Shown in pieces: positions 1 to 55,345 of a stretch of 55,345 bases of DNA (positions are counted from its first letter, which is position 1; every line of letters starts with the position of its first letter). The DNA is from Arenicellales bacterium. GTDB lineage: Bacteria; Pseudomonadota; Gammaproteobacteria; Arenicellales; JAOTWM01. The stretch spans positions 1-55,345 of the forward strand of contig CAXMMZ010000129.1 in assembly GCA_964194565.1 (NCBI GenBank), read 5' to 3'. Position numbers and translations under genes: made by a program. Under the pieces are notes generated by a model. It saw only the letters and a list, made by a program, of their open reading frames with translations. It was not told the DNA's origin and ran no database searches.

Positions 1-206
1 CGTGGTTGCGATAATTCCAATACTGTATGAGCGCGCGACTCGAGCCAGCCGCGTTGGAAGTCGGCGGTTAATACACGCAGTACTTGCCGGTGCCGGATTC
101 GGTCGATATATGCTTCGTAGTAGTTCTCGATTTCGCGCCCGAACCAATACGGCGTAACGGCGGCGATTACCACCATTACTACAACCGCCATAACTAATCT
201 TCGCAT
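1..206 (-). CDS. YdgA/DUF945 family protein, N-terminal part (runs off window start)
   Basis: Manual translation from ATG at 206: MRRLVMAVVVMVVIAAVTPYWFGREIENYYEAYI...DFQRGWLESRAHTVLEL; hydrophobic anchor + P-x-W-x-G and RGW motifs typical of DUF945. Confidence 0.7.
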   Translation of the reverse strand, partial: MRRLVMAVVVMVVIAAVTPYWFGREIENYYEAYIDRIRHRQVLRVLTADFQRGWLESRAHTVLELSQP

Positions 207-305
207 GGCTAAACAGAGACCAGCCCTCGCGCGCGGTGCCCGCAGCACTTATGCGTGAACAATTATTCCCGCAGTGTAGCCGTGCCGCGTTTCGTCATCG
301 CCGGG

Positions 306-548
306 TTAGGTGTCGAGAGACTTATGGGTACCATCGCAATACGGTTTGTTGGCGGAATGTTTACAACCACATAACGCAAGCGTCGCGGGTTCGGAGATTT
401 CCAATTTGATCGGAGTGAAGTCTGTGCCTTTGTGGGAACCGTCGCAAAATGGCTGCTTTTTGGATCGACCGCATTGACACCACCAATAGGCACCGGGCTC
501 GAGAGTCGTCGGGTAGGGACTTTTCTGCGCAATCACCGGGTCGGCCAT
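306..548 (-). CDS. CDGSH iron-sulfur domain protein (two CDGSH-type motifs)
   Basis: WCQCGRSKKQPFCDGSH and LCGCKHSANKPYCDGTH motifs; GGAG RBS upstream. Confidence 0.92.
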   Translation of the reverse strand: MADPVIAQKSPYPTTLEPGAYWWCQCGRSKKQPFCDGSHKGTDFTPIKLEISEPATLALCGCKHSANKPYCDGTHKSLDT

Positions 549-693
549 CGATATCTCCTTAGGTCATGACGGAGGCACATTACGCCCGCATCATACCGTC
601 GAACGATATCCATGGGTAGCGCGACTCGGCGTGCGTTGCGCCACGCTGTACGGGGTTTGTCGCGGGGCGAGCAGACTTCATGCCAGGTCGCGG

Positions 694-1440
694 CTAGAAC
701 GACATGTACATACCACCGTTTACCGGAATGTTGGCCCCCGTTATATAGCTCGTTTCGACGCCGCACAAAAAACCCACCACGTGGGCAATTTGTTGCGGCT
801 GACCCATGTCTCCGCAGGGGATGCCTTGCACGATCTCATTTCGAATCTGTTCCGGTACGGCCATCGTCATCTCGGTTTGAATAAACCCCGGAGAGACAGT
901 GTTCACTGTTATTCCGTTACGCGCGACTTCTTGAGCCAGCGCCATTGTGAACCCGTGCATGCCGGCTTTCGCGGCGGAATAGTTGGTTTGGCCGAATTGG
1001 CCACGCTGGCCGTTCACCGAGGAGATATTAATGATTCGGCCAAAGCCACGACTCGACATGCCCTCGATGACCTGCCGCGTCACGTTGAATACACTGCTAA
1101 GATTGGTATCGATAACGGCTTGCCATTGATCGTGCTCCATTTTGCACAGGGTTTTATCCTTGGTGATACCCGCGCAGTTCACGAGGATGTCGACCGCACC
1201 GATGCGGGATTCGATACCACGCACCATGCTCCGGCTGGAGTCGAAACACGCGACATCGCCGGCCACGATTTCGACCTGGTATTCATCGGCCAACAGGCGT
1301 TCCTGCCAAGCTTTAGCGGACTCCGCATCGCCCGGCAGATAGCCGGCCACGACGCGGTAGCCCTGGCCGCTCAGTTGCTGGCAAATAGCGGTACCGATTC
1401 CACCCGTACCGCCCGTTACCAATGCGATTTGTTGTGCCAT
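694..1440 (-). CDS. phaB: Acetoacetyl-CoA reductase (PhaB paralog 1)
   Basis: SDR: VTGGTGGIG, NCAGIT, GQFGQTNYSAAK; in PHA cluster; start placed at MAQQ (1440) because of the upstream GGGGGA RBS. Confidence 0.9.
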   Translation of the reverse strand: MAQQIALVTGGTGGIGTAICQQLSGQGYRVVAGYLPGDAESAKAWQERLLADEYQVEIVAGDVACFDSSRSMVRGIESRIGAVDILVNCAGITKDKTLCKMEHDQWQAVIDTNLSSVFNVTRQVIEGMSSRGFGRIINISSVNGQRGQFGQTNYSAAKAGMHGFTMALAQEVARNGITVNTVSPGFIQTEMTMAVPEQIRNEIVQGIPCGDMGQPQQIAHVVGFLCGVETSYITGANIPVNGGMYMSF

Positions 1441-1455
1441 ACACATTCCCCCAGG

Positions 1456-1492
1456 CTATGGTGCACTGCATCAATGATGCGGTGCACCATAG
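1456..1492. promoter_or_regulatory. Near-perfect 37-bp palindrome with two TGC-N2-TGCA motifs; putative PhaR operator upstream of phaB
   Basis: CTATGGTGCACTGCATCA-A-TGATGCGGTGCACCATAG (1 mismatch); TGCACTGCA and TGCGGTGCA resemble described TGC-rich PhaR boxes. Confidence 0.6.
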
Positions 1493-1522
1493 TGCAGGCT
1501 GAGTCCGGCTGTCAATGTCGGG

Positions 1523-1775
1523 CTAGCCCGGATAATTCGTGAAGGGTTCGGACTTCAGGGAAAATCGAGCTAAGGAGTCGGTGCAATCGTCTGCGGGTTC
1601 ATAGCCGTAACTATGGATTAATGGGGATCGTGCCGAATACGACGCCCGATTTTTCTGGGAACTCCGAACAGGACAAACTGTGCCGTCGCCCCGTACCTTA
1701 ATACCAAAGGTAACCGGTTCAAATATTGAGAAGATTCTTGGTCCCTGCTCCGCCTTCGTGAAATATCCGGGCTAG
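1523..1775 (+). mobile_element. MITE family A, full-length copy 1 (253 bp)
   Basis: Imperfect 23-bp terminal inverted repeats CTAGCCCGGATAATTCGTGAAGG ... CCTTCGTGAAATATCCGGGCTAG; aligns along its length with 21440-21690; internal hairpin apex CATAGCCGTAACTATG (1600-1615). Confidence 0.88.
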
Positions 1776-1862
1776 GTCTCTGACTCAAGGGCGATGCGAC
1801 CACGCAGCGGGAGAGCACACTACCAGCCCATCGCGGTCACACCACGACGAACCGAGAACGGG

Positions 1863-2345
1863 CTAATCGGAGTCTTCGCGCGCCTTATCGGGGGACCCGG
1901 AACTTGGTCCGGTACCCATCAATGCGCGTTGTGCGTCCTGCCAGATCTCGAGGTTGCGCTGGGTGATTTCCGTGAAGGCGGTGACCGGATCACCGCTGAC
2001 CATCTTGCCCAGTTGCGCGCGATAAAGCTCTTGCTGCTCCCCGAACAACTCCAGACTTTTAGATAAGTAACTTGTAAATACGTCTTGGGTCGCACCGCCG
2101 TAAGAGCGGATTATGTGGGTGAGTATATCGGTTGTGAATAGCGGCCGATCTTCCGCCTCTTGCTCGGCAATTATTTGCAATAGCACCGTACGGGTGATGT
2201 CGGCACCGGTGCTGGCATCGCGAACTTCGAAATCATCGCCGTCGAGTACTAACTTACGGAGGTCCCCAAGGGTGATATAGCGGCTCAGCTCGGTGTCGTA
2301 TAAACGCCGATTCGGATATTTTTTGACAATGCGCGGTTTAGACAT
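1863..2345 (-). CDS. phaR: Polyhydroxyalkanoate synthesis repressor PhaR
   Basis: N-terminal KKYPNRRLYDTE.SRYITL and D.TR..LLQII.EQE signature; PHA cluster context. Confidence 0.95.
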   Translation of the reverse strand: MSKPRIVKKYPNRRLYDTELSRYITLGDLRKLVLDGDDFEVRDASTGADITRTVLLQIIAEQEAEDRPLFTTDILTHIIRSYGGATQDVFTSYLSKSLELFGEQQELYRAQLGKMVSGDPVTAFTEITQRNLEIWQDAQRALMGTGPSSGSPDKAREDSD

Positions 2346-2353
2346 AGCTATGC

Positions 2354-2383
2354 AGGTCGGCGCGAAGCGTTCGCACCCGACCT
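2354..2383. other. Intergenic stem-loop between phaB and phaR (possible mRNA-stability or REP-like hairpin)
   Basis: AGGTCGG-CGCGAA-GCG-TTCGCA-CCCGACCT; no U-tract. Confidence 0.4.
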
Positions 2384-2390
2384 CGGTACT

Positions 2391-3113
2391 TTAATACATA
2401 TGTTGCCCGCCGTTAATATCGACTGTAGATCCAGTAATGAATTCCGCACCATCCGCCACCAAAAACACCACCCCACGCGCGATATCCTCGGCACGCCCCA
2501 AACGCCCGACCGGAATCGTTGCGATGATCTTCTCTAACACCGCCTCCGGCACCGCGCGCACCATGTCAGTATCGACGTAGCCCGGGGCGATGGCGTTTAC
2601 GGTGATGCCACGAGACGCGCCCTCCAGAGCCAAGGCTTTGGTGAACCCATGGATGCCGGATTTCGCCGCGGCGTAATTGACCTGGCCGTATTGGCCGGCT
2701 TGACCATTGATGGAACCGATGTTGACGATGCGCCCGAAGCCGCGACTGCGCATTCCTTCGATGACGTGGCGGCACATATTAAAACATGACGACAGATTGG
2801 TTTGGATCACCTCGTTCCACTGCGCAAAGTCCATACGGTGCAGCGTGCCATCGCGGGTGATACCGGCGTTGTTGACCAGCACGTCAACCGGTCCAATATC
2901 ACTTTCGATTTGTGCCACGCCCTCGCCGCATTGACCGAAGTCGCTCACGTCGAATTTATAGGTGCGGATACCCGTAGCTTTCGAAAATTCGTTGGCGCGC
3001 TCATCGTTGCCCGCATAAGTGGCGGCAACGCCATAGCCCGCATCGTGTAACGCGGTAGAAATTGCCGCACCGATGCCGCGCGTACCACCTGTCACAACAG
3101 CTACTCTACCCAT
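2391..3113 (-). CDS. phaB: Acetoacetyl-CoA reductase (PhaB paralog 2)
   Basis: VTGGTRGIG, NNAGITRD, GQYGQVNYAAAK; directly downstream of phaA. Confidence 0.93.
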   Translation of the reverse strand: MGRVAVVTGGTRGIGAAISTALHDAGYGVAATYAGNDERANEFSKATGIRTYKFDVSDFGQCGEGVAQIESDIGPVDVLVNNAGITRDGTLHRMDFAQWNEVIQTNLSSCFNMCRHVIEGMRSRGFGRIVNIGSINGQAGQYGQVNYAAAKSGIHGFTKALALEGASRGITVNAIAPGYVDTDMVRAVPEAVLEKIIATIPVGRLGRAEDIARGVVFLVADGAEFITGSTVDINGGQHMY

Positions 3114-3157
3114 AATTATTTTCTCCTAAAATTGTCGTATAGCTCCGTCGCATAAAT

Positions 3158-4339
3158 CTACCGTTGTACCGCGATAGCAACGCCTTGTCCGCCGCCGATA
3201 CAAAGCGTAGCGAGTCCGCGCTGTGCGTCGCGGCGTTGCATTTCATACAACAGAGTAACCAAAATACGTGCGCCGGATGCGCCGATCGGATGACCGAGCG
3301 CGATCGCGCCGCCGTTTACATTGACCTTGGACTCATCCCAGCCCAATTCGCGATTGACCGATAGTGCCTGCGCCGCGAACGCCTCATTGGCTTCGATCAA
3401 ATCCAAATCAGCAACGTCCCAGCCTGCCTTATCAAGACAACGACGGGTCGCGGGGATCGGGCCCGTCCCCATAATTGCCGGGTCCACACCGGCGCTCGCG
3501 TAGGCGACAACGCGGGCGAGCGGCTCAATGCCGAGTTGCTGTGCCTTGGAGCCACTAGAGACAACCAGCGCCGCGGCGCCGTCGTTGAGTCCGGACGCAT
3601 TGCCCGCTGTGACCGTACCGTCGCGACTAAACGCCGCGCGGAGCTTCCCCAGTGACTCCGCCGTGGTGCCGTGGCGCGGAAACTCGTCATGCTCAAACAA
3701 CAACGCTTCGCCCTTGCGCTGGGGGACACTCACCGCAACGATCTCGTCGCGAAATCGATCGGACTTCTGCGCCGCTTCCGCTTTGGTTTGAGAGGCGGCT
3801 GCGAATTGATCTTGCTGCTCACGGCTGAGCTGAAACTGTGTAGCGATGTTCTGCGCCGTATTGCCCATGTGATAGTCGTTAAACGCATCCCACAAACCGT
3901 CCACAATCATCGAGTCTTTGAGCTGCCAGTCTCCCATTTTTACGCCATCGCGTGATTTCGGGAGCACGTGGGGGGCACGGCTCATGCTTTCTTGTCCGCC
4001 GGCCACGATCAGATCGGCGTCGCCACATCGGATCGCCTGCGTCGCCAGATGCACCGCTTTCAGACCGCTTCCACACACTTTGTTGATAGTCATAGCCGGC
4101 ACGGTATCCGGTATACCCGCTTCCATCGCGGCCTGCCGGGCGGGATTTTGGCCACTGCCGGCCGTTAATACTTGGCCGAGAATCACTTCGTCGATGTCGG
4201 ACACACCGACACCACTGCGACCAAGAACACCTTGAATGACGGCCGCCCCCAACTGACTGCCGGATAATGCCGCCAAAGATCCACCAAAATTGCCGATCGG
4301 GGTGCGACCAGCCGCGAGGATTACCACATCTTCTTGCAT
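3158..4339 (-). CDS. phaA: Acetyl-CoA acetyltransferase (beta-ketothiolase)
   Basis: [27 protein letters not shown] thiolase motifs. Confidence 0.95.
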
Positions 4340-4385
4340 TTGACCTGCCTCTTAGTCCTTGCCAGGATAGGGACGATACGCCGGA

Positions 4386-4404
4386 ATTGTTGCAATGCAA
4401 CAAT
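4386..4404. promoter_or_regulatory. Palindrome in the divergent phaA/phaE promoter region; putative PhaR operator
   Basis: ATTGTTGCA-A-TGCAACAAT, perfect 9-bp arms containing TGCAATGCA. Confidence 0.6.
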
Positions 4405-4470
4405 ACACATTGTTACCCTGCCGATCAAGCGATCGATCGCAGCACCGTTAATCGTACCCAACCCAAAAAA

Positions 4471-5241
4471 ATGTCCTGGCATTCAGACTGGCTAGACCTG
4501 CAACGCCGGAGTCTCGACCTCGGAAACGGACTCGGTGCGCAATTGCTCGAACACGGCAACGCGTATTTCGAGTTCATCACCGCGTTGCACGACGCCAGCG
4601 TCATAGACAACAGCCAAGGTGACAAATCAGCGAACGGACTGGCGGCACTGCAGTCAATGTTGACGTCGCCGGTAACGTCCACAAATCGAACAAATGGCCT
4701 GTGGGATCGACCGTTGGCGCATTGGCAGCGAATCGCGGACCAGTGGCTTGCATCGATTGCCGGTGATAGTGCTAACCAGGAGCGGTCGGAATTGTTACAC
4801 GAGTCGCAACGGTTAGGACACGATTACCAGCAATTCGCGGTGCGCTACGCGCAAGTGCATCGCGACATCGCGATGCAGGCCGCGGGGCAATTGCAGCGCA
4901 CGCTGTCCGAGCGCGATGCCGATGCGCCGCTGAGTGGGCGCGCGGTCTATGACATATGGATCGATTGTTGCGAGGACCAATATGCGCGAACCGTCGCGAC
5001 CGAGGAGTACGCGAAATTGCAGGGTCAAATGATCAATGCGGCGCTCGCAATTCAACGGACACAACGTCGGCTTGCCGAGCGAGTGCAGACGGCGCAGGAG
5101 GGTCCTACGCGCCGTGAATTCGATACGCTGCAGCAACGATTGCAAGACGTAGAGGCGGAACTCGACCGTCTGCGCCGTGAGTCCAAGCCGCGCGCGGCGG
5201 GCAAACGCCCGCGTAGCGGCCAGCGGCAAACAAAGCAATGA
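4471..5241 (+). CDS. phaE: Class III PHA synthase subunit PhaE
   Basis: YDIWIDCCE..Y...VATEEY..LQG..INA and PTR.E.D.L..RL motifs; ATGA overlap with phaC; start at MSWH is my estimate. Confidence 0.85.
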   Translation: MSWHSDWLDLQRRSLDLGNGLGAQLLEHGNAYFEFITALHDASVIDNSQGDKSANGLAALQSMLTSPVTSTNRTNGLWDRPLAHWQRIADQWLASIAGDSANQERSELLHESQRLGHDYQQFAVRYAQVHRDIAMQAAGQLQRTLSERDADAPLSGRAVYDIWIDCCEDQYARTVATEEYAKLQGQMINAALAIQRTQRRLAERVQTAQEGPTRREFDTLQQRLQDVEAELDRLRRESKPRAAGKRPRSGQRQTKQ

Positions 5242-6314
5242 CGGCGTCGCCTTGGATCGATAGTGCGACCCGCGAGTTTGCGGAATTCAGCCGTAAGCTT
5301 GGCAGCGGCGCGGCGCGGCTCGCCGAACTCAAAGATATCGATGTCGGTCCGACCCCAAAGCATGCGCTTTACCACGAAGATAAACTCACGTTATTTCACT
5401 ACGAATGGAGTTCCCCCGAGCCGCGCATTCCGCTGCTGATCGTGTATGCGCTCGTAAATCGGCCGTATATGACTGACCTACAAACGGACCGATCACTCAT
5501 TCGCGGGCTGTTGGCCGCGGGGATCGATGTCTACCTGATCGACTGGGGATACCCGGATCACGACGACCGGCACATTGGTCTTGGCGAGTATGTCACTGGC
5601 TACATCGATCGCTGTGTCGACGTGGTTCGCTCTCGGCACCAGATCGATCGTGTCAATGTTCTCGGTATTTGCCAAGGCGGCACATTGAGTTTGTGCTACA
5701 CCGCCCTGTTTGCCGATAAGGTCAAAAATCTCATTACCATGGTGACCCCGGTCGACTTTCATACCGAAGACAACGTGCTAAGCCGTTGGCTGCGATATAT
5801 CGATGTGGATTTGTTGGTGGATAACCTCGGTAACGTACCGGGGGAACTGCTGAATTGGATATTTCTGTCGCTAAAACCGTACCGCCTCAGCAGCCAAAAA
5901 TACGTCGACATGGTAGACATCCTCGATGATGCGGCGAAACTGAAGAATTTCCTGCGCATGGAGAAGTGGATTTTCGACAGTCCGGACCAAGCCGGTGAAG
6001 CATTCCGCCAATTCGCCAAAGATTTTTTTCAAAACAATAAGCTAATTAGTGGCGACGTATCGATCGCCGGCCGAAATGTTGATCTACGCAACATTAGTAT
6101 GCCGTTACTCAACATTTACGCGACGCAGGATCATCTCGTACCGCCGGCCGCATCGACCGCGCTACGGACAGTGGTGGGGAGCGACGACTACGACGAACTC
6201 GCTTTTGACGGCGGCCACATCGGCATTTATGTGAGCGGCCGCGCACAACGCCAAATTCCCCCAGCGATTGCCGATTGGTTAGCGCTGCGCGATGCAGGAA
6301 CGGATACGGCGTAA
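5238..6314 (+). CDS. phaC: Class III PHA synthase subunit PhaC
   Basis: VYALVNRPY, lipase-like box GICQGG, DHLVPP, GGHIG; 358 aa. Confidence 0.96.
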   Translation: MTASPWIDSATREFAEFSRKLGSGAARLAELKDIDVGPTPKHALYHEDKLTLFHYEWSSPEPRIPLLIVYALVNRPYMTDLQTDRSLIRGLLAAGIDVYLIDWGYPDHDDRHIGLGEYVTGYIDRCVDVVRSRHQIDRVNVLGICQGGTLSLCYTALFADKVKNLITMVTPVDFHTEDNVLSRWLRYIDVDLLVDNLGNVPGELLNWIFLSLKPYRLSSQKYVDMVDILDDAAKLKNFLRMEKWIFDSPDQAGEAFRQFAKDFFQNNKLISGDVSIAGRNVDLRNISMPLLNIYATQDHLVPPAASTALRTVVGSDDYDELAFDGGHIGIYVSGRAQRQIPPAIADWLALRDAGTDTA

Positions 6315-6344
6315 ACCGTTGCCTATTAACCGAGACACACTAGG

Positions 6345-6437
6345 CTAGTCGGCCCGATCTCCGGTAAATTCATGGCGGCGAATTCGTCTGAAATTTAAAG
6401 TAATTTAATGAGTTATGGCTTTTTCAGGGCCGAATAG
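6345..6437 (+). mobile_element. MITE family B, copy 1 (~93 bp)
   Basis: Ends CTAGTCGGCC ... GGCCGAATAG; aligns with the reverse complement of 16644-16735. Confidence 0.75.
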
Positions 6438-6438
6438 G

Positions 6439-7065
6439 CTACCCGGATTTAGCGCCGGAAATTCGTAATCGTATCGCGTTAATTCCTTGCTCGGAAAGTT
6501 GGCGATGGGTTTTCGCGAGCTTGCCAAAATTGATGAATGGTCCCAAGCGCACGCGGTGGTAGACGCCTTCGCCTTCAATGCTGACTGGCTGGATATGGGA
6601 CTCCAAACCCGACAGCGCGAGCTTGGCCTTCAATCGATCGGCATCCTTGAAATTCCCATAGGAGCCCACCTGTAGAAAGTAGAACACGCCTTGTTCGGTC
6701 TCCCCCTTTTCGATCGGCTCGGAATCCGGTTTTGACGCGTCGTCCGGCGCTGGTAGATATTCGATTTTGGTATTCGGTAGCACCTTATAAAATTCGAGTT
6801 TCGTAGACGGCGCAGCGACTTCGGCCTGGACCGCAACACTGGGTTCGGACCCAGCATCCGTCGATCGCGACTTCGATGCCTCTATCAACGCGCGCAGACC
6901 ACCGCCGATCGTAGCCGGTTGCTCGCTATTGATGCCGTACCACAGCGCAGTCGCCGCCGCACCCACCACCATACCGATGGTCAGCATGCCGAGCCCGGGC
7001 GCATCGATGCCGAATCGGCGCGCGGGCTTGGCTTTGGTGGTAGAGCGGCGCTGCGCCTGACTCAT
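6439..7065 (-). CDS. SPOR domain cell-division protein (FtsN-like)
   Basis: N-terminal TM, EFY..LP motif, C-terminal LQVGSY...A..L.A.L...G...HRVRLGPF SPOR domain; follows argS. Confidence 0.88.
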   Translation of the reverse strand: MSQAQRRSTTKAKPARRFGIDAPGLGMLTIGMVVGAAATALWYGINSEQPATIGGGLRALIEASKSRSTDAGSEPSVAVQAEVAAPSTKLEFYKVLPNTKIEYLPAPDDASKPDSEPIEKGETEQGVFYFLQVGSYGNFKDADRLKAKLALSGLESHIQPVSIEGEGVYHRVRLGPFINFGKLAKTHRQLSEQGINAIRLRISGAKSG

Positions 7066-7075
7066 GGCGAACGCA

Positions 7076-8818
7076 TCACATCGTCGCCGCCGCGGCGACG
7101 CCGAGTAACAGTAAACCGTTGCGAATCACGCGGCGGGTCGCGTCGATGAGCGCGAGCCGCGCATCGCGCAACTCCGGTGGCGACGCGAGAAACGGATGGG
7201 CGTTGTAATAAGTATGGAAATCATTGGCCAAACTGCGCAGATAATACGCGACTTGATGCGGCTCGTATGCCAGCGCCGCCGCTGCGATCACTTCCGGGAA
7301 ACGGGATAATGACCGCAATAGTTCGATCTCATGGTCAGCGGTGAGCAATGTGTAGTCCGCGTCGTGTTGCCAGCCGGTGTCGATGTTTTTCTCGATCAGC
7401 TGACGAAACACGCTGCAGATCCGTGCGTGTGCATACTGCACGTAGTACACCGGGTTATCGTTAGATTGCGATTTCGCCAAATCCAGGTCGAAATCCAAAT
7501 GTTGCTCGGGTTTGCGTAACGCATAGAAAAACCGAGCGGCATCGTCACCGACTTCGGAACGCAACTCGCGTAAGGTCACAAACTCTCCGCTGCGGGTCGA
7601 CATTGCGACTTTCTCACCGGATCGATATAGCACCGCGAACTGCACAAACAAGATGATCAAATGATCAGGTCGGTTGCCAAGGGCCGCCATCGAACCCTTG
7701 ACGCGGGCCACATAACCGTGATGGTCCGCACCCCATATGTTAATCATCGTATCGTAGCCGCGTTGCGCCTTGTTGTACTGATAAGCGATGTCCGACGCAA
7801 AATACGTGGAATTTCCATTGGCACGTCTGACCACTCGATCTTTCTCATCGCCAAACGCACTGGAGCGAAACCACAAAGCACCTTCCGACTCATAGACGTG
7901 CTGGCTTTGCTGTAACGAATCTATCACGCCATCAATGGCGCAGGATTCGACGAGTTCGCTTTCGAAAAACCAGCGATCGTAATCGACCCCGAATTCATGC
8001 AAATCAGAGCGGATATCTTCCACCAGTTCGTCACGAGTTAAAGTGAATAAGACGGAGTAGTGGTCTGCACCCAACGCCGATCGGGTACGCTTGATCAATT
8101 CGTCCAAACGCCGGTCCGGATCGTCTCCCAACTTGCTTGCCAGGTCGGCCTCAGCCCGCACTAGGCGCTGTTGCTGTAACTCGCGAAGTTTGGCGGCGAT
8201 ATCTCGTATGTAGTCGCCCTGGTAGGCGTTGTCCGGAAAGTCGATCTCAATACCGCATAATTCCAGGTATCGCAACCACACGCTAAGCGCGAGAATATCC
8301 ATCTGCCGCCCAGCATCGTTGACATAGTATTCGCTGTCTGCGGCAAAGCCCGCCGCCCGCAATACCCGCACCAGTGCGTCCCCATAGGCCGCGCCGCGGC
8401 CGTGTCCGACGTGCAGTGGACCGGTTGGATTGGCGGACACGAATTCCACAAGTACTCTGCGGCCATGCCCGCCATCGCTGCGGCCATAGGCGTCGTCGGC
8501 CTTACGGATTTCACCGATAACGCGATACAGCGCCTGCTTGGTGACGAAGAAATTCAGAAACCCGGGCCCAGCTAACTCAACCCGTTCTAACAGTGCTGAC
8601 GGCGGTAAACAATCAATGAGCTTCGTTGCCAACACACGCGGCGGCATCCGCGCCGTTTTGGCACAAACCAGCGCGATGTTGGAGGCGAAATCCCCATGCT
8701 CAGCCTGCCGGGCGCGTTCAACGTGGATCGCATTGATATCCGGGACCTGAGTCAGGGCACCGGTATCACGTAATGCGGTAAGCGCAGTGGCGATGAGTTC
8801 GCGGATTTGTGCCTTCAC
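7076..8818 (-). CDS. argS: Arginine--tRNA ligase
   Basis: EFVSANPTGPLHVGHGR (HIGH-like), WGADHHGY, MSTRSG, YVQYAHARI. Confidence 0.98.
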   Translation of the reverse strand: MKAQIRELIATALTALRDTGALTQVPDINAIHVERARQAEHGDFASNIALVCAKTARMPPRVLATKLIDCLPPSALLERVELAGPGFLNFFVTKQALYRVIGEIRKADDAYGRSDGGHGRRVLVEFVSANPTGPLHVGHGRGAAYGDALVRVLRAAGFAADSEYYVNDAGRQMDILALSVWLRYLELCGIEIDFPDNAYQGDYIRDIAAKLRELQQQRLVRAEADLASKLGDDPDRRLDELIKRTRSALGADHYSVLFTLTRDELVEDIRSDLHEFGVDYDRWFFESELVESCAIDGVIDSLQQSQHVYESEGALWFRSSAFGDEKDRVVRRANGNSTYFASDIAYQYNKAQRGYDTMINIWGADHHGYVARVKGSMAALGNRPDHLIILFVQFAVLYRSGEKVAMSTRSGEFVTLRELRSEVGDDAARFFYALRKPEQHLDFDLDLAKSQSNDNPVYYVQYAHARICSVFRQLIEKNIDTGWQHDADYTLLTADHEIELLRSLSRFPEVIAAAALAYEPHQVAYYLRSLANDFHTYYNAHPFLASPPELRDARLALIDATRRVIRNGLLLLGVAAAATM

Positions 8819-8928
8819 GATTTTGTCGATTGGTAATGGGGTGTAGCGCCGCCCATAGCGGTGGCGGCGCGGCGCGATTCTACCGGGGTTGTTGCCACAG
8901 GCAAAGACCTGCTATTGCCGCTGGAAGG

Positions 8929-9420
8929 TCAGCGCGCCGGTTTGAGGACGCGTTTCACCCTTGGGGTCACAAGCATTATCAACACAACCGCCACCGCAAA
9001 AGCGTATATCCCGGCGTGCGCTTCGACACTGGCAAGCGCACCAAGTTTGACGCTGGCCAAAAGCACAGCCACCACGAACACATCTAACATCGACCATTTA
9101 TTTAGCAGTGATAGCCAATGGAAAAGCTTGGTTTCGGAGTCACTAAATATCCGACTCCGGTTCCAGATTGAAAATAACACCGCGATCTTCATGCCGGGCA
9201 GCACGATGCTAAACCCGAAAATGATTAAACCCAGAATCCATTGCCCTTCGCGAAACAACGCCACAACACCGGAGTAGAGTGAAAATGTGTTGGTAACAAG
9301 CACGAGTTTCTGCAACGTCAGCATCGGCGCAAAAATCCCGAATACCAAGGCCGATGCCGCCGCCAACAATAACGCATTGACGACGGATAGCACCCGATTT
9401 GAAACCGGCGTGATAGTCAT
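8929..9420 (-). CDS. pqiA: Paraquat-inducible protein A family membrane protein (single domain)
   Basis: FSIVLP..KI, KWSMLDVFVVA and G.YAFA..V motifs. Confidence 0.85.
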   Translation of the reverse strand: MTITPVSNRVLSVVNALLLAAASALVFGIFAPMLTLQKLVLVTNTFSLYSGVVALFREGQWILGLIIFGFSIVLPGMKIAVLFSIWNRSRIFSDSETKLFHWLSLLNKWSMLDVFVVAVLLASVKLGALASVEAHAGIYAFAVAVVLIMLVTPRVKRVLKPAR

Positions 9421-9483
9421 CGTTGTTGCGGATCTGCCGGCTGAATTGCGCCGACACCGGGACCACCAACGGTAGCCGGAGAT

Positions 9484-11703
9484 TTAATACATTTCATAGG
9501 GATCGACATCTAACGACCAACGGGTGCGGTAGACGCGTTTAGACTGCTCCAACGCAGTAATCCATTCATTTAGAAACCGTGCCCGCGCCCGGCGTTGCTC
9601 GGCATGAACAAGCAATTGCGCCCGATATCGGCCGGCGCGTTTTTCCATCGGTGACGGCACCGGATCCATCAACACCACATCGATAATATGTCGCTTCCGC
9701 AGCAACCGTTCTCCGCATTGTTTCGCAGCGGCCAGAAAGTCCAGCGCCGCGCCGGCCGTGGATGACTCGGATCGCAACAACGCAAAGTGCGCGTACGGCG
9801 GATAATTAGCCTCCAGCCTTTCGCGCAATGCCTGATCAGCAAACGTATTGAAATCGTGGCGGGCAATGTGCTGGTAACACGGAGTTAAAGGGTACATGGT
9901 TTGGATTAGCACTTCGCCTGCGTGTGCACCACGACCAGCGCGCCCTGCCACTTGCATCGCTTGCTGAAACAAAATTTCAGTTGCGCGAAAATCCAGACTG
10001 AATAAACCCTGATCAGCATTAACGATCCCCACCAGTGTGACCCCGGGAAAGTCATGACCCTTAGACAGCATCTGCGTACCCACTAAAATGTCAGCGTCGC
10101 CACTACGGATGGAGTTCAAGCTGATCTCAAGAGCTCCCCGGCGTGACGTAGTATCGCTGTCAACACGGACGATGCGGGCACTTGGAAAATGTCGCGCCAG
10201 CGCTTCCTCTATTCTTTGCGTGCCTTCGCCGACTCGGCGTAATGACTCGTCGCCACAATCGGGACACACACGCGGCACCGCGCGCGCGGCACCACAGTGA
10301 TGGCAGCGAATGCGGCCACTGCGCCGATGCAACGTCATCTTTGCATCGCAACGCCCGCACTGCGCTCGCCAACCGCATGCACTGCACATCACTACCGGTG
10401 CGAAACCGCGGCGGTTCAAAAAAATCAGGCTTTGCTGACCATCATCGATTCTCTTCCGAATTGCATCCAACAACGGTCGCGTCAATCCATCGGTAGCGGA
10501 CAGGCGCGATAGATCGAGGATTCGCACCCGAGGTAACTCCGCGCCGCCGGCCCGTAGCGGCAGACTGAGCCGCTGGTAGCGGTTGCGCTGGGCATTGGAT
10601 ACGGTCTCTAATGATGGCGTCGCAGAGCCCAACAATATCGGAATATTGGCGCTGCGAGCCCTGACAATCGCCACGTCACGAGCGTGGTAACGAAACCCGT
10701 CTTGCTGCTTGTAGGACGCGTCATGTTCCTCATCAATAATTATCAGACCGAGGCGCTTGATCGAACAAAATACCGCCGAGCGTGTGCCCAGGATCACATT
10801 GACCGCAGCGCTATGGGCATCCCACCAGGCGCGGTGCCGCTCGCGATTTGAAAGCCCAGAGTGCAAAACCGCGATTCGAGCGCCCAAACGCAGTTCGAAC
10901 CGCGCGACGAGTTGTGGTGTCAGCGCGATTTCCGGCGCTAAGATCAATACTTGGCGACCCGATCGCAGAACGCGTTGCGCGAGCTGCAGGTACACTTCAG
11001 TTTTGCCGCTGCCGGTTATACCGTGCAATAAAAAACATTTGAAGCGTTGCATTTCCGCCGTGACCGCCGCTACGGCCTCGGCTTGCGCCGAGTTCAGCTC
11101 CGGCGTCGTGCCGTCGGGTTTGGCGATAGGCGACGGTAGCGCACTGTTTTGCTCGACCCAGCCGCGCGCACTGAGCGCATCCACGGCCTGGCGCCAGGAT
11201 CGGGATATTGCACGTAGTTCACGTCCACCAGCGCCGGGTGGCGTGGCGCGCAGACTCTGCATGATCTTACGTTGCACCGGTGCGCGTTGTAATTCACGGA
11301 GATCTACCGCACAGCCGGTCGGAGTCACGCGAAACCATGGAGTGGTCCCGGGCTTGGCATTGACACCTCGGCGCATAGCTACCGGTAACGCAGCCGACAC
11401 GATTTCCCCGAGCGGGTACTGATAATACTCAGAGGCCCAGTGCAGCAAACCGAGCAACTCGGCATTAAGCACCGGCACTGTATCGATCGCACCGAGTATC
11501 GGTTTGAGTTCACCGATCCGCGGCGGCACAGCGTCGAGATGCTTTATTACGACCCCCGTTACCCGGCGGTGGCCGAAAGGCACCGTGACCCGGCATCCGG
11601 GGTCTGGCGCCGGTTTAGCACAATCGTAAACAAACGTGCGTCGCAGCGGCGCGGGTACCGCCACCTCAATAATCGAACTCGGCGACGAGGACCTCGGCAT
11701 CAT
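9484..11703 (-). CDS. priA: Primosomal protein N' (replication restart helicase)
   Basis: GITGSGKT, DEEH, SATPS, two CxxC pairs, GTQMLSKGHDFP, C-terminal LDVDP; start at 11703 or 11700. Confidence 0.97.
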   Translation of the reverse strand: MMPRSSSPSSIIEVAVPAPLRRTFVYDCAKPAPDPGCRVTVPFGHRRVTGVVIKHLDAVPPRIGELKPILGAIDTVPVLNAELLGLLHWASEYYQYPLGEIVSAALPVAMRRGVNAKPGTTPWFRVTPTGCAVDLRELQRAPVQRKIMQSLRATPPGAGGRELRAISRSWRQAVDALSARGWVEQNSALPSPIAKPDGTTPELNSAQAEAVAAVTAEMQRFKCFLLHGITGSGKTEVYLQLAQRVLRSGRQVLILAPEIALTPQLVARFELRLGARIAVLHSGLSNRERHRAWWDAHSAAVNVILGTRSAVFCSIKRLGLIIIDEEHDASYKQQDGFRYHARDVAIVRARSANIPILLGSATPSLETVSNAQRNRYQRLSLPLRAGGAELPRVRILDLSRLSATDGLTRPLLDAIRKRIDDGQQSLIFLNRRGFAPVVMCSACGWRAQCGRCDAKMTLHRRSGRIRCHHCGAARAVPRVCPDCGDESLRRVGEGTQRIEEALARHFPSARIVRVDSDTTSRRGALEISLNSIRSGDADILVGTQMLSKGHDFPGVTLVGIVNADQGLFSLDFRATEILFQQAMQVAGRAGRGAHAGEVLIQTMYPLTPCYQHIARHDFNTFADQALRERLEANYPPYAHFALLRSESSTAGAALDFLAAAKQCGERLLRKRHIIDVVLMDPVPSPMEKRAGRYRAQLLVHAEQRRARARFLNEWITALEQSKRVYRTRWSLDVDPYEMY

Positions 11704-11828
11704 TAGCGCAAGAGTATCATCAAAACACCTACGCAGCCGGCCGGATAGAAGCCCGTAATTGAGGGATAGCATCATCCGGATTCGAGACAGTCGCAAATAA
11801 CTTGTTGAAGTGTGGGAACAATCCGCAC

Positions 11829-12030
11829 TTACTCACAAAGGCTGTGGAAAACTTTGTGCATAACTTTGCCGCGAGGCGCGGATTCATTTGCGGTCGGCGT
11901 AGTGCGAGGACATTGATTAAAAAATAATCAGCCATTAAAGCTACATGTTTTCAAATACTTAACTAATTATGGCGACATTCACTCGCAATTCTCAATAACC
12001 ATCGTGGAGCGGACACAGAATTGTGCATAA
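11829..12030. promoter_or_regulatory. DnaA-box cluster with Fis and IHF consensus sites (DARS-like element)
   Basis: TTACTCACA(11829-37)-5 bp-TGTGGAAAA(11843-51)-3 bp-TGTGCATAA(11855-63); Fis match GATTAAAAAATAATC (11915-29); IHF-like TTTCAAATACTTA (11949-61); extra box TGTGCATAA (12022-30). Confidence 0.7.
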
Positions 12031-12203
12031 GTCAACGACCATATGGCCCTCGGGGGGGGATCGTCCCGCACGAAGCCCTCGATTGTAATGCTCTTCATTT
12101 CAATTATTTATGTCCGTATGTTGGAGCTTGGGCACAAGAATAGCGGCTAACTGCATGTATCATTAATTTCAACGAATATCATTCGACAACTGAATAAAAT
12201 CAA

Positions 12204-13223
12204 TTGCGTGATTGTCATTATATGGCGTTGAGTCGCTCAACCGCTTCACAACGTTCCGCTTACTCGGCTGGGGCGGCCGTATACACGTGGCGCGCGGCGT
12301 TCCGCCTGGCCGCATTGGCGACGTGGTTCTGCGTAATCGGACCAACGCTCGCCGCCGGTAACAGCGGATTCGATAGTGTAGTGTTAATCAGCATAGATGG
12401 ATTGCGGGCTGACGTAGTGACCGCCGCCACTACTCCTTATCTCGCTAAACTCAAACGCCGCGCTTGGTGGGTTCGCAGTGCGCGTACGGTGTCACCGCCG
12501 ACAACCTTACCGGCTCACACATCGATGCTGACCGGTCTGCGGCCGCACGAACACCGGGTGCTATGGAATAGCCCGCGGCCCGGCGCCTATCGCGGCGAGT
12601 CGGTGTTCAGCGTCGTGCGCGATGCCGGTCTCGACACCGCAGCGTTTATCTCGAAACCGAAACTTTACTACCTCACACATCCCGATCGCATCGACTACGT
12701 TAACCGAAAGGCCGGCGATGATATGGGCATCACTCCATCGCAAACCATCGTTGCCGACGTGCGACGCGAGTGGCCACGCCGACCCTACGCGTTCGCGTTT
12801 ATTCATCTCGCAGAACCCGACCTGAGCGGCCATCGTTCGGGGTGGATGAGCCCCGACTATCTGGCCGCCGTGAAACAAATCGATGCCGCGCTGCTTGAGT
12901 TACTGACAGTGTTTGAGGCAACGGCCACCAATCGCAGCGTCGCGCTAATAATCACTGCCGATCACGGCGGCGACGGCTTTCACCACCGCTCCAGTCGGGA
13001 TGTCGTGCGCGAGGTGCCCTGGCTGCTGTTTGCGCCCGGCGTCGGTTGCGGGGAAATCCTGCATCCGGTACGACTGCACGATACCGCGCCAACGGTTCTC
13101 GCACTACTCGGCCTCAAGTTCAGCGGTGCAATTTCGGGAACCCCGATAGCGCCGCTACGCGGTGGCGACATCGCCCAACTCAGCGCCGAATCTCGTCGAC
13201 AAATATCGGAAAATTGCCGCTAG
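12204..13223 (+). CDS. Alkaline phosphatase superfamily / nucleotide pyrophosphatase-phosphodiesterase-type protein, probably exported
   Basis: LISIDGLR, TLPAHTSMLTG (catalytic Thr), EPD..GH, TADHGG, D.APT; true start probably downstream of 12204. Confidence 0.88.
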   Translation: MRDCHYMALSRSTASQRSAYSAGAAVYTWRAAFRLAALATWFCVIGPTLAAGNSGFDSVVLISIDGLRADVVTAATTPYLAKLKRRAWWVRSARTVSPPTTLPAHTSMLTGLRPHEHRVLWNSPRPGAYRGESVFSVVRDAGLDTAAFISKPKLYYLTHPDRIDYVNRKAGDDMGITPSQTIVADVRREWPRRPYAFAFIHLAEPDLSGHRSGWMSPDYLAAVKQIDAALLELLTVFEATATNRSVALIITADHGGDGFHHRSSRDVVREVPWLLFAPGVGCGEILHPVRLHDTAPTVLALLGLKFSGAISGTPIAPLRGGDIAQLSAESRRQISENCR

Positions 13224-13710
13224 ACTGGTCCTCGTAATAACGCGTCAAGGTGGCGTGAATAACCTTGAAGGCTAGCTCATCCCACGGAATCTCCTGTTGT
13301 TTGAATAACGCGACATCCAAGCTCTCGGCACCAGGTGCAAATTCCGGTCGCGACAGCGTGCCGCGAAACATCACGTACACCTGATTCACATGGGTGATGT
13401 TATACAGCGCATACAGCGCGACGATATCCACCCTTGCTTGGGCTTCTTCATAGGTTTCTCGAGCCGCGGCTTGTTCCACCGTTTCGCCATTCTCCATAAA
13501 TCCCGCCGGTAGCGTCCATAATCCCTTCCTCGGCTCGATAGCACGCCGGCACAACAGAATACTATCCTCCCACTCGGGAATACATCCTGCCACTACTTTT
13601 GGATTCTGATAGTGAATCGTGCCGCAACTGCTGCACACATGGCGATGTAAATTGTCGTCGGCGGGGATGCGTAGCTCAACCGTAGATCCGCACTCACTGC
13701 AATACTTCAT
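13180..13710 (-). CDS. NUDIX hydrolase with N-terminal zinc ribbon
   Basis: KYCSECG...CSSCG.IHYQNP; Nudix box GFMENGET..QAAARETYEEA. Confidence 0.93.
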   Translation of the reverse strand: MKYCSECGSTVELRIPADDNLHRHVCSSCGTIHYQNPKVVAGCIPEWEDSILLCRRAIEPRKGLWTLPAGFMENGETVEQAAARETYEEAQARVDIVALYALYNITHVNQVYVMFRGTLSRPEFAPGAESLDVALFKQQEIPWDELAFKVIHATLTRYYEDQSSGNFPIFVDEIRR

Positions 13711-13837
13711 CGGTGTCTTCGGTAAATCTCGCCGGCTGCGGAATGTAGATGATGACTATACCATGCTTGTGAGCCGCCCACAGACCCGGTATGCTCGCTC
13801 GCCTGTTTTATGGGTCAACCGTAAATCGATACTCCCT

Positions 13838-14683
13838 ATGGCGAAAGCAAAAGGCAAAAACCGCAAATCGAAAAAACCGTCGAAGTCTCGATTCACGGCA
13901 TCTACCGCAGACAAGTACGAGTTATACCAACTATCGGTGCAGTCGCCGGAACCCGATGTCGCGTTTCTGGCGAGGGTTTATAAAAAAGAACGTGGCAAGC
14001 CGGCCCGGCATTTCCGGGAAGATTTTTGCGGCACTGGATTGCTCACCGCACACTGGGTGAAACGCGGCTCGAAGTATACGGCGGAGGCATTCGATATCGA
14101 TCGCGAACCAATCAAATGGGGCAAGGCTCATGTATTTTCCGAAATTGGGAAAGCCGCGTCGCGGGCGGTTTTGCATCAAGCGGATGTTAGGGTACATAGC
14201 GACGTCGCACCGGACGTTCGTTGCGCACAGAATTTCTCTTATTGGATATTTAAAACGCGGGCCGAGATGCTGGATTACTTTTCCAATGCGCGCGGTGACC
14301 TCGCGGACAACGGCGTATTCGTGATCGATGTTCACGGCGGCCCGGAAAGCATGGAACACATGGAAGAGGAAACAAAAATCGACGAAGGCTTTACCTACGT
14401 ATGGGACCAGGTCTTCTTTTCGCCGGTGACCCACGAGGCACGCCTGTTTATCCATTTTAAATTTAAAGACGGCACGCGCATGAAGCGGGCGTTTCGGTAC
14501 GAATGGCGACTGTGGACGATCCCCGAACTTACCGAGATTCTTACAGAGGCGGGATTCTCGCAAGTGGATTGCTATTGGGAGGGCACCGACAAAGACGGTG
14601 AGTCCGGCAACGGCGTGTTTCGAAAAACCCGGTATGGCGAGAACGACCTGTCCTGGGTATCGTATCTGGTGGCTCTGAAATAA
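13838..14683 (+). CDS. Class I SAM-dependent methyltransferase
   Basis: REDFCGTG motif I, acidic D.D after beta2, NFSYW; start at MAKAK is my estimate. Confidence 0.82.
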   Translation: MAKAKGKNRKSKKPSKSRFTASTADKYELYQLSVQSPEPDVAFLARVYKKERGKPARHFREDFCGTGLLTAHWVKRGSKYTAEAFDIDREPIKWGKAHVFSEIGKAASRAVLHQADVRVHSDVAPDVRCAQNFSYWIFKTRAEMLDYFSNARGDLADNGVFVIDVHGGPESMEHMEEETKIDEGFTYVWDQVFFSPVTHEARLFIHFKFKDGTRMKRAFRYEWRLWTIPELTEILTEAGFSQVDCYWEGTDKDGESGNGVFRKTRYGENDLSWVSYLVALK

Positions 14684-14711
14684 TCGGTCTGCTCATGCGC
14701 GCTACCTACCA

Positions 14712-15008
14712 TTGTCGGGGCCTGCCGATGTTCTGCAACGCCGCGACATGAAGCCGCTGCCAATCGGCTTGGTGCTGAGCGGCGGCACGGCCACGGCCAT
14801 CGCCCATGTGGCCGTGCTAAAGGCATTAGAAACGGAACGCATCGGCATCAATTATCCGGCTGGATTGAGCGGCGGCAGCATCGGGGCAGTGTTGAAGGCG
14901 CTCGGGATGAATATCGGCGCGATGCAACGCGTACCCGAGCTGCGCGTTACGCTACGATATACGAATCGCTGGTGGGATCGAGCCGCCGTGCTGCGTCGAC
15001 CCGGTTGA
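14712..15008 (+). pseudogene. Truncated, degenerate patatin-like phospholipase fragment
   Basis: GLVLSGG..AIAHVAVLKALE and GLSGG (GxSxG) present, but the oxyanion GGGxR is altered and the ORF ends before any DGG motif. Confidence 0.65.
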
Positions 15009-15015
15009 CGACACA

Positions 15016-16605
15016 ATGAAATTGTCGTGGGAATTACCATATCGCTCACAGCGCGAACCGGTTTGCGCCCATAACATCGTAGCTGCATCACAGCCGTTGG
15101 CTGCGCAGGCCGGGCTTAGTATGTTGCTGCGCGGCGGTAATGCTGTTGATGCCGCCATCGCCAGTGCCGTCGCGCTGACCGTCGTCGAACCCAACATGAA
15201 CGGCATCGGCAGCGATGCGTTTGCCATCGTTTGGGATGGTGCGCAGTTGCACGGTCTCAATGCGTCGGGCCGAGCGCCACAACACTTGTCCGTGCGGGAG
15301 TTACTGGAACACCCGGAGATGCCGCAGTACGGCTGGCAAACGGTAACGGTGCCGGGCGCCGTCAGCGCCTGGGTGGCGTTGTCCGAGCGCTTCGGAAAAC
15401 TGCCGTTCGATGCATTATTCGAGCCCGCCATTCGATACGCGCTCGACGGTTTTATCGTTTCACCGGTGGTGGCTGCGCGCTGGAACGAGGCCGCGAGGAT
15501 TTATAAGGATTATCCGGATTTCGCGGCTGCGTTTCTACCGTTTGGACGACCGCCTAATGCGGGTGAATCGTTCCACTCGGCCGACCATGCCGCGACCCTG
15601 CGCGCTATCGCCGCGAGCAAGGGCGAAGCGTTTTATCGCGGTGAACTCAGTGCCCGAATTGTCGCCCATGCACGTGACAACGGCGCTGCACTGGACAACA
15701 CCGATCTCGCAGATCACCGTGTGGAATGGGTCGATTGTATCAGCCGCCGTTATCGCGACGTGGATGTTCACGAGTTGCCGCCGAATGGCCAAGGCTTGGC
15801 GACGTTGATCGCACTTGGCGTACTGCAACACCGCGGCATTGACGATTATGCGTTGGATTCGGCGGATTCGATTCATCTGCAACTGGAAGCGATGAAAATC
15901 GGATTTGCGGAAGCGCATCGCCATGTGGCTGACCCCTCGACCATGCAAGTGCATACCGACGCATTGTTGGACGAGGCGTTTTTGCGACGCCGTGGCGACG
16001 AGATAGACATGAGCCACGCCGGACATTATGACTCCAAGGTCGAGCCCGATTCCGGTACCGTTTATCTTAGCTGTGCCGATCGCAGCGGTATGATGGTGTC
16101 CTTTATCCAATCCAACTACCAGGGGTTTGGATCAGGTATTGTCGTTCCCGGCACGGGCATTAGTCTGCAAAATCGGGGTAAGTGTTTTAGTACCGACCCG
16201 GCGCACCCCAATGTCGTGGCGCCAGGTAAACGACCGTTTCATACAATCATCCCGGCGATGGCCAGCAAACACGGCAACGCCATACTGAGTTTTGGAGTGA
16301 TGGGCGGGCACATGCAGCCGCAAGGGCACGTACAGATGATTCTCCGCATCTTCGATCACCAGCAGAATCCGCAAGCCGCGGCCGACGCGCCGCGTTGGCA
16401 CGTCAACAAGCACTTCGAAATTGCGATAGAGACCGGTCTGCCGGCGGAGGTGCGCGCCGAATTGACGCGACGCGGTCATCGCTGGATTACGGATTCCGAC
16501 GTATCGGTGGATTTGTTCGGTGGCGCGCAACTGATTTACCGGCTCGATGACGGCTACTGCGCCGGATCCGATTCACGTAAGGACGGACAAGCGGTCGGCT
16601 ATTGA
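15016..16605 (+). CDS. ggt: Gamma-glutamyltransferase family (Ntn hydrolase)
   Basis: GGNAVDAA, VPGAV, LPPNGQG, nucleophile T in GTVY, KRPFHTIIP, GVMGG.MQPQG, D.RKDG. Confidence 0.94.
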   Translation: MKLSWELPYRSQREPVCAHNIVAASQPLAAQAGLSMLLRGGNAVDAAIASAVALTVVEPNMNGIGSDAFAIVWDGAQLHGLNASGRAPQHLSVRELLEHPEMPQYGWQTVTVPGAVSAWVALSERFGKLPFDALFEPAIRYALDGFIVSPVVAARWNEAARIYKDYPDFAAAFLPFGRPPNAGESFHSADHAATLRAIAASKGEAFYRGELSARIVAHARDNGAALDNTDLADHRVEWVDCISRRYRDVDVHELPPNGQGLATLIALGVLQHRGIDDYALDSADSIHLQLEAMKIGFAEAHRHVADPSTMQVHTDALLDEAFLRRRGDEIDMSHAGHYDSKVEPDSGTVYLSCADRSGMMVSFIQSNYQGFGSGIVVPGTGISLQNRGKCFSTDPAHPNVVAPGKRPFHTIIPAMASKHGNAILSFGVMGGHMQPQGHVQMILRIFDHQQNPQAAADAPRWHVNKHFEIAIETGLPAEVRAELTRRGHRWITDSDVSVDLFGGAQLIYRLDDGYCAGSDSRKDGQAVGY

Positions 16606-16643
16606 ACATCGGCACCGGTTGGCGTAACGATTTCCTTGCCGAG

Positions 16644-16735
16644 TTAGTCGGCCGTTAAAAGCCACAATAAATTGAATGACTTCAATTTATACAGAAAATT
16701 GTAGTCATGAATTTGCCAGAGATCGAGCCGACTAC
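16644..16735 (-). mobile_element. MITE family B, copy 2 (~92 bp, inverted relative to copy 1)
   Basis: Reverse complement GTAGTCGGCTCGATCTCTGGCAAATTCATG...GGCTTTTAACGGCCGACTAA aligns with 6345-6437. Confidence 0.75.
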
Positions 16736-16786
16736 TTAGCCCAATTTTCCATGCAGTCCAAACCCTTCGTGAAATATCCAGGTTAG
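16736..16786 (+). mobile_element. MITE family A minimal relic (51 bp, essentially two ends)
   Basis: Right end CCCTTCGTGAAATATCCAGGTTAG matches the family A TIR; left end TTAGCCC... is degenerate; TTAG at both ends. Confidence 0.6.
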
Positions 16787-17952
16787 TATCCGGTCAGCTC
16801 CACGTATCCGCTTCCCACCGCCGTGCCAGCCTCCAACACGCGTACCGCCCCTTCCCAATAACGAAACGCCCCAGTTAGTTCCTGCGCATTGAGCGTGGGC
16901 TGTAATGCGACATCGATGCGATGCCGTGGCACACGCAACCGCCACCGCACCGGATAGCGCGTCCCCGTCGTCGGGCTTTGCCACTCCTCTAACACCGTCA
17001 ACGCAATGTCGTCAGCCGCAATCGCGGAACTAATACCGTCACGATCGACCCATACCCCCGCACTGGTGGCGGCCACCCCGCCATCGACCGTGCGCAACCG
17101 GTAGTACATAAGCTCGGTGCCATCGACAAACTGTAGCGCAAACCAATCCCAGCCCTGTTGATCCGACGCCAACATCGATGTTGACCACTCGCGGTCAAGC
17201 CAACTAGTGCCGCTGACCGAATACACCCGATCGCCGATTTGCAGCGTGCCCTGACTCACGAGCCGCGTTAACGAGTAGTAATAGGACGCATTACCGGGGT
17301 CCAGGCTCTTCTGGCTCCAACCGGCATCGCCCTGTAAGACCACGGGTTTCGTGCTGCGCAGCGTGAGCCTGAGCACCACGTCGTTGCTGCGGCCGCTTAA
17401 CGTCAATGTCTGGCAACCGCGGCAACGGTCGTCGTTCGACGTCCCATTAAGGGACCAATCATCCAGCCAGACCCGCAACGGCGCGGATTCAGCGCCCGCC
17501 AGACCAAGCGCACCACGGCTGAAGCGCTCGGCTTGGTAGAATCGGCCGGCGCTACTGTCAGTCACTGCAAAGTGCGCCATGTAGGCTTGGTTCGTCGACC
17601 AGGCGGAGTGCGGGTCCGATGCACGTGGCGACACGGCATTGCGAAAGAAAGTGAGCTCGTAGCCAAAGTGGCGTTGCGTTGGATCCTCGAGATTACCGGT
17701 TAGGTACCACCATTCGGTCTTGAAGTTCGGGTGTGGGCCGTGATCGCGGGGAAACTGCAACTCGATTGGGGCGACTGCACGCGCAAATCCGGGGGCCGCG
17801 ACTTCCCGCAACGTCTGCTCTAGAAATCCCGTCGCCGTAGCGGCCGCATTCGACGTCGGCTGTGGGCGTTGTTGCGGCCACCACAGCACAACGAGTGTAA
17901 CGAGGCCGGCCGCTATTCCGATGCTTGCCACTATGGACCGGATGCGTGCCAT
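16783..17952 (-). CDS. AttH/CrtC-like (carotenoid 1,2-hydratase / lipocalin-like) membrane-anchored protein
   Basis: FP.DHGPHP....EWWYLTG, SYYYS, W.DREWS, GWDWF, YWEG, GY.ELTGY; start at MARIRS precedes a TM segment. Confidence 0.9.
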   Translation of the reverse strand: MARIRSIVASIGIAAGLVTLVVLWWPQQRPQPTSNAAATATGFLEQTLREVAAPGFARAVAPIELQFPRDHGPHPNFKTEWWYLTGNLEDPTQRHFGYELTFFRNAVSPRASDPHSAWSTNQAYMAHFAVTDSSAGRFYQAERFSRGALGLAGAESAPLRVWLDDWSLNGTSNDDRCRGCQTLTLSGRSNDVVLRLTLRSTKPVVLQGDAGWSQKSLDPGNASYYYSLTRLVSQGTLQIGDRVYSVSGTSWLDREWSTSMLASDQQGWDWFALQFVDGTELMYYRLRTVDGGVAATSAGVWVDRDGISSAIAADDIALTVLEEWQSPTTGTRYPVRWRLRVPRHRIDVALQPTLNAQELTGAFRYWEGAVRVLEAGTAVGSGYVELTGY

Positions 17953-17959
17953 CGGTAGC

Positions 17960-20479
17960 TTATTCCTCGCGCAATGCGAGCGCGGGCTGGACGCCGGCTC
18001 CGCGTAGCGCCGGATACACTGCCGCCAACAACGCCACCGCAATTGCGAGCAGCACCGTTTGCGCGATCACTTCTGGGGCGATACTCATTTCGATACTCCA
18101 TCCGAAGGAACGGCGGTTGATGACTCGGACCAGTACCCACGCCAGCAGCATACCTATCGGTATCGAGAGCACCGCCGCAACCGCTCCCATGATGCCGGTT
18201 TCGATGGCGATTAGGCGAAACAATTGAGCCGGAGTCATTCCCACCACCCGTAACAATGCGAATTCTTTACTGCGTTCGAGCTGGATCGACATCAATGCCG
18301 CCAGTATACCCACCGCCGCTACGATCAACGCGAGCGCGCGCAATACATTAGTGACGGAGAAGGTGCGATCGAATACGCGTAACGACGCGTCGCGCAGCTG
18401 TTGCGCGGAGCGAACACGCAATGACTTCGGCACTGATGGCCAGCCGCGGATCGTATCGATAACCGAGTCTGCCGCAACGCCAGGACTCAAGTACAAAGTG
18501 ACGGAAGTCAACGCCGGGTCCTGCCAATGTTCGAGGTAGGTTTGCCGGTGCATCGCCACCACACCGCCGTCCGCCGCATAATCGAAATACACACCGACCA
18601 CGGTAAAGTCCCGCTCGCCCCGGCCGGTACGCAACGCGATGCTATCGCCGGCACCAATTCGATGGCGATAGGCGTAGGGTTCCGAAACAATCACAGAATC
18701 TGTACGCTGAAATTCCGGCCAAACCGCACTACTATCGCGCCCGGTGAACTCGAAACGAGCAAACTCGGTGCGGCCGATGTCGATCGCGAATAACTCAACC
18801 CGCGCGCCTTCCGATTCGATCGACGCCCAACGTCCTAGCGCCGCGGACGTGACGCCGGGCAACGCGGTTAACTGTTGTACCAAGTCCGGATCGAGTCGAC
18901 GGCTGGGACCACCGGACGCCGCAACGTACACATCCGCTAGCAAGCGCGCCGTTAACCAATCGTTCACACTATCGCGAAAACTCGCGATCATCACACCGAC
19001 TCCGATGGCGGCGGCGCTGGCCACGGTCAATGCCGCAACCGCCATACCGGTGCGGCTCAACGCGGCCACCAGACCACGTACCGCCAATCGACCCGGCAGA
19101 CCGAACAATGCACCGATCCCGTACCGTGCCAAGTCAAGCAACCACACCATGAGCTGCGGCGTCATCACCGCGTAACCGATCACTAGAAAAAACAACCCGG
19201 CGAATCCCATCACTAAGCTGCGTGGTGCAATGCTTAGCAACACTCCCCCTACTGCCATAAGTACCAACCCCAATTTCACTGCAATTCGTGATCCCCGATG
19301 GGTCTGACGCTCGATAACGGATCTGCGCAGCGCGCTCGCAGGTGCAGTGCGGGTCGCCTCCCAAGCTGGGATACACGCCACCACAATCGTTGCAAGGATT
19401 CCGGCCCCGGCGGCCTTGGCGACAGTCAGCAATGGTACCGGCAATTCGGCGACATCGATGCTGAAGTACAGATCACTGATCGTGCGACTGATGAGCTCCA
19501 CTAGACCATTCGCCAACGCGATACCAGCAACGATGCCGAAGCCGGTGGCGATGATCCCAATCAATCCGGCTTCGGTAATGATTGTGGTAAATATCTGCAC
19601 GCGGCTGACCCCTAGCGTACACAGCACGCCAAGCTGCACTCGACGTCGAATCACGGAAAACGTGACAGCGTTATAAATCAGAAACAACCCGATCAACAGC
19701 GCCAACAAACTTAATGCTGTAAGGTTGATTTCGAACGCCCGGGTCATTTCACGCTGGGCATTTCCGGCGGACGCCGCGGTGACGATCTCCACCGCAGACG
19801 GCAATGCGGCACGAATCTCATCCAGTGCGCTCGCATCGGCTGCGATGACGTCGATGTAGGAAATACGGTTTTCCATTCCCAATAGAATTTGCGCAGTGGC
19901 AATATCCACCACCAACAATGACGCCACAATCGTACGTTGGATGTCATCATTGGGCTGCAATATTCCGACAACAGTAAGGTTGGCGCGCGTATCTCCTGCT
20001 GCAATCGGTAACGTATCGCCGACCCCAATACCGAAACGGGACGCCGTGTTTGGCGCAATAAGTACGGCGTTGCGAGTCGCCAGCAATGACGTCGAAACGG
20101 ATTCCGCGGGACCGGTTTGAGTGAATGTACGAAATGCACGTTCCGCGAACACATCAATACCGAGCAATCGAAAATGCGCGTCGCCGGCTCGTTGCGACTC
20201 CACCTCCCCAATGACCACCGGCGCGATATTGCGGATACCGGCTTCAACCCGAAGCCGCGTATATAGATTTTCATCCACACCGTTCGGGCCGGCGACAAGC
20301 CGGTGCGTCGTGCGGCCATTTATAATTTCATTAGCCGCTAAAAAACTTCGCTGCGCCGCCGTATTGGCGATGTCGACGGCAACGATTACTGCCACCCCCA
20401 GCGCCACACCGAGTATCGACAACGCTGCGAGCCATCGCTGCCGTAGCACATATCGAACGCTGGAACGAAATAGCAGCAC
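17960..20479 (-). CDS. FtsX/MacB-type fused ABC permease (AttF/AttG-like)
   Basis: Two MacB-like periplasmic + FtsX repeats; INRRSFGW motif; start reassigned to GTG 20479 because the upstream 37 codons are almost entirely MITE-derived. Confidence 0.88.
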   Translation of the reverse strand: MLLFRSSVRYVLRQRWLAALSILGVALGVAVIVAVDIANTAAQRSFLAANEIINGRTTHRLVAGPNGVDENLYTRLRVEAGIRNIAPVVIGEVESQRAGDAHFRLLGIDVFAERAFRTFTQTGPAESVSTSLLATRNAVLIAPNTASRFGIGVGDTLPIAAGDTRANLTVVGILQPNDDIQRTIVASLLVVDIATAQILLGMENRISYIDVIAADASALDEIRAALPSAVEIVTAASAGNAQREMTRAFEINLTALSLLALLIGLFLIYNAVTFSVIRRRVQLGVLCTLGVSRVQIFTTIITEAGLIGIIATGFGIVAGIALANGLVELISRTISDLYFSIDVAELPVPLLTVAKAAGAGILATIVVACIPAWEATRTAPASALRRSVIERQTHRGSRIAVKLGLVLMAVGGVLLSIAPRSLVMGFAGLFFLVIGYAVMTPQLMVWLLDLARYGIGALFGLPGRLAVRGLVAALSRTGMAVAALTVASAAAIGVGVMIASFRDSVNDWLTARLLADVYVAASGGPSRRLDPDLVQQLTALPGVTSAALGRWASIESEGARVELFAIDIGRTEFARFEFTGRDSSAVWPEFQRTDSVIVSEPYAYRHRIGAGDSIALRTGRGERDFTVVGVYFDYAADGGVVAMHRQTYLEHWQDPALTSVTLYLSPGVAADSVIDTIRGWPSVPKSLRVRSAQQLRDASLRVFDRTFSVTNVLRALALIVAAVGILAALMSIQLERSKEFALLRVVGMTPAQLFRLIAIETGIMGAVAAVLSIPIGMLLAWVLVRVINRRSFGWSIEMSIAPEVIAQTVLLAIAVALLAAVYPALRGAGVQPALALREE

Positions 20480-20484
20480 GATGC

Positions 20485-20689
20485 TTAGCCCGGATACTTC
20501 ACGAAGAGTTCGGATTGCAGGGGAAATCAGGCGAAGGGCGGTTAGAGGCGAAGCCGAAAACCACCGATCGGTGGCGTTCGAACATGACAAACTGCGCGCA
20601 GCCCCCGTACCTTAAAACACAGGGCAATCGGATCAAATATTGAGAAGATTTATGGTCCATGGCACGCCTTCGTGAAATATCGCGGTTAG
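20485..20689 (+). mobile_element. MITE family A, internally deleted copy (205 bp)
   Basis: TTAGCCCGGATACTTCACGAAG ... GCCTTCGTGAAATATCGCGGTTAG; shares GACAAACTG/CCCCGTACC/TCAAATATTGAGAAGATT blocks with 1523-1775; TTAG repeated at both ends. Confidence 0.82.
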
Positions 20690-20690
20690 C

Positions 20691-21386
20691 TTAGCGCGAC
20701 ACCAAACGGCATTGATCGATGGTGTACACGCTATCGGCACAAGCTATCGCTTCGTCACTGTGGGTTGCGATAAGCAATGCTGTCCGGTACTCGCGGGTCA
20801 GGGATGACATCAGCGCCAGTACGTTTTGTGCAGTCTCTGTATCGAGATTACCGGTGGGCTCGTCGGCTATGACCAACGCCGGACGGTGGATCAGCGCACG
20901 CGCAATCGCCACGCGTTGTTGTTCGCCACCAGACAAGATATCGGGATAGCTGCCGGCACGGTCCGCTAACCCGATTCGTTGCAACAATACGGCGATTCGG
21001 CGATCGCTGCTCGCGCTGTCGACGCCATTAAGCTGTAGCGGTAGGCGCAGGTTTTCATCCACAGTCAGGGTCGTAATTAGATTGAAAAACTGAAATACGA
21101 AACCAATATGACGGCGCCGGAAGCGCGTTCGTTGCGCCTCGGACATCGTGACTAACGGTTCGCCGTCGATACATATTCGGCCCGAGTCAGGCACATCGAT
21201 GCCGGCCAATAGGTTCAGCAACGTCGATTTGCCCGATCCGCTGCGGCCCACCACGGCGATAATCTCGCCGCGCCCAAACACGAGTTCCGCATCTTTAAAG
21301 ATGCGGCGTTCACGTTCGCCCTCGCGATAGGCTTTGTTAAGCCCGTGGATGCGAACCAATTCGTGGCGGCCCGACGCGCTACCCAT
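20691..21386 (-). CDS. ABC transporter ATP-binding protein (LolD/MacB-like, AttE-like)
   Basis: GRSGSGKS, GFVFQFFNL, LSGGEQQRVAIARA, ADEPTGNLD. Confidence 0.93.
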   Translation of the reverse strand: MGSASGRHELVRIHGLNKAYREGERERRIFKDAELVFGRGEIIAVVGRSGSGKSTLLNLLAGIDVPDSGRICIDGEPLVTMSEAQRTRFRRRHIGFVFQFFNLITTLTVDENLRLPLQLNGVDSASSDRRIAVLLQRIGLADRAGSYPDILSGGEQQRVAIARALIHRPALVIADEPTGNLDTETAQNVLALMSSLTREYRTALLIATHSDEAIACADSVYTIDQCRLVSR

Positions 21387-21439
21387 ATCGATGTAGAGAG
21401 TATGGCCGGCGCCGGAAAATGTCCAAGACCCGAGCTGGT

Positions 21440-21690
21440 CTAGCCCGGATAATTCATGAAGGGTTCGGACGGAAGGCGGATCAGGGCTAAGTAGTCGGTG
21501 CGATCGTCGGCCGACGCATAGCGGTAGCTATGCATCAATGAGGATCGTGGCGAATACGACGCCCGATTTTTCCTGAATCCGAACAGGACAGACTGTCCGG
21601 CCGCCCCGTACCCGAAAACATAGGGTAACGGCTTCAAATTATGAGAATATGCTTGACCCATCGTCCGCCTTCGTGAAATATCCGGGCTAG
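21440..21690 (+). mobile_element. MITE family A, full-length copy 2 (251 bp)
   Basis: CTAGCCCGGATAATTCATGAAGG ... CCTTCGTGAAATATCCGGGCTAG; apex hairpin GCATAGCGGTAGCTATGC (21516-33); terminal CTAG contains the sfsA stop codon. Confidence 0.88.
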
Positions 21691-22406
21691 CCCGGGTGGT
21701 AAACCGCGCTCCCGCCAAAATCGATGCCGTCGGCCGTGTGTCGTAGTCGCACTGCCATAACCTCAACCCCCTGCACCGAGACAAACTCCAGGCGTTCAGC
21801 GTAACGCGGATCGACCTCGGCCGCCGGTTCGAAATAATCACCCTCCGGGCGATTGATCGCGAACACCAATACGGCTCGGTACTTTTGTTTCACCATGTGC
21901 AGTAACAATTCCAAGTGCTTGCGTCCGCGCTCGGTTACGGCGTCCGGAAACTGTACCGCGCAGCCGCGCAGAAGTGTCGTGTTTTTCACCTCTACGAACG
22001 CATCGATGCGATTCCCCTGGGTCAACGCCAAGTCAAACCGCGACGGTGCGAACCCCGGCGCATTAATCCTAGGTTCCCGCTTAAGCTGCCGATAGCCTTG
22101 AAGGGTTGGAATCCGCTGTGCCTGTACAGCCGCGGCAATGAATTCGTTGGCACGACCGGTGTGCACACCGACCCAACCGTGCCCCATGTCGACCCGTTCG
22201 AGCGTCCATGGCAGTTTGCGTTTGGGATTGTCACTGTGGCTCAGTTCGACGCGCTTTCCCGGCGCCCAACAACTTGCCATCGATCCGGTATTGGGACAGT
22301 GTGCTACCACTACACGGCCGTCCGCCAACTCTACGTCGGCGAGAAATCGTTTGTAGCGGCGCACGATCGTGCCGGCCGTGAGCTCACCGAGGGAGATAAG
22401 ACTCAT
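21687..22406 (-). CDS. sfsA: DNA/RNA nuclease SfsA
   Basis: RYKRFLADV, HCPNTGSM, SRFD, EVKN, FPDAVT.RG.KHL. Confidence 0.95.
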   Translation of the reverse strand: MSLISLGELTAGTIVRRYKRFLADVELADGRVVVAHCPNTGSMASCWAPGKRVELSHSDNPKRKLPWTLERVDMGHGWVGVHTGRANEFIAAAVQAQRIPTLQGYRQLKREPRINAPGFAPSRFDLALTQGNRIDAFVEVKNTTLLRGCAVQFPDAVTERGRKHLELLLHMVKQKYRAVLVFAINRPEGDYFEPAAEVDPRYAERLEFVSVQGVEVMAVRLRHTADGIDFGGSAVYHPG

Positions 22407-22410
22407 TAGG

Positions 22411-23217
22411 TCAGACGATGAGGCGGCGGCGTATCAACACTACCGCGATGTAATAACAGAGCGCTGCGTAGGCGCAAAGCACCGCGATGTGCAGGACCAC
22501 CTGCGTGACTGGTTGCCCCGATATGAGGGGCCGAATTAGCGCGATGGCGTGGGTCAGGGGCAAAATCTGCACCACCGTTTGCAGCATGGCCGGCAGCGTC
22601 GCGATAGGATAAAAAACCCCGCTAAAGATAAACATCGGCGTCACCACGAGCGTGAAGTAATAGCTAAAAAATTCATAGGAGGGTGACAGCGCGCTCATGA
22701 CCAGGGCCGGGCCGGCAAAACACAAACCCACCAACCACAATACCGGCACCGCCCATAACGCGGTCCATTCGGTAACGGCACCCAGCAACACACTTACGAT
22801 CAGAATCGATGAGCTGCTGATCAGAGCCTTGCTGGCAGACCACAACATCTCTCCGGCCGCGATGTCGTCCACATCGAGCGGAGTCGCCAACATTGCATCG
22901 TAGGTTCGTTGTGGAACCATGCGTGTGTATACCGAGTACATGGCCTCGAAGGATGCGGTATTCATCGCCGACGAAGCCACCAGTCCCGATGCAAGGAAAG
23001 TCAGGTACGGCATGCCTGCTATATCGCCGATAAAATATCCGAGTCCGTAGCCGAGTCCCAGCAGGTACACGAAAGGCTCGCCGAAGTTGATCAAGATGCT
23101 CGCTCCCATGAGCTTGCGCCATACCAACACATTGCGCCGCCACACCGCGAACGCGCCGCGGCGGATACGGGGCAACCGCCAGTCTGTGGTCTTGGAGTAC
23201 GACAGCGATGTGCTCAT
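22411..23217 (-). CDS. nodJ: ABC-2 permease, NodJ-like
   Basis: VWRRN..VW.K, EP..YL.GLG.G, TP......GVF.P, PL.HA..L.RP. Confidence 0.85.
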   Translation of the reverse strand: MSTSLSYSKTTDWRLPRIRRGAFAVWRRNVLVWRKLMGASILINFGEPFVYLLGLGYGLGYFIGDIAGMPYLTFLASGLVASSAMNTASFEAMYSVYTRMVPQRTYDAMLATPLDVDDIAAGEMLWSASKALISSSSILIVSVLLGAVTEWTALWAVPVLWLVGLCFAGPALVMSALSPSYEFFSYYFTLVVTPMFIFSGVFYPIATLPAMLQTVVQILPLTHAIALIRPLISGQPVTQVVLHIAVLCAYAALCYYIAVVLIRRRLIV

Positions 23218-24146
23218 TCGCGTAAATCCCGACCGGTCAACGTTAAGAACACATCCTCAAGATTAGCGTGCCGGTGTACATAACTGACGTCGGCCGCGGC
23301 CTCAAGCGTTCGCACAACACGCGCTGCGTCGCTCGTGTAGCAGTAGGTGGTATCACCCACCGCCTCCATGCGCAAGTCCTCGATAACAGACAACAGTGCG
23401 TTCACGCGCTGCGCGTCACCGTGTATTTCGAACACATCGTCCGGGATACAATCGCTGATGAGTTGCTGCGGCGTTTCCTCCGCAATAATGATACCTTGGT
23501 CCATAACCACCAACGTATCACACAAGCGCTCGGCTTCCTCCATATAGTGGGTCGTTAACAATAACGTCTTGCCGGCTTGTTTGAGCTCCCGTAGGCGATT
23601 CCAGATTCGATGCCGGACCTGTGGATCGAGACCGGTGGTGGGCTCGTCGAGAACCACGAGCGCGGGATCGTTGATTAGTGCCCGCGCTATGCTCAGGCGA
23701 CGCATCATGCCGCCGGAGAGCTTGCTGATACGAGTCGTTGCTCGTTCACGTAGTTCGACAAGATCCAAAAGTGCGTGGATGCGCGGCGCTAACTCCGATT
23801 TGGTGAGTCCAAAATAGTTTCCGTAAATCTGCAGGTTTTCCTCGACCGTAAAATCCGGATCGAGATTATCAGTTTGCGGCACGACCCCAATAGACGCCCG
23901 CACCGTGCGCGCCGCCTGGGGCATATCCAGTCCGAAAACCCGCAGGCGGCCAGCGCTCGGCGGCGATTGCCCGAGTATCATTTTGAGCGTTGTGGTCTTA
24001 CCGGCGCCGTTCGGCCCAACCAAACCGAAACACCCTCCATACGGTACTTTGAGATTCATCTCCTTAACGACCGCACGACCCGCGTACTCCTTGCTAAGTG
24101 CTACCGCGTCAACGACATAATCCGAAGGGTGTTTGGTGGTATTCAC
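23214..24146 (-). CDS. nodI: ABC ATPase, NodI-like
   Basis: GPNGAGKTT, GVVPQ.DNLDPDFTV, LSGGM.RRL, TTHYMEEAERLCD, LEDVFL.LTGRDLRE. Confidence 0.87.
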   Translation of the reverse strand: MNTTKHPSDYVVDAVALSKEYAGRAVVKEMNLKVPYGGCFGLVGPNGAGKTTTLKMILGQSPPSAGRLRVFGLDMPQAARTVRASIGVVPQTDNLDPDFTVEENLQIYGNYFGLTKSELAPRIHALLDLVELRERATTRISKLSGGMMRRLSIARALINDPALVVLDEPTTGLDPQVRHRIWNRLRELKQAGKTLLLTTHYMEEAERLCDTLVVMDQGIIIAEETPQQLISDCIPDDVFEIHGDAQRVNALLSVIEDLRMEAVGDTTYCYTSDAARVVRTLEAAADVSYVHRHANLEDVFLTLTGRDLRE

Positions 24147-24607
24147 GAGGTACCGGCCATTACAGCACGGATTACATCAATATTAGGTGCACAGCGGCGT
24201 CGGCTCATGACTAGTTCCACCGCGCTATCGAGTTCCCAATCACCACGCAACGCTAGCCGCGCCACTGCGGTTGTTGGCGCCCGACCGATACCGGCCGTAC
24301 AGTGCAAGTAAACCGTGTGTTCGCTTGCGAGCAATTCCTCGAGGGTATCCACCGCCGACACAAGCTTGCTGCGTAAATCGGCCGCGTTAAAGTCGATTAT
24401 GGGAACTCGTCTAAGCGTGACATTTCGGGTTCGGTAATGATCTTCAAGTCGTGACCAGTCGATTTTGTATTCGCCAAAATCCCGATCGGTTTGCAAATTG
24501 AGTACTGCTGAAACTCCGGCGCTATTACGAATTCGATCCACATCGACCGTACTGCGCGGACAGGTTCCCACAAACAACTGCGGAACAATTCGATCAAAAT
24601 TAATCAC
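24143..24607 (-). CDS. Dual-specificity phosphatase of the SEX4/LSF2/laforin (glucan phosphatase) type
   Basis: P-loop YLHCTAGIGRAP, D-loop IIDFN, N-terminal LFVGTCP and NLQTD; 4-bp overlap with nodI. Confidence 0.85.
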   Translation of the reverse strand: MINFDRIVPQLFVGTCPRSTVDVDRIRNSAGVSAVLNLQTDRDFGEYKIDWSRLEDHYRTRNVTLRRVPIIDFNAADLRSKLVSAVDTLEELLASEHTVYLHCTAGIGRAPTTAVARLALRGDWELDSAVELVMSRRRCAPNIDVIRAVMAGTS

Positions 24608-24634
24608 GCGCGCGGTGCGCCATTTAACACTGGA

Positions 24635-25933
24635 TCAGAACGTGGCCTTGGTGCCTGCATAGACTTTCGTCTCGCCGCCATCGAAACCATAGGCGAAATC
24701 GAGTCGCAAATCCGTCTTCACAAATGATCGCAGTTTCCAGCGCAAGCCGAAACCGGCTCCGACCTTCAGATCGGAAAGATTGAATTCATCAAAGTCACTA
24801 TAAGCGTCGCCAATGTCGACAAACCCCGCCCCACGCCACGCATAGTGGCCGTACAGGGGGGTAAGAAATTCGAGATTTGCCAATATGAACGAGTCGCCTT
24901 CGATATCCTCCCGTCTAAATCCCCGCAATGTAGTGCTGCCACCGATACTATATGCCGGATCACCGAAAATCGTGTCAGTCGCCAAGGCGGCCCGCAGTTG
25001 CAAATTGAGATTGGTGTGCGGCCGCTGCGTAATCCGCCAATAATGCCGATATCTTAGTGAGGGCCGCACAAAGCCGCCATCCGACCCGAAATCCTCGTCG
25101 GCGAATTCGAGCCAAGACCCGAATTCCCGCCCGGAATTGCTGAAACCATGGTCATGCACAGCTATGAATTCGACAAATCCCGCCCAAGTCAGTACCGTCG
25201 CATCGAAGAACAACCCTGGTGTGCCGCTGATAAACTCGTGGCGGAAATCGTTCCAGCGCGCCCAACCACCGAAGCGCCAGCCGCGACTTGGACCGCGCGG
25301 CGCTAACCAGCGCGAGACCGCGATGCGGACAGCGGATAAATCACGCTCGTATTGGCCACGCACACCGAACCGGTCTTCATTGAGTTCCGCGGTTTCGATG
25401 CCGGCATCGATGGACAATTCATAGGCGCTTCCGAACATGCGCGGATATTTGAACTCCACTTCAAAACTGTCTTCTGTTTCAACATCAGAACTTTGCAATT
25501 CCTTACGTTGGGCAACGACCTCCAACGATTGGTTGCGCCCGGTGAAATTATCAAATTCGATCTGACCGCCATACGTTATATCGCCGTCACCGCTACGACC
25601 CAATTTCGGTAACACGAACCAATATCGTTTTTCATTGACCGCAATGGTCACGATATTTTTATCGCGGACTCGGTGCCGAAACACCACCACGGACTTAAAT
25701 AATCCCAAATCCATGATTGCCTGCCGCGCGTTTTCGATATCGTGCCGTTCAATTTCATCACCGCTGCGAAACACGACTTCCTGTAGCAATATCTCCGGAC
25801 GCGTACGGCGGTTGCCCTCAAAACGAATCTCGTCGACAACAAATCGCACGTCCCCTTGCCGGTGCTGTGGCCTGGCCATGACCATGCCAGCCTGACACAA
25901 GCAAACAAAACACAAAAATATCGAGGCCTTCAC
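24635..25933 (-). CDS. Omp85/BamA-TamA family outer-membrane protein with one POTRA domain
   Basis: Signal peptide; I.FEGN.RT....L POTRA; LRGF loop; F.D.G; G.GFGLR; R.D.A.G; terminal Phe. Confidence 0.85.
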   Translation of the reverse strand: MKASIFLCFVCLCQAGMVMARPQHRQGDVRFVVDEIRFEGNRRTRPEILLQEVVFRSGDEIERHDIENARQAIMDLGLFKSVVVFRHRVRDKNIVTIAVNEKRYWFVLPKLGRSGDGDITYGGQIEFDNFTGRNQSLEVVAQRKELQSSDVETEDSFEVEFKYPRMFGSAYELSIDAGIETAELNEDRFGVRGQYERDLSAVRIAVSRWLAPRGPSRGWRFGGWARWNDFRHEFISGTPGLFFDATVLTWAGFVEFIAVHDHGFSNSGREFGSWLEFADEDFGSDGGFVRPSLRYRHYWRITQRPHTNLNLQLRAALATDTIFGDPAYSIGGSTTLRGFRREDIEGDSFILANLEFLTPLYGHYAWRGAGFVDIGDAYSDFDEFNLSDLKVGAGFGLRWKLRSFVKTDLRLDFAYGFDGGETKVYAGTKATF

Positions 25934-26297
25934 AACCCTATTTGCACGAGCTTGGATATGTCACGAAGGTGGATCATTGATCTTGCATCTTCTTAGTATT
26001 TGAACGATCCAAAACGTTTGTTGAGCACCTTGGTGTCGGCACACGCGGTCCATGTCGAATTCCGGACCAAGCGGATCCTAGTGCTCGGTGCGATCTCCGC
26101 GATCGATAGCAATGGCTATCAAACCCCGGACGATCGCACCGACGACTTGGTTGTTTTTCCCCGAGATCCAAACCCTTTATGATTTATGCAGGCGAGGCCC
26201 ACCACTTGCTGCGACATTCTATAGTGGCGCCCCCATCGTATGGAACCGGGGGAACACACTTATCCCGTGTACTCGATAGAGGTTAGGCGGCGTGAGG

Positions 26298-26921
26298 TTA
26301 TGGCAACAGATGAGCAATTTCAGGCCAAACGTTGTCGAGAATAGCGGCCTGCGCCTGGGCGGTCGGATGGATACCGTCGGCTTGCATCATTCCGGGCTCG
26401 CTGGCCACACCAGCCAATAGGAACGGCACATAACCAACCGCGAACTGTTGGGCAAGATCAGCATACATCGCAGCGAATGCCTGCACATATGCGGGCCCGT
26501 AGTTCGGTGGCATGCGCATACCCAGCAACAGCACGTCGATGTCCTGGCTCTTGGCCGTATGGATCATAGCTTCCAAATTGTCTTTAATTACGGGGACTGC
26601 CAGGCCCCGTAAGCCGTCGTTACCGCCGAGTTCAATAATCACTATGCTCGGGTTGTGGCGCTGTATTTCAGTCGGCAGCCGCAACCGGCCAATTGAGGTG
26701 GTGTCACCGGCTATACTGGCGTTCGTGACGCGGTGCCGGTAGCCTTGCTGTTGCAAGCGGCCCTGTAGCAACGCCACCCAGCCCTCGCTGGTATCGATTC
26801 CGTACGCGGAACTCAGGCTGTCGCCAACTACCAGGATTGAGGTCGGCGCGGCGAATGCTGGCCACGCGGCCAGTAAAATACCGGCAACCCAAAACCGTAA
26901 TCCATTCGAAATTGTACGCAT
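26298..26921 (-). CDS. tesA: Periplasmic arylesterase / acyl-CoA thioesterase I (SGNH/GDSL)
   Basis: GDSLS, ELGGNDGLRG, DGIHP; signal peptide; start ATG at 26921 shares CATG with the divergent ybbA start. Confidence 0.9.
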   Translation of the reverse strand: MRTISNGLRFWVAGILLAAWPAFAAPTSILVVGDSLSSAYGIDTSEGWVALLQGRLQQQGYRHRVTNASIAGDTTSIGRLRLPTEIQRHNPSIVIIELGGNDGLRGLAVPVIKDNLEAMIHTAKSQDIDVLLLGMRMPPNYGPAYVQAFAAMYADLAQQFAVGYVPFLLAGVASEPGMMQADGIHPTAQAQAAILDNVWPEIAHLLP

Positions 26922-27591
26922 GCTCGTAGCAACGAATCTAGTCAAACGTGTTATCAGCCCGGAGGGTAGTTTAACAATTCTCGATGGGATCTCTGTAACG
27001 GTCGGGCGCGGTGAATCGGTAGCTGTCGTAGGCGCGTCGGGATCGGGCAAATCCACCCTGCTAGCGTTACTGGCCGGATTAGACACCGCGAGCTCCGGAC
27101 GGGTGAGCCTCGACGGCGTTGAACTTACCGACCAAGATGAAGACGGGCGCGCGCAGCTGCGAGCCGGCCGGGTCGGTTTCGTATTTCAAAACTTTCAGTT
27201 GCTGGCGAGCTTGACCGCGATCGAAAACGTGATGTTGCCGTTGGAGTTGGGGTCATCATACAGCAGCGGCCGGACATTGGAGCGCGCGGCGGAGGCACTG
27301 GAGCGGGTCGAGCTTACCCAACGGCGGCGTCACTATCCCTCACAATTGTCCGGTGGTGAACAACAACGCGTCGCGATCGCACGCGCGTTTGTGACTGACC
27401 CCGTGATCCTGTTTGCCGACGAACCCACCGGTAACCTCGATACCGCAACCGGGAAACGAGTCATGGATTTGCTGTTCGATTTAAATCGCGAAAAAAATAC
27501 CACGTTGTTATTGGTGACCCACGATAGCGATCTCGCAGCGCGCTGTGATCGCCGTCTGGAATTAGTAGCGGGAAGGTTGTGCGACTCCTAA
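26920..27591 (+). CDS. ybbA: ABC ATP-binding protein YbbA
   Basis: GASGSGKS, LSGGEQQRVA, ADEPTGNLD; divergent from tesA. Confidence 0.88.
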   Translation: MLVATNLVKRVISPEGSLTILDGISVTVGRGESVAVVGASGSGKSTLLALLAGLDTASSGRVSLDGVELTDQDEDGRAQLRAGRVGFVFQNFQLLASLTAIENVMLPLELGSSYSSGRTLERAAEALERVELTQRRRHYPSQLSGGEQQRVAIARAFVTDPVILFADEPTGNLDTATGKRVMDLLFDLNREKNTTLLLVTHDSDLAARCDRRLELVAGRLCDS

Positions 27592-30107
27592 CCCGAATAG
27601 TCCATGAACGGTTCGGGCTTAGCGGTATTCGCTATGCAATAGTGATGCTACGCCGCGAGTGGCGCGCCGGCGATCTGCGCATCGTAGCCCTGGCGCTGGT
27701 ACTGGCCGTGGCATGCGCAACCTCGGTGGCGGCGTTCACTGACCGGTTACAACAGGCGCTGCAACGTCAAGGCGGCGAATTACTCGCGGCCGACCTAGTC
27801 GTGCGCTCGTCATTTCCGACGGGGCCGGCATGGCGCGAAAAAGCGCTAAGCTCTGGCTTGGCGGTAGCGCGTACCACCTCGATGCGCAGCGTCGTGGTGG
27901 CGGGGCGGCGCACCCACCTGGTCGAAATCAAAGCGGTTGGCAGTGGATATCCGTTGCGCGGTGAATTACGCGTCGCGACGCGGGACCGCCACCACGATAT
28001 CGCTATTGATTCCATCCCTCCGCCGGGGCACGTTTGGATCGACCCGCAATTATCGTCATTGCTGGATATCGCTGTCGGCGACACGATCGAAGTCGGTGCA
28101 GCCGCATTCCAGGTCACACGCATTCTTACCTTTGAACCGGACCGCGGAGGCGCTGCGTTCGTGATCGCCCCGCGGTTGTTAATGCACGAATCGGATCTCG
28201 ACAAAACTCAGTTGCTGCAACCCGGAAGCCTTGCCACCTATCGGCTGCTTTTGGCCGGCACACCACAACCGCTCTCAGAGTTCCGACGCTGGTTGGAACC
28301 CCAACTGACCAGCGGCGTGTCGATTCGCGATGTCACCGATGCCGGCCCGCGCTTTCGATTAGCCTTGGAGCGTGCCCAACGATTCTTGAGCCTGGCGGCA
28401 TTGGTAGGTGTGTTGTTGGCCGGTGTAGCAATCGCGCAGGGAGCGTGGCACTACACCGAGCGAAACCTCGACCACGCGGCTATGCTGCGTTGCCTCGGTT
28501 GGCGACAGCGTGACGTGCTATCGGTTTATGTCTATCAGCAACTGCTGCTGGGTCTCGGTGCCGGCAGCTTCGGAGCGATGCTGGGATATGCCGGGCAACA
28601 GGTATTGGTGCATCTGTTACCGGCGTTGACCCAGGGCGATCTGCCGGCGCCATCGTGGCGGCCGGCGCTGGCGGGTATTGCTGTGGGGATAGTCACGCTC
28701 AGTGGTTTTTCATTACCGGTGGTGGCGCGCCTAAAGCAGGTACCGCCGCTTCGAGTATTGCGACGGGATTTGGGACGGTTACCGCCACAGCTGTACAGCT
28801 TATATGGGTTCGGCGCAGCGATGTTTCTCGGGCTCACCATATTGCTCGCGCGCGACTGGCGAATCGTGGCCTATGTGCTTGGCGGCACCACGCTCACGGT
28901 GGCTGGCCTGGCCGGCGCGAGCTACGTGCTGTTACGGTTGCTCGGGCGGTTGAAACCGCGGGCCGGCTCCGGCGTGCGCCACGGCTTATTGAGCCTAGTG
29001 CGCCGCACACGCGCCGCAACGATACAGGCCGTCGCGCTCGGGGTCGGGATCATGGCGATCCTACTGCTTACGGTTGTGCGCGGCGATCTGCTGCGGAATT
29101 GGGAAAATCGATTGCCGGCCGGTACCCCCAACCATTTTATCGTCAACATTCAACCCGGGCAGATTGCCGCGGTACGGGAATTTCTCGATCACGTTCAGGG
29201 CCGGAACGCGGCGTTTAAACCGCTAGTACGAGCACGCTTGATGTCGATTAATGGCAAAGTCGCACGGGCCGCAGATTTCGATGACCCGTTTGCACAACGG
29301 ATGATGCAGCGCGCGGCGAACCTGTCCTGGGTCGATGATCTCGGTGACGATAACCGCATAGTCGCGGGGCGCTGGTCCGACCCCAACGGTGACCGCATGG
29401 TGGTATCGGTGGAGCAGGAATACGCCGCAGCACTCGGTATGCAGATCGGCGACATTCTGACGTACCGGGTGGGCGACCGCGACGTGGCGTTGCGCATCGC
29501 GAGCCTGCGCGCGGTGTCCTGGGATTCATTTAGGCCGAATTTTTTTCTATTGACGCCGGCCGATGTGTTGGGTCTCGAGTCGGCCACCTTTATCGGCAGC
29601 GTGTTTGTACCGCCCGCTAACGATCAATACGTAACTCGCTTAGTTGAACAATTTCCGAACCTCACCGACATCGATATCGGTGCCATACTCGATCAGGTGC
29701 GGCGCCTATTGCAAAGACTCAATCACGCCATGCAATTTGTGTTTTTATTTACCGTTGGATCTGGGCTGCTGGTATTGTACGCATCGATTTATTCGAGCCA
29801 ACGCGAACGCCGCGCCGAATTGGGTCTACTCCGAGCATTGGGCGCGGCGCGGCGCTACCTATGGGCGTCATTGGCTAGCGAGTTTATCGTGTTAGGCGCT
29901 CTGGCTGGATCGATCGGTGCTCTGGCTGCGTCCTTGACCGGACTGTTGATCGCGCGTGGGCTGTTGAATCTAGACTACCAATTTAGCTTAACCGTATGGT
30001 TGATGGGAATATCGGTCGGCGCGCTGCTGGTGACGGCGGTTGGGCTCGCGGGCACACATCGTTTGATCGCCACACCACCCTGGCACACGCTGCGCGGCGC
30101 CGCCTAA
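27579..30107 (+). CDS. ybbP: Fused FtsX-type ABC permease YbbP
   Basis: REWRAG.L, KAV..GYPLRG, PN.F..NIQ, R.V.WDSF.PNFF. Confidence 0.9.
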   Translation: MRLLTRIVHERFGLSGIRYAIVMLRREWRAGDLRIVALALVLAVACATSVAAFTDRLQQALQRQGGELLAADLVVRSSFPTGPAWREKALSSGLAVARTTSMRSVVVAGRRTHLVEIKAVGSGYPLRGELRVATRDRHHDIAIDSIPPPGHVWIDPQLSSLLDIAVGDTIEVGAAAFQVTRILTFEPDRGGAAFVIAPRLLMHESDLDKTQLLQPGSLATYRLLLAGTPQPLSEFRRWLEPQLTSGVSIRDVTDAGPRFRLALERAQRFLSLAALVGVLLAGVAIAQGAWHYTERNLDHAAMLRCLGWRQRDVLSVYVYQQLLLGLGAGSFGAMLGYAGQQVLVHLLPALTQGDLPAPSWRPALAGIAVGIVTLSGFSLPVVARLKQVPPLRVLRRDLGRLPPQLYSLYGFGAAMFLGLTILLARDWRIVAYVLGGTTLTVAGLAGASYVLLRLLGRLKPRAGSGVRHGLLSLVRRTRAATIQAVALGVGIMAILLLTVVRGDLLRNWENRLPAGTPNHFIVNIQPGQIAAVREFLDHVQGRNAAFKPLVRARLMSINGKVARAADFDDPFAQRMMQRAANLSWVDDLGDDNRIVAGRWSDPNGDRMVVSVEQEYAAALGMQIGDILTYRVGDRDVALRIASLRAVSWDSFRPNFFLLTPADVLGLESATFIGSVFVPPANDQYVTRLVEQFPNLTDIDIGAILDQVRRLLQRLNHAMQFVFLFTVGSGLLVLYASIYSSQRERRAELGLLRALGAARRYLWASLASEFIVLGALAGSIGALAASLTGLLIARGLLNLDYQFSLTVWLMGISVGALLVTAVGLAGTHRLIATPPWHTLRGAA

Positions 30108-30434
30108 TTGCGCCGAAGACCCTAACGTTGTATTGGCGGTAACGAGCCGGCGGCCGTATCGTCAACACCGCTCGCAACAAAAATAGCTTCGCCGTAGACC
30201 GTCTACGTAGTCCGTTCCCGATCAAGTGCCGGGGATCAAACCGTGCCAATGCTGGTCGTCGACATATAGTCCTAGTGGGTACAGATAGGATACCATTATC
30301 AGCGAGCAGCAGAATGCATTCCGTGCTAGCGGCTTTAACGCTACTTTAAGCGCCGTTGAAGCGAAATAATGGCATAAGTATTACCGGAACATCGGCATTT
30401 AGCGGAAAGACAATACGCCATTTCCACACCACCA

Positions 30435-31226
30435 TTGATGCTCAACCCGTGCCCAACGTCGCTCGGCGGTCGATTCGTTACGAGCCGCCTAAGCCGTGGC
30501 CGATACCGATTAGTAGTGTTGGCGCTCAGTGCGATGTTGACTGTCAGCTGCGCGACACTCGATAAACCCGGTGACTCGGCTGGGATGTCGGGTAATGAGA
30601 ACGACCCGTTCGAAAATTTTAATCGCGGTGTTTGGGGTTTTAACGAAAAACTCGACAAGGTAGCGTTAAAGCCACTAGCTCGGGGTTATTCAAAGGCCAT
30701 ACCACGCCCGATGCGCAATCGTGTAACGAACTTTTTTGGCAATCTCGGCGAACCTAAGACCATCGTGAACAATTTGTTGCAGGGAAAGGTTGGATTAGCG
30801 TATCAGGATGCGTGGCGGTTTTTAATTAATACGACGATCGGTGTGGTGGGTTTATTCGATGTCGCGGGGCGCGCGGGACTTGTGAAACACAATGAGGACT
30901 TCGGTCAAACTTTGGCGGTTTGGGGTGTAAAGGACGGACCGTACCTCGTATTGCCGCTATTTGGACCGAGCAACGTCCGCGACGGTATCGGCCGGATCCC
31001 CGATGCGTATTTGAACCCAATAAACCAAATAGACGACAGCAGCGCCCGAATCGTATTGCGCGCGTTGAGTGTTATCGATGCACGCGCCCGACTGTTGCGG
31101 GTATCGCGGATACTCGCGATGCAGCTAGACCCGTATCTGTTTCTCCGTGAAAGCTATCGGCAACAGCGACGCCAATTGATTTACGACGGCGCGTATGATG
31201 GTGCACTGGAGCCGGGTATTGAATAG
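30435..31226 (+). CDS. mlaA: MlaA/VacJ family lipoprotein
   Basis: Lipobox LTVSC, DPFE.FNR, RF..N.T.G..GLFD, EDFGQTL, GPYLVLP.FGPS..RD; true start probably downstream of 30435. Confidence 0.93.
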   Translation: MMLNPCPTSLGGRFVTSRLSRGRYRLVVLALSAMLTVSCATLDKPGDSAGMSGNENDPFENFNRGVWGFNEKLDKVALKPLARGYSKAIPRPMRNRVTNFFGNLGEPKTIVNNLLQGKVGLAYQDAWRFLINTTIGVVGLFDVAGRAGLVKHNEDFGQTLAVWGVKDGPYLVLPLFGPSNVRDGIGRIPDAYLNPINQIDDSSARIVLRALSVIDARARLLRVSRILAMQLDPYLFLRESYRQQRRQLIYDGAYDGALEPGIE

Positions 31227-31331
31227 AATCGAGAACAGGTGCCTCGGCTGACCGATACGTATTACCGACTGTCTCACGGTGTTTCTTCTCAATTGAAAAC
31301 CCAGCATAATCTCTCGGGCGAGCGTTGAAAG

Positions 31332-32165
31332 ATGGCGCGATATGCGATCGGAGATATTCAAGGTTGTCTGGATGCGTTTCTGGAGCTGCTGCGCCGGCTT
31401 GAGTTTAACCCACTCCAAGACGAATTGTGGCTGACTGGCGACCTCGTTAATCGCGGACCTAAGTCGGTGGAGACGTTGCGCTATGTGCGCGACTTAGGCG
31501 CGTGTGTGACCGTGGTGTTAGGCAATCACGATCTGCACCTGCTTGCGGTCGCGGCCGGGGCCACAAAGCTACGCCGCCGGGACACATTATCGTCAGTATT
31601 GGAGGCGATGGACCGTGCGGATCTATTGGATTGGTTACGATGGCGGCCGCTGTTCGTGCTTGATGCTCCTAGCGACACGGCATTGGTGCACGCCGGACTG
31701 TATCCAAATTGGTCAGCGGGCAAAGCGCTGGCGCTGGCCGATGAGGTGCAGGCACTTTTGCGGGGCTCGGATTATTTGCAATTCCTTGCGCAGATGTATG
31801 GCGATACACCCACGCGATGGCGCAACGATCTATCAGGAATTGAGCGCTTAAGATTCATTACCAATGTGTTTACGAGAATTCGCTACTGCTCGGCGGACGG
31901 AACCGTATTGGACTTTCAGAATAAATTGGCGCCGAATAAAAAGCCCGGGGGCTTGGTGCCGTGGTTTCAATGCAAAACGCGACGTGGGCGTTCAGTGCGC
32001 GTAGTTTTTGGACACTGGTCGACGCTAGGTTTGTGGAATGCGGACGGTGTCATCGGTCTCGATAGCGGTTGCGTATGGGGTGGGCAATTGAGCGCTGTGC
32101 AATTGGATTGCGACCCGGCTCGGTTTAATGGTGTCAATTGCGATCCGTATCGCGCGCCAAGTTGA
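31332..32165 (+). CDS. apaH: Symmetrical bis(5'-nucleosyl)-tetraphosphatase
   Basis: GDIQGC, GDLVNRGP, LGNHD, VHAG, FGHWS, LDSGCVWG. Confidence 0.96.
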   Translation: MARYAIGDIQGCLDAFLELLRRLEFNPLQDELWLTGDLVNRGPKSVETLRYVRDLGACVTVVLGNHDLHLLAVAAGATKLRRRDTLSSVLEAMDRADLLDWLRWRPLFVLDAPSDTALVHAGLYPNWSAGKALALADEVQALLRGSDYLQFLAQMYGDTPTRWRNDLSGIERLRFITNVFTRIRYCSADGTVLDFQNKLAPNKKPGGLVPWFQCKTRRGRSVRVVFGHWSTLGLWNADGVIGLDSGCVWGGQLSAVQLDCDPARFNGVNCDPYRAPS

Positions 32166-32215
32166 CCCCAATAGTAAATGGGATATAGTGCATCATTGAA
32201 TCGATACTCACACCT

Positions 32216-32599
32216 ATGATCGACCAATCCAAATACAACGTGGCCATCGAGGTTCGCACTGCGTATATCGCGGCGCAATCCGACCCCGGCAACGATCGCT
32301 ACGTTTTCGCCTATACGATCACGATTACCAATAAGGGTAGCGATGCCGCGAAGCTGATCAGCCGGCATTGGAAAATTACCGATGCCGAGAATAAGATTCA
32401 GGAGGTCCGGGGGGAGGGAGTGGTCGGCGAACAGCCGCACTTAAAATCCGGTATGAGTTTCGAATACACGAGCGGCACCGTGCTCGAAACCCCGGTAGGT
32501 ACGATGGCCGGTAGCTATCAGATGATCGCCGACGACGGCACTACGTTCGACGCGGAGATTCCGTCGTTTACGTTGTCGATACCGCGAACACTACACTAG
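32216..32599 (+). CDS. apaG: ApaG protein
   Basis: FAY.I.I.N, SRHW.ITD, V.G.GVVGEQP, YTSG..L.TP.G.M.GSY. Confidence 0.96.
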   Translation: MIDQSKYNVAIEVRTAYIAAQSDPGNDRYVFAYTITITNKGSDAAKLISRHWKITDAENKIQEVRGEGVVGEQPHLKSGMSFEYTSGTVLETPVGTMAGSYQMIADDGTTFDAEIPSFTLSIPRTLH

Positions 32600-32882
32600 T
32601 CGTCCCTGGAAAACGTCGTTTTTGCCAGTCGGCGGCGTTGCCTACAGGGATGTAGGTAATGAACGAGAGCACGTCTACAGGGATGTAGGTGGTACGAGTC
32701 CACGGATGGGCGAGGTAGAACGAAGCAGGAGCTAGAGTCGAGAGCAATGCAGGAGCAATTGCCGAAGGATGCAGTAGCGTTGCCCTGCGATTTCCGATGC
32801 TCATTTACCCCCATGTAAACTCCGCTTCGGCTTCTCGGGCGCCTTGCCGACAACAAAAAATGACGCTTTCCAGATACGGCTA
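32597..32882. mobile_element. MITE family C (RPE-like palindromic element) with a nested hairpin-unit insert
   Basis: Imperfect 27-bp TIRs TAGTCGTCCCTGGAAAACGTCGTTTTT ... AAAAATGACGCTTTCCAGATACGGCTA; core CTCATTTAC-CCCCAT-GTAAACTCCGC; starts on the apaG TAG. Confidence 0.8.
32641..32776 (+). repeat. Stack of short GGA-centred hairpin or repeat units
   Basis: CTACAGGGATGTAGGT twice (32642-57, 32675-90), GTCCACGGATGGGC (32698-711), GCAGGAGC twice. Confidence 0.75.
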
Positions 32883-32916
32883 CGCTGACGCGGCACTTTC
32901 TTACGAATAGGATCGC

Positions 32917-35478
<2,562 letters not shown>

Positions 35479-35486
35479 ATGACCAA

Positions 35487-36584
35487 TCATATTCGCATCG
35501 GCATTACGAGATATTGCGTCGCGGTGTCGCCCGGAACATTTAGTGTACAACTACTGTTTGCATCCTGTAGTCGCAACTGAATCTGCTCACTGCCCAATGC
35601 TTTAACAGCATCTAACAAATAGCTCACGTTAAATCCGATCTCAATTTTCTGGCCCTCATAATCGATCGGCATCTCATCGTTCGCTTCTTCCTGATCTGGG
35701 CTACTTGCGCTCACGCTCATTTTCTCAGGTTCTACACTAAGGCGAATTCCACGATATTTCTCATTGGTCAGAATGGCGGCCCGGTTCAACATTTCACCGA
35801 ACGCTTGACGATCCAGCAACAAACTCTCGCGTAATACAGGGGCCATTATCGCCGCATAGTCCGGAAACCGCCCGTCAATGAGCTTCGAGGTAAAAACCAG
35901 ATTGTCCAATGTCGCTTGAATATGATTGGGATTCAGTTCAATAGACACCAGACTATCCGATTCATCGAGTAACCGGCTCATCTCCAAAACGGTCTTCCGC
36001 GGCAAGATTGCTTGATGATTTTGTTCTTGCTCCGCGATGCCCACCTCGCTCTTCGCTAAACGATGTCCGTCGGTAGCAACCGCGCGCAATGTGTCATTCC
36101 CGATTTCGAACAGCAAACCGTTCAGATAGTACCGCACATCCTGATGTGCCATCGCGAACGCCGTTCGCTCCAATAAGCCCTTTAAATCCCGCTGTTTAAG
36201 CTCAAGACGGCGATTCCAGTGTTTCGTCGTGAGGCGCGGAAAATCCTCTGCTGGTAACGTTTGTAACGAAAACCGGCTGCGCCCGGAACGAATCGCTAGC
36301 TTTCCATTGTCTGTCACCAGCGTGACGTCCGCCTTTTCCGGCAACGCACGGCATATATCGAGTAACTTGCGCGCGGTGACGGTACACTCCCCGTCTTTGC
36401 CTTCCACGTCCCCTACAGAGCTCGTGATTTCGATCTCCAGATCCGTACCGATTACAGTAAATCGACCCGATTCTAAACGTAGATAAACATTGGCCAAGAT
36501 CGGTAATGTTTGGCGTCTTTCGACAACATTACTTACTAGAGTCAGCGGATGAAGGAGTCGGTCTCTCGGAATGTTAATTTGCAT
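35487..36584 (-). CDS. dnaN: DNA polymerase III beta clamp
   Basis: RQTLPIL.N, TDLE, QDVRYYLNG, ATDGHRL, GRFPDY, MPMR. Confidence 0.98.
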   Translation of the reverse strand: MQINIPRDRLLHPLTLVSNVVERRQTLPILANVYLRLESGRFTVIGTDLEIEITSSVGDVEGKDGECTVTARKLLDICRALPEKADVTLVTDNGKLAIRSGRSRFSLQTLPAEDFPRLTTKHWNRRLELKQRDLKGLLERTAFAMAHQDVRYYLNGLLFEIGNDTLRAVATDGHRLAKSEVGIAEQEQNHQAILPRKTVLEMSRLLDESDSLVSIELNPNHIQATLDNLVFTSKLIDGRFPDYAAIMAPVLRESLLLDRQAFGEMLNRAAILTNEKYRGIRLSVEPEKMSVSASSPDQEEANDEMPIDYEGQKIEIGFNVSYLLDAVKALGSEQIQLRLQDANSSCTLNVPGDTATQYLVMPMRI

Positions 36585-36789
36585 AGTTTTAAATCTTTAA
36601 ATGATTGTATTAATAATAACACAATTAATATTGTGGATAAACTAAATAGTCATATGTATATCAATAACTTAGTTCGTATATGAAGCAGTGGATAAATGCG
36701 GTATTAGCGATTTGGAACAGTGGACAGGAATGACTGAACACGCGCGGTGAAAAGTTATCCAAGAGTTATCCTTGTCCGTTACCGTCTAT
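36585..36789. promoter_or_regulatory. Putative oriC in the dnaA-dnaN intergenic region
   Basis: AT-rich DUE-like tract 36585-36631; DnaA boxes TGTGGATAA (36632-40), AGTGGATAA (36687-95), TTATCCAAG (36755-63), weaker TTATCCTTG (36766-74); perfect IHF consensus TATCAATAACTTA (36659-71). Confidence 0.85.
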
Positions 36790-38118
36790 TCATCCGCTCA
36801 ATAACTTTTGCAGATTCGCATAGTCCTCTTTCACTTTTGCGTCTTGATGCAATAATTCTTTGACCTTCCGACACGCGTGTAATACCGTTGTATGGTCCCG
36901 TCCTCCGAACGCATCGCCGATTTCCGGAAGACTTAGGTTGGTCAGTTCCTTCGCAAGGGCCATGCCGATCTGACGAGGCCGGGTAATCTGTCGGTTGCGC
37001 CGCTTCGAGTGCAAATCCGCGACCCGCATCTTGAAATACTCGGCAACGATTTTTTGAATATTGTTAATGGTAACCTGGCGTTCCTGGAAGACCAGCAAGT
37101 CTTTTAATGCGTCTCGAGCCAATTCAAGGTCGATGGTGTGCCCAATAAATCGCGCACTCGCGACAATGCGGTGCAGAGCACCCTCGAGCTCACGAACGTT
37201 AGAGCGAATTTGTTTCGCGACAAAAAACGCGACTTCATCCGGCAGGGTCACACCCATGAGACGCGCTTTCTTGTTAAGAATCGCGACCCGGGTTTCGAGT
37301 TCTGGCGGATCTATCGGTGCCGTCAAACCGCTGCCGAAGCGGGATATTAACCGTTCTTGTACACCAGCGATTTCCTTCGGAAAGCGGTCGCTGGTGATAA
37401 CGACCTGGCGCTGGCCCTCCAGTAAGGTATTGAAAGTATGGAAGAATTCTTCTTGGGAATGGCTTTTACCCGCAAAAAATTGAATATCGTCGATAAGCAA
37501 CGCATCCAGTGATCGATAATGGCGTTTGAATTCATTCATGGCATTATGCTGCAGCGCTTTGACCATATCGGCGACGAACCGTTCGGAGTGTACATAGGCC
37601 ACTTCAGCGTTCGGGTTCTGGGTGATAATGAGATTGCCGGCGGCTTGCATAAGATGGGTTTTGCCGAGACCGACCCCACCGTAAATAAACAACGGGTTGT
37701 ACGCGCGGCCCGGATTCTCACCCACCTGTCTAGCCGCAGCTCGCGCTAACTGATTGGACTTGCCCTCGACGTGGGTTTGAAACGTGAATGATGTGTTCAG
37801 GCGGCTCGTGGGGTATGGTTGCCGACCCCGGGCCGGACCCGCCGTTGCGTCGGGTTTGTTTGCATCGGCCCCGGCTTGGCTGCCAATAGCGACGGAGACA
37901 AGCGGTGCGGGATCACTAAACTGAACCGTCAATTCGCAGATTCGATCGAGGAATTCCTGCTGTACCCAATCCATTACGAAACGATTCGGCGCGAGCAATT
38001 GCAATTCCTGGCCGCTATCGACCGCATGCAGCGGTCGAATCCAGGTATTGAATTGCTGCGCTGACAACTCAGCTTCTAGGCGCTGCAAACAATGTTGCCA
38101 AACTGCAGGCGTGCTCAC
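36790..38118 (-). CDS. dnaA: Chromosomal replication initiator DnaA
   Basis: [50 protein letters not shown]; start (GTG 38118 vs ATG 38145) uncertain. Confidence 0.98.
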
Positions 38119-38229
38119 GATCGTCGGGCCGGAGATCAAATGCATAAACAAAAACGGGGCCGCAAGTCTACCGCGTCCGCCAAGTGCTATCTATAGCATT
38201 ATCGCGACTCGCGCCACGTCAGTGCGCAG

Positions 38230-38258
38230 TTGACAAAACCGTAGCACCGGCTTACCTT
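38230..38258 (+). promoter_or_regulatory. Putative sigma70 promoter for the rpmH operon
   Basis: TTGACA-17 bp-TACCTT. Confidence 0.55.
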
Positions 38259-38330
38259 TGCGGCCCCTTTTTCGGCGTCTCAGTGGCTCACGGGGGCACA
38301 GCGACCTCATAGAGGGGCGAAGGAACAGCA

Positions 38331-38465
38331 ATGAAACGAACATTTCAACCGAGTGAACTAAAACGTAAGCGTAGCCACGGGTTCCGTGCCCGTATGCGCA
38401 CCCGAGGTGGGCGGGCCGTCATAAATGCTCGCCGAGCGAAGGGTCGTTCTCGCCTGAGCGCCTGA
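38331..38465 (+). CDS. rpmH: 50S ribosomal protein L34 (absent from the ORF track)
   Basis: Manual translation [44 protein letters not shown]; AAGGA RBS. Confidence 0.98.
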
Positions 38466-38481
38466 GGCATCTCCGTATTCG

Positions 38482-38856
38482 TTGGTCACCGCGGCGAGCC
38501 TTCCTAAACGCCGGCGTCTGACGACGGCTGCTGAATTCCACCGGGTTATGCGGGCTGGGTCGCGTAAACGCAACGCTATGTTTACGATGGTGACGTTACC
38601 AAACCGTGGGCCGGGGTCACGCCTCGGTTTAGCGGTGTCTCGGCGAGTATCGCGAAAGGCGGTCGTTAGAAACCGGGTTAAACGGCAAGTACGAGAGGTA
38701 TTTAGGCAGTACCCTCGCCCATTGGGCAATGTGGATATTGTTGTAGTGGCGCACCCTGCGGCAGCGCAATCGGCGAACGCCGCGTTGCGACATAGACTAT
38801 GGCAGCTACTTGAAAGCCTATACCAGCAAGGCGAAAATGCGCGCGAGCTGCATTGA
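38482..38856 (+). CDS. rnpA: Ribonuclease P protein component
   Basis: RL....EF, RLGLAVSRR, KAVVRNRVKR (RNR motif). Confidence 0.93.
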   Translation: MVTAASLPKRRRLTTAAEFHRVMRAGSRKRNAMFTMVTLPNRGPGSRLGLAVSRRVSRKAVVRNRVKRQVREVFRQYPRPLGNVDIVVVAHPAAAQSANAALRHRLWQLLESLYQQGENARELH

Positions 38857-38898
38857 GTACAAGTAAATGAGCATTCGAGCACGTTTTCAACGCTGATC

Positions 38899-39141
38899 AT
38901 GGGCAAAAGATCGCTCTTGCAAAGCTCTCTAATAGCTTTACTCAAGGGTTACCGATATTGGGTCAGTCCCTGGTTCGGCCCGCGCTGCCGGTTTTACCCA
39001 AGCTGCTCCGAATATGCAGCGAGCGCGATCCAGCAGCACGGCGCGATAGGCGGGCTGTATTTATCGATGAAACGGCTCGCGAAATGTCACCCGTGGCATG
39101 CGGGTGGCGTGGACCCGGTTCCTGAAGTTAGGCAACCGTAA
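38899..39141 (+). CDS. yidD: Membrane protein insertion efficiency factor YidD
   Basis: CRFYPSCSEYA, KCHPW..GG.DPVP. Confidence 0.96.
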   Translation: MGKRSLLQSSLIALLKGYRYWVSPWFGPRCRFYPSCSEYAASAIQQHGAIGGLYLSMKRLAKCHPWHAGGVDPVPEVRQP

Positions 39142-40866
39142 ATGGAATTTCAACGCATCATATTATTCGCCGGATTGGGTTTGGTGTTGCTGATGTTATG
39201 GCAGAACTGGCAAGCCTATCAGCGAGAAAAATCGGAACCCGGCACGGTAACGTCGCCAGCCGCTGGCGGCGAATCGGCGATACCGTCTGCTCCAGTAGCG
39301 CCGCCAACGACCACTAACAATGGCAGTGGCGAGGTGCCACAAGCCCCAAACGTGATCACGGGCGAAACGCCAATCCTGCAACCCGCAACGGCTGCCGGAT
39401 TGGAATCGGCACAGATAATCGTCGTGGAAACCGACCTCATCCGCGTCGAAATCGATACCTTTGGCGGCGATCTACGCAGCGTAGAATTGTTGCAACACCC
39501 GGTCAGCGTCGATACACCGGATCAGCCCTTTGCGCTACTGAAAGACGACGGCATCGATATATTTGTCGGCCAAAGCGGCCTGATCGGTACCGCGGGTCAA
39601 TTCCCCAATCATCAAACTCTGTACAGCGCAGATGCCGATCATTACCAGCTTAACGCAGGCGACGACACGCTTCAGGTACCGCTACATTGGTCATCGACCG
39701 ATGGCGTGAACTATCGCAAGGTCTTTGTTTTCGGGCGCGATAGCTACGAGATCGAAATTCGCTACGACGTCGATAATCAATCCGGCTCGGTATGGGAGGG
39801 ATTTCTGTACGCGCAGTTTCTGCGCACCCAGGTGGTTGAAGACAACGGCGGCTTCTTTTTTATGCGAGCGCTGCCGAGCTACAAAGGCGGAGCGATCTAT
39901 ACGCCGAATGAACACTACGAAAAGATCGATTTCGAAGACATGTTTGAGCAAGCCCTCGAACGCGTGGTGGACTCCGGCTGGGTGGCGATGCTGCAACATT
40001 ATTTCGTCGCTGCTTGGGTGCTTGCGCCGGGTGGTTCATACGAAATTTTTTCACGGGTGGATAAGAAATCCGGGGCGCCGCGATACAACATCGGCTACAA
40101 GACGCTGTTGCCGGAGAGAGTCGTGCCCGGTGCCATCGGCAGTTTGAGTTCATTGATATACGCCGGCCCCAAGGAACAAGACCGGCTCGTGCAACCTGCA
40201 GAAAGTTTGGTGCTGACAGTAGATTATGGTTGGTTGACGCCGGTATCGTCGCCGTTGTTCGCGGTGTTGCGGTTTATTCATGGCGTGGTGGGCAATTGGG
40301 GATGGTCCATTATCTTGCTGACCCTGCTTATCAAGCTGCTTTTTTATCCGCTGTCCGCCGCTAGCTACAAATCCATGGCGAAGATGAAACAACTGCAACC
40401 GCGCTTGAAGACGCTGCGCGAACGGTTTGGTGACGATAAGCAGAAGCTCAATCAGGCCATGATGGAGATGTACAAAAAGGACAAGATCAACCCGCTAGGC
40501 GGGTGCTTGCCGATCGTGATCCAAATACCCGTGTTCATTGCGCTGTATTGGGTGTTGCTGGAAAGCGTGGAACTGCGCCAGGCTGATTTCGCGTTGTGGC
40601 TTAATGATTTGTCATTACCGGATCCGTTTTATGTTCTGCCGATCATAATGGGCGTATCGATGTTCGCTCAGCAATTGCTGAATCCGGCGCCGCTGGATCC
40701 GGTGCAAAAAAACATAATGATGGCGTTGCCCGTGGTGTTTACGGTGTTTTTCCTCTGGTTTCCGGCTGGGTTGGTATTGTATTGGGTCGTCAATAATATC
40801 CTTTCTATCGCCCAGCAGTGGCACATCACGCGAAGCTTGCAAGCGAAATCCGCGAAATCCGGGTGA
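39142..40866 (+). CDS. yidC: Membrane protein insertase YidC
   Basis: QHYF, VDYGW, NWGWSII, NPLGGCLP, PAGLVLYW. Confidence 0.98.
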   Translation: MEFQRIILFAGLGLVLLMLWQNWQAYQREKSEPGTVTSPAAGGESAIPSAPVAPPTTTNNGSGEVPQAPNVITGETPILQPATAAGLESAQIIVVETDLIRVEIDTFGGDLRSVELLQHPVSVDTPDQPFALLKDDGIDIFVGQSGLIGTAGQFPNHQTLYSADADHYQLNAGDDTLQVPLHWSSTDGVNYRKVFVFGRDSYEIEIRYDVDNQSGSVWEGFLYAQFLRTQVVEDNGGFFFMRALPSYKGGAIYTPNEHYEKIDFEDMFEQALERVVDSGWVAMLQHYFVAAWVLAPGGSYEIFSRVDKKSGAPRYNIGYKTLLPERVVPGAIGSLSSLIYAGPKEQDRLVQPAESLVLTVDYGWLTPVSSPLFAVLRFIHGVVGNWGWSIILLTLLIKLLFYPLSAASYKSMAKMKQLQPRLKTLRERFGDDKQKLNQAMMEMYKKDKINPLGGCLPIVIQIPVFIALYWVLLESVELRQADFALWLNDLSLPDPFYVLPIIMGVSMFAQQLLNPAPLDPVQKNIMMALPVVFTVFFLWFPAGLVLYWVVNNILSIAQQWHITRSLQAKSAKSG

Positions 40867-41006
40867 TGCCGTGCGCACTGCGCCATCGACAATGCGATTC
40901 GTTTACACTGGTCGGCGCCGCGCGTCTTAATCGATTGTGGCGGTCGCTGCATGGGCATCCGGGGTCACACAATCGGTTATAGCTGGCCATCCTGCGTGCT
41001 GCAAAG

Positions 41007-42356
41007 ATGATGCCTAACCCGACGCCGAACGGTGTCGATACCATCGTGGCTGTCGCCACTCCCCCTGGCCGCGGCGGAATCGGCATCGTACGGATTTCCG
41101 GGCCAGCCAGTGTAGCGATGGCGCGAGCCATTGTCGGTAACGAACCTACCCCACGACATGCCCACTACGGCCCCTTTCATGGCCCCGACGGCGCGCCGCT
41201 CGACAACGGGGTCGCAATCTTTTTCGCGGCCCCCGACTCCTATACCGGAGAAGACGTCCTCGAGCTACACGGCCACGGTAGCCCAGTCGTTCTCGATCTG
41301 TTGGTGTCGAGTATCGTTGGCCGTGGCGCGCGCCTCGCGCGTCCTGGCGAGTTCACCGAACGCGCATTCCTGAATGACAAGATGGATCTCGTCCAGGCTG
41401 AGGCCGTCGCGGATTTGATCAACAGCGGTTCCGAACAAGCGGCGCGCGCCGCGTTGCGCTCGCTTGAGGGAGGACTGTCGTCGCCGCTGCACACGGTGAG
41501 TGCGGAACTCGCGGAGCTGCGGGTGCTGATGGAAGCGGCTATCGATTTTCCCGAAGAAGAATTGGACGTAATTGCGCGCCACGATTTACGCGCGCGCGCG
41601 GCCGAGTTGGGCGCGTCGCTCAAGGCGTTACTGGCCAACGCGAGCCAAGGTCAGATTTTGCGGGATGGGCTGCGAGTGGTTTTGGCAGGCGCGCCGAACG
41701 CCGGCAAGTCGAGCCTGCTGAACGCGCTACTCCAAGCGGATCGCGCTATCGTTAACGCCGTACCCGGAACCACGCGCGATCTACTTGAACACACGATGCA
41801 CATCGACGGAATGCCGGTGCAGGTCATCGATACGGCGGGCTTGCGAGATAGCGTCGATGCCGTTGAGGCCGAAGGTATGCGCCGCGCCCGGCAAGCGATG
41901 GAACAAGCGGACTGCGTGCTGCTGGTGGTCGACGATACCACTTTGACCCCGCTCGAGACGTTGCGCCAGCAAATACCGGCCACAGTAATGACGGTCGTCG
42001 TCTATAACAAGATAGATATCAGTGGCCGCGCCCCTGGCGCTGGCGGCGACCACATCGCACTGTCGGCGCTGACGTCGCGGGGCGTGGCTGAGCTTCGCTT
42101 GCACCTTAAGCAATGCGCCGGTTACCAAGGTGGCGACGCATCGCTATACAGTGCACGCCGGCGCCATATCGACGCTATCCAACGCGCCACCGCACACATT
42201 GAGGACGCGTTGGGACAGCTCGGTGCCGTCGCTGCGGCGGAACTGGCCGCCGAGGAACTACGCCTAGCCCAACACGAACTGGGGCAAATCACCGGTGAAG
42301 TCAGCAGCGACGACTTGTTGGGACAAATATTCTCAACGTTTTGTATCGGAAAATAG
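41007..42356 (+). CDS. mnmE: tRNA modification GTPase MnmE
   Basis: DTI.A.ATP.G.GG, GAPNAGKSS, GTTRD, DTAG, NKID, FCIGK. Confidence 0.98.
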   Translation: MMPNPTPNGVDTIVAVATPPGRGGIGIVRISGPASVAMARAIVGNEPTPRHAHYGPFHGPDGAPLDNGVAIFFAAPDSYTGEDVLELHGHGSPVVLDLLVSSIVGRGARLARPGEFTERAFLNDKMDLVQAEAVADLINSGSEQAARAALRSLEGGLSSPLHTVSAELAELRVLMEAAIDFPEEELDVIARHDLRARAAELGASLKALLANASQGQILRDGLRVVLAGAPNAGKSSLLNALLQADRAIVNAVPGTTRDLLEHTMHIDGMPVQVIDTAGLRDSVDAVEAEGMRRARQAMEQADCVLLVVDDTTLTPLETLRQQIPATVMTVVVYNKIDISGRAPGAGGDHIALSALTSRGVAELRLHLKQCAGYQGGDASLYSARRRHIDAIQRATAHIEDALGQLGAVAAAELAAEELRLAQHELGQITGEVSSDDLLGQIFSTFCIGK

Positions 42357-42491
42357 CGCTGCGTCGCAATCTTGCGATGCGTCGCTGGCATCGTATTTGA
42401 ATTCTGTTAAAGTCCTGCACTGTCGCGTAGCTCGACCCGGCACCGACCACGGCGCCGCCCACCAAAGCATATCGAGAGGACAGCACAAGCC

Positions 42492-43427
42492 ATGAGCCTA
42501 CTATCACCGGGGCGCATCCGCAGCCGCCACATTTTGCTACGCATGATTATCGTCGGCGTAATAGGTCTCGCAGTATTGTTCTGGCAGCGCGACTTTTTAG
42601 TTCAAGTCTACGTCGAAAATCAGATCACCCGTGTCGGCTGGGCTATAAACGGTATGATCATGGTTTTGTTTATCGCGGGTATGATACGTTTGGTGTTGTT
42701 GTTCTTGCGTTACGGCCGTGAGGAGGAAGCGCTAAATCGATTTGTTGTCAATTTGCAGCGCGCCCTCGATCCGGCACAGGGCGTTGCCACTGACACTATC
42801 ATCGGCCATCGACATAGGACTTTGGTGGATCTGCACGCCAAACGTGCCGCCATCAATCACAGCGCCTTAGCCGCGACACTGTTGGGTGCTGAATCGAGCC
42901 AGCTTAGTTTCCCGAGATTCATCAATAATATACTGATCCTGACTGGCGTTTTGGGCACTATCGTATCATTGTCGATCGCGTTATTGGGTGCGTCCGATAT
43001 GATCGGTGGCGCGTCGGAGATTGGCGGGTTGGGGAAAATTATCCACGGCATGTCGACCGCATTGTCGACGACCATGACGGCGATCGTTACGTATTTGGTG
43101 TTCGGCTACTTTTACCTGAAGCTTAACGATACGTTGACGTATCTAATGAGCCGAATCGAGCACGTCTCCGCAACCGTGTTGGTGCCGCGCTACCAAACCC
43201 AGGAAGAGTCGATTGTTCAAGACTACACATACCTGATCCGCACCGCCGTAGCGGTTACCGAGCGCTTCGACGAAGCCCAACAAAAATTCACCACATTGGT
43301 GGAGAATCTCGAGCAGACCCTCAATACCTACCGCGAAGAAATGCGGCACAGTAACGATAGTGTTACTGAAATCCGCCGCTTGCTAAGAGCCGGCTTCCGC
43401 TTACCGGATGGAGGCGCCGATCAATGA
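42492..43427 (+). CDS. MotA/TolQ/ExbB-like ion-channel subunit (4 TM)
   Basis: Two N-terminal TMs, LILTGVLGTIVSL and GMSTALSTT pore-helix motifs, helical C-terminal tail. Confidence 0.78.
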   Translation: MSLLSPGRIRSRHILLRMIIVGVIGLAVLFWQRDFLVQVYVENQITRVGWAINGMIMVLFIAGMIRLVLLFLRYGREEEALNRFVVNLQRALDPAQGVATDTIIGHRHRTLVDLHAKRAAINHSALAATLLGAESSQLSFPRFINNILILTGVLGTIVSLSIALLGASDMIGGASEIGGLGKIIHGMSTALSTTMTAIVTYLVFGYFYLKLNDTLTYLMSRIEHVSATVLVPRYQTQEESIVQDYTYLIRTAVAVTERFDEAQQKFTTLVENLEQTLNTYREEMRHSNDSVTEIRRLLRAGFRLPDGGADQ

Positions 43428-44557
43428 GTTCGACGGAAGGATTCGTCGATCTCAGGGCGCATAACCTGTCGCAGAGCAGCTATAACGACGACAGCGTATG
43501 GCCATCGTTTACCGACATCATGACCGTCGTGGTGATGATATTCTTGATGGCGTTGGTGGTGATTTTGCTGCGCAACGTCGAGCTCGTGCAACAACTTCGC
43601 GCAACGATGGAAGCCGAGCGCGCGGTTGCCCAACAGAAGGAAACCTTGGCATCCCGTATCGGCAAGCTGGAACGCTATATCTCCGAGTTGCGCCTGAACC
43701 TGATGCAGACCGAAGAGGATAAACGTCAAGCGGCCGTCACCATCACCGCTCGCGAAGGGACGATCACTGCGCTACAGGCCGATATCGGTGCCCTTGAGGC
43801 ACTGCGCCAACGCTTAATCGACGAAAACAGCAAACTCGCCGAACAACGCTCCCAGCTTGGTGAAGATTTGCAATCTGAGCGTGATGCGAAACAAGCGCTG
43901 CAAGCGCAACAGTTAGCGCTGAGCAGCGAATTGGATGTGGCGAGAGAGCATAGTGAATCCCTCGCTACCGATAACATCGCGTTGTGGGAGCAAATTGATA
44001 CGCTGCGACGCGAGGGCGAGACGCTGCGGGACGAGAAACGAATATTGGAGGACGATAGATCCGCGTTGCTGGAGGAGACGGCCAAACTCGTTAGCGAAAC
44101 GGAAATATTGCAGGATATACAAGAGCAACTTCAGGTCGACCGATCCGCGCTCGTAGAGCGCCTCGAGCTCAGCGAACAAGAGTTCAGCAAGATCGAACAG
44201 TCTTATGCCGCGCGTGGCGAGAAATTATCGACACTGGACACGGAGTTTTCGGAATTAAAAACCAAATATGATCGCCTCATCCGCCCGGCGCGAAGCGCGG
44301 ACGGTCGCTATGTCGTGGAAATTCGTTATGTGAAACGCGGCGCTGTATTTTTATTGGAGGTGCGCGAACCCGATAATGTTGAATTCCGCGCCGTGAGTCG
44401 CGCCGAACTCGATCGTCGCCTCGCGGTTTTGCAGCAACGCGATCCGGCAAGGCTCTATACCAAGATCGTGATCCCGGAGGACAGTGGCCTGTCCTACAAC
44501 GAAGCCTGGAATTTCACATTCGATATTTTGCAACGTTACGACTATTACTATCGGTAG
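43424..44557 (+). CDS. MotB-like single-TM protein with a long coiled coil and no OmpA domain
   Basis: VWPSFTDIMTVVVMIFL TM with Asp31; ~230 aa heptad-rich region; ATGA overlap with the upstream gene. Confidence 0.72.
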   Translation: MSSTEGFVDLRAHNLSQSSYNDDSVWPSFTDIMTVVVMIFLMALVVILLRNVELVQQLRATMEAERAVAQQKETLASRIGKLERYISELRLNLMQTEEDKRQAAVTITAREGTITALQADIGALEALRQRLIDENSKLAEQRSQLGEDLQSERDAKQALQAQQLALSSELDVAREHSESLATDNIALWEQIDTLRREGETLRDEKRILEDDRSALLEETAKLVSETEILQDIQEQLQVDRSALVERLELSEQEFSKIEQSYAARGEKLSTLDTEFSELKTKYDRLIRPARSADGRYVVEIRYVKRGAVFLLEVREPDNVEFRAVSRAELDRRLAVLQQRDPARLYTKIVIPEDSGLSYNEAWNFTFDILQRYDYYYR

Positions 44558-44649
44558 TAGGATCGTCCGGACAGTCCAATGTCTACGCCCAAAACCGGGC
44601 GGTTCTGGCTCTTAGATCCATTGGCGCGGAATTGGCCCGGGGATTTGGG

Positions 44650-46674
44650 TTAAGCATCGGCACTTCGGGCCGGTCGGAATTGTCGAATTTGACGGCGCAA
44701 TGCGGGTAGTGCTGCTAAACGATTTCGATAGCGCACATCCACGTAGGTCGAGGTGATGCGCCGTACCTCGCTGTCCAAGTCCGGGCGCTGGCGTGAGACA
44801 CGTTGCGCAAAGTCCCACGGCCCCTCGTAGCCGGCACGCTCAAGGCCGAGTCGGGCCAATTTCGCACAGAATCGACGATACCAGGCCACTACAGGGTCCC
44901 GATGCCGGCGCGGTTGCAGCATCACGGCCGCCATTATCAATAACAGCAGTGCGACCACGAGCACCAAGGTTCCGGTAAGCACAATCCAAGCCGGGGCCTT
45001 TATGCCAAACGCGCGTAGCCATTCGCGTTGCTGATCGACGTCGTAATCTAATACCAACTGGTTCCAGGTATTGTTGAGGAAGTCCAAATAGAACCCCGTT
45101 TCGCGAAAGCCTCGTTGCCACCAACTCGACTGCGCCGCCGCCAGTGCGTCGTCCACGTCTAGCACGCCGAAAGCTTGACCGTTTTGCGCCATACGGTTCA
45201 GCACTGAAAATCCCAACTCAACACGTTCCGGCGCCACGGCGGCGGTCGGGTCAGCACGTTGCCAACCGCGCCCGGGTAACCATACCTCGGCCCAGGCGTG
45301 CGCATCGTATCCGCGAACTACCATGTAGTTCCCGGCCGAATTCCATTCGCCGCCTTGATAGCCGACCACCAGGCGGCTCGGCACGTCGGCCATACGCATC
45401 AGCGTGACGAACGACGTTGCGAAGTATTCACAATAGCCGCGGCGTGTTTCAAACAAAAACTCATCGACTGGATTGTTGCCGATATCGCCGGGACTCAAGG
45501 TATAAAAAAACGGCTCCTCGCGAAAATAATTTAAGCTCAATTGCACCAACGCTGCCGGGGTTTGTGCGGTAGCACGCCAATCGTCAACGAGTTGCTGCAT
45601 GCGTGGCGTCGGTGCTTTGGCCAGATGGAGTCCCCAGAAGCGCTGGTCGCGGCTCAATGCGCCGGTTCGGTAGTCCAGATGGGATCGCACTTGATAACGA
45701 AAACGCTTGCGAATCTTACGCTTGGCCTCGACGACATAACCTGCACGCCGACGCGCCATCGCGGGCGTAACGGTAGGCAACTCTAATGCCACCAACCAGC
45801 GTTGGTTATGGGGTTCCAACGTGACATTGTAATTAACCTCGCGACCCCGCTCGCGGATCGCCTCAGGTACCGGGTCATCGTCAAGGTCGTTGCGCCGAGT
45901 CCAGACGCGACCGTCGGTGTCTTCCAATACCAGCGCCCGCCAATACAGATCGCGGTTAGCGGGCGGCTCGCCATCGAATTCGACGCGAAACGCAACACGG
46001 TCATTGGAGATCAATTGGTGCACCGATCCCATCTGCAGGCGCTCATTCAGGCCGGTCGTGCCATAGGCATCGACCGGGACACCCCACAAACTGCCTTGGA
46101 TGCGTGGGAACAACAAGTACACAATGCACATCAGAGGTATCGATTTAATGAGCAGCCCGCCGGCCAAACGCATACCGCGGGTCAACGGGGTGCCGAGCGC
46201 TTGGTTCAGCTGCACGAGGCACAATGTGGTCAGTGCCACGACCAGTAAGGCATAAGCGCCGACCCATAGTGATTGTGAGTACAGAAACGCTGCGAGCGTC
46301 AAAAAATACAGTAGAAAAACCGTGAGTAAATAATCCCGTAGGCGCCGCAACTCCAATGCTTTCAAGCCGGTCAAACCGAATAACATCGCCACCCCCGGGT
46401 CGCGGCCCAACAACGATTGATGGTGTATATAGACCATCACCACCATGGCGATCGCCAGTAACATACGCACCAACGAACCCGGAGATCGCCAGCCCAAATT
46501 GTCGATCAGATAGCGCCACACGATTAAGCACAGCGCGGCTAATACCATCCACAGGGGAACGTGGACGGCATGCAACGAAAGCACTGCGAGCGTACAGATT
46601 AGGACCAGACTTATCGCTTCGCGAGATGGCATATGGTCCGGTGGCGCCGGATGGCGAAAACCCGGCAGCCTCAT
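44650..46674 (-). CDS. tgpA: TgpA-like transglutaminase (DUF3488 + TGase + DUF4129)
   Basis: Multi-TM N-terminus, LYWR..V, RGYCEYFA, V.GYQGG, DAHAW.EVW, DPT. Confidence 0.88.
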   Translation of the reverse strand: MRLPGFRHPAPPDHMPSREAISLVLICTLAVLSLHAVHVPLWMVLAALCLIVWRYLIDNLGWRSPGSLVRMLLAIAMVVMVYIHHQSLLGRDPGVAMLFGLTGLKALELRRLRDYLLTVFLLYFLTLAAFLYSQSLWVGAYALLVVALTTLCLVQLNQALGTPLTRGMRLAGGLLIKSIPLMCIVYLLFPRIQGSLWGVPVDAYGTTGLNERLQMGSVHQLISNDRVAFRVEFDGEPPANRDLYWRALVLEDTDGRVWTRRNDLDDDPVPEAIRERGREVNYNVTLEPHNQRWLVALELPTVTPAMARRRAGYVVEAKRKIRKRFRYQVRSHLDYRTGALSRDQRFWGLHLAKAPTPRMQQLVDDWRATAQTPAALVQLSLNYFREEPFFYTLSPGDIGNNPVDEFLFETRRGYCEYFATSFVTLMRMADVPSRLVVGYQGGEWNSAGNYMVVRGYDAHAWAEVWLPGRGWQRADPTAAVAPERVELGFSVLNRMAQNGQAFGVLDVDDALAAAQSSWWQRGFRETGFYLDFLNNTWNQLVLDYDVDQQREWLRAFGIKAPAWIVLTGTLVLVVALLLLIMAAVMLQPRRHRDPVVAWYRRFCAKLARLGLERAGYEGPWDFAQRVSRQRPDLDSEVRRITSTYVDVRYRNRLAALPALRRQIRQFRPARSADA

Positions 46675-47591
46675 CGTTCCGACCACAGCGCGAGCGCTTT
46701 CAAACACCGGTGTCGATGGTGTTTACCGTGGTCGGTGCCGATTACCGATCCCGGTAGCCGCAGCCCGTAATTCAGTCCGTTTGATTCGGCGTCTACCACC
46801 CAGCGCGCCAGTTGGCTCAGGCGTGGTTCTGGCTCGAGCTCAGCTAACCGATCCCAGTCCAGCCATACCGTGCCGCCGCCTCCGCCAAATCGCTTCGTCA
46901 ACAGTTCTTGACTGCGCGCCGACGCTTTCCAGTGCACATGCCGCGGTGGGTCACTGGGGTGATACGCGCGCAGACCGATAAAGTCGTCGCCTTCGGCATG
47001 GGCGCCGTCGCTTTGGGTCGTACCGCCGGTGGTGGCGGACATTAACGTGCGGCTACCGTGCGGCCGCGGATACACGAGGCACCGTGCGTTGACGCGGAGC
47101 GATTTTGACCAAGTGTAGAGCAGCCCAACCGGGAACGCGCTCGACACGGCAATCGGGTCTAGGTCCACGTAGCCGCGGTGCCTCGTGCGTTGCTGAAGTT
47201 CAACACTGGTGTTTTCCATAGCGCCGAATTCGAGCCGTTCAGCGCGCTCGCCGCAATGAATCCAGACCCCGGTGCGCGGTTGCGGCGTTTCATTCGCCGC
47301 ATGCAGGTTGAACTTGGCCGATTCCCCAGCAAACACGGGCGCTTGGGCGTGGGCGGTAATTTGGATTCCAGCGACATTGCGATGGGTATATAGCATCGAA
47401 GTAATCGCCATGGCCGCCAACAGGAACGTAAACAGATACGCGAGGCCGTTGTGGTAGTTAAGGGCCATGAGCAGCATCGCCACTAGTGCCATGCAGAAAT
47501 ACAACCCGTAGCGGGTTGGCAACATGTAAAGCTGCCGACGGTCTAAGGTAATGCGCTCGACAGCGGCAGCGCGAACGGTTTTTCCGGCCAT
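46671..47591 (-). CDS. DUF58 domain protein
   Basis: PTR.G, FP.GL, VYP.P, GLR.Y...D....VHWKASAR. Confidence 0.9.
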   Translation of the reverse strand: MAGKTVRAAAVERITLDRRQLYMLPTRYGLYFCMALVAMLLMALNYHNGLAYLFTFLLAAMAITSMLYTHRNVAGIQITAHAQAPVFAGESAKFNLHAANETPQPRTGVWIHCGERAERLEFGAMENTSVELQQRTRHRGYVDLDPIAVSSAFPVGLLYTWSKSLRVNARCLVYPRPHGSRTLMSATTGGTTQSDGAHAEGDDFIGLRAYHPSDPPRHVHWKASARSQELLTKRFGGGGGTVWLDWDRLAELEPEPRLSQLARWVVDAESNGLNYGLRLPGSVIGTDHGKHHRHRCLKALALWSER

Positions 47592-47644
47592 GAATTACTC
47601 AGCGGTTCTCTTAATTGAGCGGCGTGAAAACGACGGAATAACAC

Positions 47645-48613
47645 CTAAGGAATCGGCACCGAACGAATCAACCGATCCACTAAACCGAGCCCGGCGTCGG
47701 TCATGGTGTCTTCGGTGTATTGCAAGCGGTGTCCAAATACGGCGGGCGCAACGGCTTGGACATCCTCTGGTAATACCGTATCACGGTCTTCCAGAAGTGC
47801 CCAGGCCCGGGCCGCGTGGCTAAGCGCGAGGCCGGCGCGCGGCGATAGGCCGTGGACCAACCATGGCGCACCGCGGGTCGCGTGTAGAAGCGCTTGTATG
47901 TAATCCAACAGCGCCGGACTTAATCGGACCATGTCAGCTTTGCGTTGCACGCGACGTAACGTCGAGACCTCGAGCAGCGGATCGACGGAGCTCAACAGCG
48001 TGCGCCGATCGGCGCCTTCCAAGAGTTTACGCTCGGCATCGTGGTCGGGATAACCAATTCCGATCCGCATCAGAAAACGGTCGAGCTGCGATTCCGGCAA
48101 CGGAAAGGTGCCGATCTGATGTTGGGGATTCTGGGTACCGATCACAAAGAACGGCTCCGGCAACGGCAATGTTACTCCTTCCGTGCTGACTTGACGTTCC
48201 TGCATGGCCTCCAGCAGTGCGCTTTGGGCCTTTGGCGTTGCGCGGTTGATTTCGTCGGCCAACACCAACGACGAAAAGATAGGCCCGCGATGAAAGCGGA
48301 ATGTATTGCGTTCGGCATCGAAGATTGACACCCCGATAATGTCGGCCGGTAGCAGATCACTGGTAAACTGAATACGCTTAAAATCCAACCCCAATACTGC
48401 CGCCAGCGTGTGCGCCAAGGTGGTTTTGCCGACCCCTGGAATGTCCTCGATGAGCAAGTGACCGCGCGCGATCAAGCAGCAAAGCGCGAGACGCACCGAG
48501 TGGTCTTTGCCAAGGATAATTTCATTGATTCGATCGATCGCGGTGCGAAGCACTTTGGCGGTGGGAACCGTTACCGTTTCGGCGGCGACTTCGTGTTGAG
48601 ATTTTGAGTTCAT
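47645..48613 (-). CDS. MoxR-family AAA ATPase
   Basis: GHLLIED.PG.GKT, RIQFTSDLLPAD, DEINRA.PK.QSALLEAM, LPESQLDRF. Confidence 0.95.
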   Translation of the reverse strand: MNSKSQHEVAAETVTVPTAKVLRTAIDRINEIILGKDHSVRLALCCLIARGHLLIEDIPGVGKTTLAHTLAAVLGLDFKRIQFTSDLLPADIIGVSIFDAERNTFRFHRGPIFSSLVLADEINRATPKAQSALLEAMQERQVSTEGVTLPLPEPFFVIGTQNPQHQIGTFPLPESQLDRFLMRIGIGYPDHDAERKLLEGADRRTLLSSVDPLLEVSTLRRVQRKADMVRLSPALLDYIQALLHATRGAPWLVHGLSPRAGLALSHAARAWALLEDRDTVLPEDVQAVAPAVFGHRLQYTEDTMTDAGLGLVDRLIRSVPIP

Positions 48614-48920
48614 TAATGTCTGGACACGCAAGGTGATAGTTATATTGCTTATAGTCTATACGCGAATTACCGTAGCGGGTTCCGTTACCGTCGGTTACGC
48701 TTCGCGTGTGACCGAATGTCGCCGCCGCGCCGTGCTCCTACTGCCGATGGTTTCCTTTGGCGTCGTGCCGTATTAATATCGCCGACCCGCGTTAGAACAA
48801 CTGAGTATAGACGATGAGTACGGACTCGATACCCGGCGCTGCGCCGAGACAACCGATCGGTTGCGCACACATAGATGCGCTGGGCTGGGCCGCGCAACGG
48901 GCTACATCGCAAGTATTGCT

Positions 48921-50810
48921 ATGACTCAATTCCAAAATCAATTCGAAGTCATCGTCGTCGGTGGCGGTCACGCCGGTACCGAAGCGGCGCTCGCAGCCGC
49001 GCGCATGGGCCGGCGCACATTACTATTGACCCACAATATCGAGACGATTGGCCAGATGTCGTGTAATCCCGCCATCGGCGGCATAGGTAAGGGTCATATC
49101 GTCAGGGAAGTCGATGCACTGGGCGGCGCGATGGCCCAGGCAATCGATCGTGGCGGGATCCAATTCCGAACCTTAAACGCGCGCAAAGGTCCTGCGGTGC
49201 GGGCTACCCGGGCGCAGGCGGACCGCACCTTATATAAGGCTGCGATCCGGTGCGTTGTTGAGCGGCAGCCGAATCTCAACGTATTTCAGCAAGGCGTCGA
49301 TGACTTGCTGCTCGATAGTGGCCGCGTTGTAGGAGTCATGACCGAGCTCCGGTTGCAATTTCTCGCCCCAACCGTGGTGCTGACTGTGGGCACATTTCTC
49401 GGCGGCAAATTGCACATTGGCCAGGCCAACAGTCGCGGTGGACGGGCCGGGGACCCGGCAGCCAACACCCTTGCCGAACGTTTGCGGGACCTACCGTTGC
49501 GGGTGGCGCGACTGAAAACCGGTACGCCGCCGCGATTAGATGGCCGCAGCATCGACTACTCAAAAGTCGCAGTACAACCTGGGGACGAGCCGGTCCCGGT
49601 ATTCTCGTTTGTCGGCAGTGCGAGCGACCACCCGGCGCAGCTGCCTTGTCATATCACCTATACCAATGAGCGCACTCACGACATTATTCGTGCTGCGCTG
49701 GATCGGTCACCGTTGTACAGCGGCGCAATCGATGGCGTCGGTCCGCGTTATTGCCCATCGGTCGAGGATAAAGTTGTGCGTTTCGCCGATAAGACCGCGC
49801 ACCAGATATTTATCGAGCCGGAAGGGCTCAACACCACCGAGGTTTACCCGAATGGAATCTCGACGAGTCTGCCGTTCGATGTGCAATGGCAATTGGTGCG
49901 CTCGATCCGCGGTTTCGAGGCGGCCCAGCTCACGCGCCCTGGCTATGCGATCGAATATGACTTTTTTGACCCGCGCGATCTGCAGCCCTGGCTCGAAACC
50001 AAAGCTATCGATGGGTTGTTTTTTGCGGGCCAGATCAATGGTACGACGGGTTATGAGGAGGCCGCAGGTCAGGGCCTAGTGGCGGGCACCAACGCGGCCC
50101 TTAAAGTGGCTGCTCGCGAACCGTGGTACCCGCAGCGTGATGAAGCTTATATTGGCGTTATGATCGACGACTTGATCACGCGCGGCACCAGCGAACCGTA
50201 TCGCATGTTTACCTCGCGTGCGGAATACCGTCTGCAACTGCGCGAAGATAATGCCGACCTGCGCCTCACCGAGGATGGCCGCAAATTGGGCCTCGTCGAT
50301 GACGATCGTTGGAGCCGGTTCGTTGCCAAGCGCGAGTGCTTGGCGCGCGAGCAGCAGCGCTTACAATCGACCTGGATACAGCCCGCCAGCCTTGATGCGC
50401 ATAGCGCAGACGATGTGCTCGGTCAGGCGCTGACGCGGGAAGCCACATTGAGCGAGTTGCTGCGACGACCCGAGGTCCGATACGCCAAGCTCATGACATT
50501 ACCCAACGCGGGCCCCGGGGTGAGCGACCCGATCGTGCAAGAGCAGCTTGAAATTCAAGCTCGTTATTCCGGGTACATCGAGCGCCAATTCGCCGAAATT
50601 GCGCGGCATCGCCGCCATCAAGCCACGCCCTTGCCGGCCGACCTCGACTACACGCGAATTCGCGGTTTGTCGGCGGAGGTCAGCCAAAAATTGGACCGGC
50701 AGCGGCCCGCCACGATTGGCCATGCTGGGCGGATACCAGGCATCACACCGGCTGCCATTTCGCTGTTGCTGGTGTATTTGAAGAAGCGCTCTATGCGCCC
50801 CGCCGCGTAA
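48921..50810 (+). CDS. mnmG: tRNA uridine 5-carboxymethylaminomethyl modification enzyme MnmG (GidA)
   Basis: [46 protein letters not shown]. Confidence 0.99.
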
Positions 50811-50839
50811 GCGCCGCGCGTTACTGGTTAAGCAACGAT

Positions 50840-51595
50840 ATGTATGCACTCGACGTGGCGTGTGCCAGCGATACGGGGCAGGTACGGGAACATAACGAAG
50901 ACAGCACTGCTGCGGAGAGCAGCTTGGGTTTGTACATCGTGGCCGATGGTATGGGCGGCTATCGGGCCGGCGAGGTCGCGAGTGCATTTGCGGTCACCAC
51001 GATGGTGCGGTCTTTGCGCCGCCAACTGCATGAGTTGGCTGGCCGCACCACCGATATGCGTCGCGCAATAAAGGCTGCACTACTTCGCGCTAACGATCAT
51101 ATATTTCGCTCCGCGCAATCGATCGACGAATACCGCGGTATGGGCACGACGATCGCCAGTTTGTTGTTTCACGAAAGCGACGTTTGCATCGCCCATGTCG
51201 GTGACTGCCGGGCCTACCGGTTGCGGGAGGGCGAACTGCAGCAGCTTACAACGGATCACACTGTGCACCAGGAATTGATCGACCGCGGTTTGTGCACACC
51301 TGAGGAGGCCGCGGAGGTGGTCAGCCGAAGTGTCGTGACTCGGGCATTGGGTATCGACGCCACGGTCAACGTCGATGTGTCCGAACAATCGATCCAGGCC
51401 GGCGATATGTACCTACTGTGCTCGGATGGATTGACCGATATGATCGATAATGAAACGATACGTGCGACGTTGCTGAGCAATGAATCGTTGGACGCCGCGG
51501 CGTCGTCACTGGTCGAGTTGGCCAACAATCGTGGTGGACAGGACAACGTCTCGGTGGTTTTGGTGAGAACCGCGGCACAAGTCGCACCGGGTTAA
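50840..51595 (+). CDS. PP2C-family Ser/Thr protein phosphatase (Stp1/PrpC-like)
   Basis: D.G..R..NED, VADGMGG, MGTT, HVGD.R.Y, LLCSDGL, GG.DN. Confidence 0.94.
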   Translation: MYALDVACASDTGQVREHNEDSTAAESSLGLYIVADGMGGYRAGEVASAFAVTTMVRSLRRQLHELAGRTTDMRRAIKAALLRANDHIFRSAQSIDEYRGMGTTIASLLFHESDVCIAHVGDCRAYRLREGELQQLTTDHTVHQELIDRGLCTPEEAAEVVSRSVVTRALGIDATVNVDVSEQSIQAGDMYLLCSDGLTDMIDNETIRATLLSNESLDAAASSLVELANNRGGQDNVSVVLVRTAAQVAPG

Positions 51596-51639
51596 GGTTT
51601 TCTAGCACATATCTCTCGAGTCGAGGAGCCAGAGTCGCC

Positions 51640-51954
51640 ATGCACGGTAAATTAGTTCTCGTTGTGGATGGGAGGGCGAAACGGGAATACGTGTTGACCG
51701 CGAATACCGCGGTAATCGGTCGTGGCCGGGAATGCAATGTTCGCTTAAAGGATTTGGCGGCGAGCAGTCGCCATGCGGCCATCATTAGCGTGCGCAAGGA
51801 TTGCATCATCGAAGACTTGGGCAGCACCAACGGGACCTACGTCAACGGTAAGGCGATCAATAAGCACGTGTTGTTGGATGGCGACGTAATAGATATCGGT
51901 TCCAACAGCATGGTCTACCATAGCGCGGATCAAGCCCCGGAAATACCGGATTAA
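51640..51954 (+). CDS. Stand-alone FHA domain protein
   Basis: IGR, SSRHA, DLGSTNGT.VNG, L.DGD.I.IG; GAGGAG RBS. Confidence 0.92.
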   Translation: MHGKLVLVVDGRAKREYVLTANTAVIGRGRECNVRLKDLAASSRHAAIISVRKDCIIEDLGSTNGTYVNGKAINKHVLLDGDVIDIGSNSMVYHSADQAPEIPD

Positions 51955-51955
51955 C

Positions 51956-52621
51956 GTGTCGGCCGGCGACGGCTCCGCGGCAATACTGCGTCGGCAGCTA
52001 GCGCATGGCTTGGAGGCGCTTGGCTTGCACGCAACGAGCCTCGGCAACGATAAATTGCTGTGTTACCTTGGCCTATTGGAAAAATGGAATAGCGCCTATA
52101 ACCTCACTGCGATTCGCGATCCTGCTGATATGGTCACCCGTCACTTGTTGGACTCTCTGGCGGGATTGTCTTGGGTACGGGGCCGGGTCGCGGATATCGG
52201 CAGCGGTGCAGGATGCCCGGGAATCGCATTGGCGATAATGAATCCGGCGCTTGCTATGACGCTGTTGGACAGCAACGGAAAGCGTATCCGGTTTTTGCGC
52301 CATGTTATTGCGAGTTTGGGGCTTAACAACGTTAATGTTGCTCATACGCGGGCCGAGGATTACCGGCCCAGTGAGAAATTTGATACGCTAGTTGCGCGTG
52401 CGTTCGGATCGCTGTCGGATTTGCTGGTCGCGTCCGTGCATCTGCTGGCGGCGCGGGGCCGTATCGTCGCCTGGAAAGGCACTTATCCGACGGCGGAGGT
52501 CCGCGCAGTCAGCGCGGCGGGCGAGTTTCGGTGTGGCGCGTACCGGGTGATCGTCCCCGGACTTTGTGCCGAACGCCATTTGCTGGTCATGACAAGTCCG
52601 CAACACAGTGCGGCGAAGTAG
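51956..52621 (+). CDS. rsmG: 16S rRNA m7G527 methyltransferase RsmG (GidB)
   Basis: KWN..YNLTAI, HLLDSL, DIGSGAG.PG, ARAF. Confidence 0.96.
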   Translation: MSAGDGSAAILRRQLAHGLEALGLHATSLGNDKLLCYLGLLEKWNSAYNLTAIRDPADMVTRHLLDSLAGLSWVRGRVADIGSGAGCPGIALAIMNPALAMTLLDSNGKRIRFLRHVIASLGLNNVNVAHTRAEDYRPSEKFDTLVARAFGSLSDLLVASVHLLAARGRIVAWKGTYPTAEVRAVSAAGEFRCGAYRVIVPGLCAERHLLVMTSPQHSAAK

Positions 52622-52623
52622 AG

Positions 52624-53397
52624 ATGAGCATGGGAAAAGTCGTCGCCGTTGCCAATCAAAAAGGCGGAGTGGGTAAAACCACCACCGGCATCAATCTTGC
52701 CGCCTCGTTGGCAAAGACGCGGCGCAAAGTATTGCTGATCGACCTCGACCCGCAGGGCAACGCCACGGTCGGTAGCGGGGTCGATAAAGATGCCATAGGC
52801 GAAACGATCTATGACGTCTTGCTTGGCAAGAGCACGATCGACGCGGCCGGGATCGTGGTCGACGGCGGTTACACGCTGGTGCCGGCGAACTCCGATTTGG
52901 CCGGCGCCCAGGTCGAGCTTGTTCAGGTTAATGATCGCGAGCGACGCCTGGAGCACGCACTACGCACTACGCGCGGCGCTTACCATTACGTGCTCATCGA
53001 CTGCCCGCCGGCATTAAATTTACTAACGGTAAACGCATTGGTGGCGGCGGATTCCGTCATGATACCGATGCAATGCGAATATTTTGCGCTGGAAGGATTA
53101 TCTGCATTGGTAGGCACCGTTACCAAGATTCGCGAAACGTTAAATCCACGCTTAACGATTGAGGGCTTGTTGCGCACGATGTTTGACGGCCGCAACAGCT
53201 TGACCAATGAGGTATCCGAGCAATTGCGCGCGCACTTTGGCGACAAAGTGTATCGCACGATAATTCCGCGTAATGTGCGGCTGGCCGAAGCGCCGAGCTA
53301 CGGTAAGCCGGTGATCGATTACGACAAAAACTGCGCCGGCACCCAGGCTTACCTGGCACTCGCTGGCGAAATGTTACGACGAGACGAAGCCGCATGA
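52624..53397 (+). CDS. parA: Chromosome partitioning ATPase ParA (Soj)
   Basis: NQKGGVGKTTT, DLDPQGNAT, IDCPP, QCEY.ALEG, IPRNVRLAEAPS.G. Confidence 0.97.
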   Translation: MSMGKVVAVANQKGGVGKTTTGINLAASLAKTRRKVLLIDLDPQGNATVGSGVDKDAIGETIYDVLLGKSTIDAAGIVVDGGYTLVPANSDLAGAQVELVQVNDRERRLEHALRTTRGAYHYVLIDCPPALNLLTVNALVAADSVMIPMQCEYFALEGLSALVGTVTKIRETLNPRLTIEGLLRTMFDGRNSLTNEVSEQLRAHFGDKVYRTIIPRNVRLAEAPSYGKPVIDYDKNCAGTQAYLALAGEMLRRDEAA

Positions 53398-54245
53398 GTA
53401 CAAAACGAGCGAGGTTGGGTAAGGGACTGGATGCACTGCTTGGGGGCAGCTTGGCGGGGCAGGAGTCCGGTAAAGACAAGCTGCGACATTTGCCCATCGA
53501 TATGCTGCAACGCGGCCGCTATCAGCCGCGCACCTATATGGCCAAGGATTCGTTGGAAGAGCTCGCGAATTCCATTAAGGCGCAGGGCGTTGTACAGCCC
53601 ATCGTGGTACGGGAGGCACCGACTGGCGGCTACGAAATCATTGCCGGCGAGCGGCGTTGGCGGGCGGCGCAGATGGCCGGCCTCGAGGCCGTGCCGGCCA
53701 TTGTGCGCAACGTTCCGGACGAGGCTGCGATGGCGGTGGCACTGATCGAGAATATCCAGCGCGAGGATCTAAACCCGATCGAAGAGGCCACCGGGTTGCA
53801 ACGCTTGCTAGACGAATTCGGCTTGACCCATCAACAGGTCGCCGATCATATCGGCCGCTCCCGCGCCGCGGTGACCAATCTTTTACGGTTGTTGACGCTG
53901 TCGGAACGAGTTCGCCGCTATCTTGAGCAGGGCAAGATCGACATGGGCCACGCCCGGGCATTGTTGGGGCTGGACGTAGATGTGCAACGCAGCGCTGCCG
54001 AGGCGGTGATCGCGAAGGGCCTGTCGGTACGCGAGACCGAGCAGATGGTGCGGCGTCTGCAACGCGGCACCAAAGCGCCGGCACGAAGTGTCGGGCCGGA
54101 CGCCGATGTGCGTCGACTGGTGGATGGTTTGTCGGAGCGGATCGGTGCTAAGGTCAGTATTCAGGACCGGTCCGGTAAGGGCCGGCTCGTTATCGAGTAC
54201 CACAGCCTCGAGGAGTTGGACGGCATCGTAGCGCGGATTCGTTGA
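53394..54245 (+). CDS. parB: Chromosome partitioning protein ParB
   Basis: LGKGLDAL, QPR, IAGERRWRA, ENIQREDL, RSRA.V.N.LRLL, MGHARAL. Confidence 0.97.
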   Translation: MSTKRARLGKGLDALLGGSLAGQESGKDKLRHLPIDMLQRGRYQPRTYMAKDSLEELANSIKAQGVVQPIVVREAPTGGYEIIAGERRWRAAQMAGLEAVPAIVRNVPDEAAMAVALIENIQREDLNPIEEATGLQRLLDEFGLTHQQVADHIGRSRAAVTNLLRLLTLSERVRRYLEQGKIDMGHARALLGLDVDVQRSAAEAVIAKGLSVRETEQMVRRLQRGTKAPARSVGPDADVRRLVDGLSERIGAKVSIQDRSGKGRLVIEYHSLEELDGIVARIR

Positions 54246-54258
54246 AACCGCCGTGATA

Positions 54259-54288
54259 TTGACCCGTTCAGGCGCGGTCTCGTATACT
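54259..54288 (+). promoter_or_regulatory. Putative sigma70 promoter of the atp operon
   Basis: TTGACC-18 bp-TATACT. Confidence 0.6.
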
Positions 54289-54423
54289 CCCACTGCTTTG
54301 TTGCGGTGCAACGAAAGACCGACCGCGACGCACGGGCGAACGCGAAGCTTCGTCTAGACCGATGCGGCCCACCGGCCGTATTTTTGTTGTGACGGGTGTA
54401 TTTGCAAGTGAGGCGTCCGGCAC

Positions 54424-54825
54424 GTGGAGGCGAAAACAACACGCTCCCCAGTTTTGCGGATCGCCGGTGCGCAACTGGCGGCAACGGTCGTAGTGGCGAT
54501 GTTGTTAATGGGCTACGCGACGCCAGCCGCGTATGCCGCGGCGCTGGGCGGAATAATCATCATCATTGCTCATGCCTATGCGGGCTGGCGAATTTTTTCA
54601 CGCAGCGAGAGAATATCAACCGATTACGAGTTGTATAATTTCTACCGTGCCGAACTGGGTAAGCTGGTCGTAATCGGAGCGTTGTGCGGGTTGGTCTTTG
54701 TAGCGGTACCGACACTGCATATCGCAGGTTTCCTGGCGGGATTGGTCGTGGCTCTGCTGACGGGACCGATTGCAGCGGCTACAGTGAAGACGGATCAAGT
54801 AGTAGCCGCTAAGCACGTAGACTGA
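54424..54825 (+). CDS. atpI: ATP synthase protein I
   Basis: Small 4-TM protein, A.LGG and FYR.E..K motifs, between parB and atpB. Confidence 0.82.
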   Translation: MEAKTTRSPVLRIAGAQLAATVVVAMLLMGYATPAAYAAALGGIIIIIAHAYAGWRIFSRSERISTDYELYNFYRAELGKLVVIGALCGLVFVAVPTLHIAGFLAGLVVALLTGPIAAATVKTDQVVAAKHVD

Positions 54826-54838
54826 ATAAAAAATTACC

Positions 54839-55345
54839 ATGGCCGCCGAAAACCTCACCACTACGAGCTACATCAAACATCACCTGCAGAACCTTACGTT
54901 CGGCCAGCACCCCGACGGCGGCTGGGGCATTGCACACGGCGCGGAAGAGGCCCGGGAAATGGGCTTCTGGGCGATTCATCTCGACACAATGTTTTGGTCC
55001 ATTGCGCTCGGCGTGTTATTCCTGTGGCTATTCCATAAGGTCGCGAAACGGGTCACCAGCGACGTGCCGGATGGCGCGCAAAATTTCATCGAATGGGTCG
55101 TGGAGTTTATCGACGACAACGTGCGCGGTTCGTTTGCCGCAAAAAATGATCTCATCGCGCCGCTCGCGTTGACGCTGTTTGTCTGGGTATTACTAATGAA
55201 TACCATGGACTTGGTGCCCGTGGACTGGATACCCATGATCGCAAGCGGAATTGGCATCCCTTATATGAAAGTCGTGCCGACGACCGATCCAAACGCCACG
55301 TTTGGCATGTCGATTGGTGTGTTTTTCCTCACCCTGTACTACAGC
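54839..55345 (+). CDS. atpB: ATP synthase F0 subunit a (runs off window end)
   Basis: Manual translation [22 protein letters not shown]...[14 protein letters not shown]...[20 protein letters not shown]. Confidence 0.96.

Follow-up and report, generated by a model that had tools for sequence, protein, structure and literature searches.

A two-gene relative of the flagellar-stator, Ton/Tol and Zorya motors with a coiled-coil rod on its small subunit

The products of genes A and B, found side by side in a window of 55,345 nucleotides (the whole stretch of DNA analysed), are uncharacterised and are related to the membrane motors of flagellar stators, the Ton/Tol systems and Zorya. We interpreted the pair as probably forming an ion-driven motor of the inner membrane that is complete in itself and belongs to the MotAB/ExbBD/TolQR/ZorAB superfamily, with a periplasmic arm built into B. 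Flagella, gliding and nutrient import run on ion-driven 5:2 motors, as do outer-membrane upkeep, type IX secretion and phage defence, and each such motor newly understood revealed another way to send energy across the envelope. The A-B family is large: public genomes contain 416 loci, the clusters at 50% identity number in the hundreds, and two genes suffice for the system. Eighty of the loci were kept for locus-level counts.

The gene pair and the ring subunit

The pair had been read from the sequence as two translationally coupled genes. Both open reading frames were found, together with the ATGA overlap of stop and start (Table 1), and a GGAGG is present at 43410-43414, 10 nt upstream of the start overlap of B. 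Behind mnmE, a terminator-like hairpin was seen, with an 8-pair stem (42373-42395) followed by TTTGAATTCT; it is a match to the consensus only. This suggested that A-B may be transcribed separately from mnmE. A sigma-70 promoter scan of 42200-44800 gave 0 sites.

Table 1. Positions of the genes and sequence features of the A-B region in the window
Feature	Position	Strand	Description
Terminator-like hairpin and T-rich tail	42373..42405	+	just 3' of mnmE
Gene A (ORF)	42492..43427	+	311 aa; ring/channel subunit, ExbB/TolQ/MotA/ZorA-like fold (predicted)
A residues 13-72	42528..42707	+	two N-terminal hydrophobic helices (13-31, 54-72) with a conserved short loop between
A residues 144-210	42921..43121	+	two pore-lining helices, bearing GVLGT (Thr156) and ALSTT (Thr194)
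A residues 211-311	43122..43424	+	helical tail, cytoplasmic (predicted), ending in GFRL
ATGA start/stop overlap	43424..43427	+	ATG of B 43424-43426, TGA of A 43425-43427
Gene B (ORF)	43424..44557	+	377 aa; axle subunit
B residues 6-11	43439..43456	+	N-terminal motif GFVDLR, cytoplasmic by homology
B residues 26-49	43499..43570	+	WPSFTD motif and single transmembrane helix; Asp31 putative ion-binding residue
B residues 50-278	43571..44257	+	conserved neck (R50, N51, L54, L58), then heptad-rich coiled-coil region
B residues 279-377	44258..44554	+	alpha/beta head (strand-strand-strand-helix-strand-helix), ends in YDYYY
TgpA-like transglutaminase gene	44650-46707	minus	between B and mnmG
DUF58 gene	46671-47591	minus	between B and mnmG
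MoxR ATPase gene	47645-48631	minus	between B and mnmG

Four transmembrane helices had been assigned to A. Kyte-Doolittle analysis supported three, as strongly hydrophobic segments at residues 13-31, 54-72 and 147-165, but the fourth (about 187-210) fell below the threshold, and its membrane call came solely from the match to MotA_ExbB, of which profile positions 44-126 align to A residues 136-223. The N-terminus, with 4 K/R and no D/E, is compatible with the cytoplasmic side, and the charge distribution is compatible with a MotA-like N-in/C-in arrangement. By hydropathy, the loop on the cytoplasmic side is short, at about 70 aa.

The proposed pore motifs GVLGT and ALSTT were present, as TGVLGT at residues 151-156 and ALSTT at 190-194. 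Seven residues in them (G152, G155, T156, A190, L191, T193 and T194) were invariant in an alignment of 23 homologues. Both pore helices thereby carry conserved threonines (T156; T193 and T194), which we take to be equivalent to Thr148 and Thr181 of ExbB.

Against the Pfam MotA_ExbB family (PF01618), A scored 19.6 bits, under the gathering threshold of 22.9. The same profile matched 22 of the 23 A homologues at E<=0.01 (best 1.8e-5), and a precomputed PF01618 domain was present in only 3 of the 120 A homologues listed. The model of A was moderately confident (pLDDT 73.8). When it was compared with the PDB by Foldseek, all 50 matches listed were to chains of ExbB, TolQ, PomA or ZorA; prob was 0.92-1.00, TMt ranged over 0.36-0.67, and the lowest E was 2.8e-3, with none at E<=1e-3. 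A sequence profile of A gave nothing significant against PDB sequences, the best matches being coiled-coil noise in the tail. Despite the sub-threshold Pfam score, the model points to a fold of the ExbB/TolQ/MotA/ZorA type, the class to which A had been assigned at first reading.

The axle subunit: helix, rod and head

Subunit B contained one hydrophobic segment, at residues 31-49 (hydropathy score 2.94), with the WPSFTD motif ending at Asp31. This agreed with the single N-terminal transmembrane helix and W-x-S-F-x-D motif described before. Asp31, whose loss in homologues had been named as a result that would speak against the motor, was kept in 80/80 loci. On the N-terminal side of the helix, L10 and R11 were invariant among 78 sequences, of which 90% or more also shared F7 and D9; the F-x-DLR motif was present in B of 77/80 loci.

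A profile of the B N-terminal region matched solved ZorB chains among PDB sequences (8vvn_B, E 9.1e-7; 8vvi_A, 6.6e-5; 8qyd_F, 2.1e-4). ExbD chains in the PDB matched the helix only at E 0.45-3.9. PADLOC ZorB3 matched B at E 2e-7, and the NCBIfam models PRK09040 and ZorB1 matched 24 and 22 of 25 B homologues, respectively. The helix is thus ZorB/MotB-like, in line with the first reading. In a search with the N-terminal region, all 120 matches listed belonged to the same A-B family, and an OmpA domain was absent from every one of them.

The heptad-rich stretch of ~230 residues reported behind the helix was also recovered. Over about 225 residues (56-278) there is no proline, and E, L, A, Q and R are abundant. 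The best-register heptad score was 0.68, compared with 0.526 +/- 0.037 in shuffled sequences; 0/200 shuffles reached 0.68.

On the other hand, the idea of a rod sized to cross the periplasm failed across the family. Among 70 complete genes, B ranged from 291 to 1030 aa, and the coiled coil from roughly 140 to 880 residues. Tandem arrays were found in 9/71 B genes, each with a period that is a multiple of 21 nt, and the coiled coil appears from these repeats to grow by whole-heptad tandem duplications. This argues against a ruler fixed to the width of the periplasm. A coiled coil rises ~0.15 nm per residue and the periplasm is about 25-30 nm wide. The rods would therefore span 21 to 130 nm, and the long forms cannot be straight periplasm struts.

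The globular end of ~90 aa that had been noticed was modelled with confidence as an alpha/beta head (about 90 aa, pLDDT 91.2). Its proposed likeness to ExbD/TolR gained weak support from structure. In the fold search, TolR 5by4 was the sole high-probability match among the 50 listed (prob 0.96), at rank 8 and E 0.18, with TMq 0.51, TMt 0.54 and an rmsd of 3.0 over 79 columns. There was no corresponding signal in sequence, however: Pfam gave no ExbD/TolR match (PF02472) for B, and the head profile found nothing significant and no ExbD/TolR among PDB sequences (best, thioesterase I at E 0.14). In the ESM Atlas, residues 275-377, and residues 290-377 compared with named clusters only, gave no usable named match; the best score, 0.86, was to a cluster without a name.

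An OmpA-like peptidoglycan-binding motif had been judged absent from B, and this was borne out. OmpA, MotB_plug and ExbD gave no Pfam match to B of the window (OmpA none at E<=1), and they were absent among the first 25 of the 92 Pfam families matched by 25 B homologues. The 50 head fold matches listed included no OmpA-type structure. Nor did B match a vWA domain.

Searched against 1.84 billion representatives (clusters at 50% identity), the head profile gave 381 matches at E<=0.001. In the best 150 of these, the domain was C-terminal, with at most about 30 residues after it, always in proteins sized like the B family, and neither another architecture nor a link to ExbD/TolR was seen. As judged from these matches, the head appears specific to the A-B family.

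Distribution, mechanism and alternative readings

A and B are always adjacent. The B homologue starts 0-182 nt past the A match in 80/80 loci, and in each of the 80 it has the single transmembrane helix with an acidic residue that is a general feature of 5:2 motors. The head was found in 71/80 loci; the remaining 9 run off the contig.

The pair had been placed between mnmE and mnmG. The upstream neighbour is indeed mnmE, but B does not adjoin mnmG, from which it is separated by three genes (Table 1). As first read, no tonB/tolA, flagellar or zorC/D/E genes were found near A-B in the window. A housekeeping role had further been argued from the origin-proximal position. This argument is weak: mnmE or mnmG is beside the pair in only 39/80 loci, another 21/80 have an unrelated context with MOFRL/DUF455 genes upstream, and 20/80, many of them on short contigs, show neither.

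No third gene was conserved beside A-B across the 80 loci. The neighbours recognised by Pfam included glycerate kinase-like MOFRL, DUF455, metallophosphatase, CysS, cyclophilin, TsaB-like, DinG-like helicase and GGDEF genes, among others, and none accompanies the pair throughout. The housekeeping chromosomal context is retained, and relatedness of A tracks it: on a quick tree of A (SH-aLRT support, midpoint root), the context labels clustered, with 12 changes compared with 35 in shuffles. A tblastn search of A against plasmids and phages gave no match. On this result and the genomic context, a defence island or mobile element was rejected.

Named loci were mostly from Sedimenticola, Thiodiazotropha, bivalve symbionts, SUP05/Thioglobus, Arenicellales, Acidiferrobacteraceae and Chromatiales. 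Many of these groups oxidise sulfur and keep their sulfur stores outside the cytoplasm.

By analogy with the solved relatives, five A subunits would surround two B helices. H+ (or Na+) would pass via Asp31, facing Thr156 and Thr194 of A, and the ion flow would turn A relative to B. The N-terminus of B would be cytoplasmic, which would put the rod and head in the periplasm, with the two B chains as a parallel coiled coil. Less certainly, the head may dock on peptidoglycan or an envelope partner. B itself would then transduce force, or serve as a tether, across the periplasm, and one B chain might do what ExbD plus TonB, or TolR plus TolA, do in two. Work could be delivered at either the periplasmic head or the cytoplasmic tail of A. 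A 1:1 complex model of full-length A with B residues 1-90 scored 0.00 twice, in runs without controls, and counts neither way.

The same motor might have the opposite output, which we consider unlikely. The head would be a wall anchor as in MotB/ZorB, and the rotating A would act in the cytoplasm or membrane via its tail, a short counterpart of the ZorA tail or of the face that MotA turns to the rotor. In the model the tail belongs to a single helix (176-302); its terminal GFRL (301-304) is invariant, and insertions were found in 2/23 homologues. PADLOC ZorA2 weakly matched A residues 139-288 (E 2e-4), ZorB is the nearest solved relative of B, and the GF-x-DLR motif at the B N-terminus would sit beside the A tail. 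These are all consistent with output on the cytoplasmic side. However, no conserved gene for a cytoplasmic partner lies nearby, the A tail is about 100 aa compared with about 70 nm for that of ZorA, and a plain wall anchor needs no rod of 140-880 residues.

A bolder extension of the periplasmic-arm reading is rather doubtful. In it, A-B would be an undescribed class of trans-envelope machine in which the B dimer is a coiled-coil shaft that rotates or pulls, whole-heptad duplications set the shaft length in each lineage, and the tip makes contact with the wall, with the outer membrane or with some structure in the periplasm. One bold version, that the motor manages a periplasmic compartment or its contents, unlike Tol or Ton, may serve as a lead only. 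It was drawn from many of the carriers being sulfur oxidisers, a taxonomic link that is confounded by shared descent.

A non-rotary function is improbable. In this reading A-B would work as a gated ion channel, or would sense envelope stress or mechanical force, with the rod monitoring the state of the wall or outer membrane and opening the channel. The conserved B neck (R50, N51, L54 and L58) is located at what is presumably the position of MotB-type plugs, and no partner genes were found. On the other hand, all the solved relatives recovered are called motor or stator units by their depositors or authors; the data would fit a sensor as well as a motor.

An inverted topology is very improbable; it would place coil and head on the cytoplasmic side, where they might form a membrane-tethered scaffold of an SMC-like or origin-associated type. 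With 1 K/R and 4 D/E, the N-side flank of the B helix has a negative net charge, and the positive-inside rule alone therefore gives no support for N-in; this acidic flank, with 2 K/R in the C-flank, would suit the inverted form. So would the weak matches of B to SMC coiled-coil models and the origin-proximal position in 39/80 loci. These SMC matches, at 39 bits compared with a cut-off of 567, are generic coiled-coil noise, however, and the position is countered by the 21 loci in the MOFRL/DUF455 context and the 20 in neither. Moreover, Asp31 has the same placing as in the aligned ZorB chains, where the helix begins on its N-terminal side, and the helix aligns to them in the same direction; the charges of A fit N-in/C-in as in MotA.

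A minimal or degenerate Zorya-like anti-phage module is hardly credible: the best sequence matches of A and B are ZorA/ZorB models and structures, but all model scores are far under the curated cut-offs (17.9 bits for NCBIfam ZorB1 against B of the window, cut-off 400), no zorC/D/E/F/G-like or other effector gene was found in the window or the 80 loci, A is without the long tail and B without an OmpA-type domain, and the housekeeping neighbours, the conserved chromosomal position, the clustering of context labels on the A tree and the lack of a tblastn match on plasmids or phages all speak against it.

Comparison with known systems

The pair maps onto no characterised system by Pfam, NCBIfam, PADLOC, gene neighbourhoods or the literature, in agreement with the first reading, and full-text literature searches returned no description of the A-B family.

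Like A-B, MotA-MotB and PomA-PomB combine a four-helix A subunit with a one-helix B subunit encoded directly downstream. MotB and PomB share with B the aspartate near the cytoplasmic end of the helix, and PomA 8brd is among the fold matches of A. In contrast to MotB, B is without an OmpA-like domain; the A loop is about 70 aa, and no flagellar genes are nearby.

In the ExbB-ExbD-TonB and TolQ-TolR-TolA systems, ExbB and TolQ are the top fold matches of A among those listed. The notion of a proton-motive-force motor coupled to a long periplasmic arm is common to these systems and A-B. Here, however, the arm is built into B, and there is no TonB/TolA-like gene nearby. Compared with ExbB, A has an extra N-terminal helix and a MotA-like four-helix layout; compared with ExbD, the B helix reached E 0.45 at best, with no Pfam ExbD match.

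GldL-GldM and PorL-PorM embody an analogous idea, an ion-driven motor with a small subunit across the periplasm. No sequence or fold match to them was found among the Pfam, Foldseek and PDB-profile matches.

The MotB-like NCBIfam models PRK09039/PRK09040 align to the B N-terminus and the start of the coil in 18-24 of 25 homologues, but at 25.8 bits compared with a cut-off of 305. They are named 'peptidoglycan-binding protein' and 'hypothetical protein', the former implying a domain that B lacks.

The closest published concept is that of the TPH-vWA proteins with TolQ-like genes, in which a B-type helix was proposed to be fused to its own periplasmic effector domain (PMC12204202). They too combine an Asp pore helix with an effector of their own, without a separate TolR/ExbD. 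Their C-terminal domain is a vWA domain, and heterologous pairs are their usual form, whereas here a single B gene combines a coiled coil with a small family-specific head.

The unnamed 'GIT' homologues of PMC12505986, as its main text presents them, could include members of the A-B family; that main text contains the word 'coiled' 0 times.

By sequence, the solved relative nearest to the transmembrane region of B is ZorB of Zorya (E 9.1e-7 to 2.1e-4). A also matches ZorA structures and models, and both systems consist of two adjacent genes. As described in PMC11946911, Zorya is a 5:2 complex driven by the proton-motive force with one very long coiled coil. According to that paper, this coil is pentameric and cytoplasmic and belongs to ZorA, whose tail measures about 70 nm, and the C-terminal domain of ZorB binds peptidoglycan.

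In A-B, by contrast, the head is not OmpA-like, A has a tail of just about 100 aa, and effector genes are absent alongside; neither a long ZorA tail nor ZorC/D, ZorE or ZorF/G genes nearby, the marks of Zorya, were found. The long coiled coil is on B, the opposite subunit from Zorya, and by homology would be on the opposite side of the membrane. The pair is a compact system for asking if the B axle can itself transmit torque or tension, and poses the question of the role of such a motor in abundant marine sulfur oxidisers.

The gene pair and its surroundings

Gene A, which encodes a putative ring subunit of the MotA/ExbB/TolQ/ZorA type, and gene B, which encodes the putative axle subunit, were open reading frames exactly where the sequence-only reading had placed them. 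The ATG of B overlapped the TGA of A (ATGA), and GGAGG lay 10 nt upstream of this overlap. A promoter scan of positions 42200–44800 detected no sigma-70-type promoter.

Features of the window, with the A–B pair and its conserved terminal motifs
Feature	Position	Strand	Description
PHA cluster	1863-6314	both	polyhydroxyalkanoate genes; minus: PhaR-like regulator, acetoacetyl-CoA reductase, thiolase; plus: class III synthase PhaE-like subunit and alpha/beta-hydrolase (PhaC-like) subunit
CrtC-like gene and ABC transporter	16783-21386	-	lipocalin-domain protein adjoining large MacB/FtsX-type permease and ABC ATPase
FtsX/MacB permease	27579-30107		a further permease
MlaA gene	30435-31226		lipoprotein
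Terminator-like hairpin	42373-42395		3' of mnmE
Gene A	42492-43427	+	ORF, 311 aa
GFRL of A	43392-43403	+	residues 301-304, C-terminal, invariant
Gene B	43424-44557	+	ORF, 377 aa
GF-x-DLR of B	43439-43456	+	residues 6-11, N-terminal, near-invariant
TgpA/DUF58/MoxR unit	44650-48631	-	convergent three-gene unit between B and mnmG: TgpA-like transglutaminase (TgpA_N + Transglut_core + DUF4129), DUF58 protein, MoxR-type AAA ATPase
PP2C-family phosphatase	50840-51595	+	between mnmG and rsmG, in an otherwise canonical mnmG-rsmG-parA-parB run

The pair lies in the origin region of the chromosome. The minus-strand genes gyrB, dnaN and dnaA, in that order, were followed by a plus-strand run of rnpA, yidD, yidC, mnmE, A and B. 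The TgpA/DUF58/MoxR triad came next, and beyond it mnmG, the PP2C phosphatase, rsmG, parA, parB and the first part of atpB. The pair therefore lay between mnmE and mnmG, as had been claimed, but with the triad separating it from mnmG. This insertion recurred in just three of 80 related loci kept from public genomes (L001, L002 and L022); L039 had TgpA alone, without DUF58 and MoxR.

The two subunits

Hydropathy gave three strong membrane segments in A (13–31, 54–72 and 147–165). The fourth helix (about 187–210) is polar, and was recognized through the MotA_ExbB match only. Four K/R and no acidic residues precede helix 1, and nine K/R lie within the 73–143 loop, a charge distribution consistent with a predicted N-in/C-in topology. 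In 23 homologues, G152, G155 and T156 of the GVLGT motif, A190, L191, T193 and T194 of the ALSTT motif, and the C-terminal G301-F302-R303-L304 were invariant.

Pfam MotA_ExbB scored 19.6 bits on A, under its gathering score of 22.9, and matched 22 of the 23 homologues at E ≤ 0.01. The AlphaFold2 model of A was moderately confident (pLDDT 73.8). All the best 50 matches listed by Foldseek in the PDB were ExbB, TolQ, PomA or ZorA chains, with probabilities of 0.92–1.00 and TM-scores relative to the target of up to 0.67; the best E-value was 2.8e-3, with none at 1e-3 among the matches listed. We concluded that A has the ring-subunit fold of these motors: four helices arranged as in MotA, joined to a short loop in the cytoplasm and to a helical tail about 100 residues long.

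Subunit B has a single hydrophobic segment (31–49), preceded by WPSFTD. Asp31, which the sequence-only reading had singled out, was conserved in all 80 loci (76 WPSFTD, one WPSFAD, three WPAFTD). In a profile built on residues 1–95 (78 sequences), L10, R11, W26, P27, F29, D31, M33, F40, N51 and L54 were invariant. This profile matched solved ZorB chains (8vvn_B, E 9.1e-7; 8vvi_A, 6.6e-5; 8qyd_F, 2.1e-4), whereas its best E-value for ExbD was 0.45. It also matched a designed membrane protein (5.6e-5), evidently through composition. In agreement with the ZorB matches, PADLOC ZorB3 hit B at 2e-7, and NCBIfam PRK09040 and ZorB1 hit 24 and 22 of 25 B homologues, all far under the curated cut-offs.

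F-x-DLR was present at the B N-terminus in 77 of 80 loci. It resembles the GFRL of A, and both motifs would be cytoplasmic by homology. Given this likeness, the two may touch or use a common site. One homologue (P0186) carries a second, GFRE-like copy within an insertion in the tail.

Residues 56–278 of B, the rod, contain no proline and many E, L, A, Q and R, and none of 200 shuffles reached their heptad score. A complete, single-frame B was found in 70 of 80 loci (291–1030 aa, median 385); eight others were cut by a contig end and two were apparently split. In these two, from closely related MAG loci (L017:6405-7858 and L019:8465-10625), no single open frame covers both the N-terminal part and the head, owing to a frameshift or else to faulty assembly. 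The constant parts of B take up about 150 residues, so the rod would span roughly 140 to 880 residues across loci, or about 21–130 nm at 0.15 nm per residue.

In-frame tandem arrays occurred in the coiled-coil part of nine of 71 B genes, each period being a whole multiple of 21 nt (one heptad). The periods were 462/231 nt in the 1030-aa B of L080 (L080:10166-11066), 105 nt in L034 (three exact copies, bases 566–883 of the gene) and 21 nt in the other seven. These repeats indicate rod growth through register-preserving duplication. The rod had been proposed to be long enough to cross the periplasm. Its length varies too widely to favor a strut fitted to the periplasm width, and a leash, or an oblique or folded-back rod, agrees better with this spread.

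A model of the 112 C-terminal residues (71 sequences) was confident (pLDDT 91.2) and showed the rod end followed by the head, strand-strand-strand-helix-strand-helix. Foldseek returned no significant E-value for the head. Among the 50 matches listed, the sole one with high probability and reasonable TM-score was E. coli TolR 5by4 (probability 0.96, TM 0.51/0.54, rmsd 3.0 Å over 79 columns, E 0.18, rank 8). Sequence and profile searches linked the head to no known domain, ExbD/TolR included. For the suggested ExbD/TolR-like head, the fold match gave weak support and the sequence searches gave none; the reported lack of an OmpA-type domain was borne out. HMMER over 1.84 billion representatives gave 381 head matches (354 with E ≤ 1e-10). 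Among the best 150 of the 381, the domain lay at the C-terminus or no more than about 30 residues from it, in proteins of the size of B in this family.

Spread, context and inheritance

Word-seeded searches, with 8000 candidates scored in each, found 1806 sequences related to B and 2742 related to A (E ≤ 0.001). These were named 'hypothetical' or 'MotA/TolQ/ExbB proton channel family protein', or bore automatic SMC/MotB labels. Scanning one genome per species gave 455 pattern matches; 416 passed confirmation, and 80 were kept for the locus analyses. Named carriers were Arenicellales, Candidatus Thioglobus (SUP05), Acidiferrobacteraceae, Sedimenticola, Candidatus Thiodiazotropha, bivalve symbionts, Chromatiales, one Poriferihabitaceae MAG and one MAG labelled Zetaproteobacteria.

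The B N-terminus started 0–182 nt past the A match in every locus. The head was found in 71, and the other nine had just 219–1082 nt of contig left. Two MAGs (isolates SP340 and ALOHA_A2.5_35) carried two loci each (L010 and L011; L014 and L041), which could be paralogues or binning or assembly duplicates; L010 and L011 are near-identical, with a B of 841 aa in each.

By crude ORF calls, 31 loci had mnmE just upstream and 28 had mnmG just downstream; at least one of the two was there in 39, and both were in 20. Another 21 loci, chiefly from Sedimenticolaceae and Chromatiales, instead had a MOFRL/DUF4147 glycerate-kinase-like gene with a DUF455 gene upstream; the remaining 20 had other contexts or short contigs. 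In 14 loci (e.g. L034:4029-4253, minus), the gap from mnmE to A contained an opposite-strand 75-aa ORF without a Pfam match, which may be spurious; the spacer in the window is merely 135 nt.

In a quick tree of A (SH-aLRT support, midpoint root), the non-origin loci clustered together (34 rows, SH-aLRT 93), with rows of origin context around them. The context labels changed 12 times, compared with 35 in shuffles, and none of 200 shuffles was as low. No third gene was kept beside A–B throughout the 80 loci, and tblastn with A against 72,556 plasmid and 50,697 phage records gave no match. Together, these results suggest a module of the chromosome that is passed on mostly by vertical descent, rather than a defence island. 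The origin position, previously taken as a sign of a housekeeping role, reflects lineage history and is not evidence of function.

Mechanism and known systems

These results established a ring-type A, a ZorB/MotB-type helix in B, strict pairing, a heptad rod and a family-specific head. By analogy with solved relatives, five A would surround two B, and an ion would pass through Asp31, facing Thr156 and Thr194, and drive rotation of A relative to B. ZorAB is described as such a 5:2 PMF-driven motor (PMC11946911). The orientation of the ZorB alignment and the charge pattern of A would place the B N-terminus inside, and hence the rod and head in the periplasm. We favor B as a periplasmic transducer or tether of its own. 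Its task is the least certain point, as is the possible docking of the TolR-like head on peptidoglycan or an envelope partner.

The main rival keeps the same motor and makes the head a wall anchor and the conserved tail of A the output. The invariant GFRL at the C-terminus of A and GF-x-DLR at the N-terminus of B lend it some support, as does a Zorya figure legend that mentions contact of the N-terminus of ZorB with the tail of ZorA (PMC11946911).

A–B would work like a MotAB, ExbBD, TolQR or ZorAB unit, yet it fits none of these systems. B lacks an OmpA-type domain and is therefore neither MotB nor ZorB. A–B differs from ExbBD and TolQR in that no sequence signal of ExbD/TolR was seen and a TonB/TolA gene is absent. 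Since A has no long tail and effector genes are absent, it is not Zorya.

We found no description of the A–B family in the literature. In a 2025 survey that covers MotAB homologues, the non-flagellar relatives are classed as 'GIT' proteins, mostly of unknown function; the word 'coiled' is absent from its main text, and its supplements might list A–B members (PMC12505986). A–B is of interest to motor researchers and no categorical surprise. Of the published concepts, the TPH-vWA family comes nearest: its proteins join a B-type pore helix, Asp included, to a vWA domain in the periplasm, and their one partner is a TolQ-like gene (PMC12204202), whereas B has no vWA domain.
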